Assembly: GCA_964472675.1 (NCBI GenBank) | Contig: CAYYLO010000004.1 | Location: 1,602 to 65,601 of the forward strand | Length of the DNA: 64,000 bases | Origin: an uncultured Gammaproteobacteria bacterium | Lineage (GTDB): Bacteria; Patescibacteriota; Microgenomatia; UBA8517; UBA10165 | Direction: 5' to 3' | Part shown: piece by piece, positions 1 through 64,000 of the stretch | How positions within the stretch are numbered: position 1 is the stretch's first letter | How the letters are laid out: each line of letters starts with the position of its first letter | Position numbers and translations under genes: made by a program | Notes under the pieces: generated by a model | The model's input: the letters and a program-made list of their open reading frames with translations, nothing else | The model's database searches: none | What the model was told of the DNA's origin: nothing

Positions 1-240
1 GAACTGCGAGGCAAAGGTATAAAAGACGATGTAATAGAGCGGATTTTGCAGGAGGCAGAGGCCCCATCAGAAGTTGAACTTGCGCGCAAAGTTTTAAAAA
101 AGAGATTCGGCAAAATTCCGCAAAACACACGCGATCTTAAAGAGAAAAAAAGAGTATATGATTTTTTACTAAGACGCGGCTTTTCGTATGCCGTTGTCAA
201 AGAAGCATTGACTGATAATAGTGCTGAAGAGTACAATTAG
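1..240 (+). CDS. recX: Regulatory protein RecX, C-terminal part (the 5' end lies outside the window)
   Basis: The frame is open from base 1. The translation ELRGKGIKDDVIERILQEAE...VLKKRFGKIPQ...RVYDFLLRRGFSYAVVKEAL has the repeated helical architecture typical of RecX. Confidence 0.55.
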   Translation, partial: ELRGKGIKDDVIERILQEAEAPSEVELARKVLKKRFGKIPQNTRDLKEKKRVYDFLLRRGFSYAVVKEALTDNSAEEYN

Positions 241-327
241 TAAAAGGCAAAAGGGTATGATGACCGTGTTTACAGAATTTAACTTCACGATCGTCCTCGC
301 ATCCCGTTAACCAGCGGGTTCTTCTTT

Positions 328-1509
328 TTGCTTCAAAAACCTATGTCAGACACCAGAGAAGAATATATTAAGAAATTAGAGCGCGCTTCCAATTTGACCC
401 GCGAAGAAGCAAAAAAGCAACTTTTATCAGAAATTGAAAAAGATATTGTTGCCGAAAAAGCCAGAAGAATTCGGCAAATGGAGGAGTCAATAAAACTTGA
501 GGCTCAGGAAAAATCGCGGGAAATTTTGGCAGATGCTATGCGGCATGGGGCAACAGGATATGTTGCTGAATATACAGTCTCAAGCGTCCGCCTTCCCAAT
601 GATGAAGTTAAAGGAAGGATTATTGGGCGGGAGGGAAGAAACATTCGCGCTTTTGAACAGGCAACCGGAGTGGAGATAGAACTTGACGAAACCAACGAAC
701 TTCGACTTTCTTCCTTTGACGCCATCAGGCGAGAAATTGCCAAAAGGTCTTTGGAGCAATTGGTTAAAGATGGCCGCATTCAGCCTACAAGAATTGATGA
801 GGTTGTGGCGCAAGTTCAGGCGCAAATGGAGGATGTACTACTTGAGGAAGGGAAAATTATTTGCCATACCTGTGGAGTGTATGACCTTCCTTTAGAGTTG
901 GTCAGACTTATTGGCAGGTATAAATTCAGAACTTCTTACGGACAAAATTTGGCGCTTCATACAATTGAAGAAACAAAAATTGGAGTGCAAATTGCTCATG
1001 AAATTGGGGCAAACGTAGAAATAGTCAAAAAGGGATGTCTTCTGCACGACATCGGTAAAGTTGTAACAGATGAAGAAGGAACACATGTCCAATTGGGGGT
1101 AAGTGTTTTGAAAAAATACGGACTTCTCCAGGAAGTTATCGATACTGTTGCAGAACACCATGAGGATAAACCTTTTTCTTCTGTTGAATCAGTAATTGTT
1201 TACACAGCCGATGCCATTTCTGGTTCTCGCCCGGGCGCACGGTATGAACCGATTGAGGCCTACACGTCTCGCATGGAAGGGATTGAAAAAATTGCCAGTG
1301 AATTTGGAGGCGTTGACCGTGTCTTTGCGTTCCAGGCTGGACGGGAAGTTCAGGTTATTGTTAACCCTAAAGATGTTTTAGACGACGAGCTGACAACTAT
1401 GGCATATGATATTGCGAGAAAATTAGAGAAAGAAGTTGAATACGCAGGGCAAATAAAAGTAAACGTTCTTCGCCAAACTCAGGCTTCAGAAACTACAAAG
1501 GCGAAGTAA
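328..1509 (+). CDS. rny: Ribonuclease Y. This is a short form with KH and HD domains but no N-terminal transmembrane anchor. The ORF track uses a TTG start at 328; an ATG at 343 is the alternative.
   Basis: The KH motif GRIIGREGRNIRAFEQATGVEIELDE and the HD motif LLHDIGK are both present. Length and order match the C-terminal 400 aa of RNase Y. Confidence 0.85.
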   Translation: MLQKPMSDTREEYIKKLERASNLTREEAKKQLLSEIEKDIVAEKARRIRQMEESIKLEAQEKSREILADAMRHGATGYVAEYTVSSVRLPNDEVKGRIIGREGRNIRAFEQATGVEIELDETNELRLSSFDAIRREIAKRSLEQLVKDGRIQPTRIDEVVAQVQAQMEDVLLEEGKIICHTCGVYDLPLELVRLIGRYKFRTSYGQNLALHTIEETKIGVQIAHEIGANVEIVKKGCLLHDIGKVVTDEEGTHVQLGVSVLKKYGLLQEVIDTVAEHHEDKPFSSVESVIVYTADAISGSRPGARYEPIEAYTSRMEGIEKIASEFGGVDRVFAFQAGREVQVIVNPKDVLDDELTTMAYDIARKLEKEVEYAGQIKVNVLRQTQASETTKAK

Positions 1510-1536
1510 ATTGTTGAATTGCTAAACTGCTGAAGT

Positions 1537-1565
1537 TTGACATGTGTTGAGAGTTTACCTACAAT
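1537..1565 (+). promoter_or_regulatory. Sigma70-like promoter in front of hup: TTGACA, 17-nt spacer, TACAAT
   Basis: ttgaca at 1537-1542 and tacaat at 1560-1565 are separated by an exact 17-nt spacer, ~50 nt upstream of the hup ATG. Confidence 0.45.
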
Positions 1566-1613
1566 TAGGCACAAACAATATTCACAGCACAAGCTGTTCA
1601 GAGATTTGCAATC

Positions 1614-1883
1614 ATGACTAAAAACGATTTAATCGAAGCGGTTGCCAGAAAAGCTCACCTTACCAAAAAGGCGGCTGCAGAGTCCGTGGAGACTTTTATC
1701 TCAGAAATCCAAAGGGCTTTAGTTAAAGGCGAAAAGATCGTTATTTCCGGCTTTGGAACTTTTTACGTTGACCAAAGAGCCAAAAAGAAAATGTTTTTGC
1801 GCGGCCGCGAAGAAGAAGTTCCACCCCATCGTGTTCCCCGCTTCAAGCCCGGCAAGTCTCTAAAAAGGGTTATTAAGAAATAG
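1614..1883 (+). CDS. hup: HU/IHF-family nucleoid DNA-binding protein
   Basis: The 89-aa product MTKNDLIEAVARKAHLTKK...GFGTF...RKGRNP-like arm...PRFKPGK is a classic HU fold sequence. Confidence 0.9.
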   Translation: MTKNDLIEAVARKAHLTKKAAAESVETFISEIQRALVKGEKIVISGFGTFYVDQRAKKKMFLRGREEEVPPHRVPRFKPGKSLKRVIKK

Positions 1884-2334
1884 AAGGGTATTTGACTTCG
1901 ATATATTTGATGCTCTCTGGCGAGAGTTTTAACGTGTCAACTACGTAACCTTTTACTTTTTCCACATCAAAAGGCTTGCAGGAGAAAATATCTACACATA
2001 TTTCCCGGTCTTTAGTAAACGTGTGCATTGAAATGTGGGAAAAATCGATAATGGCAAAACCAGTAACTCCGGGATTCTCCTCAACCCCTTCAATAACGAT
2101 CGGCCCGTAAAGAAGTTTCATCCCACAAAGTTGGGCAATATCGCGGATTGCTTGCTCGATTTTGTTTTTGTCCGAAATGAGGGTATTATCGCAATTGAAG
2201 GCGTCAATTATGATGTGGTAGCGGCGTTTGTTTTCTTGGATGGCAGACATTTTGAATTTTTCGAAAGCTTGCTGTAAATCAGCATATATACAACTTACAT
2301 TAATAATATTTAGGTAAAATAACACACATGTCAA
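1873..2334 (-). CDS. speH: Pyruvoyl-dependent S-adenosylmethionine decarboxylase proenzyme (SpeH/class 1 AdoMetDC-like)
   Basis: The FSHISMHTF segment aligns with the ESHIS(I)HTWPE self-cleavage site of small archaeal and Gram-positive AdoMetDC. The ~150 aa size fits. Confidence 0.65.
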   Translation of the reverse strand: MTCVLFYLNIINVSCIYADLQQAFEKFKMSAIQENKRRYHIIIDAFNCDNTLISDKNKIEQAIRDIAQLCGMKLLYGPIVIEGVEENPGVTGFAIIDFSHISMHTFTKDREICVDIFSCKPFDVEKVKGYVVDTLKLSPESIKYIEVKYPSIS

Positions 2335-3245
2335 TAGAGAACAAGAAATTACTTATAATTTGTGGCCCGACGGGGGTTGGAAAGACTTCTCTGGCGGTCA
2401 AATTAGCCAAAAAATTTGGCGGAGAAATTATCTCAGCCGATTCGCGGCAGGCGTATAGAAAGTTCAACATTGCCACTGGTAAAGATTTGTCTGAACTTAA
2501 GGGAGTGCAACTTCACTTGGTTGATGTCGCCGATCCCGACCAAATTTTTACAGTTGCCCATTATTGCCGGCTTGCTAATGCGGCAATAGCCCAGGTTTAC
2601 CAAAAAAATAAATTACCGGTTATAGTTGGAGGCACAGGGTTTTACATAAAGGCAATCGTTGATGGAATTGACACCCTGGAAATTCCACCAAACAAAGATT
2701 TAAGGGAACAATATCAACACAAGAGCGCCGAAGAACTTTTAATGATTTTAGCAAGGGTTGATCCTGAATTGGCAAATTCTTTAAATAAATCTGAGCAGTA
2801 CAATAAACAACGTTTAGTTAGAAGAATTGAGATTGCGCAAACAGGAAATACAACAAACACGCAACACAGCAGCAGGAATTACGATACCTTGTTTGTTGGA
2901 CTGACTGCGCCAAACTTTGTGTTAAGGAAAAGAATTGGTACAAGAATTGAAAACTGGATTCGTAAGGGAGCTGAAGAAGAAGTGAAGTCTTTGCTTGATC
3001 AGGGAGTTTCTTGGGAGAGTCAAGCAATGAGTGCTTTGGGCTACAAGCAATGGGAGCCATTCTTTGAAAATAAGAAAAGCCGAGAAGAGGTTGTGATTCA
3101 GTGGAAAACAGAAGAGTTCCAGTACGCAAAACGACAATTAACCTGGTTTAAAAAAGATAAAAGAGTGAATTGGTACGACACGTCGGTTCCTAGCTGGCTG
3201 AAAAAAGTGGAGAAAGATGTAGATAATTGGTATCATTGTGGGTAG
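2328..3245 (+). CDS. miaA: tRNA dimethylallyltransferase
   Basis: It carries the P-loop GPTGVGKTSLAVKLAKKFGGEIISADSRQ(A)Y, and length and motif order match MiaA. Confidence 0.9.
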   Translation: MSIENKKLLIICGPTGVGKTSLAVKLAKKFGGEIISADSRQAYRKFNIATGKDLSELKGVQLHLVDVADPDQIFTVAHYCRLANAAIAQVYQKNKLPVIVGGTGFYIKAIVDGIDTLEIPPNKDLREQYQHKSAEELLMILARVDPELANSLNKSEQYNKQRLVRRIEIAQTGNTTNTQHSSRNYDTLFVGLTAPNFVLRKRIGTRIENWIRKGAEEEVKSLLDQGVSWESQAMSALGYKQWEPFFENKKSREEVVIQWKTEEFQYAKRQLTWFKKDKRVNWYDTSVPSWLKKVEKDVDNWYHCG

Positions 3246-4256
3246 ATGCCGCGAAAGATTGAGGTTTCCCACAGGACAATTATATTCACTGTCCTATTCT
3301 TAGGGCTGATTTGGGTTGTTGTACAAGTAATACCAATCATAATAACTCTTTTTATTGCAGTGCTTTTGGCTACAGCTTTAAAACCTGTTGTAGACACGCT
3401 CAGACGTTATAAAATTCCCACAGGCATTTCAATCCTGTTGGCCTACGTTGCCCTAATTTCTCTTGTTGTTTTGAGCCTTTCGAGTGTCATTTCACCGTTG
3501 ATTGGACAAACCACTGAGCTTGCTGAACGCTTGCCTGATATTTTTAATCAATTTGGGGCATGGCTTGAAAATTTGGGGATACCTGGAGTAAACGGTAGTC
3601 TACTTGCATCACAAGCTTCTCAACTGGGAGCACTCCCCGGCAATCTTGTGCATTTTGTAATTTTTCTTTTTTCCAACCTGATTGGAGTGGTTACGGTATT
3701 AGTGGTCACATTCTATATACTTCTTGAAAGACAGAACTTAGAACAATATGTGGTAGTAGCGTTTGGAACTGATAGAGAAAGACAAGTTAAAAATTTTATA
3801 GAAAGACTTGAGACGCGATTGGGGGGTTGGGTGCGGGGAGAATTGGTTTTAATGGTAGCAGTAGGTTTACTAAGCTATATAGGATTAAGTTTGCTTGGTA
3901 TTGATTACGCTCTGCCTTTGGCTATTATTGCTGGCTTTTTAGAAATTGTGCCAAATATTGGGCCTATTATTGCGGCTATTCCGGCGATGCTTGTAGCTTT
4001 GACAATTTCACCAGTAATGAGTGTTGCAGTTGCAGCTTTATACTTTTTAATAAATCAGCTTGAAAATACTCTTCTTGTCCCCAATGTTATGAAGCGAGCA
4101 ACAGGAGTTAACCCATTGGTTACTATAATTGCTTTGGCTGTTGGCTTAAAGTTGGGGGGGACTTCTGGCGCGATATTAGCCGTGCCAATTCTTATTACAT
4201 TACAAAGTACTTTGATGGATTTAGTAGGTTTCAGTACTATCCGCAAAGAACTTTAG
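3246..4256 (+). CDS. AI-2E family transporter (PerM/UPF0118 membrane protein)
   Basis: Eight predicted TM helices and the conserved C-terminal block GFLEIVPNIGPIIAAIP typical of AI-2E transporters. Confidence 0.8.
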   Translation: MPRKIEVSHRTIIFTVLFLGLIWVVVQVIPIIITLFIAVLLATALKPVVDTLRRYKIPTGISILLAYVALISLVVLSLSSVISPLIGQTTELAERLPDIFNQFGAWLENLGIPGVNGSLLASQASQLGALPGNLVHFVIFLFSNLIGVVTVLVVTFYILLERQNLEQYVVVAFGTDRERQVKNFIERLETRLGGWVRGELVLMVAVGLLSYIGLSLLGIDYALPLAIIAGFLEIVPNIGPIIAAIPAMLVALTISPVMSVAVAALYFLINQLENTLLVPNVMKRATGVNPLVTIIALAVGLKLGGTSGAILAVPILITLQSTLMDLVGFSTIRKEL

Positions 4257-4261
4257 ATCGG

Positions 4262-4290
4262 TTGAAAATATCCTGTAATTTTGGTACAAT
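4262..4290 (+). promoter_or_regulatory. Promoter for the RNase P RNA: TTGAAA, 17-nt spacer, extended -10 TGgTACAAT
   Basis: ttgaaa at 4262-4267, a 17-nt spacer, then tggtacaat at 4282-4290. The predicted TSS falls a few nt before the start of the RNA P1 stem. Confidence 0.5.
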
Positions 4291-4302
4291 ATGCTTGTTC
4301 TT

Positions 4303-4642
4303 TAGGAATCAGGATGGCTACTCTGCCGTCGCTAAAGCTATGGCGGGGAGGAAAGTCCAGGCAGCAGGAAGCATAAGACGGAGTGCAAGCTCCGACGGGT
4401 AACCGCTAGTGGTTGACTTGCGAAAGCAGGTAAACACCGGTTCTTGAATTGACAGAACTGGAGAGTCACAGAGACGAGCAATTGCCTCACACCCCGACGG
4501 GTATGGCAAATGAGTGAAACGTGACAATCCTCTTTGCTGCAACCTCCGATAGGCACGTTATACTCGCTTTCCGGAAGTGCCGAAGATTGAGGGCGTTAGA
4601 TAGATTGCCATCGAAAAACAGAACCTGGCTTACTCATTCCTA
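4303..4642 (+). ncRNA. rnpB: RNase P RNA, bacterial type A
   Basis: Universal motifs are present: GAGGAAAGUCCaGGC in the 5' P4 strand and ACAGAACCuGGCUUA in the 3' P4 strand. The A/U changes are compensatory and keep the P4 pairing. Terminal P1 pairing is ggaat...attcc. Length is ~340 nt. Confidence 0.8.
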
Positions 4643-4653
4643 AAGAACATAAA

Positions 4654-4682
4654 GTACCGCATTTGAAAAGATGCGGTTTTTT
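4654..4682 (+). terminator. Rho-independent terminator after rnpB
   Basis: The hairpin accgcat-ttgaaaag-atgcggt is followed by a T7 run. Confidence 0.65.
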
Positions 4683-4792
4683 AGTGGTGTGATCTAGTGT
4701 GATTTTGAAAGTATTGACAACGCTTGCGAAACTTTTCACAATGACAATAGCTTGGTAAGTGAATTCAAACTAAAAAAGGAGGTGAGTATGAG

Positions 4793-5476
4793 ATGACACA
4801 ACTTCAAATATGGCAAGCCGCACTCCTGGCTTCCTGGTCGCAGGTTTCGGCAACCATCCTGTCCTTTATCCCATCCTTACTTGGCGCAATAATTGTTTTT
4901 GTTTTAGGCATGTTAGCTTCTGTTTGGGGAAAGAGATTGGTAGAAGAATTATTGCGCGCGGTTCGCCTTGAGGAAATAGCAGCACGTTCTGGTTTTACAG
5001 GTTATTTGCGACGTGCCGATATTAGGTTAACCACAACTGAGCTAGTTGGCGAGATTGTGCGTTGGATACTGCTTTTAATCTTTTTTGTGGCAGCTGTCGA
5101 TATTTTGGGTTTAAAAGTGGTTTCAGGAGTTTTAGGGCAAGTGTTAGGGTATATACCTAATGTTCTGGCGGCAGCATTAATTTTGGGAGCAGGATTTTTG
5201 ATTGCAAACCTGGTTGATGGGCTAGTTCGAGGTGCATTTGTAACTATAGACCACGAAGCAGCGAGGCTTGTGGGGAAGCTGGCCAGATGGGTGGTTTTAG
5301 TGGTTGCTTTTTTTGCAGCAGTCGGACAACTTAATTTGGCTCCTCGCCTGGTTGATACATTTTTTCAGGGGTTAACCTGGACTTTTGTTTTGGCAATCGG
5401 GCTATCTGTCGGTTTGGGGGCAAAGGACTTAGTCGCGCAAGTCTTAGGCGACTGGTACAAGAGAATCCATAAATAG
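4793..5476 (+). CDS. Conserved TM-helix-repeat membrane protein (MscS-related small membrane protein family)
   Basis: A strong SD (aaaggaggtg) lies 8 nt upstream. The product has 5-6 TM helices and repeated LxxxxGxxxVxxA(A)xG segments. Confidence 0.55.
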   Translation: MTQLQIWQAALLASWSQVSATILSFIPSLLGAIIVFVLGMLASVWGKRLVEELLRAVRLEEIAARSGFTGYLRRADIRLTTTELVGEIVRWILLLIFFVAAVDILGLKVVSGVLGQVLGYIPNVLAAALILGAGFLIANLVDGLVRGAFVTIDHEAARLVGKLARWVVLVVAFFAAVGQLNLAPRLVDTFFQGLTWTFVLAIGLSVGLGAKDLVAQVLGDWYKRIHK

Positions 5477-5535
5477 CGCTTGCCAGCGGAGTAGGAAGAA
5501 GGGATTTAAACAAGTCGTATGGTAAGCAAGTTGAG

Positions 5536-5567
5536 AATACTACACTCCTATGTAGGAGTGTAGTATA
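5536..5567. repeat. Perfect inverted repeat (14-nt arms atactacactccta / taggagtgtagtat) flanked by 9-nt direct repeats gcttgccag
   Basis: Read directly from the sequence. It sits at the left edge of the GC-elevated islet. Confidence 0.6.
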
Positions 5568-5695
5568 GCTTGCCAGTTTAGGCAGAAAATCACGCATTTA
5601 TTTGCAATATTTTCATTTTAGAAAGTTGGGCAGGCGACTACCAATGTAATAAATTCACCGATAGCGCCCGCCCGAGAGCTGTTCAGGCGAAATGC

Positions 5696-6268
5696 CTATA
5701 CTTGGCGAAAGTATGTCGCTGTTTTGTCATCAAGTGGTTGTGCCGACAGCTGCCTCTCTGGCTTGAACCCTGGAAAGGCAGTGTGTGTCAGAAACGCTCG
5801 ACAGGATTCGGAAAGGACAGGTGTTTGGATTACTTCTCCAAACAAACTTTCCTCGTCTGCATACCTGACAACCAATCTAGCCAATAGGACTCGATAGTGG
5901 CCGATTGATCGCAGAAAGTCTGCGCCTATCACTCCTCCGAAAGGAAGGGGCGTTGAGCCGTAGGCTCTCGGTAATCTATTAAAACGAAACGGCTCACCTG
6001 TAGGCCACGCAGAAACTGTCTTGGCGGATTCGGGCAAGAGATTGATTGTGCCGATTCGCTTGCCTGCCTTGTGCGCATCTAAAATATTGAACGTATCAAC
6101 CCCGAGTTCTATTTCTACCGCAACTGGCAGGAAGTTGATAAGAACTATCTTGTATTCGTCTCCAATAGGTCCTACGATGCACGTGTCCCCGTTCGGAGCG
6201 ATGTGCTCTGGCAACTCCTTTCCGTGATGTAAGACGTTTAATTCCAGTGATCGATCTGTTGATTCCAC
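5696..6268 (-). CDS. Hypothetical protein, 190 aa, encoded in a GC-elevated segment
   Basis: The ORF is long and codon usage is GC-rich compared with the neighbouring genes. I do not recognise a confident family; there is only a weak Uma2/PD-(D/E)xK-like impression. Confidence 0.45.
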   Translation of the reverse strand: MESTDRSLELNVLHHGKELPEHIAPNGDTCIVGPIGDEYKIVLINFLPVAVEIELGVDTFNILDAHKAGKRIGTINLLPESAKTVSAWPTGEPFRFNRLPRAYGSTPLPFGGVIGADFLRSIGHYRVLLARLVVRYADEESLFGEVIQTPVLSESCRAFLTHTAFPGFKPERQLSAQPLDDKTATYFRQV

Positions 6269-6596
6269 GGCTTCCTCCTGTTAAGGTTCTTTGGGATTTT
6301 TTACAATAAAAAATCCCGTCTTTGAAAACAACCTTTTTACAGTTGCCTCCAAGGACGGGACTTCTCTCCCGCGGTACCACCTTGATTGTACGTTCATATA
6401 AACTGAACGTACCTCTTGTTCCGGCTCCGTATATTTTCGACACCGGCTTTTGTATTTTACGGTTCAAATTCCGTAAAGCATTTTTGCTTTCAGCTCCCAG
6501 ATCGCGACTCTGGTAAAAACGCCTTTGCTAACTTGTTACCCATAGTATAGCAGGGATTTTTATTTTGTCAACTACTAGTATTCATAGGTAAAAATT

Positions 6597-6634
6597 GAGG
6601 CTGGGTGCGTGGGGTAAAACACCCAGCCTCGGGA
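6597..6634 (-). terminator. Rho-independent terminator downstream of the MFS gene
   Basis: On the minus strand the hairpin gaggctgggtg...cacccagcctc is followed by aattttt. Confidence 0.6.
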
Positions 6635-6648
6635 AGCTTTGAGCGAAA

Positions 6649-7965
6649 CTACTCCTCTTGGAGTGAAAAGCAGCTTAGCAAAGCATAGAACGACACTCCG
6701 ATCAGGAGAGCTCCGGACAGTCCCCACACCGCCAGTGGTGAGATATAGGTGGATAGGATTCCGGAAAGGAGCAGCCCAAGTGCTGCGCCCAGAGTTTGGA
6801 CAGAACTGCGGATTGAGTTGCACTCTGAGCGCTTTTCGGCTGTTAGGAAGCGATTGCTGTAAGTGAACAATACTGGTCCCAAGGCTCCTCGGCCAACTTC
6901 ATGAGCCAGGAAGAATCCTAGTAGAAGCCAGCTGTAGCTGAAAAGCGAGGTAAGCAGCATGGGTAGGCCGATAGTTAGCATGATAAACGCAACACTTGCC
7001 CGATCTGGAAGGAGATGATGGGAGTGGGCCAGGTCTGATCCCCACGCGGCAGCCAAAGCGATTCCAGCCCACACTACTCCCAGAAGAAACTGAGGTATCT
7101 GAGCTTCCTTCAAGACTGGCGGCCAGAACATATTAAATGGCTGGAAAGCCAGGTTTGCGAAGAAGGCAACCACGATGACGAAGCGCAAGTTCCGGCTTCT
7201 GATCATCTCTCCTGAGCTGGCTTTGAGGTTGGCAAACACAGAGGGTAGGCTCACCTTCTGGCCTGCACACGCCACATCGTCGGGGAGTTGTCGTGTTAGC
7301 CAGAAAACCAACCCTGCTGCTGCCAGAGACGAAACTCCGGCCAAAAGCCATGGCCACTGTAGTCCCCAGGTTGTGCCTACTATGCCTCCCAAGATAGCTG
7401 TGGGGATACTGGCCCAGTTGGCCCATTTCCCCGCCTTGGCCAGGGTTTTGTGAGTAACCTCCTCGTTGGTGTTGTTTAATAGCCACGAGTCCAGGGCCCC
7501 CGACTGCAGCGAATGACCCAGGGCTCCGACGAGCTCAGCCAAGGCAAAGTAGGCCATGTGTCCTCCGAAGCCATAGATGAACATGCCTGCGCCCCAACAG
7601 ACCAGACCCCAGATGTACAACTTTTTTTGTCCCCAGCGATCAGCCAGATGCCCTGTCGGAGGGTCAAGAATGAAGTTACTGGCCATGAAGACGATGTTGA
7701 GCATATTGGCATCCAGAAGCGTATATCCGAAGCTGAGGATAAACAGTACATAGGTGCTGAAAAACCAGCTTGAGGACGCTCGCTGTAAGACGGAAGCCAC
7801 GAGGAAGGCTCGGACAATTTTTTGTTCCACGATCACACTCTCCTGTTTTGTTAAGGTGCCGGCCAAAGCCAAGCCTATTTTTTTAGGCTGGTATTTAGCC
7901 GGAAAAACCTCCGAAAAAGTGGATTTGTAAAAAAAGCCTCCTTTACCGGAGGCTTGCGCGGACAA
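6649..7965 (-). CDS. MFS family transporter
   Basis: About 12 TM helices and the MFS signature D-R-x-G-x-K region (LADRWGQKK). GC content is ~52%, well above the genome background. Confidence 0.8.
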   Translation of the reverse strand: MSAQASGKGGFFYKSTFSEVFPAKYQPKKIGLALAGTLTKQESVIVEQKIVRAFLVASVLQRASSSWFFSTYVLFILSFGYTLLDANMLNIVFMASNFILDPPTGHLADRWGQKKLYIWGLVCWGAGMFIYGFGGHMAYFALAELVGALGHSLQSGALDSWLLNNTNEEVTHKTLAKAGKWANWASIPTAILGGIVGTTWGLQWPWLLAGVSSLAAAGLVFWLTRQLPDDVACAGQKVSLPSVFANLKASSGEMIRSRNLRFVIVVAFFANLAFQPFNMFWPPVLKEAQIPQFLLGVVWAGIALAAAWGSDLAHSHHLLPDRASVAFIMLTIGLPMLLTSLFSYSWLLLGFFLAHEVGRGALGPVLFTYSNRFLTAEKRSECNSIRSSVQTLGAALGLLLSGILSTYISPLAVWGLSGALLIGVSFYALLSCFSLQEE

Positions 7966-8160
7966 ATATTTAGGGGATTAAAGCACGCGAAATGCCTCCA
8001 TTTGAGGTTGGATAGGGGCGTCGACGCCCATTCCAAATTTGGAGGTAATAAGCTCTTTGTGTTTTCGACAATATTCCATACAACTGAAGCTTATCATACT
8101 ACAGGTTAATGTGTCAAGAGTGGTTTGACATGATCTTACAATATGAGCCATAGTGAGTAG

Positions 8161-9699
8161 ATGCTTGCTAAGATTTTTAGCGGGACGACGGTTGGTTTAA
8201 ATGGTGTTTTGGTCGATGTGGAAGTAGATAGCCCCTCCCAAGGCTTACCTGCCTTTACCATTGTGGGCTTGGGTGATAAAGCAGTTGACGAAGCCAAAGA
8301 ACGGGTACGGGCGGCGATTAAAAATTCGGGGGCTGACCTTCCCCCAAAAAGAATTACAGTAAATTTAGCTCCCGCAGATTTGCACAAAGAAGGCCCCGCT
8401 TTTGATTTGCCTATGGCTGTGGGGATTTTGCTTGCTTCCGAACAGTTGCCCAAGGTTGATATTTCCGAAAGTTTGTTTATTGGTGAACTTTCTCTAGACG
8501 GCTCTTTAAGACATACATCCGGGGTTTTGCCAACCGCGCTTTTGGCCAGAGAAAAGAAATTAATAAACGTCTTTTTGCCTAGAAGTAATGCCCAGGAAGC
8601 TGCCATTATTCGAGGCATAAAAGTTTATCCGGTTGAGAATTTATTAGAGCTTTTCCGCCATTTTTCAGGAGCAGAAACGATTGACGCGATTCCTGCCACA
8701 AAGTTCTCTTCTTTGGTGGGAACCGGAACAGCAGAATTTGATTTTTCAGAAGTGCAAGGACAAGAATCAGCCAAGCGCGCTTTAGAAATTGCGGCGGCTG
8801 GAGGGCACAACATTTTGATGAAAGGGATACCCGGATCAGGCAAAACAATGCTGGCACGGGCCTTTCCTGGAATATTGCCTGAACTCACAGAAGATGAGGC
8901 TCTGGAAGCAACGAAAATTTATTCTATTACCGGGAATTTGTCAGAAGGACAGTTTGTTGTCCGCACAAGACCTTTTAGAAGTCCACATCATACAATTTCC
9001 AGAAATGGTCTTATTGGAGGCGGAACCAAACCTATGCCTGGTGAGATTTCTTTAGCCCACAGAGGCGCGTTGTTTTTGGATGAATTTGCCGAATTCCCCC
9101 GCCACGTTTTGGAAGCTTTGAGACAGCCTTTGGAGGATGGCGTGGTGACGATTTCGCGTGCTGCCGGTTCTGTTTCGTACCCTGCAGAATTTGCGTTGAT
9201 TGCTGCTGTTAACCCCTGCCCTTGCGGGTACTATGGATCGGACGTTAAGCAGTGCAAATGTTTGCCCGGAGCAATTTCCCGGTATCAAAAACGCATTTCC
9301 GGCCCGATTTTGGACAGAATTGACCTGCATATTGATGTCCCTCAGGTAAAAGCCGAAAAACTACTAGCAGCCGGCGGGGTGAACGCCGAAAATTCCAAAA
9401 CTATTCAAAAAAGGGTGCAAAACGCGCGCAATATTCAGCTGAAAAGGTTTGAGGGCCAGAAAGTGAAAAATAATGCGGAAATGAGTACGAAATTAGCACG
9501 GGAGTGTTGCAAACTAACACTGGAGGAAGAGAAACTGATGCGCCAGGCTGTTGCTTCTTTGGGACTGTCGGCACGTTCCTATTATAAAGTTCTAAAAATT
9601 GCCAGGACGGTTGCTGATTTAGCAAGCAAGAAAGATATTGAATCAAACCATCTTACCGAAGCGCTTCAGTTTCGTCCCCGCGAGGAGCACTTACTATAG
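8161..9699 (+). CDS. comM: YifB/ComM family Mg-chelatase-like AAA+ ATPase
   Basis: N-terminal Lon-like substrate-binding domain, Walker A GIPGSGKTMLA, Walker B LFLDEF, and a C-terminal Mg_chelatase_C helix. Confidence 0.9.
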   Translation: MLAKIFSGTTVGLNGVLVDVEVDSPSQGLPAFTIVGLGDKAVDEAKERVRAAIKNSGADLPPKRITVNLAPADLHKEGPAFDLPMAVGILLASEQLPKVDISESLFIGELSLDGSLRHTSGVLPTALLAREKKLINVFLPRSNAQEAAIIRGIKVYPVENLLELFRHFSGAETIDAIPATKFSSLVGTGTAEFDFSEVQGQESAKRALEIAAAGGHNILMKGIPGSGKTMLARAFPGILPELTEDEALEATKIYSITGNLSEGQFVVRTRPFRSPHHTISRNGLIGGGTKPMPGEISLAHRGALFLDEFAEFPRHVLEALRQPLEDGVVTISRAAGSVSYPAEFALIAAVNPCPCGYYGSDVKQCKCLPGAISRYQKRISGPILDRIDLHIDVPQVKAEKLLAAGGVNAENSKTIQKRVQNARNIQLKRFEGQKVKNNAEMSTKLARECCKLTLEEEKLMRQAVASLGLSARSYYKVLKIARTVADLASKKDIESNHLTEALQFRPREEHLL

Positions 9700-9722
9700 T
9701 TTGGTATACTGCAAGAAATAGT

Positions 9723-10199
9723 ATGCAGTGGTTTAGGAGAAGTGCAACGATCGCTTTTTGGCCCTTTATCGACAGTATAATGACAGTATTTTCGAATACT
9801 ATTCTTCTTCGTTATGGCGTAAAAATGGCTGTTATCACAACAATAATTTTAATGCTCGCATTAAATTTCATGCTCTTTTATTTGCTCTCGCTTGAAAATG
9901 AGCTGCAAAATTGGATTGGAAAACAAACTAAAAAGATAACCTCCTGGCGGCAAAAAATCCAGAAATTTAGCATTGGAGAAAGTGCCTTAATATTGATTGT
10001 TTATACTCTTTCCGGCCCAGCTATGGCAGGAGTCCCATTGCTTTGGGTTTTGGGTATTAAGGGGAAAAAGGCTTATTTTTACATTACAATTGGTGTAGTT
10101 ATAAACTCTATACTTTGGGTGGGAGGAGTTTACCACCTTTTTTGGATATTGGCTTATGATGCCATTGGCAGTTGGACGGCTTTGAAGAAATTCTTCTAA
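9723..10199 (+). CDS. Hypothetical small integral membrane protein
   Basis: 158 aa with 4 predicted TM helices; the RBS overlaps a small hairpin at the comM stop. Confidence 0.45.
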   Translation: MQWFRRSATIAFWPFIDSIMTVFSNTILLRYGVKMAVITTIILMLALNFMLFYLLSLENELQNWIGKQTKKITSWRQKIQKFSIGESALILIVYTLSGPAMAGVPLLWVLGIKGKKAYFYITIGVVINSILWVGGVYHLFWILAYDAIGSWTALKKFF

Positions 10200-10203
10200 A
10201 GAT

Positions 10204-10686
10204 ATGCGTTTAGTTATTCAAAGAGTAAATTCGGCAAAAGTTTTTACAGGAGGAGAAGTTGTGGGTCAAATTGGAAAAGGGCTTTTTATCCTGGTAGGCG
10301 TAGGGCACGAAGACCGGGCTGAGTATGTGAGTACTGTTGCGAATAAAATTGCCAACATGCGTTTAATGAGCGACGATAATGACAAGATGAATTTATCAGT
10401 AAAGGATGCTAAGGGCGAAATGTTGGTAGTTTCGCAGTTTACGTTATATGCAGACACCTCAGGTGGTCGACGCCCATCTTTCGTTCAGGCTGCCACCCCC
10501 GAGGTGGCAGAGGAGATTTATCAAAAATTTGTGGAGTCGCTAAAAAGTGAGGGTATAAAAGTTGAAACTGGAAGGTTTGGAAGTTATATGAACATTGAAG
10601 CAGAATTGGATGGCCCTGTAACCATCATTTTAGATTTTTCACAAAAAGCGTCGGGAGAGCAGGAGCCCTGCGCCAACAAATATTAA
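10204..10686 (+). CDS. dtd: D-aminoacyl-tRNA deacylase
   Basis: Carries the conserved SQFTLYAD motif and the terminal GPVTIILD. Confidence 0.9.
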   Translation: MRLVIQRVNSAKVFTGGEVVGQIGKGLFILVGVGHEDRAEYVSTVANKIANMRLMSDDNDKMNLSVKDAKGEMLVVSQFTLYADTSGGRRPSFVQAATPEVAEEIYQKFVESLKSEGIKVETGRFGSYMNIEAELDGPVTIILDFSQKASGEQEPCANKY

Positions 10687-11058
10687 AAAGGCAGATTGGT
10701 TTTTGTCATATTGTTTTTGCTTTGCGCGATCTTCGTTAAATCCATTGATACAGCGCAGGGTTTGCTGTTGTTGGACATCTAACTCTTCTTGTGTGGCAGG
10801 GCGGGAGGTTTGTTTACCGTCTGGGCTGTAATCATAGTAAACCTGTGGATAGGGGTCACACTCCGATTCTCTTAAGGTTACAGTTGAGTTTTGAGGCAAA
10901 AGTATAGTATCGGGGAATATGCCTCTGCTCGGGTAGGGAACTCCGCGTGTAGAAATATGCAGCATCCTGCCTGCTCCGTAAAGTCCTATCAGAGTAAGAA
11001 GTGCTCCAAAAAAGGCCATCCACTGTGAAGCTTGCGAAACTCTCTGTTCTGTCGTCAT
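10639..11058 (-). CDS. Hypothetical membrane/secreted protein
   Basis: 139-aa ORF with an N-terminal TM helix. Its 48-nt convergent overlap with dtd lowers confidence. Confidence 0.35.
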   Translation of the reverse strand: MTTEQRVSQASQWMAFFGALLTLIGLYGAGRMLHISTRGVPYPSRGIFPDTILLPQNSTVTLRESECDPYPQVYYDYSPDGKQTSRPATQEELDVQQQQTLRCINGFNEDRAKQKQYDKNQSAFLIFVGAGLLLSRRFL

Positions 11059-11072
11059 TGGTATATTAAAGG

Positions 11073-11711
11073 CTACTCCAACAACCCATTCTTTGTCAAG
11101 AATTCTGCCAAAAGCTTATTGTTCCTGTACTGCTGCCCAATTGAGACCAGATACAAGTTTAAATCTACCCAGTATTTTTTGGGCAAGACTTTTGCCAATT
11201 CCCGTTCTGTTTCTTCGGGGGTTTTGGTATTTACCCAACCTAAAAAGTTGGCAATCCTGTGAACATGGGTATCTACTCCAATTGCGGGGATATTAAACTC
11301 GCGAGCCAAAATTATGTTTGCAGTTTTCCGCCCTACCCCCGGCAGGGATGTTAAATCTTCAAGTGTGCACGGCACAACACCGCCAAACTTTTCATCTATT
11401 AGTGCAGCAAGTTTTTTAAGGTTGATGGCTTTAGCTTTATAGAAACTGACAGGTTTTATTAACTGCTCGATTTGTTCAACGGAGAGTGTGGCTATTTCGC
11501 CTGGAGTGGACGCGACCTTAAATAGTTCTTTGCATCTTGTGGCTGTAGTTTCGTCGCGAGTTCTGGCGGAGAGCATTACTGCAACTAGCGAGTGAAACGG
11601 GGTATCTGAAACAGGAATTAGAGGGATTTCCTTGTGGTTTTTCTTGAAGACTTCGAAAAATTTCTGAAATCTGTCTGGCATATTTTGGTACCCTTCCGTC
11701 ACCACAAGCAC
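11073..11711 (-). CDS. HhH-GPD base-excision DNA glycosylase, endonuclease III-like without the C-terminal 4Fe-4S cysteine cluster
   Basis: HhH-GPD motif LPGVGRKTANIIL...GVDTHVHRI with catalytic Lys and Asp present. There are no Cys residues in the C-terminal 40 aa. Confidence 0.75.
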   Translation of the reverse strand: MLVVTEGYQNMPDRFQKFFEVFKKNHKEIPLIPVSDTPFHSLVAVMLSARTRDETTATRCKELFKVASTPGEIATLSVEQIEQLIKPVSFYKAKAINLKKLAALIDEKFGGVVPCTLEDLTSLPGVGRKTANIILAREFNIPAIGVDTHVHRIANFLGWVNTKTPEETERELAKVLPKKYWVDLNLYLVSIGQQYRNNKLLAEFLTKNGLLE

Positions 11712-11760
11712 CCCACAATAGGTGGAGTACTTAAGTGGTGTTCAACAATCAGGCGAAATA

Positions 11761-11901
11761 TTATCTCTTGCCGATCTTGAACATTGTGGTGCCACAAACT
11801 TCGCAAACTGCTTTGGTTGCCGGTTTGCCGTTCTTCATTGTGACTTCTTGATGATTTTTGCCTTCGCGTGATGCGCGGCATTTTACACAATACATTGCCA
11901 T
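11761..11901 (-). CDS. Small zinc-ribbon protein, 46 aa, with two CxxC pairs; not in the supplied ORF track
   Basis: Translation: MAMYCVKCRASREGKNHQEVTMKNGKPATKAVCEVCGTTMFKIGKR. A strong SD (aaggaggtg) lies ~20 nt upstream. Confidence 0.55.
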   Translation of the reverse strand: MAMYCVKCRASREGKNHQEVTMKNGKPATKAVCEVCGTTMFKIGKR

Positions 11902-11955
11902 ATTAAATTGCTTGTTAAGCTTCACCTCCTTTCCCTCTGTTAGAGGGCAGATTTC

Positions 11956-12240
11956 TTACCGTGCCCAGTATATCACCAGCTCAAGGCTAAGGATTAAGAC
12001 AGCCAGAACAAGACTTTTGATCAAATCTTTTGTCAAGAAAGGTGGTTTTGCAAAACTGCGCGAAATATCGTTATTTTTAGCGTTTTTAGCTTCATTTTCA
12101 GGGTTTTGCAAGTTTTGCAGGCGGAAACTAAATTCCCCCTTGACAACTTCCTTAGATTTTGACGATATGGTATCGTGGGGGAAGATCAGTTCCTTGTGGC
12201 GTGCAGCACGCATTTTTTGTTTTTTGGTTTTGCGAGGCAT
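11956..12240 (-). CDS. Hypothetical small basic protein with a C-terminal TM helix
   Basis: Preferred over the overlapping plus-strand ORF because it is co-oriented and nearly contiguous with the zinc-ribbon gene. Confidence 0.3.
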   Translation of the reverse strand: MPRKTKKQKMRAARHKELIFPHDTISSKSKEVVKGEFSFRLQNLQNPENEAKNAKNNDISRSFAKPPFLTKDLIKSLVLAVLILSLELVIYWAR

Positions 12241-12272
12241 TTGATTTAACTACAATACTATACTAAATTAGC

Positions 12273-13592
12273 ATGTCAAAAAAGACTACTTACCTTGACC
12301 CACAACTTGATTTGCCTGAAACTTTGCATACTGATCAGGAAACACTTTCCAAAATTGAGGTCCCGATAATTACCACTTCTGCAAGCTTTAAAAGTGATAT
12401 TTCGAAAATATCCGGGGAAAAGGTAAAGGATAAGGGCTCAGACATTGTTTTTTCCAGGGGGCACTTTTCAATGAGTGTTGCGCTTTTTAGGCAGGCGCAC
12501 GAGATGAAGCTTTCAAGTTGGCTTATTGACCCTGTTAACTATGTGACTGAAAAAGATTGGGGTAAGTTAAAGGGAATAGTTTTTGTGGGGCAAATTGCTG
12601 CCCGCTTCCCCATCGTTAAAAAAGTCAAAGATGCTGCAGATACTTTAATACGTGGCAAATTACCTCTTGCTGAAGCCATAAAAGCCCCTTTGCTTTACGC
12701 TACAAGCAACATCATGCAACCGATAATTTCAGTTCATTATGAAATCGGGAATATTTTAGCCAGAGAAGGGCGCAGGGTTTTGCAGGTTGTTACTGATCCT
12801 CATGTCAGACCTCAGTATCTGTTGGAAGCAGGCCGAAAGAATATCAGCTTTGCAGTTTTCAACAAAGACACGAAAGAGGAATTTTTGGCGAAAGCAAAAG
12901 AAGAGGGTGTCAGTATAGATGAGGATAGGATAGTTGTAACAGGTTCTCCTGTCGACCCGCGAATTGTTCGAGCCCGCAAAGGTAAAAACTTAAACTGGAT
13001 AGGTAAGCGCCCTTTAAGGTTGGCTATAACCACAGGTGGTTTAGGGCAAAACCAGGATGAAATACGCCATTTGCTGGAAAATATTTGTCCCTTAATTAAA
13101 ACCAGGCAGGTACAAGTAATTTTATATGCCAGCACTTTACCTGATTTTCGCCAGATGTACGAGAATATTTTGTCAAAACATACAATAACCTGGAGTAGCA
13201 GAATTGAGGATAAAACTGCTTCTGCGCGAATTATTTATAACCCAAGTATAGTGGACGCCAATCAGAACCTGATTGACTACGCCTTTCTCTGGGCTGACGG
13301 GTTTATCACAAAGCCTTCCGGAGACATGGCTTACGATGCAGCAGCAGCAGGTTGTTTCATATTGTCTTTGGATCCGTGGGGGGATTGGGAAGTAAACGTG
13401 CAGGAGATTTTTGCCCGGTTGGCTATTTTGAAACGAGCGGAGCCAGAAGATTTTACTGGCCAGTTAAGAGAGCTGCTTGCAAGCGGTTGGATTAAGCAAG
13501 CAATTAACAACGCGTTAAAAATAGATAAGATTTATCTTACTGGAGCTAAAAATATTATAAAACTACAGCAAAAACTGACACACGGGGCTTGA
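12273..13592 (+). CDS. GT-B fold glycosyltransferase, MGDG-synthase/UgtP-like
   Basis: It has the two-Rossmann-domain layout and a C-terminal block (YNPSIVDANQNLIDYAFLWADGFITKPSGDMAYDAAAAGCFIL) resembling the UDP-sugar-binding half of GT28 enzymes. Confidence 0.45.
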   Translation: MSKKTTYLDPQLDLPETLHTDQETLSKIEVPIITTSASFKSDISKISGEKVKDKGSDIVFSRGHFSMSVALFRQAHEMKLSSWLIDPVNYVTEKDWGKLKGIVFVGQIAARFPIVKKVKDAADTLIRGKLPLAEAIKAPLLYATSNIMQPIISVHYEIGNILAREGRRVLQVVTDPHVRPQYLLEAGRKNISFAVFNKDTKEEFLAKAKEEGVSIDEDRIVVTGSPVDPRIVRARKGKNLNWIGKRPLRLAITTGGLGQNQDEIRHLLENICPLIKTRQVQVILYASTLPDFRQMYENILSKHTITWSSRIEDKTASARIIYNPSIVDANQNLIDYAFLWADGFITKPSGDMAYDAAAAGCFILSLDPWGDWEVNVQEIFARLAILKRAEPEDFTGQLRELLASGWIKQAINNALKIDKIYLTGAKNIIKLQQKLTHGA

Positions 13593-13630
13593 CGGTATCG
13601 GCTAAATTCAGATAAAATGAATGAGTTCAA

Positions 13631-14089
13631 ATGTTACTCGCTCCTTCTGTGCTAGCGCTCGTTGGAGTAGGTGTAATTGTTTGGGTTGTTGTAATTACCG
13701 TTTGGCTATGTAGGGTACATTTTCATTACAAAAGGTTAATAGGTGCGACTAACAAAACAGACTTAAAGCTTATATTGGAAGATTTAATAAATAAGGTTGA
13801 CCTTGCAACAAGTGAGGCTCAAAGGATACAGAAAGAATTATCCCAAATGTCAGCAAAAATGGGTAGCTGTTTGCAAAAGGTAGGGGTAATCAGGTTTAAT
13901 CCATACTCAGATACTGGAGGCAACCAATCTTTTGCGCTAGCCTGCTTGAACGAGGCAGATTCGGGGTTGGTTATTTTAAGTCTTCATGGAAGAGAAGGTA
14001 CGCGCGTATACATAAAGGGTGTAAATCGCGGAAAATCAACATCCGGTTTGTCCCGGGAGGAAAAACAAGCAATTGAGGAAGCGCGGTAA
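13631..14089 (+). CDS. DUF4446 family protein
   Basis: An N-terminal TM helix plus the conserved GVIRFNPYSDTGGNQSFALA...LHGREGTRVY block. Confidence 0.55.
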   Translation: MLLAPSVLALVGVGVIVWVVVITVWLCRVHFHYKRLIGATNKTDLKLILEDLINKVDLATSEAQRIQKELSQMSAKMGSCLQKVGVIRFNPYSDTGGNQSFALACLNEADSGLVILSLHGREGTRVYIKGVNRGKSTSGLSREEKQAIEEAR

Positions 14090-15244
14090 ATGAAAAACAC
14101 GAAAATTAAATTAATCGCAGGACTTTTGGGGTTGTATTTTGTTGCTGTTGGTATATCTTATGCTGTCTTTTCATATATCATCAAACCCGCAAAAGAAAGT
14201 GTTGTCCCCCAAAACGTATCAGAAACTCGCGCCAAAATAGATTCTTCGGCTCCCAAAGACCAGGAATGTCCGCTAAATGGTAAAAAGTTTACCAAAGCAG
14301 AGCGCGATATATGGGAGAAGAGAAGACCTCTTTTGGCAATGATCGAAAACCATCAAGAATCGCGGCCACAGTCGGGTTTAAGCTCTGCAGACATAATATA
14401 TGAAGCTATAGCCGAAGGGGGCATTTCTCGCTTCATGGCTGTTTTTTATTGCGGCGTGGCATCTGAGGAAGTGCAAGTTGGGCCGGTCCGCTCTGCCAGG
14501 ACTTACTTCTTGGATTGGGCATCTGAATATGGGGATCATCCACTTTATGCCCACGTAGGCGGAGCAAACAAGCCGGGACCTGCCGATGCCTTGGGGCAGA
14601 TTAACACCTACGGGTGGTTTTTGTATAACGATCTTAATCAGTTTTCGATTGGGTTTCCTACTTTTTGGCGGGACTATGAAAGACTAGGGCATACTGTTGC
14701 GACAGAGCATACGATGTATTCGACAACGGATAAGCTTCTGGCGGTTGCGGCAGGCCGCGGATTGACAAATCAGGACAAGAATGGAGTTGCCTGGAACAAA
14801 GTCTATACAAGCTGGAAATTTACTGACGGTCAAGCATCTCCATCTCCCGCTGCCTCGAAAATCTCCTTTCCGTTTGCCGGGGGCTATCAGGATTATATTG
14901 TTAATTGGGTTTACGATTCTGCTGCAAATTCTTACAAGCGTGAAAATGGATCTGCCTCTCACGTTGATTTGAACAACAACCAGCAGTTGTCTGCTTCAAG
15001 CATTGTAGTGCAATTTGCACCGTTAAAAGGGCCGATTGACGAGCTAAAGCACATGCTCTACAAAACTACTGGAGCCGGACGCGCACTTGTTTTCCAGAAT
15101 GGTGATGTGATCCAGGCTTCGTGGAGCAAAAAGACACGCACTGACAGAACTCTTTTCCTAGATAAAGCTGGCAAGCAAATAAACTTTGTGCGTGGACCAA
15201 TTTGGGTAGAAGTTGTAGATCCGGCGACTACAGTTACCTATTAA
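14090..15244 (+). CDS. DUF3048 domain secreted/lipoprotein
   Basis: Signal/TM helix, then the DUF3048 core RPLLAMIENHQESRPQSGLSSADIIYEAIAEGGISRFMAVFY. Confidence 0.55.
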   Translation: MKNTKIKLIAGLLGLYFVAVGISYAVFSYIIKPAKESVVPQNVSETRAKIDSSAPKDQECPLNGKKFTKAERDIWEKRRPLLAMIENHQESRPQSGLSSADIIYEAIAEGGISRFMAVFYCGVASEEVQVGPVRSARTYFLDWASEYGDHPLYAHVGGANKPGPADALGQINTYGWFLYNDLNQFSIGFPTFWRDYERLGHTVATEHTMYSTTDKLLAVAAGRGLTNQDKNGVAWNKVYTSWKFTDGQASPSPAASKISFPFAGGYQDYIVNWVYDSAANSYKRENGSASHVDLNNNQQLSASSIVVQFAPLKGPIDELKHMLYKTTGAGRALVFQNGDVIQASWSKKTRTDRTLFLDKAGKQINFVRGPIWVEVVDPATTVTY

Positions 15245-15274
15245 TTTGCTTCCTGCCAGCTCAAAAAACCTACA

Positions 15275-15859
15275 ATGGCTGCATTGCGCGATTTTATAGT
15301 TTCAAAAGTTAGAGTCAAAATAATAAAAATTCTTCTGGAGAATCCGACAGAGATGTATTATGTTCGCGATCTGGTTAGAAGGACTGGAGAAGAGATCAAT
15401 GCTGTTAGGCGTGAACTTTCCCGCATGGATGAGGCAAGTATGGTTAAGAAAGAGGCAAGGGGCAACAGGCTCTACTATTGGTTCAGGACAGACTACCCTT
15501 TCTACTCGGAGCTGTTAAGTTTGGTTGCCAAAACCACTGGTTTGGGGGCGCGCATTCGCAAAAACAAAGGCAAAATTGGCAGGCTTACTTTTGTCGTTTT
15601 TTCTGGTGAGTTTGTGCGCAGGCGACCAAAGATAAACGCCGACCAGGTTGACATCCTTGTCGTAGGGGATGTGGTTTTGCCTGAACTTGCAGGGTTAATA
15701 CGTCAGGAAGAATCTGTTCGCAATCATGAGATTAACTATACGCCGATGACCAGAGATGAGTTTGAGTTTCGCAAAAAGCGCCGTGACCCATTCGTGTTGG
15801 GGATTTTAACCTCTGCCCGCTTTATGATTCTTGGAGATGAACAGGAGTTTGTATCGTGA
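15275..15859 (+). CDS. Winged-helix transcriptional regulator family protein
   Basis: An ArsR/MarR-like wHTH at the N-terminus (IIKILLENPTEMYYVRDLVRRTGEEINAVRRELSRM). Its final 10 codons are duplicated 242 nt downstream. Confidence 0.5.
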   Translation: MAALRDFIVSKVRVKIIKILLENPTEMYYVRDLVRRTGEEINAVRRELSRMDEASMVKKEARGNRLYYWFRTDYPFYSELLSLVAKTTGLGARIRKNKGKIGRLTFVVFSGEFVRRRPKINADQVDILVVGDVVLPELAGLIRQEESVRNHEINYTPMTRDEFEFRKKRRDPFVLGILTSARFMILGDEQEFVS

Positions 15860-16094
15860 GAGTTATGGATATCTGCTCAGCAACAGTTTCTAAAAGGCGA
15901 CGTCGGCTGTTTTGTGGTGAAAATACGTTTTACTTGGCCGCGTCTACAGGTCTCGACGAGCGCCAAAATATTTCTTATATGAAATTTTTACGTGCTCGTC
16001 TGCGACAGTCTTTTAAAAATATTGCTTCACAGATATCTGCACACGCGACTTGTATTAAAACTTCTATGATTCTTGGAGATGAACAGGAGTTTGT
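15824..16094. repeat. Two 30-nt direct repeats (t/c-tatgattcttggagatgaacaggagtttgt) at 15823-15852 and 16065-16094, flanking a 212-nt insert with internal palindromes
   Basis: Read directly from the sequence. It duplicates the 3' end of the upstream CDS and creates a spurious 81-aa ORF. Confidence 0.7.
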
Positions 16095-16103
16095 GAGTTA
16101 GAC

Positions 16104-17462
16104 ATGAGACAGTGGAAAAAACTGCTAATCATTTTGGCGATTGTATTAGGTAGCGTGTATGTAGCTCTCCCCCCAACGCTACCTATTAAATTTTCCTATA
16201 AGAAATTTAAGGTAGATCAAACGCTAAACCGTTCTCCGCTTAGTATCATGCTGGGCGAATATTTTTCTTTCCAGCGTGATTTAAATATTAAGCTGGGTTT
16301 GGATTTGGCAGGAGGTAGCCATTTGGTTTTTGAAGCCGATATGTCAAAAATAGGGGAAAGTGATAAAAAGTTCGCAGTGGAGGGAGCGCGGGATGCAATT
16401 GAACGGAGAATCAACCTTTTTGGGGTTGCAGAAAGCACGGTTCAAACTTCGCAAGCAGGAAACTCGCACAGGATAAATATAGACTTACCAGGAGTGAAGG
16501 ACACTCAAGGGGCAATAGCCTTGATTGGCCAAACAGCACAGTTAGATTTCAGAGAGCTCCTGCCCATTCCCAAAGAAGCAACTGATACTCCGCGGTTTGT
16601 AACTTACCAAAACACGCGCTCTACCGGTTTTACAGGAAACGACTTTAAAAGAGCCAGGAGCGATTTTGATTCATCAACAGGTAAGCCGGTAGTTTCTTTT
16701 GAGACAAAGCCTGAATCAGCTAAAAAATTTGCCGACATCACAACTCGTCTTCAAGGACAACCCCTGGCAATTTTTTTAGACCAGGTACCGATTTCAAATC
16801 CAACTGTTTCCAACCCGATAACTGACGGCAGAGGAATTATCACTGGGCAATTTACTTTAGCGCAAACCAAAAGTTTGGCTAATCTTTTGAATAGCGGTGC
16901 TCTTCCTGTGCCAATCCATTTGATTGAACAGCGAACTATTGAAGCAAGCTTGGGAGCTGAGTCAATTCAGGCGAGTATTTTTGCAGGTCTGGTTGGCTTG
17001 GCGATGGTTATTTTATTTATGGTTTTGTATTACGGAAGATTGGGTATTGTCGCCAGCATTGCTTTGTTAATATATGGGTTGATTAGCTTGAGTATTTACA
17101 AATTGATTCCTATCGTTTTAACCCTGCCGGGCGTTGCAGGATTTATTTTATCTGTGGGAATGGCGGTAGATTCTAACATTTTAATTTTTGAGAGAATGAA
17201 GGAGGAACTGGCCTTGGGGAAACCCTGGAGAGACAGCATGGAAACAGCTTTCGGTAGAGCCTGGGATTCTATACGAGACGCTAACATTGCAACCCTTTTA
17301 ACTTCCTTTATATTATTTAATCCTTTAAACTTGTCTTTTCTGCACACTTCCGGCCCTGTGAGAGGTTTTGCTGCGACTCTATTTTTAGGAGTGGCAATAG
17401 GTTTGTTTACAGGTATATTTGTGACAAGGACACTGCTTCGCGTGTTTGTGCGGAAGCAGTGA
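16104..17462 (+). CDS. secD: Protein translocase subunit SecD
   Basis: LDLAGGSHLVFEAD and MAVDSNILIFERMKEE motifs; 6 TM helices. Confidence 0.9.
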   Translation: MRQWKKLLIILAIVLGSVYVALPPTLPIKFSYKKFKVDQTLNRSPLSIMLGEYFSFQRDLNIKLGLDLAGGSHLVFEADMSKIGESDKKFAVEGARDAIERRINLFGVAESTVQTSQAGNSHRINIDLPGVKDTQGAIALIGQTAQLDFRELLPIPKEATDTPRFVTYQNTRSTGFTGNDFKRARSDFDSSTGKPVVSFETKPESAKKFADITTRLQGQPLAIFLDQVPISNPTVSNPITDGRGIITGQFTLAQTKSLANLLNSGALPVPIHLIEQRTIEASLGAESIQASIFAGLVGLAMVILFMVLYYGRLGIVASIALLIYGLISLSIYKLIPIVLTLPGVAGFILSVGMAVDSNILIFERMKEELALGKPWRDSMETAFGRAWDSIRDANIATLLTSFILFNPLNLSFLHTSGPVRGFAATLFLGVAIGLFTGIFVTRTLLRVFVRKQ

Positions 17463-17471
17463 AAACAACAT

Positions 17472-18335
17472 ATGTGGATGCGGTATAGGCCAATTTATTT
17501 TTTAATTTCAGGTATCGCTATTGCTTTTTCTGTTTTTGCACTTTCGAATTGGGGCTTAAGGCAGTCAATTGATTTTACCGGTGGGAGTGTTGTTGAGTAT
17601 TCTTCGGAGGTTGATGGGGCTGGCGAGCGTCTAAAAGAAATTGCTGTATCAAGACAGTATCCTTTAAAGGGAGTTAGAATAATCTCCTCCAGGGAAGTGG
17701 AATTGCGATTTTCTGCAGAGTTTGACCAGACTAAAGCACAAGAACTTGCCCGTGACCTGGGGGAAAATACAAAGCTGGTAAGATTCGAGAGTGTAGGTCC
17801 GATACTTTCAGCTGAGATTCTTAAAAAAACATATGTGGCTTTGGGAATAGCTTCCATAGGTATTCTTTTATGGGTTGCTTGGCAATTTAAAAGTTTTCAA
17901 TTTGGATTGTGTGCGATTTTGGCAACACTTCACGACACAGTAATTTTGTTAGGAGTATTTGCGGTTTTGGGCCGTTTTCAGAATGTAGAGATAGATATTT
18001 TGTTCGTTACGGCAATTTTAACTGTTCTTTCCTTTTCAGTACATGACACGATTGTCGTCTATGATCGAGTCCGCGAGATTTCCAGGAAACATAGTAGTAT
18101 TTCCGTATATGACAGGGCAAACAAGGCTTTATCAGAAACAATGGTTCGCTCTCTTAATAACTCTTTAACAATTACTTTTATGTTAACAGCCCTTTTTTTG
18201 ATGGGCGGAGAAACAATCAGGTGGTTTGTCTTTGCTCTTCTTGTAGGAACTATTTCAGGCACCTATTCTTCACCTTTTGTAGCCGTTCCGCTTCTTGTTA
18301 CCTGGGATGAGTTAAAAAGAAAAATCAAGCGCTAG
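17472..18335 (+). CDS. secF: Protein translocase subunit SecF
   Basis: IDFTGGSVVEY motif and TM topology; adjacent to secD. Confidence 0.9.
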   Translation: MWMRYRPIYFLISGIAIAFSVFALSNWGLRQSIDFTGGSVVEYSSEVDGAGERLKEIAVSRQYPLKGVRIISSREVELRFSAEFDQTKAQELARDLGENTKLVRFESVGPILSAEILKKTYVALGIASIGILLWVAWQFKSFQFGLCAILATLHDTVILLGVFAVLGRFQNVEIDILFVTAILTVLSFSVHDTIVVYDRVREISRKHSSISVYDRANKALSETMVRSLNNSLTITFMLTALFLMGGETIRWFVFALLVGTISGTYSSPFVAVPLLVTWDELKRKIKR

Positions 18336-18888
18336 GATTTTCTTTCCTCCACTGTTTTGGTGTATAAATCTTTTCCGATATTGCCTCAAACCCCATCTTA
18401 TTTAATGTTTTTGCTAAAAAGCTTTTGCCTGTTTGGTCAATATGGATAGCTTCTTCTTCCTGATAAAACAAATCTTCTGGTAAGTTATTGTCCTTCCATA
18501 TTTGTTGTAATTGTTTGAACTCTTTTTCGGTTAGATTAAGAATCCAACAGCAAGTGTCATCATGGTGATCAAACTTAGCAGGCTTCTGTTTTTGCTTTCC
18601 AACATTGTTTAGCGGTTTGTCGTTCAAGAGAAGAGTAAAAAGTTCATCACAGTCTGAAAGCTTAAATATCCAATCGGTTACTTGCGAAACCAGCTTTATT
18701 TTTTCACCTTTCCTCTTAGGTAATTCTCCAACTCTTAATTTCTTCCCTAACACCTTTTTGGTGTTAATTAGCTCGGCGCGGTAATAATCGCACCACAGGC
18801 TTACCGCCCCGGAAGTTACCTTAACTGCTTTCCTCAAAGGAAAGTTCTTTGTGTCAAAGAAATAATATAACTCTGGTAAGTAAATCAT
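18325..18888 (-). CDS. Hypothetical protein
   Basis: 187-aa ORF; no family recognised. Confidence 0.45.
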   Translation of the reverse strand: MIYLPELYYFFDTKNFPLRKAVKVTSGAVSLWCDYYRAELINTKKVLGKKLRVGELPKRKGEKIKLVSQVTDWIFKLSDCDELFTLLLNDKPLNNVGKQKQKPAKFDHHDDTCCWILNLTEKEFKQLQQIWKDNNLPEDLFYQEEEAIHIDQTGKSFLAKTLNKMGFEAISEKIYTPKQWRKENPSA

Positions 18889-19015
18889 ATCCTGCTATTA
18901 TCTATAATTGTCTAGTTATTTCAACTAAGACTGGTAATAAAAAAGTATGGAAAATATAATGTAGATTCCCGCCTCCGCGGGAATGACATGCCAATTAAGT
19001 ATGAAGCGAATTATC

Positions 19016-19198
19016 TTAAGTGGTGTGTTTTGGCCAAATGATAACTGCCTTGGCAAACTCCTCACGAGTTTCTCTGTTTACCAGACTCAACTGATCGCCT
19101 TGGGCGAGATCTTTGTCATCAAACAGTCTCCATGTGGAAGTTTTTGATCCATCCAAAACCAGCGATGCCAACTCCGGTGCAAATTTTAAAGTTTTCAT
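19016..19198 (-). CDS. Small ASCH-domain-like protein
   Basis: MKTLKFAPELASLVLDGSKTSTWRLFDDKDLAQGD matches the N-terminal ASCH beta-barrel signature. A terminator-like hairpin (attcccgc-ctcc-gcgggaat) follows at 18964-18985. Confidence 0.4.
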   Translation of the reverse strand: MKTLKFAPELASLVLDGSKTSTWRLFDDKDLAQGDQLSLVNRETREEFAKAVIIWPKHTT

Positions 19199-20532
19199 TT
19201 AAATTCTTGAATGCGGGCAAGAAGATGCTCTCTTTCATTTTTTGTTTGGTCTTCTTCAACTTCTTCAAAAAGTTTTTGCAGGATTTCACCCACCTTTGGT
19301 CCGGAGGGGATTTTTAAGATTTCCATTACATCCCTCCCGTCAACTTTTAAATCTTTAACAGAAAATGGTTGGTGTTGAACTTCTTCTAAACGCTTTTTGA
19401 ACTTTTCAAGCCGCCAGGAAGTTTCCTGCACCCCTCCTCCCAGGCGATCTCCAACCCGTAGATCTAACATATCTTGTAAATTTTCTACGCCTACATTTTT
19501 TATGAATCGCCTTAAAGCTGAATCGGTTTGTTGGTCATCAACGCTAAATTGATGCCAGCGAACTAAAATCCAAAGCTTGTCTTTTTGTTTTTTGGAGAGC
19601 CGTAGCCGATCGGCAATTTCTTTAACTTGCCGGGAACCAATTATTTCGTGATTATAAAAAGTTACTATTCCCTTTGGAGTAAGCTTGCGCGTTTGAACTT
19701 TGCCAATGTCATGAAGCAATGTTGCCAGACGCACCAGCGGGTTTTTGGAAGGGCAATTTTTCAAAGCGTTTAAACAATGGGTGTAAACATCGAAAACGTG
19801 ATGTCTCTGGGGACTTTTTTGCTCGACTCCAATTCCTGCTACCAATTCCGGAAGAATGTAAGTTAATAAGCCCGATGCGTAGAGCATTGTAATCCCCTCG
19901 TCGGGAAAATCGGACTTCAAAATTTTAAATAATTCGTCTCTTATCCTTTCCCATGAGACATGCTTTATGTTTTCAGAGTGCATTTTTATTGCCTGAAAAG
20001 TATTTTCTTCAATAGCAAATCCCAACTCAGCGGCAATTCTTATAGCGCGCATCATGCGAAGTGCGTCCTCGCTGAATCTGTCGATTGGGTTTCCAACTGC
20101 GCGAATTAATTTTTTCTTAATATCCTCATGTCCGCCAAAGGGGTCAATAATTTTTTTATTGGCAGGAATGGCCATGGCGTTGATGGTAAAATCACGCCTG
20201 CTTAAATCTTCTTCTAGGTCCTTGCCCCAAGTGACGGTGTCCGGTCTTCTTTTGTCAGAATAACCGTGTTCTGTTCTAAAAGTTGTAATTTCATAAGGCT
20301 TTTCTTCTCCTTCTTTTGTTATTCCCACGGTCCCGAATTGATTATTGTAAAATCCGTCAGGGAAGAGATTTAATATTTGTTCAGGTGTAGCATCCGTGGT
20401 AAAATCCCAGTCATTAGTTTTTCTATTTAGCATTAAATCCCTCACGACGCCTCCGACAATATAGATTTGGTAACCCGACCGCTCAAAGGTGTGCAAGATT
20501 TTTTTGACAAACGGGGGGAAATCGATTTGCAT
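19195..20532 (-). CDS. cca: CCA-adding tRNA nucleotidyltransferase with a C-terminal HD domain. ATG at 20532 is preferred over the TTG at 20571.
   Basis: Pol-beta NTase motif GGVVRDLMLNRKTNDWDFTT and HD motif ATLLHDIGK. Confidence 0.85.
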   Translation of the reverse strand: MQIDFPPFVKKILHTFERSGYQIYIVGGVVRDLMLNRKTNDWDFTTDATPEQILNLFPDGFYNNQFGTVGITKEGEEKPYEITTFRTEHGYSDKRRPDTVTWGKDLEEDLSRRDFTINAMAIPANKKIIDPFGGHEDIKKKLIRAVGNPIDRFSEDALRMMRAIRIAAELGFAIEENTFQAIKMHSENIKHVSWERIRDELFKILKSDFPDEGITMLYASGLLTYILPELVAGIGVEQKSPQRHHVFDVYTHCLNALKNCPSKNPLVRLATLLHDIGKVQTRKLTPKGIVTFYNHEIIGSRQVKEIADRLRLSKKQKDKLWILVRWHQFSVDDQQTDSALRRFIKNVGVENLQDMLDLRVGDRLGGGVQETSWRLEKFKKRLEEVQHQPFSVKDLKVDGRDVMEILKIPSGPKVGEILQKLFEEVEEDQTKNEREHLLARIQEFK

Positions 20533-20549
20533 GGTATTATTGTAGCAAA

Positions 20550-22286
20550 ATGACAACAAATAAAACGACAAGCATAGATGGAGTGGTAGAAATCCTTTTG
20601 AAAAATCGGGGATTAACCACAGAAAAAGAGAAGGAAGAATTTTTCAATCCTCCGGATCCTCAAAATCTTAACCCTAAGGATTTAGGGATAGACGTAAAAC
20701 AGTTAGATAAAGCAATAAAAAGAATTTTTGTGGCAATTGAGAAAAAGGAAAAAATAATTGTTTATGGAGACTATGATGTTGATGGAATTTGCGCATCTGC
20801 AATTTTGTGGGAAACTTTGCGCTTTTTAGGGGCAAATGCAATGCCTTACGTACCTGGCCGTTTTGCGGAAGGGTACGGCTTAAATATTGAGAGTATCCGA
20901 AAACTGAAAGAGGAAGATTCTGATGTTGGTTTAATTATTACAGTCGACAACGGAATTGTTGCCCATGAGAAAGTTGATTTTGCAAAAAGCTTGGGCGTTG
21001 ACGTGGTTATCACCGATCACCACATTCCAGGTGAAACTTTGCCCAATGCTTACACCATAGTCCATACAACCCAAATGTCAGGGGCAGCAGTTTCGTGGTT
21101 TTTGGCAAAGGCTTTAATGGAGGTGACGGGTCCTACCACGGGCTCGTCCCGTCCGACCTCCTCGTCCGCCTTTGGCGAGACTGCGGGGGCTCGACGGGAC
21201 TCCCTCCGCCCGTGCCACCCATCACAATCATTCTTACATGATCATCTTGGTTTAGCGGCTTTAGGTACGGTGGCCGATGTGTTGCCGTTAGTTGGGCACA
21301 ATAGGTCTATTGTTGTTTATGGCTTGCGAGCTTTGCGAAATACTTCCCGTGTTGGGATTAAATCTTTATGTAAAGAAGCAGGAATAGAGCAAAACGATAT
21401 CGACACTTTCCATATTGGGTTTGTTATCGCTCCCCGGATGAACGCAATGGGTCGTTTAGAGCATGCCATGGAGTCTTTACGGCTTTTGTGTACGAATGAT
21501 AAGGAAAAAGCAGCGACCCTGGCTTTTGATTTAGGCAAAACCAACAAAATTCGCCAGGAAAAGACGGAAAATATTTTTAAACATATCCAGGAAAACTTTG
21601 AAAGTGTTTGGAACCAAAAACTCCCCGGGGTTTTACTGGCGGCGCATGAAACTTATGAGGAAGGGGTTGTGGGAATTGTTGCCGGGCGTTTGGTGGAAAA
21701 ATATTATCGTCCTTCGATTGTTGTCTCCCGCGGCAAAGAAGTATCTAAGGCCTCGGCTAGGTCAATCACGGGCATAGATATTATTCAGCTTATTCGTGAG
21801 GTAGGCGACGGACTTTTAATAAACGCTGGAGGGCACCCAATGGCGGCGGGCTTTAGTCTTTCTACTGCAAAACTGGAAGACTTTGGCAAAAAGCTTGTCA
21901 AGTATTCTTCAAAATTTAGTGAACGCGATTTTGTCAGAGAGGCAAAAGTTGACTGTGAGATTGATTTTTCTTTGCTAACCAATTCTCTTTATAAAAAACT
22001 TTTAGAATTTGCTCCTTTTGGTTTTGGCAATCCGACACCTGTTTTTATGACCCGCAATGTACAAATTGGCGATGTGAGGTTAATGGGCAAAGACAAAAAC
22101 CATTTAAAACTTTTGCTAACTCAGGAAGGGTTCGGTACTATGGAAGCTGTAGGTTTTAGAATGGGTGAATTGTATTCTTCTTTATCTCCCGGCTCGTCAG
22201 TGGACGTAGTCTACTCTTTAGAAGAAAACGTTTGGAACAACCACAAATCTCTCCAGCTAAAACTTAAAAACATATATATAGTTTGA
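20550..22286 (+). CDS. recJ: Single-stranded-DNA-specific exonuclease RecJ
   Basis: DHH motifs (DYDVDGICASAIL, DHH), the DHHA1 domain and a C-terminal OB fold. It carries a ~38-aa GC-rich in-frame insert (GPTTGSSRPTSSSAFGETAGARRDSLRPCHPSQSF). Confidence 0.9.
   Translation: MTTNKTTSIDGVVEILLKNRGLTTEKEKEEFFNPPDPQNLNPKDLGIDVKQLDKAIKRIFVAIEKKEKIIVYGDYDVDGICASAILWETLRFLGANAMPYVPGRFAEGYGLNIESIRKLKEEDSDVGLIITVDNGIVAHEKVDFAKSLGVDVVITDHHIPGETLPNAYTIVHTTQMSGAAVSWFLAKALMEVTGPTTGSSRPTSSSAFGETAGARRDSLRPCHPSQSFLHDHLGLAALGTVADVLPLVGHNRSIVVYGLRALRNTSRVGIKSLCKEAGIEQNDIDTFHIGFVIAPRMNAMGRLEHAMESLRLLCTNDKEKAATLAFDLGKTNKIRQEKTENIFKHIQENFESVWNQKLPGVLLAAHETYEEGVVGIVAGRLVEKYYRPSIVVSRGKEVSKASARSITGIDIIQLIREVGDGLLINAGGHPMAAGFSLSTAKLEDFGKKLVKYSSKFSERDFVREAKVDCEIDFSLLTNSLYKKLLEFAPFGFGNPTPVFMTRNVQIGDVRLMGKDKNHLKLLLTQEGFGTMEAVGFRMGELYSSLSPGSSVDVVYSLEENVWNNHKSLQLKLKNIYIV
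21124..21237. repeat. GC-rich ~110-nt repeat-family copy inserted in frame in recJ
   Basis: ~70% GC in a 40% GC gene. It aligns at ~70% identity with the intergenic element at 25690-25795: both share ggtcctRcc...cgtSCgacSTcctc...gctcSacggg.gacYccc.cgcYc.tgcSYcaccc. Confidence 0.5.
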
Positions 22287-22340
22287 ATTTACAACAAGTT
22301 ATTGTGTTCCAGCTTTAATTTAAAGTAAAATGGTCATATT

Positions 22341-23654
22341 ATGAAGCGAATACTTTCTTCTGATTTGCCAAAGCACATAAACGAAGAAGTTGTGGTTTCA
22401 GGCTGGCTTCATAAAAGGAGAGAGCTTGGAGGGATGACTTTCCTGGTTTTGCGGGATAGAGATGGCTTAGTTCAAATTTTGGCTGAAAAATCCCAAGGAA
22501 TCGAAAAATTAGAAGGTTTGCAAAATGGAACGATCCTTACAGTAAAAGGTACAGTTGTAGAAGATGAGCGGGCGCCTCAGGGGGTAGAAATCCACAACCC
22601 TGAAATTTCAGTAGATGTCCCCGTTGAGTATGTTGTGCCAATTGAGGTTGATAAACCCATAGATCATTCACCAGAAAATTTAGAGACGCTTTTTGAAAAC
22701 AAGGTGGTAAACATGCGCAACACAGTCGAAAGAGGAATTTGGAAAATCCAGGCTACTGTGGGAGATGCGGCTCGGGAATATCTAAAATCTCAGGATTTTA
22801 CAGAGTTTCATAGTCCTAAGTTATTAGCCGAGGCAACCGAGGGCGGGGCAGAAGTTTTCAAACTGGATTATTTCGGGAAAACTGCAACATTGGCCCAATC
22901 TGCACAATTTTATAAACAAATAATGGTGGGTTCTTTGGAGCGCGTTTTTGAAATTGGCGCAACATACCGGGCAGAACCAAGTATGACTACCCGCCATATG
23001 ACTGAGTTTGTCACTATTGACGTTGAGATGGGGTTTATCGAAGGATTTCAGGATTTGCTACGCCTTTTAAGTGGGTTAGTAAACCACGTTGCAGGGTACG
23101 TTTGGGAGCACAATGGAGAAGAACTAGAGACACTTGGCGCCCAAAAGCCGATTTTGAAAGAAGAGTTCCCCCAAGTGACGTTAAAAGAGCTGCATGAACT
23201 TTTTCTCAATGAAACTGGAACTGATGCAACAAAAGAACCAGATCCAACGCCCGCAGAGGAGAGATTTATAAGCGAATATTCGGCTCAGAATTGGGGTTCC
23301 GAGGCGGTTTTTGTGACCGAGTTTCCTTCTTCCCATATGAAGTTTTACCATTATAAGAGTGACAGAGACCCTGAGGTTGCCGAACGGGCAGACTTGATTT
23401 TTAGAGGTGTTGAGATTGTGACAGCATCCCAGCGCGAACATCGCTATCCAAAGCTTGTAGAACAGCTTAAAGCCATGGGTGGGAATTCAGAACATCCAGG
23501 ATATAAATATTATTTGGAAGCGTTTAAATACGGAATGCCCGCACATGGAGGCTTTGGCTTGGGACTTGAGAGGTTGACTCAAAAGATTATTGGCCTTAAT
23601 AATGTAAAAGAAGCAACACTTTTCCCTCGAGATATCAATAGGCTCGCGCCCTGA
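22341..23654 (+). CDS. aspS: Aspartyl-tRNA synthetase, archaeal/eukaryotic type (class IIb; AsnRS not fully excluded)
   Basis: N-terminal OB anticodon-binding domain, motif 2 (FRAEPSMTTRHMTEF) and motif 3 (GGFGLGLERL). The ~437 aa size fits archaeal-type AspRS. Confidence 0.75.
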   Translation: MKRILSSDLPKHINEEVVVSGWLHKRRELGGMTFLVLRDRDGLVQILAEKSQGIEKLEGLQNGTILTVKGTVVEDERAPQGVEIHNPEISVDVPVEYVVPIEVDKPIDHSPENLETLFENKVVNMRNTVERGIWKIQATVGDAAREYLKSQDFTEFHSPKLLAEATEGGAEVFKLDYFGKTATLAQSAQFYKQIMVGSLERVFEIGATYRAEPSMTTRHMTEFVTIDVEMGFIEGFQDLLRLLSGLVNHVAGYVWEHNGEELETLGAQKPILKEEFPQVTLKELHELFLNETGTDATKEPDPTPAEERFISEYSAQNWGSEAVFVTEFPSSHMKFYHYKSDRDPEVAERADLIFRGVEIVTASQREHRYPKLVEQLKAMGGNSEHPGYKYYLEAFKYGMPAHGGFGLGLERLTQKIIGLNNVKEATLFPRDINRLAP

Positions 23655-23657
23655 CAA

Positions 23658-24605
23658 ATGCCCAAGAAACCGACATCAAAAACCAGCCCTTTTGACAGCA
23701 CACAGTTTTTATTCCTGGTACTTTTCGTCCTAATCATGTTGATAAGTTGGGGGATATTTTTTGCTCCACAAAAAGAGGCCAAGGTATCAAAAAAGCTTTC
23801 TCAAGAACCAAAAGTTAAAGTAAGCACCGAGGCCAAAGTTCCCACTCCCCAACTGAAAAACCAAGTGACACCTCCCTCTAGCGCAACTGCAAGATCTTAT
23901 TATGCGATAGATGTCAAAACCGGTACTCAACTTCTAGCCAAAAGAGAAGACGAACCGCAACTGCCGGCATCTACAACCAAAATGGCGACAGCTTTGGTTG
24001 CGATGTCATATTACAAACCGGATGACGTAATTACTGTAGGAGTTACCAGAAGTGGTGGACACAAAATGGGTTTGGTGTATGGCGAGCAAATCACCACAAG
24101 AGATCTTCTTTATGGATTATTAGTTTTTTCCGGGAACGATGCTGCTGAAGTATTAGCACAAAACTATCCGGGAGGAAGAGGAGAATTCGTTGCTTCCATG
24201 AACAATTTGGCAAAGAAGTTGGAACTTACCAATACGAATTTTACAAATCCTGCGGGATTTGATGAGTACCTTCACTTTTCTTCGGCAAAAGATTTAGTGA
24301 AACTGGCACTTCATGGAATGGAAAACTCTCTATTTGCCCAAATTGTTGGAACTAAAAATATCAAAATAACAAGTGTTGATGGCAGTATAGTTCACAGTGC
24401 AGAGAACACAAACCGATTAATTGAGAAAATGCCGGGGATTTTAGGAGTAAAAACTGGGTGGACAGAAAATTCCGGGCAAGATTTGGTGACTTTATACGAA
24501 CGCGACGGACATCGGGTTATGCTTGCCGTTTTGGGGTCTACAGACCGTTTTCGTGAAACCCAAACTCTTCTCAACTGGATTTTTGATAATTATGAATGGA
24601 AATAA
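23658..24605 (+). CDS. D-alanyl-D-alanine carboxypeptidase (PBP5/6 family, S11)
   Basis: SxxK (ASTTK), SGN (FSGNDAA) and KTG (VKTGWT) motifs in the canonical order. An N-terminal TM helix and a Pro-rich linker precede them. Confidence 0.8.
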   Translation: MPKKPTSKTSPFDSTQFLFLVLFVLIMLISWGIFFAPQKEAKVSKKLSQEPKVKVSTEAKVPTPQLKNQVTPPSSATARSYYAIDVKTGTQLLAKREDEPQLPASTTKMATALVAMSYYKPDDVITVGVTRSGGHKMGLVYGEQITTRDLLYGLLVFSGNDAAEVLAQNYPGGRGEFVASMNNLAKKLELTNTNFTNPAGFDEYLHFSSAKDLVKLALHGMENSLFAQIVGTKNIKITSVDGSIVHSAENTNRLIEKMPGILGVKTGWTENSGQDLVTLYERDGHRVMLAVLGSTDRFRETQTLLNWIFDNYEWK

Positions 24606-24612
24606 TTAAGGT

Positions 24613-25668
24613 TTACTGGGCGCCGTACCACTCGTTTGTTACAGCAGGGATGATAGCGCGGAAGCCGTTGTCGCCGTCAAAAACTACAACTGGCTCTAAA
24701 AACTGTTGCACTTTTCCGGAATCATAATAACCAAGATAAACGCGGCGGATTACTACCTGGTTTGTTGAACTTGGCGTAGAAATAATCATTCCTTTGCCGG
24801 CTTGCAACTCGTCCCACGCAATTTTAGAGGTTTTGATTGGATAAGTAGACCTTTGGTTTTCGCTAATTGCAAAGTAGTGGTACTCTCCAGCTATTATTTG
24901 TTTATAGGTTGAGCTTGATCCGCTGACCAAAAACCAAACATTACTTCTGTCAACTCTTGGGGTAATAATCGGCAGATCGTCGTACTCTTTTCTCCAAAGA
25001 TTTACCCTGATAAAGTTGGCGTCTGATAATGAGCCAACAGTCTGCAAAGCCTCAGGTGCAGTTCTTAGATAATCAAAAGTTTGTTTGCCCTGGTCAAGGT
25101 CGGGAGTAAGCAGTGATGCGCGATTTAGAAAAGATCTTGTTGCAGCCAGCGCGTCTTCATCTGACTTGGGATGTAGGTTAAGCAGGCTTGCATCTTGAGC
25201 AAGGTTGTAGCTTAAAGAAAGTGTTTTGTTAACTATGTTAATATCTAAAGTTGCGGGAACTTCCGTGTGTGTGTACCTGTATATTACTTCCGAAAGGGAT
25301 ACTCCTGAATTTGAGAAGTTTAAGCTTTTGGCAATTTTATTGGCATCGTCAAGACTCAAGAAGGAAGATTGAGGAGTTGGCATGAAAAAAACATTTACCT
25401 GTGTTGGAAATTTGGGAAGTTCTCCCGTTGGGGTTTGCAATGTGTAGGTGAGTGCGGGAATAGCTAGCTTTGGGTCAAATATTAAAGCTGGCAACTTGTT
25501 AAATCTATCTTGTGGCGGGGGGGGGGGAGCTGGAAAAATTTTTCTGTAAGCTGAGTAGCCTACGGTCCACATGATGTTTATGGAAATTAAGGCAACAATA
25601 AAAATTGTGCCGAATTTTATGGCGCGCCTGGTTTGGAATGCTGTTTCAGTTAAAGACATTGTTGTCAT
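24613..25668 (-). CDS. Hypothetical secreted/membrane-anchored protein containing a C11 (plus strand G11) homopolymer in its 5' region
   Basis: An N-terminal TM helix, then APPPPPQ encoded by the homopolymer. No family recognised. Confidence 0.5.
   Translation of the reverse strand: MTTMSLTETAFQTRRAIKFGTIFIVALISINIMWTVGYSAYRKIFPAPPPPPQDRFNKLPALIFDPKLAIPALTYTLQTPTGELPKFPTQVNVFFMPTPQSSFLSLDDANKIAKSLNFSNSGVSLSEVIYRYTHTEVPATLDINIVNKTLSLSYNLAQDASLLNLHPKSDEDALAATRSFLNRASLLTPDLDQGKQTFDYLRTAPEALQTVGSLSDANFIRVNLWRKEYDDLPIITPRVDRSNVWFLVSGSSSTYKQIIAGEYHYFAISENQRSTYPIKTSKIAWDELQAGKGMIISTPSSTNQVVIRRVYLGYYDSGKVQQFLEPVVVFDGDNGFRAIIPAVTNEWYGAQ
25517..25527. repeat. G11 homopolymeric tract inside the 24613-25668 CDS
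   Basis: tgtggc + 11 G + agctgg, read directly. It codes PPPP on the minus strand. Confidence 0.9.
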
Positions 25669-25689
25669 GACATTGGGGGTTATACAGGG

Positions 25690-25795
25690 TGTTCGGGGTC
25701 CTGCCGCGCCGCACCCCCGTGCGACGTCCTCACCTCATCGGTTGCGGGCGCTCCACGGGGGACCCCCGCTCTGCGTCACCCCTCACTAGGCAGTG
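25690..25795. repeat. GC-rich repeat-family copy, intergenic, upstream of gltX
   Basis: About 70% GC and ~100 nt; it aligns with the recJ in-frame element and creates spurious ORFs 25571-25789 and 25689-25883. Confidence 0.45.
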
Positions 25796-25866
25796 CCGCC
25801 CACTACTATTCTTAGCTTATCAAGTTGCTTTCAGTATACGCACAAAAAGTGTTAGAATCAATCTTA

Positions 25867-27159
25867 ATGGCCAAACAAGTTAGGGTTAGAATTGCCCCGT
25901 CGCCAACAGGCTTTGCGCATATTGGTACAGGTTATATGGCGTTGTTTAATTATGCTTTTGCTAAAAAAAACAACGGCACCTTCATTGTTAGACTTGAGGA
26001 TTCAGACTTAAAACGCCATGTTCCCGGAGCCGAAGAGGCAATTTATGCTGGGTTAAACTGGTTAGGGCTGAAATGGGACGAAGGGCCAGATGTGGGCGGC
26101 CCTTTTGCCCCTTATCGGGTTTCTGAGAAATTAGACTTATATAAAAAAATTGCTGAGAAACTTATTAGTGAAGGAAAAGCATATCAAGATGAAGGGGCCG
26201 TTAGTTTCAAAAATACAGGTGATGATATGGGGTGGACTGATTTAGTCAGGGGTGATATTGTCTTTCCTGGAAGCGAAGTAACAGATTTCGTAATAATGAA
26301 ATCAGATGGGTACCCTACATATAACTTCTATGTGGTCGTCGATGATGTGCAGATGGAGATAACCCACATTATCCGTGGGGAAGAACACATTTCTAACACT
26401 CCGCGCCAGCTTGCTTTATACAAGGCGCTAAACTATGAAGTTCCACAGTTTGCACACTTGCCAACCTTGAGAAACTCAGAGCATAAGAAGCTCTCTAAAA
26501 GAAGGGACCCTGTCGATTTGCGTCTTTATAGGGGACAAGGGTATTTGCCAGAAGCGTTAATTAACTTTTTATGTCTTTTAGGCTGGTCCCATCCGGAAGG
26601 TAAAGAGCTTTTCAATTTAGATGAGTTTATTGAAAAATTCACTCTTGAAAGAGTGCGCAAAGCCGGGCCGGTTTTTGATACCAAAAAACTGGATTGGTTA
26701 AACGGCATGTATATTCGCCAAATGGATAATGTAGCTTTAGCATCAACCCTCAATAGATTCATTTCTGCCGACACTTCAACCCAATTCTTGCTGAAAATAG
26801 TTCCTTTAATTAAGGAACGGATTAGTAAGCTGGGGGATGCCGAAAACCTTTTAAAGTTTTTCTGGAAAAAACCGCAAGTTGGGCGTGAGATGTTTAAGAA
26901 CGATAAATCTTTAGAGTTTATAACTTCTGCTCTGGAAGTGTTAAGAGAAACAGCGGATTGGACTTTAGAATCCGTGAACGAAGCCCTTGCGCAAAGGGTT
27001 AAAGACAAGGGCTATAAAACAGGCGAGTTTTTTATGTGTTTAAGGTTGGCAATTACAGGACAGGAAGTTACGCCTCCTTTAAACGAATCAATGGTAATAT
27101 TAGGTAAAGAGGAAGTTTTGGTTAGGCTTGAAACAGCTCAAAAGGTACTTCTTGACTAG
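25867..27159 (+). CDS. gltX: Glutamyl-tRNA synthetase. ATG at 25867 is preferred over the upstream in-frame ATG at 25825.
   Basis: Class I HIGH motif (PSPTGFAHIGT) and KMSKS (KLSKR). Confidence 0.9.
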   Translation: MAKQVRVRIAPSPTGFAHIGTGYMALFNYAFAKKNNGTFIVRLEDSDLKRHVPGAEEAIYAGLNWLGLKWDEGPDVGGPFAPYRVSEKLDLYKKIAEKLISEGKAYQDEGAVSFKNTGDDMGWTDLVRGDIVFPGSEVTDFVIMKSDGYPTYNFYVVVDDVQMEITHIIRGEEHISNTPRQLALYKALNYEVPQFAHLPTLRNSEHKKLSKRRDPVDLRLYRGQGYLPEALINFLCLLGWSHPEGKELFNLDEFIEKFTLERVRKAGPVFDTKKLDWLNGMYIRQMDNVALASTLNRFISADTSTQFLLKIVPLIKERISKLGDAENLLKFFWKKPQVGREMFKNDKSLEFITSALEVLRETADWTLESVNEALAQRVKDKGYKTGEFFMCLRLAITGQEVTPPLNESMVILGKEEVLVRLETAQKVLLD

Positions 27160-27162
27160 AAA

Positions 27163-28152
27163 ATGAATGATACTGCCCGAACCAGAAAAGCTCAAATAAG
27201 AAGTAAGCTTAAGCTTCGGCATTTAGCGGCAAAATCTTCATTTGCTCAAAAACATCCTCACGCAAAGTCTTTCTTTGATAATTCCGGAATTGACCTTGGG
27301 AAAATTAGACAGCATTCTACAAAATTGTTGACGGCTGGGGCTATCTCTGGCGCTTTGCTTTTGCCAGCGGTAAGCCATCTAACTCCGCTTCCTTCAACTT
27401 CCGCCACGATACATCGTGAGCCAAAAAACACCAACAACCTCACAGTGCCTCTTTCTGTTTCGGGAGTAGTTACAAGTACAGGACCAATTTCTTCCTCCCT
27501 TCCACGGCAATTTTTGGTTGGTAGACTTGCTCAGGTCTTACCTCCAATAGTTGACCGATTTTCACCGCATATTTCATACGAAGCAGAGAAAATAGCTGCC
27601 CAAATAGTAAGTCGCGCAACGGGTGTCCCTGCAAAAGCAAGTCTTGAAGGAGAGCGGTTAAACACTACATATGGGTACATAGGTATAGAGCAGCATTTAG
27701 CCAGGTATCCTGGCGATTCAATTGCCAAACACGGTTTGCCCAAAGAAGGTATGGCGCCAGGCTTAGGGGGATTTGGGTATTTCAATACGGCATCTGTTTT
27801 AACCCAAGATGCCATAACGCGAGAAAAATATTATGTGGTTGCTCAACTAATGTATTTGCCGGATTGGGGTAAAAGGACAAGATACTTGGCAAATTGGTAT
27901 AAATGGAGAAAGATGATTGTAGTCAATCCCGATAATGGGAATGCGGTTGTCGGGGATTTGGGGGACGCCGGGCCGGCGGCCTGGACTGGAAAACAATTTG
28001 GCGGCAGCCCAGAAGTTATGGACGCGCTGGGTGGTCATAGGTATACAAAAGGTCGAGTGCTATTTTTCTTTGTTGATGATGCGGAAAACAAAATTCCTTT
28101 GGGCCCTGTAAAATATGATGAAATCTCTAGCAATATAATGCAAGCAATATGA
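27163..28152 (+). CDS. RlpA-like double-psi beta-barrel (DPBB) domain protein, a putative cell-wall lytic enzyme, with an N-terminal TM helix
   Basis: The C-terminal block MIVVNPDNGNAVVGDLGDAGPAA...GKQFGGSPEVMDALG follows the RlpA pattern (V.N..NG.SVVVRVNDRGP...IDLS.AA...LG). Confidence 0.45.
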   Translation: MNDTARTRKAQIRSKLKLRHLAAKSSFAQKHPHAKSFFDNSGIDLGKIRQHSTKLLTAGAISGALLLPAVSHLTPLPSTSATIHREPKNTNNLTVPLSVSGVVTSTGPISSSLPRQFLVGRLAQVLPPIVDRFSPHISYEAEKIAAQIVSRATGVPAKASLEGERLNTTYGYIGIEQHLARYPGDSIAKHGLPKEGMAPGLGGFGYFNTASVLTQDAITREKYYVVAQLMYLPDWGKRTRYLANWYKWRKMIVVNPDNGNAVVGDLGDAGPAAWTGKQFGGSPEVMDALGGHRYTKGRVLFFFVDDAENKIPLGPVKYDEISSNIMQAI

Positions 28153-28155
28153 ACG

Positions 28156-28518
28156 ATGAGTAAATTATTCTATGACCATCTAATTATTCTGGAGGAAGTT
28201 GAAATCGAGTTGGGAAAACTCGAACTTTCCCGTGAGGAAAAAAGAGAGCTTGAGGAGTTAATTGAGGAGATTTTGCACCATAGGGTTTTGGGGCGGGTGC
28301 TTTCCGATTTGCCAGAAGTACACCATGAGGACTTTTTGCAAAAGTTTAAAAATGCTCCTCATGATACTTTTCTCATTGAATACTTAAACGAGCGTATAGA
28401 AAGGAGCGTTGAAGAACATATTAAGGAAGAGATTGAGAAATTGAAAAAAGAAATACTGACCGATATCCGGGGTACGACAAGACACAAAGGCCAGGGCAAG
28501 AAAAAACAGGACAAGTAA
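28156..28518 (+). CDS. Hypothetical acidic coiled-coil protein
   Basis: 120 aa, rich in E/K heptads. Confidence 0.4.
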   Translation: MSKLFYDHLIILEEVEIELGKLELSREEKRELEELIEEILHHRVLGRVLSDLPEVHHEDFLQKFKNAPHDTFLIEYLNERIERSVEEHIKEEIEKLKKEILTDIRGTTRHKGQGKKKQDK

Positions 28519-28755
28519 CTATTTACTTAAGCGAGTCCAGGCAAGCCAGACGGCAGAGACTCCAACCAGGACGTATATTAAGTCTGAAAGTCCTCTCCAG
28601 GAAGCAAGCACCACTTCTACTAAGTTCCAATTTCCTGCTCCCAGGAAATTCCCCAAACCCACAAGTCCCCAGTTTATGCCCCCAATAACTAATATCCACC
28701 ACGCCAGATTATTGATTGTTTTAACCTTAATTTCTAAAGTCACCTCCTCTCTCAA
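28519..28755 (-). CDS. DUF378 family small membrane protein
   Basis: LVIGGINWGLVGLGNFLG...VGVSAVWLAW matches the DUF378 two-TM signature. Confidence 0.7.
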   Translation of the reverse strand: MREEVTLEIKVKTINNLAWWILVIGGINWGLVGLGNFLGAGNWNLVEVVLASWRGLSDLIYVLVGVSAVWLAWTRLSK

Positions 28756-28834
28756 GGCTATTCTTCCAAAGCGTATATATTTGTGTCAATGTGTAAAACT
28801 GTGTCAGCTAAATTTTGGTAAAATGGTATAGCTT

Positions 28835-29179
28835 ATGGATAGAAAGTATGGGGGGGTTATTTGGACTAACCACGCAATGCAGCGTTTGACAGAGCGTGGC
28901 ATAAGTCCAGGCGACGCTTTGGCTACCTGGAGAAATCCTGACCAGTCCCGTCCGGCAACTGCGCGAAATTCCTGGATATATTATAAAACGTATGGAAGTG
29001 AAAAAATTGAAGTCGTTGCTTCTAAGAACGACAAGGGAGAGGCTGTCATACTTTCAGTATGGTCCAGACCTGTTTATTCAAATGCAGGCTATCGATCTGG
29101 TTCCGCATTGGGAGTCTGGGATCGTGTTTTAGAGGTGATACTTAAGGCGCTTTTCGGTTGGCTTAGAAAGTCCTCCTGA
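28835..29179 (+). CDS. DUF4258 domain protein
   Basis: N-terminal TNHAMQRLTERGIS is the DUF4258 signature. Confidence 0.55.
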   Translation: MDRKYGGVIWTNHAMQRLTERGISPGDALATWRNPDQSRPATARNSWIYYKTYGSEKIEVVASKNDKGEAVILSVWSRPVYSNAGYRSGSALGVWDRVLEVILKALFGWLRKSS

Positions 29180-29193
29180 TTCAAGAGTTGTCT

Positions 29194-30324
29194 TCATGCG
29201 GTTTCAGCAACAGCTTCAGCAACAGCTTTTGCCAAGCCCTTATCAAAAGGTCCGGGGATTATTTTTTCTCTGGTTGGATTTTTGACAAGTTTGCTTAATG
29301 CTGTCGCGGCAGCCTTTTTCATGTCCTGAGATATTGTGTTTGCTCCGACTGATAATGCCCCTTTAAAAATTCCCGGAAAGGCAAGGCTATTGTTTATTTG
29401 GTTGGCAAAATCTGATCTGCCGGTAGCGACAACATATGCGCCTGCCTTCTTTGCCCGATCCGGCATTATTTCGGGGTTAGGGTTTGCCATAGCAAAGATT
29501 ACTGGCTTGTTACCCATGAGCTTAATGTCATTTTCTTTAACGATATTTGCTGTGGAGACGCCTATTAATGCATCTGCCCCCATCAATGCGTCTTGTAAGC
29601 TGCCTGATAAATTTTGTTTGTTTGTAACTTTTGCCAGTTTTTGTTTATAAGCTTCTAAGCCCTTTCTGCTTTTTGAGATAATACCTTTGCTGTCAACACA
29701 AATAATGTTCGAAACTTCATCTTTTATTAGATAAACTATGCCAGATCCGGCTGCCCCGCTTCCCAAAATGACAACTTTTAAATTTTTCAATTTTTTACCT
29801 GTGACTATTGCAGCGTTTATTAATCCTGCCAGGACTACAACAGCAGTGCCATGTTGATCATCATGCATAACCGGAATTCCCAAACTTTGGAGTTTTTCTT
29901 CAACTTCAAAACAGCGCGGAGCGGCAATGTCTTCCAAGTTTATAGCCCCGAATACTGGTGAAATGTTTTTTACTGTTGCAACAATTTCGTCAACGTTTTG
30001 CGTTGTAAGGCAAACTGGAAAAGCGTCTAAATTAGCAAAAGTCTTAAAAAGTGCAGCTTTACCTTCCATAACTGGAAGAGCTGCTTCAGGCCCAATGTTG
30101 CCTAACCCCAGGACCGCGGATCCGTCGGTTACAATGCCTACAGTATGTCCTTTTATTGTATAGTCGAAAACTTTTTTCTTGTTTTTGGCGATTTCTTTTG
30201 AGGCTTCGGCAACTCCCGGGGTATAAGCCAAAGACAAATCGGCACGGTTTTTGACAGGGGAGATGACTAGTGTTCCAATTTTGCCTTTGTGTTTTTTGTG
30301 ATATTTTAACGCGTCGTTTATCAT
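29194..30324 (-). CDS. maeA: NAD(P)-dependent malic enzyme, short bacterial/archaeal form
   Basis: LSLAYTPGVAE, VVTDGSAVLGLGNIGP and the NAD-binding GSGAAGSGI motif. ATG at 30324 is preferred. Confidence 0.85.
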   Translation of the reverse strand: MINDALKYHKKHKGKIGTLVISPVKNRADLSLAYTPGVAEASKEIAKNKKKVFDYTIKGHTVGIVTDGSAVLGLGNIGPEAALPVMEGKAALFKTFANLDAFPVCLTTQNVDEIVATVKNISPVFGAINLEDIAAPRCFEVEEKLQSLGIPVMHDDQHGTAVVVLAGLINAAIVTGKKLKNLKVVILGSGAAGSGIVYLIKDEVSNIICVDSKGIISKSRKGLEAYKQKLAKVTNKQNLSGSLQDALMGADALIGVSTANIVKENDIKLMGNKPVIFAMANPNPEIMPDRAKKAGAYVVATGRSDFANQINNSLAFPGIFKGALSVGANTISQDMKKAAATALSKLVKNPTREKIIPGPFDKGLAKAVAEAVAETA

Positions 30325-30334
30325 AAAAAGAATT

Positions 30335-31453
30335 TTAATTTTTGTTTTTAGCAAAAACAAGCGCCGAAAGAAGCGTGGTAATCGGGACTGCCATTACTAA
30401 TCCAATGCTGGCAACAAGGGTTCTGACAATTTCTGTGGCAATGAGTTCATAGTTTATAACTTCTGAAAATGGTTTCGGACTATCAATAAAAAGCAGGAGG
30501 AGAGGTAAGGCAGCTGATGCATAAACAAGGACTAAAGTGTTAACAACCGAAGCAATATGGTCGCGCCCTATTTTCATTGCCCGATTGTATAAATCTATAA
30601 ACTTTGACTTAGGAGCGGCTTCTTTTAATTGTGCGACAATTGCTGCCTGAGAGATAGTAACGTCGTCCAATATTCCCAATCCCCCAATAATAATTCCTGC
30701 CAGCAACAACCCTTTTATGTTGATTGATGTAGAGTTTATAGTTTGCAGATAACTTGCCTCTTCTGAGGCAAAACCGGTAAGATTGGTAACTTCAACAAAT
30801 ATTTCTGCTAGAAGGCCGGTTATTATTAGCGCAGCAATTGTTCCCCCAATAGCTATTGTAGTTTTTTTATTTAAACCGTGAGAAAGGTAAAATGTTGTTG
30901 GCACAATTGCCAGAGCCGCAATAGTTGCAATCATAATAGGATCTTGACCTTGCATGATTTGTGGCAATATGAATTTAAAAATGACTACAAACGATAAAGC
31001 CATTCCGACCAGGGAGGACAACCCATGCCATCTTCCAACCAAAATTGCAATAATCACAAAAATTACAAAGAGCAGCAATAAACCATCCCGTCTGACATAA
31101 TCGGCAATATAATAACTATCTGCACCCTGATAATTTTTACTGTAATTAACAATCAATTTATCATTAACTTTATATCTTTGAGGGTTAGCAACAGGAACAT
31201 TGCCGTTTTCAATTTTAACGACATTTCCTTTGCGGGGCCCGCTGGTTATTTCCATTTCCAGTTTTTGGTAGAGTTGTTCCGATCCGTTTTCTGTATTAAT
31301 ACTTTTCTCTTCTAAAACTTTGATTATTTTGGCTTCCATGGTTTGTTCGGAAGCAGTACTACTTTCTTGGGCGAAAGTAGTGATGGGCAAGAAAAAAGCA
31401 GCAACTAATAGAAACGTAAGGGTAAAAATGTTTAAGAAAAATTTGGTCTTCAT
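30335..31453 (-). CDS. YibE/F family membrane protein
   Basis: A signal peptide, then a periplasmic domain, then a 6-TM C-terminal half typical of YibE/F. Confidence 0.65.
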   Translation of the reverse strand: MKTKFFLNIFTLTFLLVAAFFLPITTFAQESSTASEQTMEAKIIKVLEEKSINTENGSEQLYQKLEMEITSGPRKGNVVKIENGNVPVANPQRYKVNDKLIVNYSKNYQGADSYYIADYVRRDGLLLLFVIFVIIAILVGRWHGLSSLVGMALSFVVIFKFILPQIMQGQDPIMIATIAALAIVPTTFYLSHGLNKKTTIAIGGTIAALIITGLLAEIFVEVTNLTGFASEEASYLQTINSTSINIKGLLLAGIIIGGLGILDDVTISQAAIVAQLKEAAPKSKFIDLYNRAMKIGRDHIASVVNTLVLVYASAALPLLLLFIDSPKPFSEVINYELIATEIVRTLVASIGLVMAVPITTLLSALVFAKNKN

Positions 31454-31842
31454 TTAACTTCGGGGTATCTGTCTGGCTGGGAACGGTAGTAATCTGCCCA
31501 TTCGGAATCGTCTGGAACCTCGACTGTTTCTATATACGTTCTGTCGTTAAAGGCTCCTGCCTTTTGAGCTTTTTGGGCCCTTAGTTTTTCAAGTTGTTCG
31601 GGAGTAATGCCGGCAAGCTCACACATAAGATTAACTAACTCCTGAATATCAGCCAGTTCTCCAGGGATCTCTTTTCCTGAAGCTGCGTTTAATTCTCTTA
31701 CCTCTTCTAAAAGTTTTGTCCGTGCGGCATCTAACATTTCTATGTCGGACAATGTTCTCGACTTAACAGTTCCACCATTGCCAACGATTTTGTCCACAAT
31801 TCCATCTCTGACCAACTTATCAAATCTAAATTTTGCCATCAT
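31450..31842 (-). CDS. MazG-like/phosphoribosyl-ATP pyrophosphohydrolase-like NTP pyrophosphatase
   Basis: All-alpha EExxE-type motif region LEEVRELNAA...ELADIQELVNLMCEL. Confidence 0.65.
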   Translation of the reverse strand: MMAKFRFDKLVRDGIVDKIVGNGGTVKSRTLSDIEMLDAARTKLLEEVRELNAASGKEIPGELADIQELVNLMCELAGITPEQLEKLRAQKAQKAGAFNDRTYIETVEVPDDSEWADYYRSQPDRYPEVK

Positions 31843-31926
31843 GTTGGGCTAATTGTACAATACGAAGAGTGCAAATGCTTTGGGCGGTTGGTTTAACGTA
31901 ACGTAAGTTCCGGCGAATATCTTCTA

Positions 31927-31935
31927 TGGTATAAT
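31927..31935 (+). promoter_or_regulatory. Extended -10 element TGgTATAAT 6 nt before the hicB ATG, implying a leaderless hicBA transcript
   Basis: tggtataat at 31927-31935; ATG at 31942. Confidence 0.4.
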
Positions 31936-31941
31936 TCTAAT

Positions 31942-32217
31942 ATGAAGCAAAGTATTGCCAATTACACTGTTGTTATAGAAAAAGAAAAAAGGCTTGGCAC
32001 GAACAAGGAATGTTATAGTGCTGTGGTGCCTGTGCTAGGTGTCGCAACCGAAGCGGATACTCTTGACCGTGTACAAAAGGACATTCAAGCTCTCGTGCAA
32101 TTCCACATAGAGTCTTTGTCGGAGGAAGGGGAAACCATTCCTGTTGAAAGCAAACAGTCTTTTGTGACAAAAATCGAAGCGTTTCTACCCAAGAAAACAC
32201 ACCTTGCTGTTTCATGA
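31942..32217 (+). CDS. hicB: HicB-family antitoxin (UPF0150)
   Basis: YTVVIEKE...YSAVVPVLGVATEADTLDRVQKDIQALVQFHIESLSEEGETIP follows the HicB RNase-H-like fold pattern. It overlaps hicA by 4 nt. Confidence 0.7.
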   Translation: MKQSIANYTVVIEKEKRLGTNKECYSAVVPVLGVATEADTLDRVQKDIQALVQFHIESLSEEGETIPVESKQSFVTKIEAFLPKKTHLAVS

Positions 32218-32444
32218 GCAAACTTCCTCAGATCAAACCTCGTATTTTGGTGAAGTTCTTTCTAAAACAAGGTTTTCAAGTAAGCAGGCAAGTGGGTTCT
32301 CATGTTAGGCTGGTGCATCCAAAAGGGAGTAAGATTACTATAGCTGTCCATAATAAGCCAATTGCTCCTGGCACATTAAGTTCTATTTTGAAGCAAGCCC
32401 AAATGGATAAAGAGACTTTTGTCAAACTCTTCAAAAAAGCTTAG
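32214..32444 (+). CDS. hicA: HicA-family mRNA interferase toxin
   Basis: GFQVSRQVGSHVRLVHP...IAPGTLSSILKQA matches the HicA dsRBD-like signature with its catalytic His. Confidence 0.75.
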   Translation: MSKLPQIKPRILVKFFLKQGFQVSRQVGSHVRLVHPKGSKITIAVHNKPIAPGTLSSILKQAQMDKETFVKLFKKA

Positions 32445-32477
32445 AAAATATTCTAAGGAAGAGAAAGTTTCAAAGGC

Positions 32478-32711
32478 TTAAGAAGTTGATTGCAGGATCT
32501 TTTTGGCTTTTTCAAGATCCTTCTTTGAGACTTTGAGTTGTGCTCCAAAAGAATAAGCTGGAAATTGATGTACGCCCCCTGCATCGTCTGCTTCTATCTC
32601 TGCAGTTGTCCCGTTTACTTCTAGAAATCCTTTGGCAATTTCAGCTTCCAATCGAGTAGGATAGCTAGTTACAGCGACAAGCTCTGCCATATGTGCAGTA
32701 TACCAAAACAC
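32478..32711 (-). CDS. DUF2007 domain protein
   Basis: 77 aa with an N-terminal beta-alpha-beta unit (VAVTSYPTRLEAEIAKGFLEVNG). Confidence 0.5.
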   Translation of the reverse strand: MFWYTAHMAELVAVTSYPTRLEAEIAKGFLEVNGTTAEIEADDAGGVHQFPAYSFGAQLKVSKKDLEKAKKILQSTS

Positions 32712-32771
32712 TGTATTCCATTTTGACCATTAACCTCCCGATCGAGAGGTTAATGTCCCAGTTAGAATCTT

Positions 32772-33698
32772 TTAGGGATTAACCCATTCGGGTTGGGCGA
32801 AGGAGGACATATAGATGGGTAGCTTTTCAATATTGGTTAGACTACCGTTTTTGTAAGTTAAGCGAATGGCTAAACCTTTCTTAGTTTCTTCACTCCAGGC
32901 TTGGTCAAAAATAAAATTACCCAAAGAATAAAAAACTGGTTTGCCGCCGATTGTATCTATATCCTGCACCCAATGAGGATGCGCGCCAACAATAACATCT
33001 GCTCCTGCGTTTACAAATTCCTTAGCAATTTGTTTTTGCTGAGCGTTCGGGTGGGCTTTATATTCAACTCCCCAGTGGACCATAACAAATAAGATATCAA
33101 CATTTCTTTTTGAATTTTTAATCAATTCGTAGTCTGAAGGTTTTGGTTGGTAGTCAACATAATCAAAACCCAAAAAGCCCAACTTTTTTCCGTTGATTTC
33201 TTTAATAGCCAGGTTGTCTGCGCCAACGTAATCAATACCTGTGTCTTTTAAGTACTTTTTTGTTTGGGCAATTCCTTCCTGTCCATAATTTGCAGCATGG
33301 TTATTGGCAATGCTGGCAACATCAACTCCAGCAAAGCTTAAACCTGCAACCATTTTTGGGTCAGCGCAAAATTTAAATCCACTATCATGTTTGGGGCAGT
33401 TGGCAACAATTGGATTTTCCAAATTTCCAAAAACAAGATCCGCACTTTTAAGTACATCTGCCACTTTTTCAAAAGGGTAGTGGGGGTTGTTTTTGGAGAG
33501 GCTTGTTGTCATAACGCTTCTCCCAAGCATGATGTCTCCTGTTAATAAAATAGTTGTGTCGTTGCTGCTAATATTTAAGCTAGTTGTTTTGAAAAGAGGA
33601 AATTTTTTAGGTATTGATGTGGCTTGGGGCTTAAAAGTAAAAACCGTGATTCCAATAAGTGAAGTTGTTATTGTAAAAACAAAGAGCCACTTCTTCAT
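32772..33698 (-). CDS. CapA/PGA_cap family metallophosphatase (poly-gamma-glutamate capsule biosynthesis-like)
   Basis: ADLVFGNLENPI, GADVIVGAHPHWVQ and MVHWGVEY calcineurin-like motifs; N-terminal TM helix. Confidence 0.8.
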   Translation of the reverse strand: MKKWLFVFTITTSLIGITVFTFKPQATSIPKKFPLFKTTSLNISSNDTTILLTGDIMLGRSVMTTSLSKNNPHYPFEKVADVLKSADLVFGNLENPIVANCPKHDSGFKFCADPKMVAGLSFAGVDVASIANNHAANYGQEGIAQTKKYLKDTGIDYVGADNLAIKEINGKKLGFLGFDYVDYQPKPSDYELIKNSKRNVDILFVMVHWGVEYKAHPNAQQKQIAKEFVNAGADVIVGAHPHWVQDIDTIGGKPVFYSLGNFIFDQAWSEETKKGLAIRLTYKNGSLTNIEKLPIYMSSFAQPEWVNP

Positions 33699-33766
33699 GT
33701 CTCAAGTATATCAATATTAGTGTCGCTGGCTCGAGTGTATGGGAATCTTGACCAGACCACGATAAT

Positions 33767-34504
33767 CTAAATAATTTTTTTCAGTAGTATCTGCCTTTGC
33801 ACTTGAACGTTTCTAGAGTTTGTAGAGAGGTCAAGGTCAATGTTAACGCCAGACACGATACCTAGTCTTAATCGTATCGTGTAAACAATATTGTCTATTG
33901 CTGTAACTCTAAAGGGCACTACGTTACTTTTATTGAAAATACGTTTTGTTATGCTTTCAATTTCTTCACAGGTCAGTTTTGTATCTATATCTACATGAAT
34001 ATGCGGCAACCAATAGGGAAGCCATTTGTCGCTTGTGTCCGTAACTGGAAGAAGTTCTATTAGTGGATCGTTCCAGTAGTCAGTATTACCAATAAAGTAC
34101 CACTTTGCTTGATCGTTTGAATTTTCCTCATACAAATGCCAGTTGCTGTCAGACACGTTATTTGTTAGCGTTTGTCTTTCTTGTGTTTGAGAATCTGTTT
34201 TGTAGCAAAAACCAATGTGATTGAGGCTTACTACTGCATCCCTTTGCGATAAGTCTTGAATAAGAGTCTCAATAGGTTCAAAGCTAACAAAGTCGTCTTT
34301 CAGAGAAGACTTGTATTCAAATATTTTCTCAATTTCCAAGTTAATGGGAAAAACTAGTTGGCTGGAAATGGTACTTAGAAGAGTTTTGTTATCTGTGGCA
34401 AGAATCGCAATCTCGTCGTCTTTTACAAATGATTCTAATTGTCTATTTAAAGAGAGTAACTTGAATATTTCCTTTAGCTTATCTACCATTTTGCCTGCTT
34501 CCAC
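33767..34504 (-). CDS. Hypothetical protein
   Basis: 245-aa ORF; no confident family. Confidence 0.45.
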   Translation of the reverse strand: MEAGKMVDKLKEIFKLLSLNRQLESFVKDDEIAILATDNKTLLSTISSQLVFPINLEIEKIFEYKSSLKDDFVSFEPIETLIQDLSQRDAVVSLNHIGFCYKTDSQTQERQTLTNNVSDSNWHLYEENSNDQAKWYFIGNTDYWNDPLIELLPVTDTSDKWLPYWLPHIHVDIDTKLTCEEIESITKRIFNKSNVVPFRVTAIDNIVYTIRLRLGIVSGVNIDLDLSTNSRNVQVQRQILLKKII

Positions 34505-34694
34505 AAAGTAAATATACCACCTTAATTGCAGATAATCCTGAGTGTAGTCGAAGGGCTGGCCGTTTACGAAAAATGTCGAACGTCATTTGATTAGCTCCAG
34601 CGCGGGGCCCCAACCCGCCGCGTCTCCGAAACTATTGGACTGTATTCCAGCCTAATTACAGTTTTTCATTAGTACTTAATCATAATCAAGGTTT

Positions 34695-35381
34695 TTAGTT
34701 TTTGGGCAATTTAGCACCTTTAACCACAAGCCAAGCTAAAAAGATTACTTCGCCAAAAGTCATGATTTGAAGTGTTGACATCAATGCTGCAAAGTTTGGC
34801 AAAAGTAATTTCATAAAAGAATCGAGTGTATAACCTATGCCCCCGATTACCACCACTATACCTATGATTTTAGGAAAATAACCGGACTTATAAATCAAAA
34901 TCCCGAGCGGAAAAAGCCAGAGGCCCCAAAATATGGAGGCAATTACAATTCCTTGTGCGTGCAAATTAAGAAAAAACATCATTTGTTGTGGGTCATTTAA
35001 GAGCTGAAAAGCAGCAAGATTATTAAGTTCATTTAGCATCGCAATTGGAACACTGATTAAAGCAAATACGATCATGATCAATGGATAGATTTTGTTAACT
35101 GTCGCAAGTAACCTGTACAAAAATATTGCAGCGAAGATAAAGATAAGTTGAGTTATCAGACCTCCAACAATACCTGCTCTGAAAAGAAATTCATTAGATA
35201 TGATATTTTTAGCTGTTGTGGCAGCATCACCTTGCACAATAAGAGTAGTGGGAATATATATGATGCTAAAAAATCCAAATACTATCCAAATTGGATATAG
35301 TATCCTCAAAAAAGTTAGCGAGCTTTGTTGCGACAGTTTTTCCATATTATTCACTTCTAGTTTTATGCCACTTCCAGGCAT
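34695..35381 (-). CDS. Integral membrane protein, DUF4386-like
   Basis: 6 TM helices. Confidence 0.45.
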   Translation of the reverse strand: MPGSGIKLEVNNMEKLSQQSSLTFLRILYPIWIVFGFFSIIYIPTTLIVQGDAATTAKNIISNEFLFRAGIVGGLITQLIFIFAAIFLYRLLATVNKIYPLIMIVFALISVPIAMLNELNNLAAFQLLNDPQQMMFFLNLHAQGIVIASIFWGLWLFPLGILIYKSGYFPKIIGIVVVIGGIGYTLDSFMKLLLPNFAALMSTLQIMTFGEVIFLAWLVVKGAKLPKN

Positions 35382-35763
35382 ACCAAACTATAAATGCAGT
35401 AGTTGTTATTTCTATAATGCTAAAAAAGATGTAGTAGATTGTTGGAGATCCCAAAAACAATGTAGCACTTTGTACAACAGTCATTATAAAGCCTGCAATT
35501 ATATTTGCCCATCGGTTTAACCTAAAAACCAAAATCCGAGATAAAAGAACCATAACCATCGGAAGTTCTACCAACATGGATGCTCCTAATAAAAATCCCT
35601 GCGACATCTCTATACCTTCAACCCTTCCGGTTAAAAATTGTTTGAGCAAATTTGCATCCATCAGCCCAACAACGTCACAGTAAAGATAATTAAGACTTGC
35701 AAATATCCACAAAGTAGAAAGAAGAGTTTTCCTGTCAATTTTTCCTATTTTTGCTTGAAGCAT
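35347..35763 (-). CDS. Integral membrane protein, 4 TM helices
   Basis: 138-aa ORF co-oriented with, and overlapping, the downstream membrane-protein gene. Confidence 0.45.
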   Translation of the reverse strand: MLQAKIGKIDRKTLLSTLWIFASLNYLYCDVVGLMDANLLKQFLTGRVEGIEMSQGFLLGASMLVELPMVMVLLSRILVFRLNRWANIIAGFIMTVVQSATLFLGSPTIYYIFFSIIEITTTAFIVWYAWKWHKTRSE

Positions 35764-35826
35764 TTCTTAGATTATAGCGTAATAAGTAATTGAGCTCATA
35801 GCAAATACGAGTCCGAATCCAAAGTG

Positions 35827-35897
35827 CTGCGGGACTAGGATTCGAACCTAGGTACCGGCTTTCAGAGAGCCGTGTCCTACCACTAGACGATCCCGCA
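35827..35897 (-). tRNA. tRNA-Gln, anticodon CUG (no encoded CCA)
   Basis: Cloverleaf folded by hand: acceptor UGCGGGA/UCCCGCA with U1-A72 and G73, which are bacterial Gln identity elements. D stem GUCU/GGAC, anticodon stem CGGCU/AGCCG, loop CUCUGAA, T stem CUAGG/CCUAG, T loop UUCGAAU. Confidence 0.85.
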
Positions 35898-35953
35898 TCG
35901 GCAGTGACATATTTTATCACTTTCAGCCTCACAAGGGTATGTTAAAATGAAAT

Positions 35954-36268
35954 ATGGCCAAATCAAAAGCAACACCCCTTACTCTGGATGCGCTTGAGAA
36001 AAGTCTTTTACCTCGAATGGAAGAAGTGATTGACGAGAGGATGGCAGTTTACAGCACACGCCTTGAAGAGCGAATAGAAGAAAAAATTGGCCAGATGGAA
36101 GACAAACTCAAAATTTACAGAAATGAAGTTCTAGAATTTAAGGATGAGGTCATAGGTGAAGTAAAGGGGCTTCGTGAGGAAGTTGCAGTTGCACTTCATC
36201 AATACGAACGCACAACAAAAAGAGTAGAGGATATTGAAAAACACCTCAACATCGATCCGATTGATTGA
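35954..36268 (+). CDS. Hypothetical coiled-coil protein
   Basis: 104 aa, rich in E/K/R heptads. Confidence 0.45.
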   Translation: MAKSKATPLTLDALEKSLLPRMEEVIDERMAVYSTRLEERIEEKIGQMEDKLKIYRNEVLEFKDEVIGEVKGLREEVAVALHQYERTTKRVEDIEKHLNIDPID

Positions 36269-36322
36269 TAACTTTGAGACTTTTCCCGTTCGACTACGCT
36301 TGGAGTCAGAATGACGCGGCTT

Positions 36323-36730
36323 TTAGGAGTTCTTTTTAAACTTGGAGAGCTTGAAGCCGCCGATTCCTATGCCCGCGAAGGCTGGGATTGCTAAAAATAG
36401 AGGGAATCCTGTTTCAGGAAGCGCTTGCCCACCTTTTGTTGTTGCAGGGCCTGTTGCAACTTCTGCAGGGGTAGGTGTGGGGGTTGGTGTTACACCCTCC
36501 GGCAAAGTAACAGTAGCACCAGGTTCAGCTGGAGTGGGTGTGCCTTGGATATTTAAAGATAGATTACTGTCATTAATACCAGTGGTAGTTTGGTCGGTTG
36601 TTCTATTGGCCAATATTCTATAACCTACAAACAATGCTAAAAGGACGAGAGTGGCACCAAGAACTGGAGGCCCATAGGTAGGCCAATAGTAAGTAATTCT
36701 TTCTCTTATTTTTTGGAATCTCTCTTCCAT
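36323..36730 (-). CDS. Small Pro/Thr-rich surface protein with a C-terminal LPXTG sortase sorting signal
   Basis: ...ALPETG-FPLFLAIPAFAGIGIGGF-KLSKFKKNS has the LPETG motif, a hydrophobic stretch and a basic tail in that order. An N-terminal TM/signal helix is also present. Confidence 0.6.
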   Translation of the reverse strand: MEERFQKIRERITYYWPTYGPPVLGATLVLLALFVGYRILANRTTDQTTTGINDSNLSLNIQGTPTPAEPGATVTLPEGVTPTPTPTPAEVATGPATTKGGQALPETGFPLFLAIPAFAGIGIGGFKLSKFKKNS

Positions 36731-36851
36731 AGGTTGTAACTGTAATGGAGCAGATCAGGAGGCAGGGCTATTCGTAAACTATTGGTATTATACGGCAAGT
36801 TTATAAGATTGCAAGAGGTGATGTCAAGTAGTAATATACTAGGGGTCCAAG

Positions 36852-37559
36852 TTGGAAAAAACTTTAAAAATTGGTTACTATGATATTGCAGTGTTTACAC
36901 GACTTCCCTGGTTTTTGCCTCCTATATTAGTTTTTGCAGCTTTATTCGTACTTTTTAATACTACAACCAATAAATCCGGTTCTATTATTTCCGGTTGTGG
37001 ATTTTCCAACGTTTCTGGCGATTTTGTCTCCAGTCAGACTGCCTACTTTGAGGGCAACAAGGTTTCTGCTCCAAAGCAAGATAACAACATCAAATTAGCC
37101 AAAGTGTTAGGGGCAGAGACAGGAGGGGAAAAATGGATTGAGGTTAATTTAACGGAGCAAAAGTTAATTGCTCATGAGGGCGATAAAGTATTTTTAGAAA
37201 CTAAAATATCTTCAGGCTTTCCCTGGACACCAACTCCGGAGGGAGAATTTACGATCTGGGGTAAGTTCCGCTATACCAAAATGGAGGGTGGATCTGGCAA
37301 ATATTACTATTATTTACCCAACGTTCCTTACGTTATGTTTTTTGAAAATTCTGATGTTGTAGCCAAAAGTGGTTATGGCTTGCATGGAACCTATTGGCAT
37401 AGCGACTTTGGTAAACCGCGTAGCCATGGCTGTGTGAACTTGCCCACATCTATTGCTCAGCAATTGTTTTACTGGACTGGACCGGTTTTACCTTCAGATA
37501 AGGGTACGGTTCGGGCAGGCCCCAATAATCCAGGAACCCGTATTGTCATCCACAAGTGA
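36852..37559 (+). CDS. L,D-transpeptidase (YkuD domain) protein
   Basis: The catalytic HGCVNLP motif (with preceding SHGC) and an N-terminal TM helix. Confidence 0.8.
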   Translation: MEKTLKIGYYDIAVFTRLPWFLPPILVFAALFVLFNTTTNKSGSIISGCGFSNVSGDFVSSQTAYFEGNKVSAPKQDNNIKLAKVLGAETGGEKWIEVNLTEQKLIAHEGDKVFLETKISSGFPWTPTPEGEFTIWGKFRYTKMEGGSGKYYYYLPNVPYVMFFENSDVVAKSGYGLHGTYWHSDFGKPRSHGCVNLPTSIAQQLFYWTGPVLPSDKGTVRAGPNNPGTRIVIHK

Positions 37560-37695
37560 GAACTTTCTTAAGCGTGATATACTATAGTATAGAGTATAGA
37601 GTAAGGTCGAAGTTGGCCTCTTTAGCAAAACAAACGTTGGTTGACAAGTAGCAGTCGCCGTGTTAGACTGCTAGCCACAATCTTTAAACTGCACT

Positions 37696-40152
37696 ATGGC
37701 TAATGAATTTGACATAAAACAAGCTAAAATCCACACCCTTCCGGTTGTAGCGTTACGTGGTTCTGTTGTTTTTCCTCGTACAGAAAGTATCCTCACCTTC
37801 GGCCGTCCCAAGACAAAAGCTGCTGTTCAGGCAGCATACTCAGGAGACAGATTGTTGGCTATTTTTACTCAAAAAGATGCCAGGATTTCAGATCCTGTAC
37901 CGGATGATTTATACGAAGTAGGAAGTTTGGTCGAAGTTCAACAGATTATGCCGGCTGACGAAGAAATTCATGTACTGGTTATTGGTAAAGCTCGCATTGG
38001 AATTTCAGAAGTCGTGGCGCAAAATCCATTCGCCGTATACAAGGTCCATGTTTTTGAAGAAAACCTGACGACAACAGCAGAAGAAGAAGCCAGAGCACGG
38101 CATTTGGTTGGCTTATTTGAGAAAGCGATTCGTTTGGGAAAGCCTGCCGACGTTCAAACTGTAATGCGACTTTTATCTTCAAAAATTGAAGTGGCAGAGC
38201 TGGTTGACCAAATTGCCTACCTTTTAGACGTCAAAACTCCGCAAAAGCAGGAAATTTTGGAAACTCTCGACCTGTCTACAAGATTGAAAAAAGTTGAAGA
38301 TTTGTTGGGTCGGGAAGTGGGTATCCTGGAACTTGAGCGTACAATTTCTTCTAAAACGCAAAAAAGATTTGAAGAGCAGATGAAGAAAGCGATGCTCAAG
38401 GAGCATCAAAAAACAATTCAACAAGAACTGCGGGGCTTGGGAGAAGATGATGGGGGAGACGAAGAAATTGACGAATTGCGTCGCAAGATAAAAGAAGTTG
38501 GAATGCCGCGCGATGTGCGCAAAAAGGCAGAAAAAGAGCTAAAACGTTTGGTTCAAATGTCTCCTAATCATCCGGAGAGCGGGTATGTCAGGAATTATTT
38601 GGACTGGTTGGTTGAAATGCCCTGGAGTATAAAGTCTTCAAATGACATTTCTTTAAAACAGGCAGGTGCAATTTTGGATAATGACCATTATGCCTTGAAA
38701 AAAACTAAAGAGCGTATTTTAGAATTTTTGGCTGTAATGAAGCTTAAAAGTGAATCGCAAAAAGCTCATGATTCAACTTTGAATACTGAAGAAGAGGCGG
38801 AAACTATGGAAGGTACGCCGACAATACTTTGCTTTATTGGGCCTCCAGGGGTAGGTAAAACTTCAATCGGTCGTTCAATTGCTCATGCTTTGGGCCGGAA
38901 ATTTGTACGTGTTTCGTTGGGAGGAGTGCGCGACGAGGCGGAAATCAGAGGTCACAGGAGAACTTATGTGGGGGCACTGCCTGGAAGAATTATCCAGGGT
39001 ATAAAAAATGCCGGGACAAAAAACCCTGTATTTATGCTGGACGAGATTGACAAACTTGGCAATGACTTTCGGGGAGACCCGTCTTCTGCTCTGTTGGAAG
39101 TCTTGGATCCTGAGCAAAACAGGGAATTCTCAGATCACTATTTGGAAGTACCCTTCGATCTTTCCGAGGTTATGTTTATTTGCACTGGGAATGTTTTGGA
39201 TACTATTCCTCCAGCCTTGAGAGACAGAATGGAGATCATCCGTTTCGTGGGATATACAGAAGACGAAAAGTACAATATTGCCAAAGATTATCTCTGGCCA
39301 AAACAACTTAAAAATCACAGTCTTCCTGAAGATATACAAATTTTTTCTACAGCTTTGCGGGAGATTATAAATAGGTACACGCGCGAAGCAGGCGTTCGGA
39401 ATTTGGAAAGGAATTTAGCGACGATAGCAAGAAAACTTGCCAGAGACATTGCGGAAGGTAAAAAAGGTGTTAAACATGTGGGGAAAGTAGATTTGCACAA
39501 GCTCTTGGGGCCAGCACAGTTTACGTCACTTTTAGCTGAGAAAAAAGATGAAGTCGGAATTTCGACCGGGTTGGCTGTTACTCCCGTAGGGGGAGAAATA
39601 ATTTTTGTGGAGACTGCTCTCATGCCGGGCAAGGGGAAGCTTACTTTAACTGGCCAGCTGGGAGATGTTATGCGCGAATCTGCAATAGCGGCTTTCTCCT
39701 ATGCAAGAAGTCATTCGTCTGATTTGGGCATAAGCGACAAAGTTTCCAAAGTGACTGATGTTCATATTCATGTTCCCGAAGGCGCAGTACCGAAAGACGG
39801 TCCGTCTGCTGGTGTGGCTATGGCAACATCTTTAATTTCAGCTTTAACTGGCACAAAGACCAGGCGAGATGTGGCCATGACTGGAGAGATAACTTTGCGC
39901 GGGAGGGTTATGGAAATTGGTGGGGTTAAAGATAAGGTAATCGCAGCTCATCGAGCCGGGATCAAGACTGTTGTTTTGCCTAAAGATAATCAAAAAGATA
40001 TGGATGACGTACCAGAGAAAGTTAAACGAGATATCAAATTTATTTTCGCTTCGCACCTTGACCAGGTGCTAGAAGTGGCAATCCCCGCTTTTAACCATAA
40101 ACCACATCGTACCCCTTCTGTCCCTATCCCCTCAAGCTACATAGCAGGCTGA
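37696..40152 (+). CDS. lon: ATP-dependent Lon protease
   Basis: LON N-domain, Walker A GPPGVGKTS, and the protease S-K dyad region KDGPSAGVAMATSLISALTG. Confidence 0.95.
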   Translation: MANEFDIKQAKIHTLPVVALRGSVVFPRTESILTFGRPKTKAAVQAAYSGDRLLAIFTQKDARISDPVPDDLYEVGSLVEVQQIMPADEEIHVLVIGKARIGISEVVAQNPFAVYKVHVFEENLTTTAEEEARARHLVGLFEKAIRLGKPADVQTVMRLLSSKIEVAELVDQIAYLLDVKTPQKQEILETLDLSTRLKKVEDLLGREVGILELERTISSKTQKRFEEQMKKAMLKEHQKTIQQELRGLGEDDGGDEEIDELRRKIKEVGMPRDVRKKAEKELKRLVQMSPNHPESGYVRNYLDWLVEMPWSIKSSNDISLKQAGAILDNDHYALKKTKERILEFLAVMKLKSESQKAHDSTLNTEEEAETMEGTPTILCFIGPPGVGKTSIGRSIAHALGRKFVRVSLGGVRDEAEIRGHRRTYVGALPGRIIQGIKNAGTKNPVFMLDEIDKLGNDFRGDPSSALLEVLDPEQNREFSDHYLEVPFDLSEVMFICTGNVLDTIPPALRDRMEIIRFVGYTEDEKYNIAKDYLWPKQLKNHSLPEDIQIFSTALREIINRYTREAGVRNLERNLATIARKLARDIAEGKKGVKHVGKVDLHKLLGPAQFTSLLAEKKDEVGISTGLAVTPVGGEIIFVETALMPGKGKLTLTGQLGDVMRESAIAAFSYARSHSSDLGISDKVSKVTDVHIHVPEGAVPKDGPSAGVAMATSLISALTGTKTRRDVAMTGEITLRGRVMEIGGVKDKVIAAHRAGIKTVVLPKDNQKDMDDVPEKVKRDIKFIFASHLDQVLEVAIPAFNHKPHRTPSVPIPSSYIAG

Positions 40153-40174
40153 TACAACTCGTTTCAAAACTCGG
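40153..40174. repeat. Left copy of a 22-nt motif TACAACtCGTTTCAAAACTCGg, immediately after the lon stop
   Basis: It matches 52457-52478 (ATACAACcCGTTTCAAAACTCG) with 1 mismatch. Weaker similarity continues for ~20 more nt (gcacatttgact vs tcaatttactt). Confidence 0.7.
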
Positions 40175-40376
40175 CAGGCACATTTGACTGTGCCGCGATA
40201 AGAAACAAGTATTCTCCTAATTGGCCAACAGTTCTTACAAAAGCCTTATTAATTGTAGTGATGTTATCTCACAAAAGAATTTTATTTTGATATACAGCAA
40301 TCTTTTAAAAAGTAATTTAAAGATTTTTGAAAAATCCTTAAAGCCTTTTAAAAGCTTGCCCTAAAACCAAAAAAAC

Positions 40377-43300
40377 ATGGACAAGCTAAAACGGATATTA
40401 TCCCTAACGACACTTTTGCTGGTGCTTAGTAACAGTATACTTCCATATTACTCTTCAGCAAATGTGGTTTTTGCACAAGAAGTAAATGCAACACCTGCCG
40501 CTACTTCGGAAGTGGACGAACCACTTCAGACTTCTTCTGCGCCCACACCAACACCAGAACCAACACCTTCTGAAATTCTTACACTAACACCAACACCAAC
40601 TCCTACTCCTGAAACTGAACTTACTCCAATGCCGGCTGAACAAGAAACAACTGACAACGCTCTACCTGCACCAACCCCTACACCTACACTTTCTGTTGAA
40701 CAGACTGTTATTTCCACACCAATCCCAGTGCCTGTGCCTGCACCTGCACCTGTGCTATTAGCTTGGAAGAATATTGATTCAGCAACAGTTGAAACTATGG
40801 ATAATGTAGAAGCTAACAAAGATTACACTGCTCCTCAAAATGATAAGGTGAAAGTTAACTTTACCAAACTTCCTGAGATTGCTGGAAAACTAACTATTAA
40901 AGAAATTAAATTGTCTTCTAGCCAGGTGGAACAGTTGAAAGCTGTTTCAGACACAGCTTATGAAATTACTTCCACTATGGCTAACGGAACATTTAACTAT
41001 GACTTAACCCTGCCTTTATCAGAGCAAGCCAAAGGCAAGAAGCTGGAAGTAAAAACAGCGGAATCGCAAGAAAAGCTGGACAAAGCACAAACTGTTAATG
41101 AGCCAAAAGAGGAAAAAGCGGATACAATTGCTATTAAAGATTTAAACCATTTTACAGTCTTTGTTATTACCACCCCAGATCCTGACACTACTCAAAAAGT
41201 CTTGATTAATGAAGTAGTTCCAAATCCTCTGAATGGGGCAGAATGGATTGAGCTTTTTAATAACAGCACTCAAGCTACAAACTTAGGAGTGGGAAGCGGT
41301 TGGACTATCAGAAATTCTACTGGCGATACCAGGTCTTTAAGCTCCTTAGGCACTGTTACTGCTTCCGGCAGAGTAGTTTTTGAGGCTCCTGCCAATTGGT
41401 TAAGCAATACTGCCCCTGAAACTATTACTCTATCAAATGAGTTAGGAACACCGGTTGATACAGTGACCATATCTTTAACCTCCCCGGGTTTTGTCATTGA
41501 TCATTACCCGCTGGCTAACGAATCAGTTGGAAGAAAAACAGACGGAGTTGCAGAATGGGTCATCTTTACTATTCCCACCAGAGGCACAGCTAATGTTTTG
41601 CCTAAAACGACAACTAGCCTCTCCGAAGCAGGTCCAATTGCCCCTGAAGGTGGTCTTATGGCAGGTTTCCCATCCTGGTACAAAGACTCTAATGGTTTGG
41701 CGCTTGATTTAATGGAAGCAGCTGATGGTTTTGGTATCTCTGATCCAGTTGATCCATCTAATCCATTTTCACAAACTATTGGCTTTAATGCTGAAGGATT
41801 TTGGTGGTCAGCTGAGGCTTCTATTGACCGCCCAGTAGGCACACGCACCATACTGGTGTTGGCAGTTGAGGCTGCCTTTGCCGGAGAAGCAGCAGTTGAT
41901 GGGGAACAATCAGTGCAAAACAGGCTCAGATACAGGATTGATGGACTGGTACCTGGTGAAACCTATACCATTACCCACCCTTTTGGCACTGTGAAAGAAG
42001 TTGCTGAAGATGATGGGACAATCAATGTCACTGATGACATTGGATGCTTTGCCGGAGGAGGAGTGACCTGCAATCAAACAGCTTCCCCTAACTTTGCCAC
42101 AGCTTTGAACGGTCAAGTAGGGCCATTCTTAACCTGGACCACCTTTAATACTAACCCAGCTTTAACTGACCCTCAACTTACTAATCCTGCCAACCCAAAC
42201 AGAAGATATGTTGGTAATCCCACTATTGAACATGAGGTAACAGGCAGCCCAACAGGCAATAACTTCTTCAGAGTCCAAGGCAAGGATGTGGGTGGCCCTG
42301 GAGTTAACCAAATCCAAACCAACTTATTTGCAGTTTCAGGAAGGCTGGCAGATACAAATGCTCCTGTGATTACCCTTTTTGGCAGTAATCCTGTAAATGT
42401 CAATCAAAATGCTTCTTATATTGATGCTGGAGCAAGTGCTTTAGATGATCTGGGCGGTAACTTAACCGGCAATATTGAAGTTAGCGGTTTGCCTGTTGAC
42501 ACTTCTACCATTGGTGTAAAAACAGTCACTTATACTGTAACTGACAGCGCAGGCCGTACATCCCAAGCAACCAGAACTGTTAATGTAGTTAATCTGGTAG
42601 CGGTAGGAGAAGCAGATACTGTTGCTCCCTTAATCACTATACTTGGGGCAAATCCTGCTTTTGTCACTGTTGGCACACCATATACTGATGTTGGAGCAAC
42701 AGCTTTAGATAATGTTGACGGAGATATTACCGGAAGTATTATCACCACGGGTTTGCCGGTTATTACATCAACAGTTGGCACATTTACTGTTACTTATAAT
42801 GTGGCGGATAGCGCAGGTAATGCAGCAATTCTAGCAAAAAGGACTGTTAATGTGGTAGCAGATACTACTGCTCCTGTAATTACTATGCTGGGGTCAAATC
42901 CTGTCAATATCTTTACAGGCGCTGCTTACTCAGATGCCGGAGCCACAGCCTTGGATGATGTTGACGGAGATATTACCGGGAGTATTGTTACTACGGGTTT
43001 GCCTGTCGATACGTCAAAAGCAGCTACTTTTACCATTACTTATGAAGTAGTTGATTCAGCTGGCAATCCTGCCATTGCAAAAAGAACAGTTAAGGTAGCA
43101 GAAACTTTGCCCGCCAGCCTCTCCGAAGCAGGTCCAATTGCCCCTGAAGGTGGTCTTATGGCAGGTTTCCCATCCTGGTACAAAGACTCTAATGGTTTGG
43201 CGCTTGATTTAATGGAAGCAGCTGATGGTTTTGGTATCTCTGATCCAGTTGATCCATCTAATCCATTTTCACAAACTATTGGCTTTAATGCTGAAGGATT

Positions 43301-45812
43301 TTGGTGGTCAGCTGAGGCTTCTATTGACCGCCCAGTAGGCACACGCACCATACTGGTGTTGGCAGTTGAGGCTGCCTTTGCCGGAGAAGCAGCAGTTGAT
43401 GGGGAACAATCAGTGCAAAACAGGCTCAGATACAGGATTGATGGACTGGTACCTGGTGAAACCTATACCATTACCCACCCTTTTGGCACTGTGAAAGAAG
43501 TTGCTGAAGATGATGGGACAATCAATGTCACTGATGACATTGGATGCTTTGCCGGAGGAGGAGTGACCTGCAATCAAACAGCTTCCCCTAACTTTGCCAC
43601 AGCTTTGAACGGTCAAGTAGGGCCATTCTTAACCTGGACCACCTTTAATACTAACCCAGCTTTAACTGACCCTCAACTTACTAATCCTGCCAACCCAAAC
43701 AGAAGATATGTTGGTAATCCCACTATTGAACATGAGGTAACAGGCAGCCCAACAGGCAATAACTTCTTCAGAGTCCAAGGCAAGGATGTGGGTGGCCCTG
43801 GAGTTAACCAAATCCAAACCAACTTATTTGCAGTTTCAGGAAGGCTGGCAGATACAAATGCTCCTGTGATTACCCTAAATGGTTCTAACCCGGTTGAAGT
43901 GACCCAAAATGAAGCTTATGCTGACAGCGGCGCAACCGCAATTGATAATTTTGATGGTAATCTGACAGCCAGTATTGTAACGACTGGTTTGCCGGTTAAT
44001 ACCTCTGTAATAGGCGTAAAAACCATTACCTATACTGTTTCTGACAGGGCCGGCAATACTGCTATTGCTCAAAGAACTATTAATGTAGTGGCAGCTACCC
44101 CTCCAACTCCAGAACCTCCAGTTCCTCCTGTCCCAGCAGACGGTGCAGGGCAAGCAGATACAACATCTTTAGATGGGTTTTCCTCAACTACTAAGGGGTC
44201 TTATAAAACAGGAGACTTGATAGATATCACTGCTAATTTTGATAAGACTTTAGATGCAGAAAGCACCATGACAGTTGAACTAAGTAATGGTGTCCAAGTT
44301 ATCTTAAGCCAAGTTTCCGGATCAAAGTTAACAGGTACATATATTGTTGGGACAAATATTTCAGAAAACTCTGATAATTTAACTGTAGCAAAAATAATCT
44401 CCAGTAGTATTCAAGCTTCAGACACATTGCCTTCAATAAACTTAAGCAGCATTGTTGTTAATGTCAAAACTTCTGCAGAAGCTGCTGATAAGTCAGGCCA
44501 GGCTGATGTAAATAGTTTGTTGGAACTGGACAGTGAGACTGTTTTAGACATGGGTAGTAATTTAAGTACAGCCACAATAGAAGGCGCAATCACTATTGCT
44601 GGTTTGTCAAAACTGCTAAGTATATTTTCTAATGGTGATCTGGTGAATCAAAATCTAACCTTACCTCAAATTATTGGTGATAAATTGGTTATGGTAAGTA
44701 AGGCAGTCAGGTTAAACTCCGGCCCTAGTGGTTCATTGATTACCTTATCCAATAAAAACCTGTCAACTGTTAAGTTGTCTATAGTAAGTGGAACAACAGT
44801 ATTAGGAGAAAGTAGCTGGAACGGCAAGGTCAATCCTCCTTCTATTGTTACAAATACTGGTATTGCGCCTAGCGGGTTCAAACTCGGTGATTTTGCAATT
44901 GAGGTAGGTTATCCGGAAGGAATCCTGCTTTTTGACCAATCAGTAACCATCCTTTTATCAGGCGTCAATGGCCCTGTCGGATATAAACCCTCAGGCTCTG
45001 ACACTTGGGTTAAGATGGCAAATTGCTTGGGCACTTTTGACAGTCCGCTTAAGCCAGTTTTCCCTGGGGAATGCGCAATTTCTAATGGGGCAGACACCAA
45101 AATCTATACATATCATTTAACTTCTTTTGCCAATTTACAGGAAATTCCCCCTGTTTCCATCCCAACCCCAACACCAGCTATTGTAGTAGCAAGCTCATCT
45201 AATACAGACACTAACACTAATACAACTTCATCCAATTCTAATCTCTCTAATTCTTCCTCAAACAATACTTCTAACAATCCTTCCACTCCTGTTTGTACTG
45301 ATTCCAAGCCAGGCAGTGCTCCTATCTTGCTTTCTGCCGTCACCAGCGGTCCTAACCAGGTGACCTTAACCTGGTCAAAAGCATCTGATCCTGTTTCCCA
45401 TTATTCCATAGTTTATGGCTTGTCGGCAGGCAATCCTATTTATGGAAATACTAATGTTGGGGGGAAGGATACTACCTCATATGCAGTTGGCGGTTTGTCT
45501 GGCGGAACAACTTATTACTTCAAAGTCAGGGCAGGCAATGGTTGTAATGGCAGTGAATATTCAAATGAACTGTCTGCCGCACCGGACGGAGGAACAATAA
45601 ATAGTCCTGCAACAGGATTTACCCGGGGGTTATTGGGTGCTCAGACTGAAGAAGAAACGAAGACTAGCGAGCCTGGAGTCTTAGGTGTCAATGTAAATGG
45701 GCTTGCTTCAAAGAGCAAAGGAACCTGGGCAATACAGCTAATGTTGGCAGCTTTAGCAGCTTTGGGTGTTGGTTATTTTAAGTTCTTTTACAGGAAAAAA
45801 TTAAATGGGTAG
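40377..45812 (+). CDS. Giant secreted multidomain surface protein (1811 aa). Domain order: signal peptide, PT-rich linker, lamin-tail domain, a duplicated unknown domain, Ig-like (DUF5011-type) repeats, an SNT-rich linker, a two-Cys FN3-like module, and a C-terminal TM anchor.
   Basis: - Signal peptide: MDKLKRILSLTTLLLVLS.
- Lamin-tail motif: VLINEVVPNPLNGAEWIELFNNS...GW.
- Ig-like repeats: APVITLxGSNPV...Y.DAGATA.D..DG(D/N)(I/L)TG.I...GLPV.TS..G...VTY.V.DSAGN.
- C-terminal TM helix AIQLMLAALAALGVGYF followed by KFFYRKK. Confidence 0.85.
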   Translation: MDKLKRILSLTTLLLVLSNSILPYYSSANVVFAQEVNATPAATSEVDEPLQTSSAPTPTPEPTPSEILTLTPTPTPTPETELTPMPAEQETTDNALPAPTPTPTLSVEQTVISTPIPVPVPAPAPVLLAWKNIDSATVETMDNVEANKDYTAPQNDKVKVNFTKLPEIAGKLTIKEIKLSSSQVEQLKAVSDTAYEITSTMANGTFNYDLTLPLSEQAKGKKLEVKTAESQEKLDKAQTVNEPKEEKADTIAIKDLNHFTVFVITTPDPDTTQKVLINEVVPNPLNGAEWIELFNNSTQATNLGVGSGWTIRNSTGDTRSLSSLGTVTASGRVVFEAPANWLSNTAPETITLSNELGTPVDTVTISLTSPGFVIDHYPLANESVGRKTDGVAEWVIFTIPTRGTANVLPKTTTSLSEAGPIAPEGGLMAGFPSWYKDSNGLALDLMEAADGFGISDPVDPSNPFSQTIGFNAEGFWWSAEASIDRPVGTRTILVLAVEAAFAGEAAVDGEQSVQNRLRYRIDGLVPGETYTITHPFGTVKEVAEDDGTINVTDDIGCFAGGGVTCNQTASPNFATALNGQVGPFLTWTTFNTNPALTDPQLTNPANPNRRYVGNPTIEHEVTGSPTGNNFFRVQGKDVGGPGVNQIQTNLFAVSGRLADTNAPVITLFGSNPVNVNQNASYIDAGASALDDLGGNLTGNIEVSGLPVDTSTIGVKTVTYTVTDSAGRTSQATRTVNVVNLVAVGEADTVAPLITILGANPAFVTVGTPYTDVGATALDNVDGDITGSIITTGLPVITSTVGTFTVTYNVADSAGNAAILAKRTVNVVADTTAPVITMLGSNPVNIFTGAAYSDAGATALDDVDGDITGSIVTTGLPVDTSKAATFTITYEVVDSAGNPAIAKRTVKVAETLPASLSEAGPIAPEGGLMAGFPSWYKDSNGLALDLMEAADGFGISDPVDPSNPFSQTIGFNAEGFWWSAEASIDRPVGTRTILVLAVEAAFAGEAAVDGEQSVQNRLRYRIDGLVPGETYTITHPFGTVKEVAEDDGTINVTDDIGCFAGGGVTCNQTASPNFATALNGQVGPFLTWTTFNTNPALTDPQLTNPANPNRRYVGNPTIEHEVTGSPTGNNFFRVQGKDVGGPGVNQIQTNLFAVSGRLADTNAPVITLNGSNPVEVTQNEAYADSGATAIDNFDGNLTASIVTTGLPVNTSVIGVKTITYTVSDRAGNTAIAQRTINVVAATPPTPEPPVPPVPADGAGQADTTSLDGFSSTTKGSYKTGDLIDITANFDKTLDAESTMTVELSNGVQVILSQVSGSKLTGTYIVGTNISENSDNLTVAKIISSSIQASDTLPSINLSSIVVNVKTSAEAADKSGQADVNSLLELDSETVLDMGSNLSTATIEGAITIAGLSKLLSIFSNGDLVNQNLTLPQIIGDKLVMVSKAVRLNSGPSGSLITLSNKNLSTVKLSIVSGTTVLGESSWNGKVNPPSIVTNTGIAPSGFKLGDFAIEVGYPEGILLFDQSVTILLSGVNGPVGYKPSGSDTWVKMANCLGTFDSPLKPVFPGECAISNGADTKIYTYHLTSFANLQEIPPVSIPTPTPAIVVASSSNTDTNTNTTSSNSNLSNSSSNNTSNNPSTPVCTDSKPGSAPILLSAVTSGPNQVTLTWSKASDPVSHYSIVYGLSAGNPIYGNTNVGGKDTTSYAVGGLSGGTTYYFKVRAGNGCNGSEYSNELSAAPDGGTINSPATGFTRGLLGAQTEEETKTSEPGVLGVNVNGLASKSKGTWAIQLMLAALAALGVGYFKFFYRKKLNG
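41616..43876. repeat. Perfect 761-nt direct repeat (41616-42376 and 43116-43876) with a 1500-nt period inside giant gene 1
   Basis: Line-by-line comparison shows 100% identity over 761 nt. It encodes a duplicated ~250-aa domain (LSEAGPIAPEGG...NAPVITL). The antisense ORF pairs 41504-41851/43040-43351 and 41910-42116/43410-43616 are artefacts of this repeat. Confidence 0.9.
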
Positions 45813-48800
45813 AAAAGTCTTATCAGCATTTTTGATTTTAGTTGTTGTTTTTTCGAATGGATTTTTAACTTTGGCACAGATTGCTTTAGCTGCTCCAACT
45901 GGTGAAAATAAAACGTTTTATTTTCGAAACCAAAGTGCGCAGTTGCCCAGTAGCCATGTTTTAAGTACCACTGCTCCAACTTCAGGAAATTCTCAAAACA
46001 CTTCCATAACCAGCACTGACTCTCCATCATTCCGGCATTTTCATCCGGGAATAACCAGTTTTCAACATATTTTTGCTACTGAACCAGCTCATACCTTGCC
46101 AGTTGACTTGGCCTCATGGATTTCTGATGTGCCTCTTGATGGTACTTTCCAGGCAGGCAGCTGGAAATTTATAGTACACAAAAACGACAATATCAAAGGG
46201 GAAGTCTCAGTCCCCCATTTTAATGTTTACAAAAGTCCCAGCAATACCAGTTTGGATCAGGCAACTTTTCTTTTTGATGTGGAAGGGCCTGACTGGTGGA
46301 CATCAAGCGATGAGCAGCTTAATTTTTCTACACCCTTACTTAGCCAATTTGAATTTAATAATGCATATTTGGTAGTGCAGCTTTTTGACCAATGCAAATC
46401 AGGTTGTAACGGTGGGAAAATTATGACAGTTTTTGAAGATGGCACGTCTGCTGCTACCCAAACCAGGATAGAAACACCATTATTTGTCCCAGCTGGCAGC
46501 AATGAACCTGTGCCCCCGCCTTCTGCCCCAGCTCCAGAACCTTCTGCACCTCAACCTCCAACCCCCCCTGCAGATATTACTGCCCCTATAATCACTATTT
46601 TGGGAGATAGTCCTGTAACAGTCTTTTTAGGCTCTACTTATATAGATGCTGGTGCTACCGCCATTGATAATATTGACGGTGCTATTTCTGTTGAGACAAC
46701 CAATGCAGTGAATACTGCTGTTTTAGGAGGATATTCTGTAATTTACAAGGCTACTGATAGCGCAGGTAATACTAGTGTTCCTGCTATCAGGACTGTGAAT
46801 GTGGTAGCACCACCAGCCCCAGTGCTTCCACCTCCAGCTCCTATTGTACCTCCTTTACCTCCCTTAGATACCATTGCTCCTGTAATAACTATGCTTGGCT
46901 CATCTCCTTTAGATGTGACAATTGGCTCTGTATACAACGATGCCGGAGCTACAGCTTTGGATAATATAGATGGTGATCTGGCTGCTAAGATTAGTGCTTC
47001 CGGATTACCTATTAATACTGCTAGTGCAGGAACATTTACCATTACTTATAATGTGGCGGATAGCGCAGGCAATACTGCCACACCTGTTACTAGAATTGTG
47101 AATGTGATAGCAGCCCCAGAAGAACCAGCTGCCCCAGCTCCAGAGCCTCCTCCACCTCCAGTCCAACCTTCTGCTCCTAAAAACTCCCCTCCAGTGGTGG
47201 AACCTATCCCTTCTCAAACCATTACGGTTGGGACTCCAGTCTCCTTTAAAGTAATAGCTACTGACACGGATGGGGACGCCTTAACTTACTCTTTAGGCCC
47301 TAATGCTCCATTGGGTGCGACAATTGATCCTAAGACAGGCGCTTTTTTTTGGCTACCGCAAGTTGTAGGCACAACAAATTTTGATATTCTGGTTTCTGAT
47401 GGAGTTAATACTCCGGTTACAACTGGCCACTTGATTGAAAACCGGAACTTAGGAGTTGATGGCATTTTAGGCACAGCAGACGATATTTTCATTGGTGGCA
47501 TGGCTACTTGGGGGATGGTCAAGGCTCAAGCGCGGGACTTTTTAGGCATATTGTTAGATGATTTAGATGTGCTCGACTTGCCACTTTTGGCAACTGACGC
47601 GTATGGCAATTTTATCAAAGGCCCGAATGGTTTTCCACAGCTGGTGATTGATGGCGGTTTACTAGAAGGTAATCCAGCCTCCCCTGTTGATGCCTCAAAA
47701 GCAGTCCGGACCCACCATCCATTTATAGTAGATATCAGCCACAATGCTAATCCTGTTAACTCGCGGGGTGTGCCTCTTAAAGCTGATTCGGATAATGTGA
47801 TTGGACTATCTGAACCAGGCACATATGACAATGAGTTGTTGGATGCGCATTTTATGGCCGGAGACGGTCGTGTTAATGAAAATATTGGCTTAACAGCAGT
47901 CCACCATATTTTTCATTCTGAGCACAACAGGTTGGTGGAGTACGCTAAAAATGTGATACTGGATACAGGTGATTTAGCTTTTTTAAGCCAATGGTTAGTA
48001 GCAGGTAGTGCACCAGATACTTTTCCTCAAACACCTCAAGAAATTACTGCTTTGTCTTGGAATGGGGAACGGTTGTTTCAGGTGGCTAAATTTGGTACGG
48101 AAATGCAATACCAACATTTGGTGTTTGAGGAATTTGCCCGCAAAGTTTCCCCGCAAGTCAATATATTTTCAGGCTATGACAATAGCATTGATCCGGCCAT
48201 TATGGCTGAATTTGCCCACACAGTCTATCGTTTTGGCCACAGTTTGTTAACTGACACCGTTGCGCGTACTAATGAGGATGGCACCACCAATGACATTGGT
48301 TTAATACAGGCCTTCTTAAACCCATTAGAGTTTGTAGCAAGCGGGGATACGCCCATTAAGGCTGCAGGCGCTATTGTTTCAGGCATGGTTAACCAGGTTG
48401 GCAATGAGATTGACGAATTTGTCACAGAATCTTTGCGAAGTAACTTGTTAGGTCTGCCTTTGGATTTGGCTACTATTAATTTAGCCCGGGGACGGGATAC
48501 TGGTGTTCCTCCGCTGAACTCAGCCAGAAAGCAATTTTTTATGGCGACTGGTGGAGATTCGTCTTTAAAGCCATATACCAGCTGGGTAGATTTTGGTTTA
48601 AATATTAAACACCCCCTCTCCCTAATAAATTTTATTGCAGCATATGGCACACATCCGACTGTTTTAAATGCAGCCAGCTTACAAGAAAAACGTGCGGCGG
48701 CTGCTTTGTTAGTTGATGGAGGAGAAGGCGCGCCAGAAGATAGAGTGGATTTCCTAAACAGCACTGGTAATTGGGTTAGTACTGGTTTAGATACTGTTGA

Positions 48801-51800
48801 CTTTTGGATCGGTGGTTTAGCGGAAAAACAAATGCCTTTTGGGGGGCTTTTAGGCCCTACCTTTAATTTTGTGTTTGAGACCCAAATGGAAAAACTGCAA
48901 GATGGAGATAGATTTTATTACCTATTCAGAAATGCCGGCTTAAACTTTTTAACTTCTCTTGAGCAAAACTCCTTTGCAGAATTGGTGATGAGAAACACTG
49001 AAGGCGTCAAGCACACGCCACATGATATTTTTTCGCATCCGGCTTTTACTATTGAAGCTGCCGATATTGATCCTTTGAACCCGGCAACGTTTCCGCCTGA
49101 CACAATTATTATGCCTGATGGCACTATCCGCTACACAGGGGTGGAGCATATTGTGATGGGAGGTACAGCGGGTAATGATAAACTGCATTCATCTGAAGGC
49201 GATGATACTCTTTGGGGAGATGAGGGTAATGATAGGCTGGAAGGTGGAGCAGGCAATGATGCAATTTTGGGCGGTGCAGGTGATGATATTTTAACTGATA
49301 TTTTTGGCGATGATAATATTAAAGGCGGCGAAGGCAATGATGTGATCAACGCAGGAGTTGGCATTGATCTGATTTTAGGAGGGGATGGCCAGGATTTTGT
49401 GGTGGCAGGCAGGGATTCAAAAGAGACTTTTGGAGGGGCTGGTAATGATTTTATTATAGCAGGAGACGGAGCTGATACAGTGTTTGGCAATGAGGGGGAT
49501 GATTGGATTGAAGGCGGTGACCAGGCGGATTTATTGCAGGGTGATAATGGCGATCCTTTCCAAAGCTCACCCACCATTGGCAATGACGTGATCATAGGCG
49601 GCGGGGGCAATGATGATTATGACTCAGAATCCGGCGATGATATTATGCTGGCCGATCCGGGCATTGAACGGAACGAAGGCATGCTTGGTTTTGACTGGGT
49701 GATATACAAAAATGATCCGCAGCCTGCCAATGCAGATATGTTTATTACAGGCTTGTTGCCGCCAACAGTAAATGATTTGCGTGACCGGTTTGATTTGGTT
49801 GAAGGCTTGTCCGGAGGCAGCCTTGACGATATTTTAAGGGGCGATAACCGCACCAGTGTTGGTTTTTTGGACCATGCTTTAAATAACCCTGCCCAAATTG
49901 CTTTGATTAACGGGTTACAAAATTTGCTGGGGGATGGGGTGAGCTCATTTTCAGGAGGAAATATCATATTGGGCGGAGCGGGTAGTGACGTAATTGAGGG
50001 TCGGGGCGGTGATGACCTGATTGATGGTGATGCCTGGCTGAATGTGCGTTTAAGTGTGGGGGATATTAGTGCAGACAGTATGACAGAACTTCAAACTGCC
50101 ATGTTTGAAGGCAAAATAAATCCCGGACAAATAAAAATTATCCGCGAGATATTAACCTCCCAAACAGAAGATGACATTGATACAGCAGTTTTTTCAGGTA
50201 ATCTGGCTGATTACACCATCAGTCAGCCAGATGCTCTAGGTAGGATTACAGTAACAGATAATAGGAGAGAAGATGGAGGAGGAGGCAGAACTAGTGATGG
50301 TACAGATACCCTTCGCAACATTGAACGCTTGCAGTTTGCTGACCAGACTATAGATTTAAATAAGTCAAACAAAGTATCAGCTCCCGCCCTAGTAGATAAG
50401 ATCTCTGAGCCAGGTGTTAGTAATTTGAGATCAGGAGTAGGTTTGACCTTGATTAGGTCTGATCTGCAGTTTATTTTGGATCAGATTAAAATTGCCGAAG
50501 CTCATGCTCAAGGTGCGTTCTTGTCCGGCCTAATCCCCAAAGACGTTTTACCTTGGGGTTTGCGGACAGTTGATGGGACTTTCAATAACATTGTGTCCAA
50601 TCAATCTGAGTTTGGGGCGGCAGACAGGGTATTCCCCCGCCTGACCACACCAGTTTTTAGAAATGCGGAAAATGCAACTTTTGATTTGGATGGGCCAGGC
50701 CCTTTAACTTTAGGCCAGCCAACCTCTTATGCTCAAAATAACGGTTTTGTGTTTGACTCGCAACCCCGCTTGATCAGCAATTTAATTGTTGATCAAACCT
50801 TGGGCAATCCTGCTGCTCAAGCCGCCAGTGCGTTTAGCTTACCTGACCCACAAACTAATAGTTTATTTATCCCAAACATAGCTCCTGATATGGGATTGTC
50901 TGCATCTTTTAATTCCTGGTTTACCTTGTTTGGACAGTTTTTTGATCATGGGTTGGATTTAGTCAACAAAGGCGGTAGCGGTACAGTATTTATCCCGCTT
51001 GCTACTGATGACCCGCTTTTTAACCCTGCCAGCCCGTCTAATTTCATGGTTTTAACAAGAGCAACAAACCAACCTGGCCCGGATGGCGTGTTAGGCACAT
51101 TGGATGATATTCATGAACACACAAACCAAACATCTCCTTTTATTGACCAAAATCAAACTTACACCTCACATCCTTCACATCAGGTATTCCTCCGTTCATT
51201 TAATTTTAGACCGGCTAACAGTTTGTCAGTTTTGGCAAATATAACAGTTGCTCCAAAGATTTTCTCTGTTTTTGGACAAGGCAAGTTTACTTCCACAAAT
51301 GGGCAAACTATTACACCTAAAGTTGTTTCCCAGGGAATCTCTGTTGTTTCAGTGGAAGACGGCGGGGGAATACATTCTGTGACTGTACCGGATGGAACAG
51401 AGATTACCAAAAGCAATGGCAAAGACATCGATATCACTGCCTTAACAGCAGCGGTGCCTGCTATAGATTCCTTAACAGGAATGAATAAAGGAGTGGTGGT
51501 TAATGGCAAGTTGCAATGGGGGATTCCCAACCAGGGGTTGTTGTTTAGTAACCCAATTTCACTGGATATATTTGTTGGTACTGATTTAAATGGTCAGACT
51601 TTGGATGTGCTGCGTTCTGAAACTGGTACTGGTAATTGGACCAATGAGGGAATTGTGGCCCCTGCAACTTGTTTAGTGGCAAATGGCATGTGTACATTTC
51701 AGGCCACAAAAGCCTCAGTTTATATAGCTGCTCAAACTGTAGCTAGTGCTGGGGGAACAATTGGCAATGCTTCCCCAACAGATAACAATAATAGTAATAA

Positions 51801-52440
51801 TACACCCACGAACACATCTAATACAGCCACTAACACTAATACAATTTCATCCAGTTCTAATTCCTTTAACTCTTCCTCAAGTAACGGTTCCTCCACCCCT
51901 TCTAACGCTTCTGCTCCTGTTTGTACTGATTCCAAGCCAGGTAGTGCTCCTAAGTTACTTTCTGCCATAGTTACCGGTCCCAACCAGGTAACTTTAAGTT
52001 GGTCTAAGGCCCAAAATCCTGCAACCTATTACTTAGTAGCTTATGGAACTTCTTCTGAGAATCTACAATTTGGTAATCCTAACGTGGGTGGAGCTGATAC
52101 TACTTCATATGTGGTTAATGGCTTGTCCGGCGGAACGGCTTATTACTTTAAGGTTAGAGCTGGGAACAACTGCATGCCGGGAGAATTTTCCAATGAGTTG
52201 CCTGCAACAGTTGACGGAAGCGTAATTAGGCAGCCCGCCTCAGGGTTTACTGAAGGTGTGTTGGGAGTTAAAAAGGAAACACTCGACAACCCAACAATCG
52301 ACAAACCTGCTCTTGCTCCTACAACTTCCGAAAGTCGAAAGAACAGGATTTTCCAACTAACTTTAGCAGCGATGGTCTTATTAGCTATATCCTATGGTCT
52401 TTTTTATCGCCTTGCTAAAAGAGTAAGCCGACGGTTGTAA
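45805..52440 (+). CDS. Giant secreted multidomain protein (2211 aa). Domain order: signal peptide, Ig-like (DUF5011-type) x2, cadherin-like/He_PIG domain, animal-heme-peroxidase (peroxidase-cyclooxygenase superfamily) domain, RTX hemolysin-type Ca-binding repeats, an N-terminal-type peroxidase segment, an SNT-rich linker, a two-Cys FN3-like module, and a TM anchor. The 8-nt overlap with giant gene 1 suggests translational coupling.
   Basis: - Signal peptide: MGRKVLSAFLILVVVFS.
- Ig-like repeats: APIITILGDSPV, APVITMLGSSPL.
- Cadherin-like: PSQTITVGTPVSFKVIATDTDGDALTYSL.
- Peroxidase motifs: GDGRVNENIGLTAVHHIFHSEHNRLV (Arg/Glu heme-link motif), RFGHSLL (proximal His), LARGRDTGVP, VDFWIGGLAE, GDRFYY.
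- RTX nonapeptides: GGAGNDAILGGAGDDIL, GGEGNDVINAG, GGAGNDFIIAGDGADTVFGNEGDDWIEGG.
- After the RTX block: TVDGTFNN and FGQFFDHGLD (distal His), SPFIDQNQTYTS (Ca loop).
- C-terminus: TM helix plus basic tail. Confidence 0.85.
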   Translation: MGRKVLSAFLILVVVFSNGFLTLAQIALAAPTGENKTFYFRNQSAQLPSSHVLSTTAPTSGNSQNTSITSTDSPSFRHFHPGITSFQHIFATEPAHTLPVDLASWISDVPLDGTFQAGSWKFIVHKNDNIKGEVSVPHFNVYKSPSNTSLDQATFLFDVEGPDWWTSSDEQLNFSTPLLSQFEFNNAYLVVQLFDQCKSGCNGGKIMTVFEDGTSAATQTRIETPLFVPAGSNEPVPPPSAPAPEPSAPQPPTPPADITAPIITILGDSPVTVFLGSTYIDAGATAIDNIDGAISVETTNAVNTAVLGGYSVIYKATDSAGNTSVPAIRTVNVVAPPAPVLPPPAPIVPPLPPLDTIAPVITMLGSSPLDVTIGSVYNDAGATALDNIDGDLAAKISASGLPINTASAGTFTITYNVADSAGNTATPVTRIVNVIAAPEEPAAPAPEPPPPPVQPSAPKNSPPVVEPIPSQTITVGTPVSFKVIATDTDGDALTYSLGPNAPLGATIDPKTGAFFWLPQVVGTTNFDILVSDGVNTPVTTGHLIENRNLGVDGILGTADDIFIGGMATWGMVKAQARDFLGILLDDLDVLDLPLLATDAYGNFIKGPNGFPQLVIDGGLLEGNPASPVDASKAVRTHHPFIVDISHNANPVNSRGVPLKADSDNVIGLSEPGTYDNELLDAHFMAGDGRVNENIGLTAVHHIFHSEHNRLVEYAKNVILDTGDLAFLSQWLVAGSAPDTFPQTPQEITALSWNGERLFQVAKFGTEMQYQHLVFEEFARKVSPQVNIFSGYDNSIDPAIMAEFAHTVYRFGHSLLTDTVARTNEDGTTNDIGLIQAFLNPLEFVASGDTPIKAAGAIVSGMVNQVGNEIDEFVTESLRSNLLGLPLDLATINLARGRDTGVPPLNSARKQFFMATGGDSSLKPYTSWVDFGLNIKHPLSLINFIAAYGTHPTVLNAASLQEKRAAAALLVDGGEGAPEDRVDFLNSTGNWVSTGLDTVDFWIGGLAEKQMPFGGLLGPTFNFVFETQMEKLQDGDRFYYLFRNAGLNFLTSLEQNSFAELVMRNTEGVKHTPHDIFSHPAFTIEAADIDPLNPATFPPDTIIMPDGTIRYTGVEHIVMGGTAGNDKLHSSEGDDTLWGDEGNDRLEGGAGNDAILGGAGDDILTDIFGDDNIKGGEGNDVINAGVGIDLILGGDGQDFVVAGRDSKETFGGAGNDFIIAGDGADTVFGNEGDDWIEGGDQADLLQGDNGDPFQSSPTIGNDVIIGGGGNDDYDSESGDDIMLADPGIERNEGMLGFDWVIYKNDPQPANADMFITGLLPPTVNDLRDRFDLVEGLSGGSLDDILRGDNRTSVGFLDHALNNPAQIALINGLQNLLGDGVSSFSGGNIILGGAGSDVIEGRGGDDLIDGDAWLNVRLSVGDISADSMTELQTAMFEGKINPGQIKIIREILTSQTEDDIDTAVFSGNLADYTISQPDALGRITVTDNRREDGGGGRTSDGTDTLRNIERLQFADQTIDLNKSNKVSAPALVDKISEPGVSNLRSGVGLTLIRSDLQFILDQIKIAEAHAQGAFLSGLIPKDVLPWGLRTVDGTFNNIVSNQSEFGAADRVFPRLTTPVFRNAENATFDLDGPGPLTLGQPTSYAQNNGFVFDSQPRLISNLIVDQTLGNPAAQAASAFSLPDPQTNSLFIPNIAPDMGLSASFNSWFTLFGQFFDHGLDLVNKGGSGTVFIPLATDDPLFNPASPSNFMVLTRATNQPGPDGVLGTLDDIHEHTNQTSPFIDQNQTYTSHPSHQVFLRSFNFRPANSLSVLANITVAPKIFSVFGQGKFTSTNGQTITPKVVSQGISVVSVEDGGGIHSVTVPDGTEITKSNGKDIDITALTAAVPAIDSLTGMNKGVVVNGKLQWGIPNQGLLFSNPISLDIFVGTDLNGQTLDVLRSETGTGNWTNEGIVAPATCLVANGMCTFQATKASVYIAAQTVASAGGTIGNASPTDNNNSNNTPTNTSNTATNTNTISSSSNSFNSSSSNGSSTPSNASAPVCTDSKPGSAPKLLSAIVTGPNQVTLSWSKAQNPATYYLVAYGTSSENLQFGNPNVGGADTTSYVVNGLSGGTAYYFKVRAGNNCMPGEFSNELPATVDGSVIRQPASGFTEGVLGVKKETLDNPTIDKPALAPTTSESRKNRIFQLTLAAMVLLAISYGLFYRLAKRVSRRL

Positions 52441-52456
52441 GCCTACTAATAAGAAT

Positions 52457-52478
52457 ATACAACCCGTTTCAAAACTCG
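52457..52478. repeat. Right copy of the 22-nt motif ATACAACcCGTTTCAAAACTCG, 17 nt after the giant gene 2 stop
   Basis: See the left copy at 40153-40174. Confidence 0.7.
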
Positions 52479-53551
52479 TGCGTCAATTTACTTTTCAAAA
52501 AGGGGTTGTTAGAATAGTTTTAATGGAAGCTCCATCAGCAGTATCGGATAGACCTATACTTTACAAACCAACTGATACGGAACTTGCCAGGGAATCGGTA
52601 GAGGAAGCAGGAATAAGATATTTTGCTGCACTGGCAAGCTTGGCTAGAACTCCAGAAGAGCTGCGCGCATTAGTTCGTCTTCATGCGCAAAAAGCAGCAG
52701 AAGCTGGCGGTCCGGTTTTGGGTGAAGTTTTAACTGGATTCTCTGAAGAATTATCAAGTGCTTCTCAACCTGTATTAGAAGAACCGGAAGGCACTCCAAC
52801 ACTAGAAAAAAGAACTGTGCAAACGCCTATGGGGGAACTTACTCTTTATCCTCAAAGAAAAGAAGCAGCCTCCCCTCTTCTTCCAAAAGAAAAGGGGGCA
52901 GTTAGGTTGCCTGATGTAGTATTTGAAATACTAGAAACTCTTGCGAAAGATCCGCGTGTCGTAGTTAACTATGAAGACTTAATTAAAAATGTCTGGAAAT
53001 ATGAAAGCTATAATAAGAAAACAGACCTGTCAATGGTAAGAACCCGAGTATATGTTCTTCGCCAATTATTAGGAGATAGCGGAGAAGGTGTGGCTTCTGC
53101 AAGAAAATTCAAATTTATTCACACCTTTGAAGAAGGTATTTCTTTAACAGATCATCTTACTGTTGACCAAATTATCCGCCTAACCCCACAGGAAAGAAAA
53201 GATTTACATATTGCAAGCGCTACTATTCCTGGAAGAAATAGACAGCCAAAACAAGTGTTTCTTGATGCCGCACGGGGAATTGCAATTGTGCCAGATTCGG
53301 CAACAAACCCATATAAATATTTGTCAACGCTGGAAGCCGATGTCCTGGAAGCATTGATGCGTCATCCACAATCTATACTTCCCAAAGATATGTTTATTAA
53401 TATTATAGAAAAACACGGATATATCTCAAAGACAGACGATAAAACATCTGCTTTAAAAGCACTTGTGTATCGTTTAAGACAAAAGCTGGAAGAGGATCTT
53501 CCAATTTATACTATTGATAATGGCCATACGCTTACAGAAAGAATGCATTAA
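52478..53551 (+). CDS. Tandem OmpR/PhoB-type winged-helix (trans_reg_C) DNA-binding protein with no receiver domain. ATG at 52523 is the likely real start; the GTG at 52478 overlaps the repeat motif.
   Basis: There are two copies of the trans_reg_C pattern: VRLPDVVFEILETLAKDPRVVVNYEDLIKNVWKYESYNKKTDLSMVRTRVYVLRQLL and ...LSTLEADVLEALMRHPQSILPKDMFINIIEKHGYISKTDDKTSALKALVYRLRQKLEE. No D-box/receiver motifs are present. Confidence 0.55.
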   Translation: MRQFTFQKGVVRIVLMEAPSAVSDRPILYKPTDTELARESVEEAGIRYFAALASLARTPEELRALVRLHAQKAAEAGGPVLGEVLTGFSEELSSASQPVLEEPEGTPTLEKRTVQTPMGELTLYPQRKEAASPLLPKEKGAVRLPDVVFEILETLAKDPRVVVNYEDLIKNVWKYESYNKKTDLSMVRTRVYVLRQLLGDSGEGVASARKFKFIHTFEEGISLTDHLTVDQIIRLTPQERKDLHIASATIPGRNRQPKQVFLDAARGIAIVPDSATNPYKYLSTLEADVLEALMRHPQSILPKDMFINIIEKHGYISKTDDKTSALKALVYRLRQKLEEDLPIYTIDNGHTLTERMH

Positions 53552-53599
53552 ACCCCAACATCTTTTTAGGTGAGCCGCCTTCCCCGTGTTTGGAGCCGT

Positions 53600-54376
53600 T
53601 TAATGTAACTTTACCCAACTATTACCGGAATTAACTTCCATAAGCTCAGGTCCCGCGCCACGGTAAGCACAAGGATTTTGGTCTCTTTCTTCTTTACTAA
53701 TTATCACTTGCTTTTTTGAAGCAACTCCTTTTTGCTGAAACTGCGCAAAAACTTCGTCACTCATATGATTGAATACAGAATCCAAATCTGCAAACGGTGA
53801 CAACCAATTATCAATTTTCTTGGGTGGCAGCCCGATCTTGCCATAGATCGCGTCAAATGAGTAATAACCGTCCAGGAATCCCGCAAAACCAACCAACTCA
53901 CCAGCTTTAACCCTATCCCCAGTTTTTAACCCGTCTTTAACCTTAATATGCTCAACACTAAAACTCCACATTCCAACTGGCGGGATATTGGCAAACATGC
54001 GCCGGGGAGAAATCCATAATTCCTGTTCATTATCATTTAATGAAAAAATCAATGTAATATAACCATCGAAAGGAGCGTAGATCTCTACCACTTTATCTGC
54101 TCCACGGTTTTCTTCCTTTTCCCACAAATAATGCTTCATATTTCTTTTGCTTTCTTTTTCGTTTTGGGGTACGACGACATGTCCGGTGCAACTTCTGAAC
54201 TTGGAGATTTTTTCAATCTTATCTAAGTTGACAAAATTTGCCGTTATCTGCGGGGGAGGTGTATTCCGGTTGGAAAAGATAGAGAAAAGCGATGCTCCTG
54301 CGAATATCAGGATCAAAACTCCGACACCGATTAGTATTTTTAAAATGAAAGACAGGCGAGCAAACCCCTTTTGCAT
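53600..54376 (-). CDS. Hypothetical membrane-anchored protein (a degenerate M23/LytM-like beta-barrel is possible)
   Basis: An N-terminal TM helix and a GDRVKAGELVGFAGF segment reminiscent of the M23 C-terminal strand, but with no HxH metal site. Confidence 0.4.
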   Translation of the reverse strand: MQKGFARLSFILKILIGVGVLILIFAGASLFSIFSNRNTPPPQITANFVNLDKIEKISKFRSCTGHVVVPQNEKESKRNMKHYLWEKEENRGADKVVEIYAPFDGYITLIFSLNDNEQELWISPRRMFANIPPVGMWSFSVEHIKVKDGLKTGDRVKAGELVGFAGFLDGYYSFDAIYGKIGLPPKKIDNWLSPFADLDSVFNHMSDEVFAQFQQKGVASKKQVIISKEERDQNPCAYRGAGPELMEVNSGNSWVKLH

Positions 54377-54624
54377 CTTGCATTTATTGTGGCAGGTTTC
54401 AGTAGTATGGTCAATTTTTTGGTGACCTTACTGACTGAGGAATGGAACACCTTATGAAGAATTTGCCAGAAGGACAAAATTGAGAGACTGAATGGCCGCT
54501 GGCTTCTAGTCAGTATCGAATGTATGAATTCTCTAATCTCAGCTTGGAGAAATGGTTGGGAACAAAATATACATAGAATTTGTTGCAGTGAAAATGCTAT
54601 GATTACCTTAATATAAGTCCTTCG

Positions 54625-56079
54625 ATGGAAATTGAGACTAACAGCGATAATCCTTCAAACCAACTCAGTAATTCACTTAATAAAAGAAACAAATTGTTAT
54701 TGGTGATTCCCATTTCAATCCTTGTAGTCTTAATCTCGATAGTAGGAGTGATATCGCTATCAAATCAAAGAAAATCCACAGACAATAAGTCATCTCAGAC
54801 TGAAAATACCAGTAATATAAATCTTCCTAGTAAGAATATCGTTGTATACACAAGATGTTATGGTGGTGAGAGACAGCCGAAACACTGTAATCTGTATGTC
54901 TCAAGCTTGAAAGAGCCAGAAGAAAAGCTTATTTACTCGTTTGATTTTCCAGATGTAGAACAAACTGATTACGAAACTGGTTTTGAGCTTACAGTAAACG
55001 GCATTATCAATAAGAAAGTGGTATACACTAAGTCATATTGGGAGAAGAAAGAAAGCGAACGAACTGAATACAACATTTTGGGAGTTATTGATTTAGCATC
55101 GGCCCAAGATAACATTATCTATAAGCAGGTACGCTACCCTTCCAAAAGTGGAGCAAGAGATGAACGAGACAATGATTACATTTCAGGAATCTATCTTGAT
55201 GGCCCAAATAACAAAGTGTATTACTCTACAGAGACTGGACCTGAAACTGGCGGGAAGATAACTCAATATGGCTTAAGTTCAAATCAGAACAAAGTTATAA
55301 CTGATAATACTAAGCTTGATTATACGTCCAAAGTTGAATATGCCAGTTCCGACAAACTATATCTTTCGTACAGTGACGACCACATTGCTGGAAATTATTA
55401 CATAAGTAAGATTTTGAATTTGAATAGTGGAACTGTAACTAGTACCCCAAAATCATGGCATAACGCTGTAATCAACAAACAAGGCACAAAAGTAGCATAT
55501 ATTGACGAAATACCAGTTGGCTCAAATAACACCTACAATCTCAGCTTGAATGTTTCCGACCTAGAGGGTAATAATGTCAAAGAAATATATTCTGCTCCTA
55601 ATACACGACTCCCAGCCGATGGATATGATGGTTCATATCCTTATACAGTTGTCAGTAATTATTATTTCAACGAATATGGTGACAGATTGAGTTATAGTAT
55701 CCGCACTCCTGAACTTGTTAATGGAGAATACGTAGGAGAAAAGACTACTAAATATATTTCCATACTTGAGGTACGCACTGCGGTAGAAGAAGGCCAAAGA
55801 GGTATTCATATTCTTCCGCCCGAGAACCCTAATATCTACAAGACAAAATACGCAGTTAAGCAACCAGATATTAACTATCAGTGGACTAAATTCAGAACTA
55901 TTTCGGGCCCTCTTGAAGGCAATATGGAAGAAGGAGTCTACTACGGAGCAGATGACGGTTGGTACCTTCGACCAATTGGATACGGTTTTGAGACTAACGA
56001 GTTTGACCTATTTGGCGGAATAGATAGTAGACAAATTATCGCTGTCAAAGCTAAGAACCTTTTCATTCTTCCAAACTAA
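54625..56079 (+). CDS. Hypothetical membrane-anchored extracytoplasmic protein, Asn/Tyr-rich
   Basis: 484 aa with a single N-terminal TM helix; no family recognised. Confidence 0.5.
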   Translation: MEIETNSDNPSNQLSNSLNKRNKLLLVIPISILVVLISIVGVISLSNQRKSTDNKSSQTENTSNINLPSKNIVVYTRCYGGERQPKHCNLYVSSLKEPEEKLIYSFDFPDVEQTDYETGFELTVNGIINKKVVYTKSYWEKKESERTEYNILGVIDLASAQDNIIYKQVRYPSKSGARDERDNDYISGIYLDGPNNKVYYSTETGPETGGKITQYGLSSNQNKVITDNTKLDYTSKVEYASSDKLYLSYSDDHIAGNYYISKILNLNSGTVTSTPKSWHNAVINKQGTKVAYIDEIPVGSNNTYNLSLNVSDLEGNNVKEIYSAPNTRLPADGYDGSYPYTVVSNYYFNEYGDRLSYSIRTPELVNGEYVGEKTTKYISILEVRTAVEEGQRGIHILPPENPNIYKTKYAVKQPDINYQWTKFRTISGPLEGNMEEGVYYGADDGWYLRPIGYGFETNEFDLFGGIDSRQIIAVKAKNLFILPN

Positions 56080-56137
56080 TCCTTACTCGTGTAAGAACTT
56101 ACATTTGGTTTAAAAAATGCATAGCAAAGTACAATAG

Positions 56138-57172
56138 CTATTTTTCTCTTAAGATATAGTATGTTGCCTTGCCTTTGCCTTTTCTACTGATTAAAGCTAA
56201 ATCTATTAATTTTTTAAAATCCAGTGCTCTGGTTGCCTTTGCCCGGTCAACTAACTTTGCATAATCTCGGTCAGCAATAAATCCTTTTTCGCGAGTAAAC
56301 TCAAGTACCTTCAGGTGATAAGATTTTAGTTGAGTCTCTGGATTTATTCCAACTTCCGGAAGCATTTTTTGCACTCTTAAAAGCTCATCAATAATTCCCT
56401 CTGTAAAATATTCCAACCACAAGGTGAAATCAATTTTATTTACTAATTCATAATAATTACCAAATTCTCCGACAGTTTGAAAGTATTTAGTAACATTTTT
56501 GTTGTAGTAATTCTCGAAACTGAAAAGGTTAAAAGTATTTAATCCCATTTCAGCAAGTAAGACTTTTGTTGCCAGACGTGTCGTTCTCCCATTCCCATCC
56601 ATAAAAGGATGGATTATTACCATCTGTTTATGGAAAATACCGGCTAAAATAAGCGGATCAATTTCGCTTCGGTTACTATTTACAAACTCAATCATATCCT
56701 TTATTAGTTTCTTTACGTCTTTTACGTCAGGAGGCAGATATACAACTTTTCGCGTCCTTGGATCATTGACAACCACCGGTTTCTCCCGAAATTTACCAGT
56801 TTCAAATTCAGGCAATAGTCCAACGGTCACTTGCTTTTGAATTTTTAATATTATCTCAAGAGATAATATTACTTGCGTTTTTTCAAGCTTTTCATTCAAA
56901 TTCTGGAGTGCTTGATTATAGTTCAAAACTTCCTTTTCACTATCTCTTACGTGAGCAGGTTTAGATTTAAGGATTTTTTTAACCTCAGTTAAGGGTAAGG
57001 GATTACCTTCAATGCTTGTTGAAGCATAGGTTGAAACCGCTCTTGCAGCTTGCTCAATCTCTACCAACACAATATTGGGAAATCGCCTATTGTTCAAATC
57101 GTTTACCAAAGTATTGATTCTTTTAATGTTTGCTAAGAGGCGATCTGTGATTGTATAGCGAGGATTAAACAT
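56138..57172 (-). CDS. fic: Fic family protein, class II (N-terminal inhibitory motif in cis), with a C-terminal wHTH
   Basis: FIC active-site motif HPFMDGNGRTTRLAT, and the inhibitory helix motif (S/T)xxxE(G/N) as STSIEGN near the N-terminus. Confidence 0.85.
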   Translation of the reverse strand: MFNPRYTITDRLLANIKRINTLVNDLNNRRFPNIVLVEIEQAARAVSTYASTSIEGNPLPLTEVKKILKSKPAHVRDSEKEVLNYNQALQNLNEKLEKTQVILSLEIILKIQKQVTVGLLPEFETGKFREKPVVVNDPRTRKVVYLPPDVKDVKKLIKDMIEFVNSNRSEIDPLILAGIFHKQMVIIHPFMDGNGRTTRLATKVLLAEMGLNTFNLFSFENYYNKNVTKYFQTVGEFGNYYELVNKIDFTLWLEYFTEGIIDELLRVQKMLPEVGINPETQLKSYHLKVLEFTREKGFIADRDYAKLVDRAKATRALDFKKLIDLALISRKGKGKATYYILREK

Positions 57173-57253
57173 ACTGTGCCCGCCGTTTCAAGCGCTCTTC
57201 GTTAGGAGGGTAGACGTATTATAGACGAATATTAGACGAATTGCAATGGTTTG

Positions 57254-57327
57254 TGACCCCGACCGGATTTGAACCGGTGATCTTCAGGATGAGAACCTGA
57301 TGTCCTAAACCGCTAGACGACGGGGCC
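57254..57327 (-). tRNA. tRNA-Glu, anticodon CUC (no encoded CCA)
   Basis: Hand-folded: acceptor GGCCCCG/CGGGGUC, D stem GUCU/GGAC, anticodon stem UCAGG/CCUGA, loop UUCUCAU, T stem ACCGG/CCGGU, T loop UUCAAAU, discriminator A. Confidence 0.85.
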
Positions 57328-57410
57328 AATTGGGTTATTATATCTCTTTCAAGTTCAAAACAAAAACTTCTCATATCAAAGTCACACATTCTCGATGTAG
57401 ACTTGCAACA

Positions 57411-58022
57411 ATGGATGTGGAAAGGTTGAGAGAAGCAAGAACTGAGTTTGTTGCCACACTTGAGCTGGTTGGGCCAGTCTTGCAGCAATTGGAACAAAAA
57501 GTGCGAGATTTTGGACCTGAGCAGATTCTCAAACCTGAAGTTGCGGAAGAGATAAGAAGTGATTATGAAAGCATTTTGGACGCAATAGCCACGTCGGTCT
57601 TGGACGCTTCTGAGCAAACTGGTCTACCTCCGGAAGAGATTTACACTGCCCAACAAATTGCTTTAAATGATTTTGTTCGGGCCATGCTAACTCCTCCTCT
57701 CCCATTGTCTGAGGAGCAATGTGAGGAAGAAGGTATGCCATATCTTCTGGATTCGTGGGTCGCAGACCATACAAATTGGTGGGAACGTTTATCTGCCGAA
57801 CAAAAATCAGCGTTCTCTAACATATTGGGGATAGACCTTTTCCAGGCTGATAAATTTGTTCCTGCTAGCATTGAAGAATATCAGGTTATTTATAAATCTG
57901 ATCAACTGATAAAAATACCTGCTGCCTTGGGTTTGCCGGCAACTTCCTTTTATCCAGTTCTGGTTTGTGATTGGTACCGTGGGCCAGCTTTAACTTGCAT
58001 TCCAGTTGTTAATAGTGATTAG
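57411..58022 (+). CDS. Hypothetical acidic protein. ATG at 57411 is used because the start in the ORF track overlaps the tRNA.
   Basis: ORF integrity only. Confidence 0.4.
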   Translation: MDVERLREARTEFVATLELVGPVLQQLEQKVRDFGPEQILKPEVAEEIRSDYESILDAIATSVLDASEQTGLPPEEIYTAQQIALNDFVRAMLTPPLPLSEEQCEEEGMPYLLDSWVADHTNWWERLSAEQKSAFSNILGIDLFQADKFVPASIEEYQVIYKSDQLIKIPAALGLPATSFYPVLVCDWYRGPALTCIPVVNSD

Positions 58023-58032
58023 ATTAATAGCG

Positions 58033-58848
58033 ATGAAATCCATCAAGCTTAATGATCAAGCTCAGATTCCAGCATTGGGATTTGGGACGTGGCAGATGAG
58101 GGGGGATGAATGTGTACGCGCGGTCTTAACGGCTTTGGAAGTAGGTTATCGGCATATTGACACGGCAGATGTATACGGCAACCATAAAGATGTTGCTAAG
58201 GCTATAAAAGAGAGTGGTTTGGCGCGGGAAGAATTATTTATTACTACCAAGATTCCTTGGGATTTGCTTCGCGCGCCAGATGTTTTAGAGAACTTTAACC
58301 GATACCTTGACGAGCTGGACATGTCTTATGTTGATCTCTTTTTGGTTCATTGGCCAAATAAGCAAATTCCAATTCTTGACACCCTTGGAGCAATGAACCA
58401 ACTCAAGCAGGAAGGAAAGGTTAAAGCAGTTGGTGTTTCAAATTTTACGTCTCACCACCTTCAGGATGCTCTGACAACTGGTCATAAAATAACTTTAAAC
58501 CAGGTTGAACTTCACCCAACTTTTAACCAGCTCGAGCTTCAGGTATTTTGCAAGGCGAGAAATATCACTATGACTGCCTATTCTCCTTTGGGTAGAGGAG
58601 AAGATTTGGCCCACCCTGCAATTTTGGAATTGGCCAAAAAATATGGCGTTTCTCCTGCTCAGGTTATTTTAAACTGGATTATCTCGCGAGGAATTGTGGC
58701 TATTCCCAAAAGTGCCAATCCCCAAAGAATCGAGGATAACTATAAATCTGTTTCTTGGGAGATGGAAAAGATCGACATAGAAAAGGTTAACAATATTTCA
58801 CAGCAACCCAGAATACTGAATCGCCCCAATTCGGAGTTTGACTACTAA
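58033..58848 (+). CDS. Aldo/keto reductase (2,5-diketo-D-gluconate reductase-like)
   Basis: GYRHIDTADVYGN, IPILDT...VSNF and the catalytic tetrad positions are conserved. Confidence 0.85.
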   Translation: MKSIKLNDQAQIPALGFGTWQMRGDECVRAVLTALEVGYRHIDTADVYGNHKDVAKAIKESGLAREELFITTKIPWDLLRAPDVLENFNRYLDELDMSYVDLFLVHWPNKQIPILDTLGAMNQLKQEGKVKAVGVSNFTSHHLQDALTTGHKITLNQVELHPTFNQLELQVFCKARNITMTAYSPLGRGEDLAHPAILELAKKYGVSPAQVILNWIISRGIVAIPKSANPQRIEDNYKSVSWEMEKIDIEKVNNISQQPRILNRPNSEFDY

Positions 58849-58964
58849 ACAAGTTTTAAGCTAGAATATCGGCAAGGACTTGACAAATTTTGTTTAAGGA
58901 CTAACATTTAATCATAAAAACAAAGGCTCGAAAGAGTCTTTTAAGGTTTTTTAAAGGTACTTCA

Positions 58965-59417
58965 ATGATACAGTTAACCGAAGCTGGTTTCCATAAATTA
59001 CAAAAAGAGTATGACAATTTGATAAACAGCAAGCGCCCGGCTGCTGTTGATCGGTTGGCGCAAGCTCGTTCTATGGGCGACTTGTCGGAAAATAGCGATT
59101 ACCATCAGGCCAAAGAAGCTTTAGAATTTATTGATGGTCGAGTTTCAGAGTTGGAGTTGGTATTAAAGCAAGCTATTGTTGTTAGTAAGAACCATTCAAG
59201 CAAGGAAGTTGAAGTGGGTGCAAGGGTAAAAGTTTCTATTCGGGGCTCTGAGCATGTCTTTAGTATTGTCGGGGAATGGGAAGCAGACCCTAAAGAGAAA
59301 AAAATCTCTCACGAATCGCCACTTGGTAAAGCTTTAATTGGGAGGAAAGTTGGAGAAACTGTTGAAGTCCAAGCTCCCGCAGGCAAGGTTGAATATACCA
59401 TAGTAGGAATTGAGTAA
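58965..59417 (+). CDS. greA: Transcription elongation factor GreA
   Basis: N-terminal coiled coil with acidic tip (D..SEN.DY) and a C-terminal FKBP-like domain. The 150 aa size fits. Confidence 0.9.
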   Translation: MIQLTEAGFHKLQKEYDNLINSKRPAAVDRLAQARSMGDLSENSDYHQAKEALEFIDGRVSELELVLKQAIVVSKNHSSKEVEVGARVKVSIRGSEHVFSIVGEWEADPKEKKISHESPLGKALIGRKVGETVEVQAPAGKVEYTIVGIE

Positions 59418-61005
59418 CCTCTTGCGTTATACTAGCCTCATGTATTGGGCAGATCGCATTTCCGAAGAAATTATTAAAAGTGGTAAGTTCTCTCCTTATT
59501 GGGTTGACGATATGAAAACCCCCTCAGGTTATGCACACATAGGCTCTCTTTTGGGTCCGGTTATTCACAGCACCCTTTACCGCGCTTTAAAAAACAAGGG
59601 CCAAAAAGCTACTTTTACGTTTGTAATAAATGATTTTGACCCAGCTGATGATCTCCTTCCTGAACTGAGGGGTAAATTTGAGCAATATTTAGGAATGCCT
59701 TTGAAACTTGCTCCTTCACCTGTCCCAGGTTTTGAAAGCATGGCGGACTTATTTGGCCAGGATTTTATAACTTCCATAAAAAATTTGGGAGTTGAAGCTG
59801 AAATTCTTTCTTCCTGGGATTTGTATCACGAAGGCAAGTTTGATGAAGTTATTCGGATGGCTTTGGACAATGCTGAAAAAATTCAGGACATTTATCAGCG
59901 TATTGCGGGAAGCAAGAAAAAAGAAGCGGGCTGGCTGCCTTTACAGGTGATTTGCGAAAACTGTAGGAAGTTGGGTACAACTCGCGTTTATGGCTGGGAT
60001 GGGGAGAAAGTCTCGTATAAGTGCGAACTGGCAATGGTGAAATGGGCCCAAGGTTGTGGACACGAAGGAAAGGTTAGCCCGTTTGGAGGAACAGGAAAAC
60101 TGCCCTGGAAGGTTGATTGGGCTGCGCATTGGAAGGTCTTGGGCATAACTATTGAAGGAGCGGGGAAAGACCACGCTTCAGCTGGCGGAAGTTATGATAT
60201 TGCCATGGAAATAGTTAAAGAAGTTTTCAATTATCCCCAGCCATATAAACTCCCTTATGAATTTATCTTAATAGGCGGACGCAAAATGTCTTCCTCAAAA
60301 GGAATTGGCCTTAAAGCACATGATTTGGTTAAAATTTTGCCTCCCCAAGTCGGAAGATTTTTATTTGTTGCCCGCGACATAAAAAGCCAAGCAAACTTTG
60401 ACCCTAACGGAACAATGGCTATCCCAGATTTGTTTGATGAGCATGATCGTGCGTGGAGGTTACATATCACAGACCCAGATCACCCGCTAGCTCGTGCTTT
60501 TGTCTATGCGCAAACCAACGGTTTTTCGTTAACAGATGATGTGTATTTGCCAAGATTTCGTGATGTGGCAAACTATCTTCAGATGCCGAACGTAAGTTTG
60601 GTTGAAAAGTTCGAGAATCTGAAAGGCGGGAAGTTAACAAAAGAAGAAACTACAATTCTCGATGAAAGGAGAAAGTATGCACAGATTTGGCTGGAGAATT
60701 ACGCGCCTGAAGATTTTCGTTTGCAAATGACCAGCAGTTTTCCTGAATTGGCAAAGGACTTTACCCCCGAGCAGAAAAAGTTTTTACACGAAGCGGCAAA
60801 GTTAGTTGAGAAAGAGATGGGTGAGGAAGAACTGCAGTTGGCGATTTATAACCTTTCTAAAGAGTTGAAAGTGCCTTCAAAAGAAGCATTTGGAGCAATT
60901 TATCGAAGCTTTTTGGGGAAAGACCATGGGCCCAAAGCTGCTTGGCTGTTAAAAAAATATCCCCAGGAGAAAGTAATTGAAAGACTTGTGGAGGCTTCTA
61001 AATGA
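59410..61005 (+). CDS. lysK: Lysyl-tRNA synthetase, class I (archaeal type)
   Basis: HIGH-type motif (GYAHIGS) and KMSKS as KMSSSKG, in a ~530-aa Rossmann-fold layout. It lacks the class II motifs. Confidence 0.8.
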   Translation: MSNLLRYTSLMYWADRISEEIIKSGKFSPYWVDDMKTPSGYAHIGSLLGPVIHSTLYRALKNKGQKATFTFVINDFDPADDLLPELRGKFEQYLGMPLKLAPSPVPGFESMADLFGQDFITSIKNLGVEAEILSSWDLYHEGKFDEVIRMALDNAEKIQDIYQRIAGSKKKEAGWLPLQVICENCRKLGTTRVYGWDGEKVSYKCELAMVKWAQGCGHEGKVSPFGGTGKLPWKVDWAAHWKVLGITIEGAGKDHASAGGSYDIAMEIVKEVFNYPQPYKLPYEFILIGGRKMSSSKGIGLKAHDLVKILPPQVGRFLFVARDIKSQANFDPNGTMAIPDLFDEHDRAWRLHITDPDHPLARAFVYAQTNGFSLTDDVYLPRFRDVANYLQMPNVSLVEKFENLKGGKLTKEETTILDERRKYAQIWLENYAPEDFRLQMTSSFPELAKDFTPEQKKFLHEAAKLVEKEMGEEELQLAIYNLSKELKVPSKEAFGAIYRSFLGKDHGPKAAWLLKKYPQEKVIERLVEASK

Positions 61006-61604
61006 CAAAAGAACAAGCTTTAAAACTTCTTCATGATAATATGGAGTCTGCCAACTTGAGAAAGCATTGCTATGCTGTTGGGGCGGTAATGCGTGCGTTG
61101 GCTCTTCGGTTAAACGCTGATAAATCCGCCGACGATACTGTCGGAGCGACTTCAGCTGTGGCGGATAAATGGGAAGTGGTTGGACTTTTACATGATTCCG
61201 ACTGGGAAAAAACAAAAGGAGAACCCAATAAGCACACAACCCTAACATATCAATGGCTTCTCGATTTGGGCGAAGCAGATCAAGAAATTCTTCACGCTAT
61301 AAAAACTCATAATTATGTCCATACGGGAGAAAATCCGCCTGAGACAAAAATGGAATGGGCCCTGTATTGTTGTGATGAGTTAACTGGCTTTATAATAGCA
61401 GTGACACTAGTTCAGCCGGAGAAAAAATTATCGTCGGTAACAAGCGAGAAGGTTTTGAAAAAATGGAATAAAAAAGAGTTTGCTGCGGCGGTTGACCGAA
61501 AGCAAATTGAAGAGTGTGAAGAGCGTCTTGGAGTTCAGTTGCAAGAGTTTATTGATATTTCGATTACAGCAATGCAAGGAATCGCTGATGAGTTGGGGTT
61601 GTAG
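61002..61604 (+). CDS. HD-domain phosphohydrolase
   Basis: H...HD...D motif spacing (KHCYAVGAVMRALA...LLHDSDWEK). Confidence 0.65.
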   Translation: MTKEQALKLLHDNMESANLRKHCYAVGAVMRALALRLNADKSADDTVGATSAVADKWEVVGLLHDSDWEKTKGEPNKHTTLTYQWLLDLGEADQEILHAIKTHNYVHTGENPPETKMEWALYCCDELTGFIIAVTLVQPEKKLSSVTSEKVLKKWNKKEFAAAVDRKQIEECEERLGVQLQEFIDISITAMQGIADELGL

Positions 61605-61704
61605 TAACGTCATCCTGAACGAAAGTGAAGGATCTCTCGCGAATGCGAGATAGCACAGACAAGCTGTGAGATTCTTCGGCTCCGCCTCAGAATGACAAAC
61701 ATTT

Positions 61705-62985
61705 ATGATTGATATAAATCTAGTTCGCGAAAATATAGATTTAGTAAAAGCCGGTGTGGCCAAAAAGAAATATGACACTTTGGTTGTCGATCGTGTTGCC
61801 AAAACCGACCGGGAGCATGTCGCACTGCTTCAGAAAGTGGAAGACCTTCGTCACGAAAGAAATGTAATCAGCAAAGAATATACTCCCGAGAATGTTGCGC
61901 GCGGCAAAGAAATAAAAAGTGAATTGGCAAAACTTGAACCGGATTTGGAAAAGTTGGAAGTAGAAGTTAACGGGCTTTTGCAAAGTATACCCAATCTTCC
62001 TCAAGAAGGCATACCGGATGGTGAAGGAGAAGAAGACAATAAAGTTTTGCGGGAATGGGGTGTTCCAAAAGAATTTAATTTTACCCCAAAAGACCATCTA
62101 GAACTTGGAAAAGAATTAGATATTTTAGACTTTGACAGTGGCGCAAAGATTGCTGGTTCTGGGTTTTATTATTTAAAGAATGACGGGGCACTTTTAGAAA
62201 TTGCACTGGTGTCTTATGGCATGAAATTTTTGGCAGAGCGCGGATTTATTCCAATGTTGACGCCGGATGTTGCCAGAGAAAGATTTTATTTGGGGACGGG
62301 ATATTTACCCAAAGGCGACGAAGCGCAAACTTATGTTTTGGAAGGAACAGATTTGGGGCTTATTGCAACGGCAGAAGTTACACTAGCAGGATATCATGCA
62401 GACGAAATTTTAAACGAAAAAGATTTGCCCAAAAAATATGCTGGATACTCTCATTGTTTCCGACGCGAAGACGGTGCTTACGGGAAATATTCAAAAGGAC
62501 TTTACCGTGTGCATCAATTCACTAAAGTGGAAATGTTTGCTTACGCAAAACCTGAAGAATCCAAAAAAGTTCATGAAGAATTTCTAAAAACCGAAGAAGA
62601 GTTTTGGCAATCATTGGGAATTCCTTACCGCGTTTTGGAAATGTGTACCGGAGATTTGGGTGCTCAAGCCGCAAGAAAGATTGATTTGGAAGCTTGGATG
62701 CCAGGTAGGGCCGCTCAAGTAGGGCGAGCCTCGCCTGAAAGGCGGGGTGACTATGGCGAAGTAACTTCAACTTCTAACACAACAGACTATCAAGCGAGAA
62801 ATCTAAATATTCGGTACAGGAGGGGTGATAGGACAGAATATGTTCATACACTGAATGGAACACTATTCGCGTCTTCCCGTTGTCCACTTGCGATTATCGA
62901 AAACTACCAACAGGAAGACGGCAGCATTCTTATCCCCGAAGTTCTCCGGCCGTTTATGGGGAAAGAAAAAATAATTTCAAAATGA
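61705..62985 (+). CDS. serS: Seryl-tRNA synthetase
   Basis: N-terminal coiled-coil arm and class II motifs 2 and 3 (HTLNGT...ENYQ). It carries a GC-rich ~11-aa in-frame insert between WMPG and YGEVTS. Confidence 0.9.
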   Translation: MIDINLVRENIDLVKAGVAKKKYDTLVVDRVAKTDREHVALLQKVEDLRHERNVISKEYTPENVARGKEIKSELAKLEPDLEKLEVEVNGLLQSIPNLPQEGIPDGEGEEDNKVLREWGVPKEFNFTPKDHLELGKELDILDFDSGAKIAGSGFYYLKNDGALLEIALVSYGMKFLAERGFIPMLTPDVARERFYLGTGYLPKGDEAQTYVLEGTDLGLIATAEVTLAGYHADEILNEKDLPKKYAGYSHCFRREDGAYGKYSKGLYRVHQFTKVEMFAYAKPEESKKVHEEFLKTEEEFWQSLGIPYRVLEMCTGDLGAQAARKIDLEAWMPGRAAQVGRASPERRGDYGEVTSTSNTTDYQARNLNIRYRRGDRTEYVHTLNGTLFASSRCPLAIIENYQQEDGSILIPEVLRPFMGKEKIISK

Positions 62986-63767
62986 ACCGGGAAGAAAAAT
63001 TTCAAGAGTTGTGGAAGTTACACGAAAAGTGGGGGAAAGGTTTTATCTTTGAGGAAACCCAAGACTTAACCGATGTGCGTTATTATTTAAATTTACAAGA
63101 CCCCAGCATTTATTACAACTATGCGCTTCCTATAGATGTTAATCAGGTAAATATAGAAGAGGTTGTGGATTTGTTTCAAAAGAAAGGTAAAGCTCCTGCC
63201 CTCTACCTGCAAGAAACTCACCAAAAAAGCGGTTTGCTGGAAAAGGCAGTCAAACATGGATTTTCCCTCGACAGCCGCGACACCTGGATGGTGTTAGACA
63301 ATGAACAATACTCAGACACAAAATTGGGTGTCGACATTGGGTTGGTGGATCTTAAAAGCTTTGAAGATTACAAGAAAATAATGTTTGAAGTGTTTGCTGA
63401 CTTTCCGGGGAATGACTATTACTTTGAAATGTGCCGACGAGCACTTGTAGGTGAGATAAGCAATTATTTTAATGACTTTAAGGCGGAGTTTTACCTTGTA
63501 TGTGACGCAGAAGTTCCAGTCTCTGGGGCTGGCCTCTTTTATTCTACAGAAGGGAACTTTGCGTATCTTCATGCGACAGGAACCTTAGAGAACTTTAGGG
63601 GGAAGGGCTATCAAACAGCTTTGATTCAACATCGTGTTAATCTTGCGTTAAATCTTGGAATATCAAATATCTATTCTTTGGTTGAACACGGCAGCCAATC
63701 TTGGAAGAATATGATTAAGAATGGCTTTATCCAAGCGCAAGTTGGATATATATTAGCTAAGAAATAG
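62982..63767 (+). CDS. GNAT-fold N-acetyltransferase-like protein. The ATG overlaps the serS stop (ATGA).
   Basis: The C-terminal region has a GNAT motif-A-like R/Q-x-x-G-x-G/A (FRGKGYQTALIQHRVNLA). Confidence 0.5.
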   Translation: MNREEKFQELWKLHEKWGKGFIFEETQDLTDVRYYLNLQDPSIYYNYALPIDVNQVNIEEVVDLFQKKGKAPALYLQETHQKSGLLEKAVKHGFSLDSRDTWMVLDNEQYSDTKLGVDIGLVDLKSFEDYKKIMFEVFADFPGNDYYFEMCRRALVGEISNYFNDFKAEFYLVCDAEVPVSGAGLFYSTEGNFAYLHATGTLENFRGKGYQTALIQHRVNLALNLGISNIYSLVEHGSQSWKNMIKNGFIQAQVGYILAKK

Positions 63768-63862
63768 ACGCTATTCGTTTGTTATCTGGAATATCCATTG
63801 TTCTTGTCTAATTCTCATAATAATAAAGTATCCTTGTTGACATGCACAAGGAGGTTGATGTT

Positions 63863-64000
63863 ATGATTAAAAAAGATATGAAAAAAGTGAAAATAACAAA
63901 AAAAAAGAAGTTAATTGATTTAAAGAAATTTGTTCCTCTTGCGAAAAAGGTACGTAAGTATCTTGAAGAAGAAGAAGAGTACTTAAAAAATCATGAGAAT
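63863..64000 (+). CDS. Hypothetical lysine-rich protein, N-terminal part (it continues past the window end)
   Basis: SD aaggagg lies 8 nt upstream of the ATG, and the frame is open to the window end. Confidence 0.4.
   Translation, partial: MIKKDMKKVKITKKKKLIDLKKFVPLAKKVRKYLEEEEEYLKNHEN

What the first reader, a model, noticed from the sequence alone, without database searches (positions are those of the whole stretch)
21124..25795. GC-rich ~100-nt repeat family with one copy in frame inside recJ and one intergenic copy upstream of gltX
Two segments of ~70% GC stand out in this 40% GC genome: 21124-21237 inside recJ, and 25690-25795 between a secreted-protein gene and gltX. They align at roughly 70% identity over ~100 nt.

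The recJ copy is a multiple of 3 and adds ~38 aa (GPTTGSSRPTSSSAFGETAGARRDSLRPCHPSQSF) just before the conserved AALGT(V/I)ADV block, without breaking the frame.

In-frame insertion of small palindromic elements into housekeeping genes is the hallmark of Rickettsia palindromic elements (established knowledge). I am not aware of this being described for CPR-like genomes.
Basis: seen in the sequence. Interest (0 to 1): 0.65.

Follow-up and report, generated by a model that had tools for sequence, protein, structure and literature searches.

The report
GC-rich hairpin repeats inside CPR genes
The two GC-rich patches are copies of a roughly 100-base hairpin-forming mobile DNA element that is widespread in the tiny "candidate phyla radiation" (CPR) bacteria. 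It is usually found inside essential genes and read through in frame, the behaviour made famous by the Rickettsia palindromic elements, and I found no description of it for this group.

Summary
Window 21120-21228 (inside recJ) and 25688-25789 (upstream of gltX) are 70% and 74% GC in a 42% GC Candidatus Blackburnbacteria genome. They are 67% identical, and a covariance model finds only these two copies in the 64 kb.

They belong to a large family. One strict 36-nt pattern found 36 further loci in CPR genomes and 76 in metagenomes, and none in viral contigs. The element is an imperfect hairpin with fixed ends (GGGTCCTG...CACCC), four helices and a variable tip. On 85 distinct copies, 94% of cells pair and 15 of 27 pairs show compensatory changes.

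At least 49 of 76 distinct copies lie inside long ORFs read through in frame (RecJ, TopA, LeuRS, DnaX, CarB, AtpA, LepA, FolD and others), in either orientation. All 33 sense copies use one frame (xGPxxxxRPTSS). In RecJ the insert is a disordered loop between two helices.

Copies that are 95-99% identical sit at unrelated sites, so the element has been mobile recently. Its orientation follows the G-rich DNA strand, whichever way the neighbouring genes point. This suggests single-strand, replication-coupled transposition, but that step is inferred and no transposase was found.

Verdict: a new family of Rickettsia-palindromic-element-like elements.

The parts
21120..21228 (+). Element copy 1 (hairpin repeat, family A), inside recJ in the sense orientation.
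   Evidence: Covariance model R1 scores it at 91 bits over the full model length. GC is 69.7%. It folds to -59.1 kcal/mol, z = -4.2. It matches the family pattern GGGTCCT..C..........CCCG..CGAC.TCCTC at 21128-21163.
21123..21236 (+). The translated insert in RecJ, residues about 192-229: TGPTTGSSRPTSSSAFGETAGARRDSLRPCHPSQSF.
   Evidence: Translation. The segment is absent or shorter in most orthologues. In the AlphaFold model, pLDDT is below 50 for residues 195-223, a coil between helices 178-192 and 226-242, while the whole model averages 88. It uses the same reading frame as all 33 sense-oriented genic copies elsewhere.
20550..22286 (+). recJ, the host gene (single-stranded-DNA-specific exonuclease, 578 aa).
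   Evidence: ORF. Homologues carry Pfam DHH, DHHA1 and RecJ_OB, and the best hits are named Candidatus Blackburnbacteria RecJ.
25688..25789 (+). Element copy 2 (family A), intergenic, in the divergent spacer between the 351-aa membrane-anchored protein gene and gltX.
   Evidence: R1 scores it at 83 bits over the full model length. GC is 73.5%. The spacer is about 200 nt here but about 50 nt in relative L003, which lacks the element. Copies sit at the same place in L002 and L006.
24613..25668 (-). Neighbouring gene (351 aa, no Pfam family). Its likely 5' leader runs through copy 2 in the antisense direction.
   Evidence: ORF. A promoter-like site on the minus strand lies to the right of the element. 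That the leader contains the element is an inference.
25833..25861 (-). Promoter-like site (TTGATT-17-TATACT) facing the 351-aa gene, on the far side of copy 2.
   Evidence: Consensus scan found 1 site against 0.3 expected. This is weak evidence.
25868..27159 (+). gltX (glutamyl-tRNA synthetase), downstream neighbour of copy 2. Its conserved start and the conserved sequence just upstream of it lie downstream of the element.
   Evidence: ORF list and Pfam tRNA-synt_1c in syntenic loci. The conserved ATGGCCAAACA start and the GTGKTAGAAT motif before it are seen in the alignment; reading that motif as the promoter is my inference.

Best explanation
Both segments are copies of a non-autonomous, hairpin-forming mobile DNA element of about 85-135 nt. 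The family is widespread in CPR/Patescibacteria, especially the Microgenomates group.

Shown:
- The element is an imperfect palindrome with conserved termini (5'-GGGTCCTG ... CACCC-3'), four helices kept by compensatory changes, conserved bulges and a tip of variable length.
- It occurs at many unrelated sites. Most are inside housekeeping genes, in either orientation relative to the gene. There it is read through in frame and adds about 30-45 residues.
- Nearly identical copies sit at unrelated sites, including within one genome. Old copies decay to end-only scars.
- Its orientation follows the G-rich DNA strand, not the direction of the host gene.

Inferred:
- It moves as single-stranded DNA at the replication fork. 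The strand written above lies on the lagging-strand template, and a trans-acting enzyme that recognises the hairpin does the work, as Y1/HUH transposases do for IS200/IS605 ends and REPs.
- In a genome that is about 90% coding, most landings are in genes. Only copies that keep the frame and translate into a flexible Gly/Pro/Ser/Thr/Arg-rich surface loop survive.
- In this window, RecJ tolerates the element as a disordered loop in its DHH domain. The intergenic copy sits in the leader or promoter spacer of the neighbouring gene, with no demonstrated role.
For: Family size and distribution. One 36-nt pattern with 21 fixed bases gives 37 loci in species-representative genomes (36 in low-GC, mostly CPR-labelled MAGs, 1 chance hit), 76 in metagenomes and 0 in viral contigs. 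Every complete pattern match except one truncated copy (L045) has the matching 3' half within 185 nt.

Structure. RNAalifold on 28 copies gives 27 pairs, 12 of them with compensatory changes. On 85 distinct copies 94.2% of cells pair, against 82.1% in shuffles and 39-48% in slid controls. There are 298 doubly changed cells against 90 +/- 12 in shuffles, and 15 of 27 pairs have double changes.

Genic, in-frame residence. 49 of 76 distinct copies lie inside ORFs of at least 150 aa with at least 25 aa on each side. Of these, 33 are sense and 16 antisense. Pfam confirms the hosts: ATP synthase alpha, CarB, the PolI 5'-3' exonuclease, a P-type ATPase, LepA, TopA, LeuRS, DnaX, FolD and RNase HII, with domains split by the insert. 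The RecJ insert is a coil with pLDDT below 50 between helices.

Recent mobility. Element pairs are 94-99% identical while their flanks are unrelated. L026/L042 (TopA and a glycosyltransferase, same genome) are 97.7% identical, L030/L034 (same contig) 96.6%, and L028/L051 98.9%. Between L002 and L005, four-fold sites of recJ are saturated (28% identity), yet the insert is 75% identical and shares an identical nested 47-nt piece.

Decay. L003 recJ keeps only the element ends. There is a 19-nt scar GGGTCCTGTCGTGCCACCC in L023/L048 and a truncated copy in L045.

Strand rule. Read on the element's strand, flanking GC skew is positive in 43 of 47 copies. Third-codon-position skew is positive in genes on the same strand (39:4, mean +0.178) and in genes on the opposite strand (32:3, mean +0.165). 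Both window copies lie on the + strand, and window skew is positive in 7 of 8 bins.

Precedent. IS200/IS605 transposition is single-stranded and strand-specific, and it inserts into the lagging-strand template (PMC5027513).
Against: - No transposase or autonomous parent was found. No 5' end is separated from a 3' end by a gene. tblastn with recalled IS200 TnpA and RAYT sequences found nothing at E < 0.3 in about 1 Mb of held DNA.
- No target duplication or target motif could be established.
- The 5' half looks more conserved than it is, because the search pattern fixed 21 of its bases.
- The recJ loop and the gltX spacer carry copies in genomes as distant as 50% RecJ identity. A purely random-insertion model does not predict this. 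It needs old insertions refreshed by conversion, site preference, or selection.
- The exclusive use of one frame by the 33 sense copies is explained only by an assumed peptide-tolerance filter.
- Equating 'G-rich strand' with 'lagging-strand template' rests on the general rule. Some Microgenomates have atypical whole-chromosome skew (PMC7143001).
Confidence: 0.75

Rival explanations
1. The hairpin is a host-useful signal on single-stranded DNA at the replication fork or in chromosome architecture, in the way REP/BIME elements or primosome-assembly hairpins are. On this view purifying selection maintains it and it is not purely selfish.
For: There is a strong strand rule relative to GC skew. 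The core sequence is conserved and the helices covary across distant CPR lineages. Copies occupy the same recJ loop and gltX spacer in Blackburnbacteria and Levybacteria while neutral sites are saturated.
Against: Close relatives differ in presence or absence at the same site, and copies decay to scars. Positions are scattered across unrelated genes with no regular placement. Near-identical copies at unrelated sites indicate proliferation. Only about one copy per 30-60 kb was seen.
Confidence: 0.1
2. It is a structured RNA that acts in the transcript: a cis-regulatory element, a ribozyme or a small RNA gene.
For: The covariation is as strong as in curated RNA families. The recJ copy folds stably, z = -4 to -5.
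Against: There is no Rfam match at E <= 1. Copies lie in both orientations relative to host genes, 33 sense and 16 antisense. Orientation follows the DNA strand asymmetry and not the gene direction. G-U pairs are not clearly favoured over A-C mismatches (72 against 42, with two columns accounting for the excess). The gltX copy lies upstream of what looks like the gltX promoter (that reading is an inference).
Confidence: 0.05
3. The insert is removed or skipped rather than translated, as with an intron, an intein-like segment or a translational bypass (T4 gene 60, or the 'byps' of yeast mitochondria).
For: GC-rich palindromic inserts in AT-rich coding regions are bypassed in Magnusiomyces mitochondria (from my own knowledge, not checked here).
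Against: All 49 genic copies keep an open frame through the element, including AT-rich tips of up to about 55 codons, and they restore the host frame. Removal would not require this. Antisense copies cannot share an RNA-level removal signal with sense copies. No self-splicing RNA family matched.
Confidence: 0.03
4. It is a native variable loop of RecJ that happens to resemble an unrelated GC-rich spacer, or it is an assembly or contamination artefact.
For: The pairwise similarity of the two window copies is only modest on its own. One of 1000 shuffles reached the observed score.
Against: About 120 further copies share the same termini, helices and core in independent assemblies. An identical RecJ with the insert is present in GenBank assembly GCA_016187265.1. 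Orthologues with and without the insert exist.
Confidence: 0.01

Closest known systems
Rickettsia palindromic elements (RPE-1 to RPE-10; Ogata et al. 2000, as summarised in the review PMC10969869)
   Same: Both are palindromic repeats of about 100-150 nt with no gene of their own. Both have tens of copies per small genome, and a large share sit inside unrelated housekeeping genes and are read through in frame. Both give a recognisable conserved peptide and lie in places compatible with the protein fold.
   Different: There was no sequence relationship detected: the peptides hit no Pfam or NCBIfam model. The host is a different phylum, free-living or epibiotic CPR rather than Rickettsia. This element is GC-rich in an AT-rich genome. 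It is used in both orientations. It shows a strong orientation rule relative to strand asymmetry, which I do not know to have been reported for RPEs.
REP/REPIN elements with RAYT (TnpA-REP), and the ends of IS200/IS605 insertion sequences and their gene-less derivatives
   Same: These are imperfect hairpins with conserved unpaired bases, recognised as single-stranded DNA. They lack classical long inverted terminal repeats. [quoted passage not shown] The strand rule found here is what that mechanism predicts.
   Different: REPs are about 20-40 nt and extragenic. This element is about 100 nt and mostly intragenic. No Y1/HUH gene was found near any copy. No conserved 5' tetranucleotide guide or target was identified.
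Classical bacterial MITEs (Correia, ERIC, BOX, RUP, Nezha and others)
   Same: They are small, non-autonomous, fold-back repeats that occasionally create in-frame fusions (PMC10969869).
   Different: Classical MITEs have terminal inverted repeats matching a known IS and have target-site duplications. Neither could be shown here.
Mobile GC clusters and 'byp' elements of yeast mitochondria (from my own knowledge)
   Same: They are GC-rich palindromic mobile elements in AT-rich genomes that can sit inside coding regions.
   Different: The byp elements are skipped by the ribosome and need not keep the frame. Here every genic copy keeps the frame.

Membership tests
In-frame palindromic repeats of the RPE kind (behavioural class) | A multi-copy, dispersed repeat of about 100-150 nt with no coding capacity of its own. 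| tested here: met
   There are 2 copies in the window, 36 genome loci and 76 metagenome loci, and up to 4 copies per genome with the strict pattern. The covariance model found about 13 extra copies in about 850 kb of flanks.
In-frame palindromic repeats of the RPE kind (behavioural class) | Palindromic, hairpin-forming sequence. | tested here: met
   There are 27 pairs in 4 helices, 94% of cells pair, and 15 pairs show compensatory changes. The controls fail.
In-frame palindromic repeats of the RPE kind (behavioural class) | A large share of copies lie inside protein-coding genes, keep the frame and give a conserved peptide. | tested here: met
   49 of 76 distinct copies are genic and open. 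All 33 sense copies read xGPxxxxRPTSS. The hosts were verified with Pfam.
In-frame palindromic repeats of the RPE kind (behavioural class) | The insert sits where the protein fold tolerates it, in a surface loop. | tested here: met
   This was tested for RecJ only. Residues 195-223 have pLDDT below 50 and form a coil between confident helices. Pfam domains are split into two stretches around inserts in CarB, the 5'-3' exonuclease and LeuRS.
Rickettsia palindromic element families RPE-1 to RPE-10 (membership by sequence) | Sequence similarity to an RPE family or its peptide domain. | tested here: not met
   The insert peptides in three frames hit no NCBIfam or Pfam model at E <= 1. Nucleotide comparison with RPE consensus sequences was not possible because none were held.
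IS200/IS605-type or REP/RAYT-type single-strand elements | Orientation bias relative to replication, with the active strand on the lagging-strand template. | tested here: met
   The element strand coincides with the G-rich strand in 43 of 47 loci. Third-position skew is positive in genes of both orientations, 39:4 and 32:3. Replication direction itself is inferred from skew.
IS200/IS605-type or REP/RAYT-type single-strand elements | An associated Y1/HUH transposase gene in the genome. | tested here: inconclusive
   None was found in about 1 Mb of held flanks by tblastn with recalled TnpA and RAYT sequences. Whole genomes could not be searched.
IS200/IS605-type or REP/RAYT-type single-strand elements | A conserved short guide or target sequence 5' of the hairpin, and no target duplication. 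| tested here: inconclusive
   The first flanking base pairs with its partner in 65 of 72 copies, which extends the hairpin by one pair. Direct-repeat signals are confounded by subfamily flanks (CTCG...CTCG) and by palindromic GC...GC.
Classical MITE | Terminal inverted repeats that match an autonomous IS, plus a target-site duplication. | tested here: inconclusive
   The termini GGGGTCCTGYC / GRCACCCC are shared by two subfamilies whose cores differ. No autonomous partner was found, and the duplication is unresolved.
Rfam structured RNA families | A match to a curated covariance model. | tested here: not met
   No match at E <= 1 overlaps either copy.

The most novel reading that the evidence does not exclude
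The hairpin is not merely selfish DNA. It would be a strand-specific single-stranded-DNA module kept by selection across CPR bacteria. [quoted passage not shown] Its one 'protein-friendly' sense frame would then be an evolved adaptation that lets it live inside essential genes of genomes with almost no non-coding space.
Probability: 0.15. Interest if true: 0.85.

Novelty: new member of a known kind. Interest (0 to 1): 0.66.

Why it matters
Rickettsia palindromic elements have stood nearly alone as selfish DNA that routinely lives inside essential protein-coding genes. A 2024 review still singles them out (PMC10969869).

This is a second, unrelated family with the same habit. It is spread across many CPR lineages, whose genomes are about 1 Mb with very little spacer DNA.

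It matters for four reasons.
- It shows how mobile DNA can persist in streamlined genomes, by being translated as harmless loops.
- It explains the odd GC-rich, Ser/Pro/Arg-rich inserts that inflate and confuse alignments of CPR marker proteins such as RecJ, TopA, LeuRS, DnaX, CarB and AtpA.
- It provides a strand marker that may report replication direction in uncultivated genomes.
- It points to an unidentified hairpin-recognising mobilisation system in CPR bacteria.

Tried and rejected
- Rfam scan of 20000-27000 at E <= 1 found nothing at either copy.
- The gapless repeat finder on the whole window missed the pair because the copies differ by indels.
- The other mild GC islands in the window (7480-7546, 27927-28012, 46512-46571) are not copies. 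The covariance model with filters off scores nothing else above 9 bits.
- A viral-contig scan with the family pattern gave 0 hits.
- A profile of the sense-frame peptide was searched against 5.8 billion proteins. Only 3 hits reached E <= 10, because a 30-aa low-complexity segment cannot reach significance at that database size. This was uninformative.
- I searched for an autonomous parent. Every complete pattern match has its 3' half within 185 nt, apart from one truncated copy (L045), and the orphan 5' ends in the held loci are scars, truncated copies or chance matches.
- tblastn with IS200 TnpA and RAYT sequences written from memory gave no hit at E < 0.3. The best partial hit, in L105, is a membrane protein.
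- The G-U versus A-C test for an RNA strand gave 72 against 42, driven by two columns, and is not decisive.
- The target-site duplication test was confounded and is inconclusive.
[quoted passage not shown] The one multi-term hit (PMC8629427) concerns codon reassignment, not this element.
- A detection artefact as the cause of the strand rule is rejected. The search pattern is C-rich and would decay faster on the strand that loses C, which is the opposite of what is seen (my reasoning, applied).
Full report
**Observation**

The window is 42.2% GC. Only two stretches reach 75% GC or more in 80-nt windows: 21108-21237 and 25666-25819. They align in the same orientation with 66 matches over 98 columns, which is 67% identity. 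The local alignment score is 33, against 17.5 +/- 3.0 for shuffles.

The first stretch lies inside ORF 20550-22286, a RecJ exonuclease, and is read through in frame. The second lies between the start of a minus-strand 351-aa gene and gltX.

An identical RecJ, insert included, is on GenBank contig JACPKD010000045.1 of assembly GCA_016187265.1. The best homologues are named Candidatus Blackburnbacteria, in the Microgenomates group of the CPR.

**RecJ orthologues**

I aligned 27 orthologues. The extra segment falls in a loop of variable length just before the conserved DHLGLAALGTVAD block.

- Most Microgenomates RecJ proteins have a short loop there.
- P0001 (about 80% identical) has a longer insert.
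- P0012 (58% identical) and P0051 (a Levybacteria protein, 50% identical) carry related peptides.
- P0002-P0004 (about 80% identical) keep only TGHVLGSS...HPSQS.

At the DNA level these last genes retain the first 27 or so bases and the last 10 or so bases of the element, with the interior deleted.

An AlphaFold model of the window protein is confident overall (mean pLDDT 88). It gives pLDDT below 50 and coil for residues 195-223, between helices 178-192 and 226-242. The insert is therefore a disordered loop in an otherwise normal RecJ.

**Syntenic loci**

I compared four relatives (L002, L003, L005, L006). GC-rich islands occur at the same two places and nowhere else in about 22 kb.

- The recJ loop carries one in L002, L005 and L006.
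- The gltX spacer carries one in L002 and, more diverged, in L006.
- L003 has neither.
- L002 (both copies) and L005 carry an identical extra 47-nt hairpin nested in the 3' arm.

**A large family**

From these copies I derived the pattern GGGTCCTNNCNNNNNNNNNNCCCGNNCGACNTCCTC. It matched three collections as follows.

- Species-representative genomes: 37 loci. These are Blackburn-, Levy-, Gottesman-, Woese-, Nomura- and Saccharibacteria, unnamed Patescibacteria, and some bins labelled otherwise. One match, in a 70% GC Nocardioides contig, is a chance hit.
- Metagenome contigs: 76 loci.
- Viral contigs: none.

One bin labelled Gammaproteobacteria (L013) has an ATP synthase alpha subunit 79-80% identical to that of a Patescibacteria MAG (L010), with the element at the same place. 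Some of these labels are therefore probably wrong.

A covariance model built from 28 copies finds exactly two copies in the window with filters off. The next best score is 9 bits. In the other loci it finds the seeded copies plus about 13 more diverged ones. That is roughly one extra copy per 50-60 kb, which suggests tens of copies per genome.

The pattern fixes 21 bases of the 5' half, so conservation of that half is overstated by the way copies were collected. The 3' half, the helices and the context statistics are not affected.

**Anatomy**

The element is one long imperfect hairpin. Its parts, from base to tip, are:

- a terminal helix (GGGT/ACCC, usually one or more further variable pairs);
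- a conserved unpaired TCCTG;
- a helix whose sequence varies freely but stays complementary;
- a conserved helix CCCGYC/GRCGGG with a bulge;
- a further helix;
- a tip of 8 to about 140 nt.

On 85 distinct copies, 94.2% of cells form standard pairs and 15 of 27 pairs show changes on both sides. There are 298 compensated cells against 90 +/- 12 in shuffles. Sliding the partner by 1-3 columns drops pairing to 39-48%.

G-U pairs (72) are not clearly favoured over A-C mismatches (42) once two columns are set aside. There is thus no signature of one RNA strand. No Rfam family matches.

A second subfamily shares only the termini (GGGGTCCTGYC ... GRCACCCC) and has a different core. This points to the termini and the fold as what matters.

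**Where copies sit**

Of 76 distinct copies, 49 lie inside ORFs of at least 150 aa with at least 25 aa on each side, and the frame stays open through the element.

Pfam confirms that the hosts are ordinary housekeeping proteins whose domains are interrupted: ATP synthase alpha, carbamoyl-phosphate synthase, the PolI 5'-3' exonuclease, a copper P-type ATPase, LepA, topoisomerase I (two sites), LeuRS (two sites), DnaX, FolD and RNase HII. By inspection the hosts also include dihydroorotase, glycosyltransferases and membrane proteins.

Thirty-three copies are in the sense direction and 16 are antisense. All 33 sense copies use a single frame, giving xGPxxxxRPTSS. Three further sense copies found only by the model use it too. 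Antisense copies use at least two frames equally (8:8), and a third frame appears at the C-terminus of AtpA.

None of the three sense frames contains stop codons in the conserved part. The single-frame rule is therefore not forced by stops. My best guess is that only this frame gives a flexible hydrophilic peptide. This is an inference, and the rule remains the least explained observation.

The peptides match no Pfam or NCBIfam model.

**Mobility and decay**

Element pairs that are 94-99% identical occur at sites whose flanks are unrelated. Examples are TopA and a glycosyltransferase in one Blackburnbacteria genome (97.7%), two sites 64 kb apart on one Levybacteria contig (96.6%), and DnaX versus an unrelated protein (98.9%).

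Conversely, recJ of L002 and L005 is saturated at four-fold sites (28% identity), yet the inserts are 75% identical and share the nested piece. The 'orthologous' window and L002 copies differ by a block of fully compensated changes in the variable helix. These copies are therefore not evolving as neutral, vertically inherited sequence. They are either refreshed (by re-insertion or conversion from other copies) or constrained.

Decay products exist: end-only remnants in recJ of L003, a 19-nt scar and a truncated copy.

**Strand rule**

I read each locus on the element's own strand.

- Flanking GC skew is positive in 43 of 47 copies that have at least 5 kb of flank, and in 40 against 1 where |skew| exceeds 0.05.
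- This is not a coding-strand effect. Skew at third codon positions is positive in genes on the same strand (39:4, mean +0.178) and equally in genes on the opposite strand (32:3, mean +0.165).
- The sense-to-antisense ratio (33:16) is about the share of coding sequence on that strand, 0.61.
- Copies on the same contig almost always share orientation.
- In the window both copies are on the + strand. Skew is positive in 7 of 8 bins, and third-position skew is positive for genes of both orientations.

By the general rule, the G-rich strand is the parental template of the lagging strand. IS200/IS605 elements are hairpin-ended and move as single strands, and they show exactly this kind of bias (PMC5027513; PMC3333891 and PMC6006769). 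I therefore propose fork-coupled single-strand transposition by a hairpin-recognising enzyme supplied in trans.

This step is inferred. No such gene was found in the roughly 1 Mb of DNA held. No target motif or duplication could be established. Some Microgenomates have unusual chromosome-wide skew (PMC7143001).

**The intergenic copy**

It widens the divergent spacer from about 50 nt (L003) to about 200 nt. The conserved sequence just upstream of the gltX start lies downstream of it. A promoter-like site for the minus-strand gene lies beyond it. The element is therefore probably in that gene's leader, in the antisense direction. No function is shown.

**Comparison with what is known**

The behaviour matches Rickettsia palindromic elements: small palindromic repeats, frequent in-frame residence in housekeeping genes, and a conserved peptide. 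A 2024 review still treats these as the outstanding case (PMC10969869).

By sequence this is a different family in a different phylum. It is GC-rich in an AT-rich genome, and it has a strand rule like that of single-strand hairpin elements.

Searches of the held literature found no description for CPR bacteria.

I classify it as a new member of a known kind, with moderately high interest. The open mechanistic points could raise that. They are the mobilising enzyme, the single sense frame, and recurrence at the same loops.

Noticed in passing
window 25517-25527: A run of 11 G lies inside the minus-strand 351-aa gene, where it encodes a proline run. A homopolymer of this length is a possible slippage or phase-variation site, or a sequencing-error hotspot.
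   Followed up: no
window 41616-41915 and 43116-43415; also 42347-47082: Two perfect 300-nt direct repeats lie 1500 nt apart. They sit within a region of diverged 220-nt repeat units (62-72% identical), apparently repeated domains of very large surface-type proteins.
   Followed up: no
window 15823-15852 and 16065-16094: A perfect 30-nt direct repeat with a spacing of 242 nt.
   Followed up: no
L002 10700-10741 and 16385-16426; L005 10643-10684: An identical 47-nt extra hairpin (TCGTTCGAGTCTGAGCCTGAGGGCTCATCCCTCAGAGTCGAAGACCTC) is nested in the 3' arm of three element copies in two species. It is also read through in frame in recJ (DSSFESEPEGSSLRVEDLRS). It may be a second small insert within the element.
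   Followed up: partly
L006 16968-17072, L052 4652-4753, L056 7539-7644, L118 5779-5911 and 7635-7766, L023 3040-3173, L013 4988-5119: A second subfamily has the same termini but a different core (…CCCTCCCGCCAGTGCTCG … CGCGCTGTCGGGAGCCCTTCC…). Only the covariance model found it.
   Followed up: partly
L044 1072-1174 (-) and 1171-1270 (+): Two copies lie back to back in opposite orientation and overlap by a few bases. This is one of the few exceptions to the shared-orientation rule.
   Followed up: no
L023 and L048 (GGGTCCTGTCGTGCCACCC); L045 11548 onward: There is a 19-nt scar made of the two element ends joined directly, and a copy that has lost its 3' half. Decay seems to proceed by deletion of the hairpin interior.
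   Followed up: partly
L013, L017, L023, L037-L039, L041 (labelled Gammaproteobacteria); L011, L018 (labelled Acidiferrales): These low-GC MAG contigs carry the element. L013 also has an AtpA 79-80% identical to that of a Patescibacteria MAG, with the element at the same site. The taxonomic labels of these bins are probably wrong, or the bins are contaminated.
   Followed up: partly
window 27927-28012 and L003 17479-17548: A GC-rich patch of about 70% lies inside the gene downstream of gltX. It is conserved in the relative and is not a copy of the element.
   Followed up: partly
L037 about 7700-7760: One element copy ends about 25 nt before what looks, by eye, like the start of a tRNA gene. 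The family is therefore also found next to RNA genes. No tRNA search was run on this locus.
   Followed up: no

Follow-up and report, generated by a model that had tools for sequence, protein, structure and literature searches.

A 22-nt motif on both sides of a giant-gene pair in a Blackburnbacteria genome: probable short copies of a low-copy dispersed repeat

The motif pair and its surroundings

The window, by which we mean the whole 64-kb stretch of DNA that was analysed, carries lon, two giant surface-protein genes and a regulator with two Trans_reg_C winged-helix domains (wHTH), and the giant genes are bracketed by copies A and B of a 22-nt motif (Table 1). The wHTH start, ATG 52523, agrees with the NCBI annotation of the same strain. 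The two copies lie on the same strand (+) with one mismatch between them, and the near-identical pair that was originally reported is real, the copies matching each other at 21/22 positions. Its coordinates hold for copy B (52457-52478), but copy A was placed at 40153-40174, and its true position is 40152-40173, one base to the left, the lon stop codon TGA (40150-40152) supplying its first A. Copy B starts 16 nt, and not 17 nt as claimed, downstream of the giant-gene-2 stop TAA (52438-40). The internal direct repeat AACTCG...AACTCG stands for copy A only, since the first half of copy B reads AACCCG. The weak similarity described for about 20 nt beyond the motif is real but short: it consists of the 8-nt tails GCAGGCAC (40174-81) at A and TGCGTCAA (52479-86) at B, followed by ATTTGAC at site A and TTTAC at site B.

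Table 1. Features at the two motif sites and their neighbours in the window
Feature	Position	Strand	Remarks
lon	37696..40152	+	upstream neighbour of copy A
22-mer copy A, ATACAACTCGTTTCAAAACTCG	40152..40173	+	identical to family consensus; overlaps the lon stop codon by one base, its first A
Site-A piece, ~29 nt	40153..40181	+	22-mer and tail GCAGGCAC; missing from the MHBW01 lon 3' flank
Weak promoter-like TTGACT-17-AAGTAT	40184..40212	+	right after the site-A piece; below scan threshold; putative, from sequence
Giant surface-protein gene 1	40377-45812	+	between copies A and B
Giant surface-protein gene 2	45805-52440	+	between copies A and B
22-mer copy B, ATACAACCCGTTTCAAAACTCG	52457..52478	+	single change T8C
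Site-B piece, 28 nt	52459..52486	+	22-mer and tail TGCGTCAA; gap in 9/9 syntenic relatives' contigs (alignment); edges ambiguous by about 2 nt
Promoter-like TTTACT-17-TAGAAT with TG	52487..52515	+	between copy B and the wHTH ATG; kept in motif-less relatives
Possible 3' arm, TTTCAAAAAGGGGTTG	52493..52508	+	pairs with 22-mer positions 4-18 in hairpin-1 geometry, 12/15 pairs
wHTH regulator	52523..53551	+	downstream neighbour of copy B

No further copy of the 22-mer was found in the 64-kb window at ≤3 mismatches, and 100 shuffled windows gave 0 matches at this threshold. When all direct 22-mer pairs with ≤1 mismatch were listed across the whole window, the A/B pair was one of only seven repeat diagonals. 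Five of the others are coding repeats within the giant genes, and the sixth is a gene-end repeat at 15.8/16.1 kb. First-order Markov simulations predict 0.017 such pairs per window. A chance match is therefore very unlikely, as had been supposed (about 0.02 expected per window, 0 in 100 shuffles), and since other genomes contain this 22-mer too, the reality of the pair is not in doubt.

Both copies lie upstream of a -35-like hexamer, with a gap of 8-10 nt between copy and hexamer, and at site B the promoter-like TAGAAT ends 7 nt before the wHTH ATG. Terminator scans revealed neither a U tract nor a terminator-like match at either site.

The interval between lon and greA is strain-variable, a hot spot of gene-content variation among Blackburnbacteria, and the giant genes are therefore not ancestral there. 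Their proposed non-ancestral position after lon is borne out by the lon-greA distance, which is 18.8 kb in the window versus 1-3 kb in distant relatives. The variable block extends well beyond 52478, and its limits are not the 22-mer motifs.

The repeat unit in related genomes

When 185,579 species genomes were scanned for the exact pattern, the 22-mer turned up in only two other Blackburnbacteria assemblies with two copies each (two on one 686-kb contig, two in MHBW01), together with one match in a gammaproteobacterium that was taken as chance. A profile search added a seventh, diverged copy in CAYIUF01 (L025), and the motif is thus known from three genomes besides the window, including MHBW01, JACPEJ01 and CAYIUF01. 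The 22-mer is 95-100% identical in six of the seven copies and 86% identical in the seventh. The flanks of the copies in other genomes have no other nucleotide similarity to the window. There, the copies lie between rplU and rpmA (L21|L27), before the methylase of an R-M system, between an RRM protein and pheST, between a hypothetical protein and an FAD-NAD oxidoreductase, and in the divergent spacer of YkuD and a hypothetical protein; orthologues of these flanking genes do not occur in the window. All seven copies are intergenic and oriented like the downstream gene. Dispersed copies after unrelated genes had been named as an outcome favouring a generic element: the unrelated neighbours are indeed seen, but the family is low-copy and the copies are not many. 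The same placement relative to a stop codon applies loosely to the window pair (0 vs 16 nt) and fails as a family rule, a stop codon lying ≤20 nt upstream in 4 or 5 of the 7 copies and the L025 copy being located in a divergent spacer.

Profile and covariance-model searches of the window and of ~370 kb from related loci found no further copies. A metagenome pattern scan recovered the MHBW01 copies (L007, L009) and two matches consistent with chance (L006, L008), which contain the core only and no downstream hairpin. At gathering thresholds, Rfam identified only 2 tRNAs in the window, and a permissive Rfam scan of a full-length copy gave a best E-value of ~4, with 12-16 bits against thresholds of 66-70. 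Viral contigs (scanned with two patterns) and BLAST against phages and plasmids gave no relevant match, and a literature search on Blackburnbacteria, the motif string or CPR MITEs returned nothing relevant.

In the other genomes the 22-mer is the sharp 5' end of a longer unit of 88-140 nt (L002-L005), which begins with ATACAAC and ends, equally sharply, with CAGCTTCATA. The 22-mer forms the 5' strand of a first hairpin, whose 3' strand is an inverted copy, TTTTGAAACGAG, and 12-15 bp are paired in L002-L005. There is another conserved stem, GAAGCUG/CAGCUUC, capped by a tetraloop or by a two-hairpin insert of 54 nt; in L004 and L005 this insert falls in the hairpin-2 loop of a covariance model built from the 88-nt forms. 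The hairpins are followed by AUUGGAG and AUAAAG. As terminal inverted repeats the unit termini are weak: they share the 10-mer GTTTCAAAAC and a few bases (12/22 ungapped, 5' end versus reverse complement of the 3' end). The folding z scores of the full units range from -2.5 to -4.8, canonical pairs occupy 92% of the pair cells, a share that falls to 33-53% if the 3' partners are slid, and changes on both sides of a pair are seen twice, with both helices affected. The window copies, by comparison, are not more stably folded than shuffled sequences (z -1.8 and -1.0), and site A, with 9/15 pairs in this geometry, is without hairpin 1.

Several further features of these sequences were considered and rejected. 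The window tails are not significantly similar to the relatives' units, and neither site is detected with a profile built from the tails in the relatives, so that they are not diverged full-length units; the apparent 3' end at site A, TTCTTACAAAAG, is part of the giant1 upstream region and conserved in L029 and L027. A small reverse-strand ORF of the units (MKLF..SFS.LVSK) was discarded, because in L025 the compensatory hairpin-2 change would be non-synonymous twice over and in L004 the ORF does not include the 22-mer.

The closest relative, MHBW01, has about 85% nucleotide identity to the window, and the giant1-giant2-wHTH block is syntenic in MHBW01-type genomes (10 contigs, several samples). 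In these, the giant2/wHTH spacer is without the motif and differs from the window by a clean 28-nt indel. At site A, the MHBW01 lon flank (L021) reads ...GCTGA and then directly ATTTGACATTGCC, where the window has ...GCTGA, 29 nt and ATTTGACTGTGCC, which is 11/13 identical to ATTTGACATTGCC. The exact motif is present in the MHBW01 assembly on contigs 33 and 1 only, while the lon contig and the giant-gene contig are without it. Both window sites are therefore polymorphic for presence or absence at orthologous loci; the minus-strand gene that neighbours the L025 copy is not orthologous in the other genomes.

The site-A tail, GCAGGCAC(A), matches the last 9 nt of lon, GCAGGCTGA (40144-52), at 7/9 positions, a possible but imperfect target duplication (GCAGGCTGA versus GCAGGCACA), and alignment with the motif-less relatives revealed no target duplication at site B. 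There, a deletion in the relative would fit as well as an insertion in the window, because the plausible 3' arm of hairpin 1, TTTCAAAAAGGGGTTG, also exists in the motif-less relative. A G in this arm pairs with the T8C change of copy B, and the pairing has p values of 0.009 against shuffled downstream sequence and 0.06 against random window positions.

Possible origins of the window copies

On balance, we are inclined to regard each window motif as a solo 5' module, ~29 nt long, of a dispersed repeat that is small, non-coding, low in copy number and specific to Candidatus Blackburnbacteria. The originally suggested conserved element, REP-like or terminator-like, is upheld in part: the motif recurs beside unrelated genes, but it is no canonical terminator. 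The family may behave as a REP/REPIN- or MITE-like element, and its full units would fold in the sense transcript of the neighbouring genes. The 22-mer could be the part that is recognised in trans by a recombinase/transposase or another binding factor, which would explain why it stays constant where the remainder of the unit is divergent or absent. Since no transposase, RAYT or integrase was found in the window or beside any copy, mobility is deduced solely from presence/absence and dispersal. The copy number, moreover, is much lower than in typical REPs and MITEs. The two copies around one operon probably reflect local copying of the short module between nearby permissive spacers, because the similarity of the A and B tails is shared with each other and not with other genomes. 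That two of very few copies surround one operon, both before -35-like hexamers, is not as random placement predicts, which leaves room for a local regulatory role.

It is unlikely, in our estimation, that the motif is part of an RNA element of the host, located in 3' UTRs or between cistrons, that serves as a processing/stability signal or a non-canonical terminator. Such an element would be co-transcribed with the gene before it, and selection at the individual loci, not selfish spread, would maintain it. It would account for the 4 or 5 of 7 copies that start 0-18 nt after a same-strand stop codon, for the compensatory changes in both helices and for an insert of variable length within a conserved closing stem. 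In addition, several substitutions give G.U pairs on the sense strand (in hairpin 1 of L005, at the hairpin-2 base of L004 and two in the L004 insert hairpin), and these count for the sense strand because the opposite strand would have A.C mismatches. However, the poor folding of the window copies and the loss of hairpin 1 at site A mean that the best-conserved motifs are the very ones without the structure, the closest relative lacks the piece at both loci, and the L025 copy lies in a divergent spacer. At the window sites there is also no U tract, and the terminator scans were negative.

A related proposal, to which we give a low probability, is that the 88-140-nt unit might be an undescribed structured sense-strand RNA whose 22-nt strand is read in trans, with the module copied to promoter-proximal spacers and the window pair acting as bookends. 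Hairpin 1 would then have a large variable loop, and the conserved stem would close a tetraloop or a three-way junction. The trans reader of the 22-nt 5' strand could be a protein or a guide RNA, and the same recognition could copy the short module; the bookends could be recombinational or regulatory, coupling the giant surface-protein operon to the regulator.

The 22-mer, with its AAC(T/C)CG-N6-AACTCG arrangement, could alternatively serve the promoters of the giant-gene operon and of the regulator as an operator or activator site just upstream of each, and we consider this quite doubtful. Direct repeats are bound by winged helices of the OmpR/PhoB type, and the neighbouring regulator carries two winged-helix domains; the hexamers TTGACT at 40184 and TTTACT at 52487 start 8-10 nt after the copies, and 7/7 copies are oriented like the downstream gene. 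The L025 unit also precedes a TTGACT-17-TATTAT promoter, and read-through transcription is unlikely in the divergent spacer that holds it. The giant operon and the regulator would on this proposal be co-regulated, and the full-length units elsewhere would be clusters of the site. Yet a homologue of the regulator is detectable in the MHBW01 lineage only (1 match), whereas the motif is found in JACPEJ01 and CAYIUF01, and MHBW01 has the regulator and the giant genes with the motif at neither place. The wHTH regulator is therefore disfavoured as the cognate binder, its single homologue lineage having orthologous spacers without the motif. Moreover, L27, the R-M methylase, pheST and the oxidoreductase make no plausible regulon, and the conserved TCTYACAAAA boxes upstream of giant1 are stronger candidates for an operator.

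The window copies were neither created by insertion of the giant-gene cassette nor are they its delimiters, and the original prediction of att-like boundaries did not hold. That the copies are attL/attR-like repeats left by integration of the two-gene cassette between lon and the regulator is very improbable: they are direct repeats in the same orientation at both ends of a two-gene unit, the lon-greA interval is strain-variable and the giant-gene pair has different genomic contexts across genomes, but the closest relative has the giant2-wHTH junction without the motif, MHBW01 synteny runs past 52478 through wHTH, a 258-aa gene, Fic and the tRNA region, four genomes carry the motif at unrelated loci, the giant-gene pairs of L027 and L029 adjoin a GAF histidine kinase with the motif absent at ≤5 mismatches, Pfam scans of ORFs ≥120 aa detect no recombinase in the window, and none of 7 lon contexts of relatives has lon followed by wHTH or contains the motif, so that the expected empty site with a single copy was not found.

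Comparison with known repeat systems

On this analysis it would be wrong, if tempting, to take the 12.3-kb surface-protein cassette for a separate mobile unit that ends in att sites. What is described instead is a small, lineage-specific repeat family of an ultra-small CPR genome, for which sequences, ends, a two-hairpin architecture and a covariance model are now defined; the practical importance of this is modest. To our knowledge, small dispersed repeats of CPR bacteria are little documented.

The REP/REPIN (BIME) sequences of Proteobacteria are likewise short (about 20-35 nt) conserved intergenic units, often located just after stop codons and co-oriented with transcription, which vary in presence between close strains and exist as singlets, like the window copies, and as inverted doublets that form a long hairpin, like hairpin 1 of the relatives (CAACTCGTTTCAAAA and its inverted copy). 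Their copy number is tens to hundreds, compared with about 2 exact copies per genome here. In contrast to REP, the Blackburnbacteria unit is not a palindrome and is without the 5' GTAG signature, no RAYT (Y1 HUH transposase) gene is found in the ~430 kb examined, and the second conserved stem, with room for the 54-nt insert, is an additional feature.

Integron attC sites also lie right after the stop codons of cassette ORFs and form an imperfect hairpin, and the 5' ATACAAC of the unit resembles the R'' box RYYYAAC at 6/7 positions. However, there is no R' box GTTRRRY that pairs with all of R'', CAAC/GTTG alone being paired, hairpin 1 is a perfect 12-bp stem without the characteristic extrahelical bases, and single copies between housekeeping genes replace the cassette array, with no IntI found. 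The attC identity of the 22-mer was rejected, as its defining features are missing, and the same applies to dif-like, SECIS/read-through and promoter readings of the 22-mer itself; a parS-like reading was dropped because the GTTTCA..AAAC half-sites are present but 4 bp too short. The PATEs of the IS200/IS605 type share two subterminal hairpins, and their lack of real terminal inverted repeats and, usually, of target duplications would fit the weak terminal repeats and the single imperfect duplication seen here; unlike in PATEs, the left junctions here (GCTG, GAAT, AATC, AAAG, AAAC, AGAT and AGGG) have no conserved tetra- or pentanucleotide, and neither TnpA nor TnpB was seen.

The MITE-like repeats, such as the Neisseria Correia, pneumococcal RUP/BOX and Rickettsia RPE elements, differ in that the terminal inverted repeats of the present family are only about 10 nt long (GTTTCAAAAC), no consistent target-site duplication is seen at the two window sites, no cognate IS is known, and the window copies are only ~29 nt. 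They resemble it in being non-coding, ~90-140 nt long, with sharp ends and strong predicted structure, and dispersed in the intergenic DNA of small genomes. They can also bring or adjoin promoter hexamers; in the Blackburnbacteria units the hairpin-2 apex gives TTGAAA, followed at 16 nt by TACAAT (L003) or TATATT (L025).

A repeated 22-nt motif and its distribution

Two 22-nt motifs, copy A at the end of lon and copy B in the spacer between giant2 and the regulator gene wHTH, bracket the giant surface-protein genes giant1 and giant2. The near-identical pair exists as originally predicted, with the coordinates of copy A having been one base off. This repeat is genuine and beyond chance. The copies are the sole matches with up to three mismatches in the window, with 0 in 100 shuffles, and form one of seven repeat diagonals of direct 22-mer pairs with at most one mismatch in the whole window, where first-order Markov simulations give an expected 0.017 pairs. 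The other six comprise five coding repeats within or between the giant genes and one gene-end repeat at 15.8/16.1 kb. The latter, a 33-nt direct repeat enclosing ~210 nt of non-coding DNA, presents the final codons of ORF 15275-15859 (...MILGDEQEFV) again 242 nt downstream, just ahead of secD (16104), and has the look of a gene end that was duplicated around a small insertion.

Features of the window and of loci in related genomes (window positions unless a locus, L, is named)
Feature	Position	Strand	Remarks
33-nt direct repeat	15821-15853; 16063-16095
LPETG protein gene	36323-36730	-	divergent from YkuD
YkuD	36852-37559
lon	37696-40152
Copy A, ATACAACTCGTTTCAAAACTCG	40152-40173	+	first base is last base of lon TGA (40150-40152)
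Site-A extra piece	40153-40181		motif plus GCAGGCAC
TCTYACAAAA boxes	40233-40243; 40267-40277		34 nt apart, upstream of giant1
giant1	40377-45812		LTD, Ig-like, HYR, fn3 domains
giant1 tandem duplication	41614-42377; 43114-43877		1.5 kb, near-identical
giant1/giant2 3'-end likeness	45196-45324; 51815-51952		fn3/anchor region
giant2	45805-52440		Ig-like, animal haem peroxidase, RTX, fn3, C-terminal anchor
Copy B, ATACAACCCGTTTCAAAACTCG	52457-52478	+	16 nt past giant2 TAA (52438-40)
Site-B piece absent from relatives	52459-52486		motif plus TGCGTCAA
wHTH promoter-like element and ATG	52487-52525		TTTACT-17-TAGAAT, TG-extended
wHTH	start most likely ATG 52523		two Trans_reg_C winged-helix domains
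L002 copy (JACPEJ01)			ahead of N6/N4 methylase and BsaWI-like endonuclease pair
L003 copy (JACPEJ01)			between rplU and rpmA
L004/L009 copy (MHBW01)			between RRM-protein gene and pheS-pheT
L005/L007 copy (MHBW01)			between anchored hypothetical protein and FAD/NAD oxidoreductase
L025 copy (CAYIUF01), ATATAACTCGTTTCAAAAACTCA...	L025 9232-9145	-	divergent spacer, YkuD/hypothetical gene
Reverse-strand short ORFs	L002 646-733; L004 6861-6999; L025 9145-9232
Large serine recombinase	L020 6991-8547; L022 383-1939		Resolvase, Recombinase, Zn_ribbon_recom
RVT_1 gene fragment	L007 13629-14336	-	MHBW01-type contig end

An exact-pattern scan with TACAACNCGTTTCAAAACTCG over one genome per species (185,579 species) found it in just two other assemblies, JACPEJ01 and MHBW01, both Ca. 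Blackburnbacteria and with two copies each, besides a single isolated match in a gammaproteobacterial MAG, in line with chance expectation. The JACPEJ01 copies lie at 128.6 kb and 502.6 kb of a 686-kb contig on one common strand, and the MHBW01 copies on contigs 33 and 1. A profile search added a seventh, diverged copy in CAYIUF01, and a metagenome scan returned the MHBW01 copies again with two core-only matches consistent with chance. Viral contigs, phages and plasmids gave no match to the repeat, and no description of the 22-mer or unit sequence, or of such repeats in Blackburnbacteria, was found in the literature. In the four genomes with the repeat, Lon proteins are 78-89% identical to that of the window.

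Identity of the 22-mer across copies is 22/22, 21/22, 22/22 (four times) and 19/22, and the JACPEJ01 and MHBW01 loci have no nucleotide similarity to the window besides the motif. In the search of relatives that the original prediction had proposed, the motif is indeed dispersed beside genes unrelated from locus to locus, but it is low-copy rather than numerous. Its orientation is that of the downstream gene in 7/7 copies. The position just after a stop codon holds for 4 or 5 of the 7, which start within 20 nt of an upstream same-strand stop, but not for the L025 copy, which is not near one; the L002 copy has no nearby upstream ORF.

The full repeat unit and its fold

Five copies, the four of JACPEJ01/MHBW01 and that of L025, are full units. 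Each extends past the 22-mer, which forms its sharp 5' end, and nothing is conserved between them upstream of ATACAAC. The 22-mer is followed by a variable loop of ~22-26 nt, TTTTGAAACGAG, N-TTGG-AG and GAAGCTG...CAGCTTCATA (JACPEJ01 and MHBW01; CAYIUF01 via hairpin 2), where TTTTGAAACGAG repeats 22-mer positions 7-18 exactly, in inverted form. In JACPEJ01 and CAYIUF01 the second stem is closed over a tetraloop, which gives an 88-nt unit, and in MHBW01 over a 54-nt insert with two further hairpins, which gives a unit of ~140 nt.

The full units have fold z-scores of -4.3, -4.8, -2.5, -3.6 and -3.8, and no Rfam family matches the window or a full copy. Trained on the three 88-nt forms, a covariance model recovers the MHBW01 copies, the 54-nt insert falling in the hairpin-2 loop. 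In the resulting six-sequence alignment 91.9% of pair cells are canonical, versus 33-53% with 3' partners slid by 1-3 columns; since this alignment was fitted to the model and holds few sequences, the pairing evidence is supportive and not proof. Double-sided changes occur in hairpin 2 (G-C to C-G in L025, G.U in L004) and at position 8 of hairpin 1 (U-A to C-G in copy B). Several substitutions between copies appear as G.U pairs on the sense strand, with one A.C exception, which weakly favours folding as RNA on the strand that the flanking genes use. That the repeat is a host 3'-UTR or intercistronic RNA element, one of two main rival readings, is unlikely in our judgement.

The full units also contain a reverse-strand short ORF (MKLFQNSFSNLVSK..., 23-31 aa), left in frame by the 54-nt insert difference (51 nt). 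It was rejected as a real gene: since the compensatory stem change in L025 alters the protein doubly (non-synonymous on both sides), we take the ORF for a by-product of the palindromes.

The window copies and the nature of the repeat

The window copies and the relatives' units have in common the 22-mer and a few following bases, no more, and a profile of the relatives' tails (all after the 22-mer) matches neither site. The one homologue lineage of the wHTH protein (94% identity) lies in MHBW01-type contigs, which share synteny (giant1, giant2, wHTH, 258-aa gene, Fic) and ~85% nucleotide identity with the window. In 9/9 aligned relatives' contigs, from several samples, the giant2/wHTH spacer is 28 nt shorter, with both sides of the gap conserved, the promoter-like element and ATG included. 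At the other site, lon of MHBW01 ends ...GCAAGCTGA and is followed directly by ATTTGACATTGCC, and that of the window ends ...GCAGGCTGA, followed by 29 nt and then ATTTGACTGTGCC (11/13 match to the MHBW01 flank). The gaps in MHBW01 at both sites make copies A and B ~29-nt indels relative to this closest relative. The two pieces are alike from end to end (~27/30 positions, allowing small gaps), and this likeness takes in their tails, which are not shared with other genomes.

Site B can form hairpin 1 with a downstream arm at 52493-52508 (12/15 pairs; p = 0.009 with shuffled downstream sequence, 0.06 with random window positions), and T8C, the sole A/B difference, is met by a G in this arm. The arm is present also in the motif-less relative, and the indel may be an insertion in the window or a deletion in the relative. 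Site A forms no hairpin 1 (9/15 pairs); its tail, GCAGGCAC(A), repeats the final nine bases of lon at 7/9 positions. Either a target duplication or microhomology might account for this, and site B has nothing comparable.

Both window copies end 8-10 nt ahead of a -35-like hexamer and the L025 unit lies upstream of a good promoter in its divergent spacer, as a promoter-proximal DNA operator might, but the downstream genes do not make up a plausible regulon and the neighbouring regulator is restricted to a lineage without the motif at those spacers, so that we hold this role for the 22-mer, the other main rival reading, to be improbable. With the 22-mer as the 5' strand of a hairpin in sharp-ended units, presence/absence differences at two loci and dispersed low-copy spread over four genomes, we lean towards a REP/REPIN- or MITE-like repeat family. 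The 22-mer would be the part recognised in trans, which would explain its conservation while loops, inserts and whole hairpins vary; the window would hold singlet modules, and the other genomes hairpin doublets with the second stem. Our confidence in this account as a whole is only slightly better than even, because the analysis found no mobilising enzyme for the repeat, a low copy number, and weak terminal repeats and target duplications.

Among known kinds the repeat comes closest to REP/REPIN elements and to the MITE-like repeats of bacteria (Correia, RUP/BOX, RPE). Its copy number is much lower than in classical REPs or MITEs. Two other kinds, integron attC sites and IS200/IS605 PATEs, have single features in common with the repeat but failed the defining tests. 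A reverse-transcriptase (RVT_1) gene fragment was seen ~12 kb from one repeat copy.

The lon-greA interval and its genes

In more distant relatives (JACPEJ01, CAYIUF01, L030) the backbone is YkuD-lon-(1-3 kb variable genes)-greA-LysRS/AsnRS-HD-SerRS. From lon to greA (58965) the window has 18.8 kb (40153-58964), with giant1, giant2, wHTH, 258-aa and 484-aa genes, Fic, tRNA-Glu, a 230-aa gene and an aldo-keto reductase. The genes after lon differ in every relative examined (a 211-aa ORF; an Rce1-like gene; thioredoxin, DsbD and IMS; a PhdYeFM/ParE pair; opposite-strand ORFs), so the region is variable, and in this place the giant genes are not an ancestral feature. The interval is a hot spot of gene-content variation.

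The motifs are very probably not att sites of an inserted two-gene cassette, the other reading first offered for them, because the right limit of the variable region lies far past 52478, the giant2-wHTH linkage exists without the motif in MHBW01-type relatives, the giant-gene pairs of CAZRWL01 (L027) and L029, which adjoin a GAF histidine kinase, have no motif at up to five mismatches, lon directly followed by wHTH (the expected empty site) was seen in no relative examined, and the MHBW01 assembly has the exact motif on two other contigs only. Pfam scans of ORFs of at least 120 aa gave no recombinase or transposase in the whole 64-kb window. The large serine recombinase upstream of YkuD-lon in some MHBW01-type contigs, not called there in L021 (NCBI contig MHBW01000017), is a separate mobile insertion close to the same locus.

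NCBI contig JACPKD010000021.1 (Candidatus Blackburnbacteria MAG), from the same strain, matches the window at 99.9% identity. There giant1 is annotated as a partial protein because the contig breaks inside the tandem duplication (743 overlapping 22-mer pairs, offset 1500). Towards their 3' ends giant1 and giant2 have near-identical stretches in common, which suggests recent gene conversion or duplication between both genes. In giant2 an animal-type haem peroxidase domain (E 7e-62) is joined to RTX calcium-binding repeats, Ig-like and fn3 domains and a membrane anchor at the C-terminus, a surface enzyme of an unusual kind for a CPR bacterium, ultra-small as these are.

Orthologous giant-gene pairs were found in MHBW01, CAZRWL01 and L029. 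The TCTYACAAAA boxes are kept at L029 2099-2327 and L027 9850-10000, where the cassette lies beside a GAF histidine kinase or response regulator and not wHTH, and are candidate operators for linked Trans_reg_C regulators. The wHTH protein is without a receiver domain, and its promoter-like element ends 7 nt ahead of the ATG, which suggests a leaderless mRNA. The small protein encoded divergently from YkuD has LPETG, then a hydrophobic stretch and a basic tail, at its C-terminus: a sortase-type anchor signal, conserved in five relatives.

Follow-up and report, generated by a model that had tools for sequence, protein, structure and literature searches.

Probable recent and complete gene conversion between two copies of an undescribed domain in a giant surface protein of an uncultivated CPR bacterium

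Introduction

Homogenisation of intragenic repeats by recombination is already known in bacterial surface proteins. It is known from Periscope Proteins, which include SasG/Aap, Rib/alpha-C, Sgo_0707 (SHIRT), Esp and CdrA (Whelan et al., 2021, PMC8201768), and from the cagY repeats, where concerted evolution, or intragenic gene conversion, was described in a bacterial surface/secretion protein (PMC2194252). Two further systems are close to the locus examined here, namely the fibrillar adhesins (Monzon et al., 2021, PMC8286594; PMC9210967) and MopA (PMC6247904), an animal haem peroxidase that oxidises Mn(II) and carries RTX repeats.

Here we analyse a giant surface protein gene of a Candidatus Blackburnbacteria genome, in which two long stretches are identical at every base of the assembly. 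A sequence-only reading had offered a very recent duplication, gene conversion, or an assembly collapse or expansion as possible origins. We conclude that a recent, complete conversion of an old copy 2 by copy 1, and not a new duplication, is the probable cause.

Results

A giant anchored protein with an exact internal repeat

The gene (Table 1) lies in a window of 64,000 nt, by which we mean the whole stretch of DNA that was analysed, and its product was identical to P0221 of an NCBI contig of 66,276 nt. The first part of the protein comprises, in order, a signal peptide, a Pro/Thr-rich linker, a conserved N-terminal module, a lamin tail domain (LTD), copy 1 of the duplicated domain and Ig-like repeats 1–3 (Ig1–3); the rest comprises copy 2, Ig4, an unassigned region of about 400 aa, a fibronectin type III (fn3) domain and a C-terminal transmembrane (TM) anchor. 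By eye, the predicted signal peptide has a basic n-region, a hydrophobic core and an AxA-like site. The lamin-tail and Ig-like domains named in the sequence-only reading were both recovered by Pfam, with PF16403 (Bact_surface_Ig-like, DUF5011) scoring 242 bits against a cut-off of 27 over four stretches that correspond to the Ig repeats and not to the duplicated domain. Read from the sequence, the signal-peptide-like N-terminus, the Ig-like/fn3 stalk and the C-terminal hydrophobic helix followed by YRKK give the protein a surface-exposed, cell-anchored design. On this architecture an adhesin is plausible; Pfam and profile searches detected no recognised adhesive domain in the giant protein, and the genomic context of the duplicated domain seems to point instead to secreted oxidases and peroxidases (see below). 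Rfam found two tRNAs in the window and nothing within the giant gene.

Table 1. Features of the giant surface protein gene and its downstream neighbour (window coordinates).
Feature	Position	Strand	Remarks
Giant surface protein gene	40377..45812	+	1811 aa
Predicted signal peptide	40377..40475	+	aa 1–33, ...NVVFA|QE; inferred from translation
Lamin tail domain	41187..41471	+	aa 271–365; Pfam PF00932, 40.9 bits vs cut-off 34.3
Repeat copy 1	41616..42376	+	254-aa domain (aa 414–667) and first 7 codons of Ig1
15 nt TCTAATCCATTTTCA (SNPFS) in copy 1	41757..41771	+	JACPKD010000023.1 stops directly before
Ig-like repeat 1	42357..42611	+	PF16403 type; orthologous to Ig1 of relatives
Ig-like repeat 2	42621..42872	+	
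Ig-like repeat 3	42867..43121	+	orthologous to Ig3 of relatives
Repeat copy 2	43116..43876	+	aa 914–1167; putative conversion recipient, with the ancestral copy-2-type sequence apparently wholly replaced
15 nt of window copy 2	43257..43271	+	missing from copy 2 of MAG GCA_016187265.1
Ig-like repeat 4	43857..44111	+	also scores as HYR; orthologous to the Ig after copy 2 in relatives
Fibronectin type III domain	45315..45575	+	aa 1647–1733; Pfam PF00041, 52.5 bits
Predicted C-terminal TM anchor WAIQLMLAALAALGVGYFKFF, then YRKK	45726..45788	+	inferred from translation
Downstream gene	45805..52440	+	2211 aa; 8-nt overlap with the giant gene, including its stop codon

The repeat had been described as 761 nt long at a period of 1500 nt, and both its extent and its coordinates proved right. 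As assembled, copies 1 and 2 form a maximal exact match at offset 1500, with 761 of 761 nt identical and zero mismatches. At 500 codons, the offset keeps the reading frame, and the two stretches of protein are identical. Upstream (5') of 41616, identity at this offset was random (25–33%) because the flanks, the LTD linker and the end of Ig3, are non-homologous. Downstream (3') of 42376, it fell abruptly to 60–72%, where the homologous, diverged Ig1 and Ig4 start; the edge is sharp, with 60% identity within 60 nt past 42376 though the Ig1/Ig4 homology goes on. The Ig-like repeats that follow the two copies have thus diverged as claimed, and the intervening Ig repeats were 62–72% identical to one another in nucleotides. 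In relatives of the same architecture, copy 1 and copy 2 share 70–78% nt identity, so that a match of 761/761 is far beyond chance or ordinary paralogue similarity. Third-position identity between the copies was 99.6–100% in the window and about 50–62% in relatives. No second long exact repeat was found in the 64-kb window, an exact 35-mer from the repeat had no match among metagenome contigs, and no 17-mer of the repeat was common to two or more relatives.

A second assembly joins both copies to their flanks

MAG GCA_016187265.1 carries the same population as the window. One of its contigs, JACPKD010000023.1 (2709 nt), corresponds to window positions 39048–41756 and stops 141 nt into copy 1. 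Another, JACPKD010000021.1, corresponds to 42248–55777; it opens with the last 129 nt of copy 1 and continues through Ig1–3, the whole of copy 2 and Ig4. Over these 13.5 kb it matched the window with zero mismatches, the sole difference being the 15-nt gap in copy 2 (43257–43271). The second assembly therefore confirms the junctions from copy 1 to Ig1 and from Ig3 through copy 2 to Ig4, and contig breaks inside the repeat are the pattern expected of two nearly identical copies. That JACPKD010000023.1 ends exactly at the indel suggests that, in that sample, the copies differ there by 15 nt (SNPFS), and the indel between the two MAGs means that at least one difference is present in the population. 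Because 761 nt exceeds the length of short reads, it is conceivable that a small number of real differences were merged into one consensus in both assemblies, and, judged from contigs, the unit number is possibly two or more. An assembly collapse or expansion, as the sequence-only reading had proposed, is thus unlikely in its gross form, since this MAG carries both junctions and fragments at the repeat; the base-perfect identity holds for the sequence as assembled.

The two-unit architecture is old

We gathered relatives by protein searches and locus retrieval. Two copies of the domain split by three Ig repeats were present in at least eight of them (P0195/L082, P0196/L088, P0051/L084, P0197/L085, P0067, P0198, L087 and L091). 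When all Ig repeats were placed in one tree, Ig1, Ig3 and Ig4 grouped by position across genomes and not by genome, and relatives as far away as 53–62% protein identity still had the two units and the orthologues of Ig1, Ig3 and Ig4. The domain copies of a Daviesbacteria-like pair also grouped by position, copy 2 with copy 2 at 98% bootstrap support and copy 1 with copy 1 at 56% (92.5% in the central segment), so the duplication predates that split. The layout domain-Ig1-Ig2-Ig3-domain-Ig4 is thus far older than the window lineage. The proposal of a very recent duplication is contradicted by this shared old architecture, together with the strongly diverged copy 2 of L087 (see below).

Unit number varies between species. 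Two units were found in the window, L081/L095, L087, L088, L082, L084, L085 and L091, and a single unit in L083 and L096, which belong to a different species (81% nt identity), were assembled independently from two data sets and are 99.9% identical to each other. Their single-unit orthologue (P0052/P0222) consists of the LTD, a copy-1-type domain and an orthologue of Ig4, and window Ig4 is orthologous to the sole Ig of P0052. The simplest reading is that one unit was lost from this form through a crossover, either between the copies or at the domain/Ig junction, which is conserved. Within species, no unit-number variation was found in a comparison of one MAG. The actively recombining contingency locus of the sequence-only reading would thus be conjectural, the only difference in unit number being that between species.

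Copy 2 of the window resembles the copy 1 of its relatives

The closest two-unit relative is L087, with 91.5% nt identity over window 44495–46841, the 3' part of the gene. In protein, L087 and the window were 89% identical in the LTD, 90% in Ig3 and 93% in fn3/TM. Against the window domain, protein identity was 90% for copy 1 of L087 but only about 58% for its copy 2, and the two copies of L087 were 47–89% identical to each other by segment. More broadly, the window copies, 100% alike, were 83–92% identical to copy 1 of relatives and 58–77% to copy 2. Paralogues within the window genome are therefore closer than orthologues between genomes, though the duplication is older than the split.

Trees of different parts of the domain were incongruent. 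For residues 200–250, copy 2 of L087, L091, L088 and P0195 formed a separate clade (83% bootstrap), and copy 2 of the window fell among the copy 1s, in a group with P0052 and copy 1 of L087 (94%). For residues 81–160, copy 2 of P0195 joined its own copy 1 (84.5%), and one clade (100%) took in every Blackburn-type copy but copy 2 of L087. These are neighbour-joining trees on short segments with support counted as bipartitions, and some nodes have moderate support (56–84%). A distinct copy-2-type C-terminal segment is thus kept by four relatives and absent from the window. Together with the diverged copy 2 of L087, this absence implies that copy 2 of the window was overwritten by copy 1. Copy 1, which clusters with the copy 1 of relatives, would be the donor. 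Because orthology among the Blackburn-type copy 2s is blurred in the central part, this direction is drawn chiefly from the C-terminal 50 residues and from L087. A diagnostic-site test of the donor with P0195 and P0196 alone offered only two informative columns.

Relatives appear to preserve other stages of the same process. Nucleotide identity between copies 1 and 2 was 100% in the window (761 nt), 93% in L091 (over 221 nt), 77.9% in L082 (with exact runs of 82, 44 and 36 nt), 71% in L084 and 70% in L085, the last two with third-position identity of about 50%. L087 would then be nearly unconverted, L082, L088 and L091 partly converted, and the window fully converted. Zero differences in 761 nt set a 95% upper bound of about 0.4% on the divergence of the window copies, and copy 1 of the window and that of L087 differ by about 17% nt. 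Roughly, the conversion may date to the final few percent of the interval since the L087 split. Of the origins that the sequence-only reading offered, gene conversion is thus the one backed by the old architecture, the diverged L087 copy 2 and the incongruent trees.

Alternative explanations of the identity

Could the 1500-nt unit (the domain with three Ig repeats) have been duplicated in tandem very recently, in a single-unit gene? A period of exactly 1500 nt, the perfect identity and the existence of a single-unit gene in a related species (L083/L096) would all fit. The whole unit should then match, however, and only 761 nt do, with Ig1 and Ig4 at 60–72%; Ig1, Ig3 and Ig4 are, moreover, positional orthologues down to 53–62% protein identity, and copy 2 is already diverged in L087. 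We consider such an event very improbable. Still less credible, to the point of being negligible, is that strong purifying selection has held two old copies identical: nothing specific speaks for it, and every synonymous site is identical (third positions, 99.6–100% against about 50–62% in relatives), so that selection at the protein level cannot be the cause. The artefact reading, in which the assembler or a gap-filler put copy-1 sequence at the position of copy 2, or collapsed or expanded the units, draws on a repeat longer than short reads, on the fragmentation of GCA_016187265.1 at the locus and on its 15-nt indel, which the window lacks. It has to contend with JACPKD010000021.1, which joins the copy-1 tail, Ig1–3, a copy-1-like copy 2 and Ig4 with zero mismatches to the window, and with the presence of exactly two units in eight relatives. 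A copy 2 as diverged as that of L087 or L082 would also assemble cleanly, without contig breaks, so the real copies must be nearly identical. We regard an artefact as quite improbable, save perhaps for a few SNPs hidden by the assembly, the indel, or a unit number above two.

Selection for variation in length or dosage, as in Periscope Proteins, would explain the identity differently: the copies would be kept identical by the advantage of often gaining and losing the 1500-nt unit. The concept is laid out in PMC8201768, and several observations agree with it: L083/L096 have one unit where others have two, conversion recurs across several lineages, and the contigs of L090, L091 and L094 break within the domain, which suggests that another species too has near-identical stretches. 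Against it, no change in unit number was seen within a species, the copies are only two and non-adjacent, and the Ig repeats of the stalk have diverged; nor is homogenisation the rule in the family, where 83 multi-copy proteins show a within-protein identity of 33–89%. On balance we think it unlikely that selected length variation accounts for the identity. This reading is compatible with gene conversion as its molecular route.

An undescribed domain family near secreted oxidoreductases

The sequence-only reading had assigned the duplicated domain to no described family, and the searches bear this out: against Pfam-A, NCBIfam and the PDB, the 254-aa domain had no match by single sequence or by profile. 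Its own family is large, with 1693 cluster representatives (50% identity) at E≤1e-3, a number that falls to 242 at E≤1e-30. The domain is often the first module after the signal peptide in proteins of 300–430 aa, and its partners include SLH, PKD, ASH-like and Fn3_assoc domains. Across 276 copies the conserved residues include P19, D24, E60, F62, E85, F101, R103, R105, Y117 and H121, as well as P122, G124, D141, L172, G200, G210, P212, N216, F238 and G242. Two or three copies occur in 83 of the 194 members in hand, with within-protein identities of 33–89% and never 100%; identical copies would be under-reported by short-read assemblies.

In the window, the gene directly upstream encodes a Lon protease that shares 89% to 78% identity with its counterparts in Candidatus Blackburnbacteria MAGs. 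A scan of genome contigs with this Lon placed the window in Candidatus Blackburnbacteria; among the loci that it found, none reached an orthologue carrying the domain. The 2211-aa product of the downstream gene, which is syntenic in relatives, contains an animal haem peroxidase domain, RTX repeats, Ig-like repeats, fn3 and a C-terminal anchor paralogous to that of the giant protein.

Secreted oxidoreductases lay within one to three genes of the domain gene in seven of 11 independent contexts, the kinds being multicopper oxidases (MCOs), haem peroxidases and di-haem peroxidases. Blackburn-type loci have An_peroxidase-RTX nearby, L084 has a 1999-aa neighbour with Cu-oxidase_3, and in L093, where the domain is fused to CHRD, a CHRD gene comes next and an MCO after it. 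In Arthrobacter cavernae the next gene is an MCO; the plasmid of Arthrobacter sp. FW305-BF8 has three flanking MCO genes along with Nramp and a metal regulator; Poribacteria have four CCP_MauG genes and one MCO; and in a Skermanella plasmid an MCO and SCO lie directly upstream. No oxidoreductase was found near the domain gene in L100 or L085, nor an oxidase within 6 kb of it in Indioceanicola, and L092 was too short to judge. Only three plasmid records, Indioceanicola among them, carried the domain in a tblastn search. Genomes hold only a few such oxidase and peroxidase genes, and against that background a neighbourhood in seven of 11 contexts looks far above chance.

From these neighbourhoods, the domain may be an exposed module for binding a ligand or metal, acting together with secreted oxidases and peroxidases. 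A more specific proposal, which we put forward tentatively and hold to be possible but not probable, is that it is the founding example of an undescribed extracellular family that partners secreted multicopper oxidases and haem or di-haem peroxidases, and that in CPR bacteria it belongs to a cell-surface oxidative apparatus. The domain might then bind or present a metal or substrate, or might itself be a target of oxidative cross-linking. In the CPR locus, two copies homogenised by recombination would sit on a giant protein co-transcribed with an anchored, MopA-like peroxidase.

Discussion

The history that we favour would begin with an old duplication, which made the arrangement domain-Ig1-Ig2-Ig3-domain-Ig4 common to Blackburnbacteria- and Daviesbacteria-like lineages. 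Later, in the window lineage, homologous recombination would have copied the sequence of copy 1 over copy 2 in a non-reciprocal manner, the mechanism being deduced from its footprint. The tract would have covered all the homology on the 5' side and ended, on the 3' side, 7 codons into the Ig repeat, so recently that no substitution has since arisen over 761 nt. In related lineages the same process would have acted earlier, partially and independently. Once identical, the copies could serve as a substrate for unequal recombination, which could drop or add a 1500-nt unit.

If correct, this would be a footprint of intragenic conversion in an uncultivated CPR bacterium (Candidatus Blackburnbacteria), with intermediate stages in its relatives, and would make visible an ongoing homologous recombination that shapes the surface proteins of reduced-genome CPR organisms. 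The repeat is also a site at which short-read MAGs systematically break, as in GCA_016187265.1, which lost the interior of copy 1; copy number and identity are therefore under-reported in genes of this kind. For the domain itself, the oxidase/peroxidase neighbourhood offers a functional lead on a large, unnamed and confidently foldable family, a lead that could prove relevant to the oxidation of metals outside the cell or to oxidative matrix chemistry. If the partnership is real, it would place a cell-surface oxidative apparatus in an organism of minimal metabolism.

Comparison with known systems

The downstream neighbour joins An_peroxidase (210 bits) with HemolysinCabind repeats, the domain pairing of MopA. 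In contrast to MopA, the neighbour has 2211 aa, extra Ig-like repeats, fn3 and a TM anchor; the likeness is one of domain content. The giant protein itself resembles the fibrillar adhesins in its signal peptide, its cell anchor and a long stalk assembled from modules of the Ig-like (PF16403/DUF5011), HYR-like and fn3 kinds. It differs from them in that the candidate head domain is undescribed, is present twice and, in relatives, adjoins oxidase genes.

With Periscope Proteins it shares the design of an anchored giant surface protein with an Ig-like/fn3 stalk and long intragenic repeats of very high DNA identity; intragenic recombination is expected in both, and one relative differs by a whole unit. 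Periscope Proteins have tandem arrays, however, whereas here there are only two identical elements, 1500 nt apart and separated by three Ig repeats. What is identical is a globular domain of 254 aa outside the stalk, and it is the Ig repeats of the stalk that have diverged (60–72% nt); the anchor here is a C-terminal TM helix and the host belongs to the CPR. Concerted evolution of the cagY type is similar in that paralogous segments within a gene are homogenised, with in-frame products, mosaic similarity and incongruent segment trees. Unlike in cagY, successive steps of the history can be followed from lineage to lineage, and a single 761-nt tract spans one whole domain. What sets this locus apart from the described cases is thus the combination of two large, non-adjacent copies outside the stalk, a stalk that has diverged, a CPR host and a stepwise history recorded in relatives.

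Repeat-associated breaks in the gene family

Across 13.5 kb, the window and GCA_016187265.1, a second MAG of the same population, differ solely by a 15-nt in-frame indel (TCTAATCCATTTTCA), and the upstream contig of that MAG stops precisely where copy 1 has the corresponding 15 nt. In one other related species, three JGI contigs (L090, L091 and L094) all start within the duplicated domain, and the copy-1 tail on L091 is 93% identical to copy 2 (221 nt). We therefore take assembly breaks caused by repeats, as judged from these contig starts and this identity, to recur across this gene family. The two domain copies of P0054, a non-orthologous family member of 1464 aa, are 89% identical in protein and include long identical stretches; this may be a further instance of intragenic homogenisation.

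Features of the giant gene and its downstream neighbor
Feature	Window position	Strand	Remarks
N-terminal module of giant protein (KVKVNFTKLP...LTIKEIKL...YDLTLPL)	40752-41186		Kept in relatives
15-nt in-frame indel	43257-43271 (copy-1 equivalent 41757-41771)		Encodes SNPFS
~400-aa region preceding fn3 of giant protein	44112-45296		Kept in relatives
2211-aa protein gene	45805-52440	+	Animal haem peroxidase (210 bits), RTX/HemolysinCabind repeats, Ig-like repeats, fn3, TM tail

Neither the N-terminal module nor the region preceding fn3 had any Pfam match at E ≤ 10.

Surrounding loci

GC content is 0.50 at window positions 6001-8000 vs. about 0.42 in the rest of the window, and Rfam gave no match within this interval. 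At the single-unit loci, the GAF histidine kinase ahead of the giant-gene orthologue is itself directly preceded by toxin-antitoxin genes of the ParE/PhdYeFM and MazE types and by a Fic gene (L083, 151-670; L096, 535-1340). The window locus is without these toxin-antitoxin and Fic genes, and Lon occupies the upstream position.

An adjoining peroxidase gene

The peroxidase gene starts 8 nt upstream of the giant gene's stop, an overlap that suggests co-translation. Both giant genes carry a paralogous stretch of Ser/Asn/Thr-rich linker plus fn3 (45196-45538 vs. 51815-52166; 72–81% nucleotide identity), and thus have a C-terminal stalk/anchor cassette in common. Synteny of the peroxidase gene is kept in L081, L082 (P0207, 2483 aa) and L087, the closest two-unit relative. 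Elsewhere, genes with the duplicated domain, which belongs to no described family, adjoin multicopper oxidase, CCP_MauG, CHRD or SCO genes (L097, L098, L093, L101, L102 and L084), in hosts from Actinomycetota, Poribacteria, Alphaproteobacteria and CPR. Counting the window's peroxidase, the domain lies beside such genes in seven of 11 independent contexts. The domain combination of the 2211-aa protein, here encoded in a CPR genome, is like that of MopA, a Mn(II)-oxidising animal haem peroxidase with RTX repeats.
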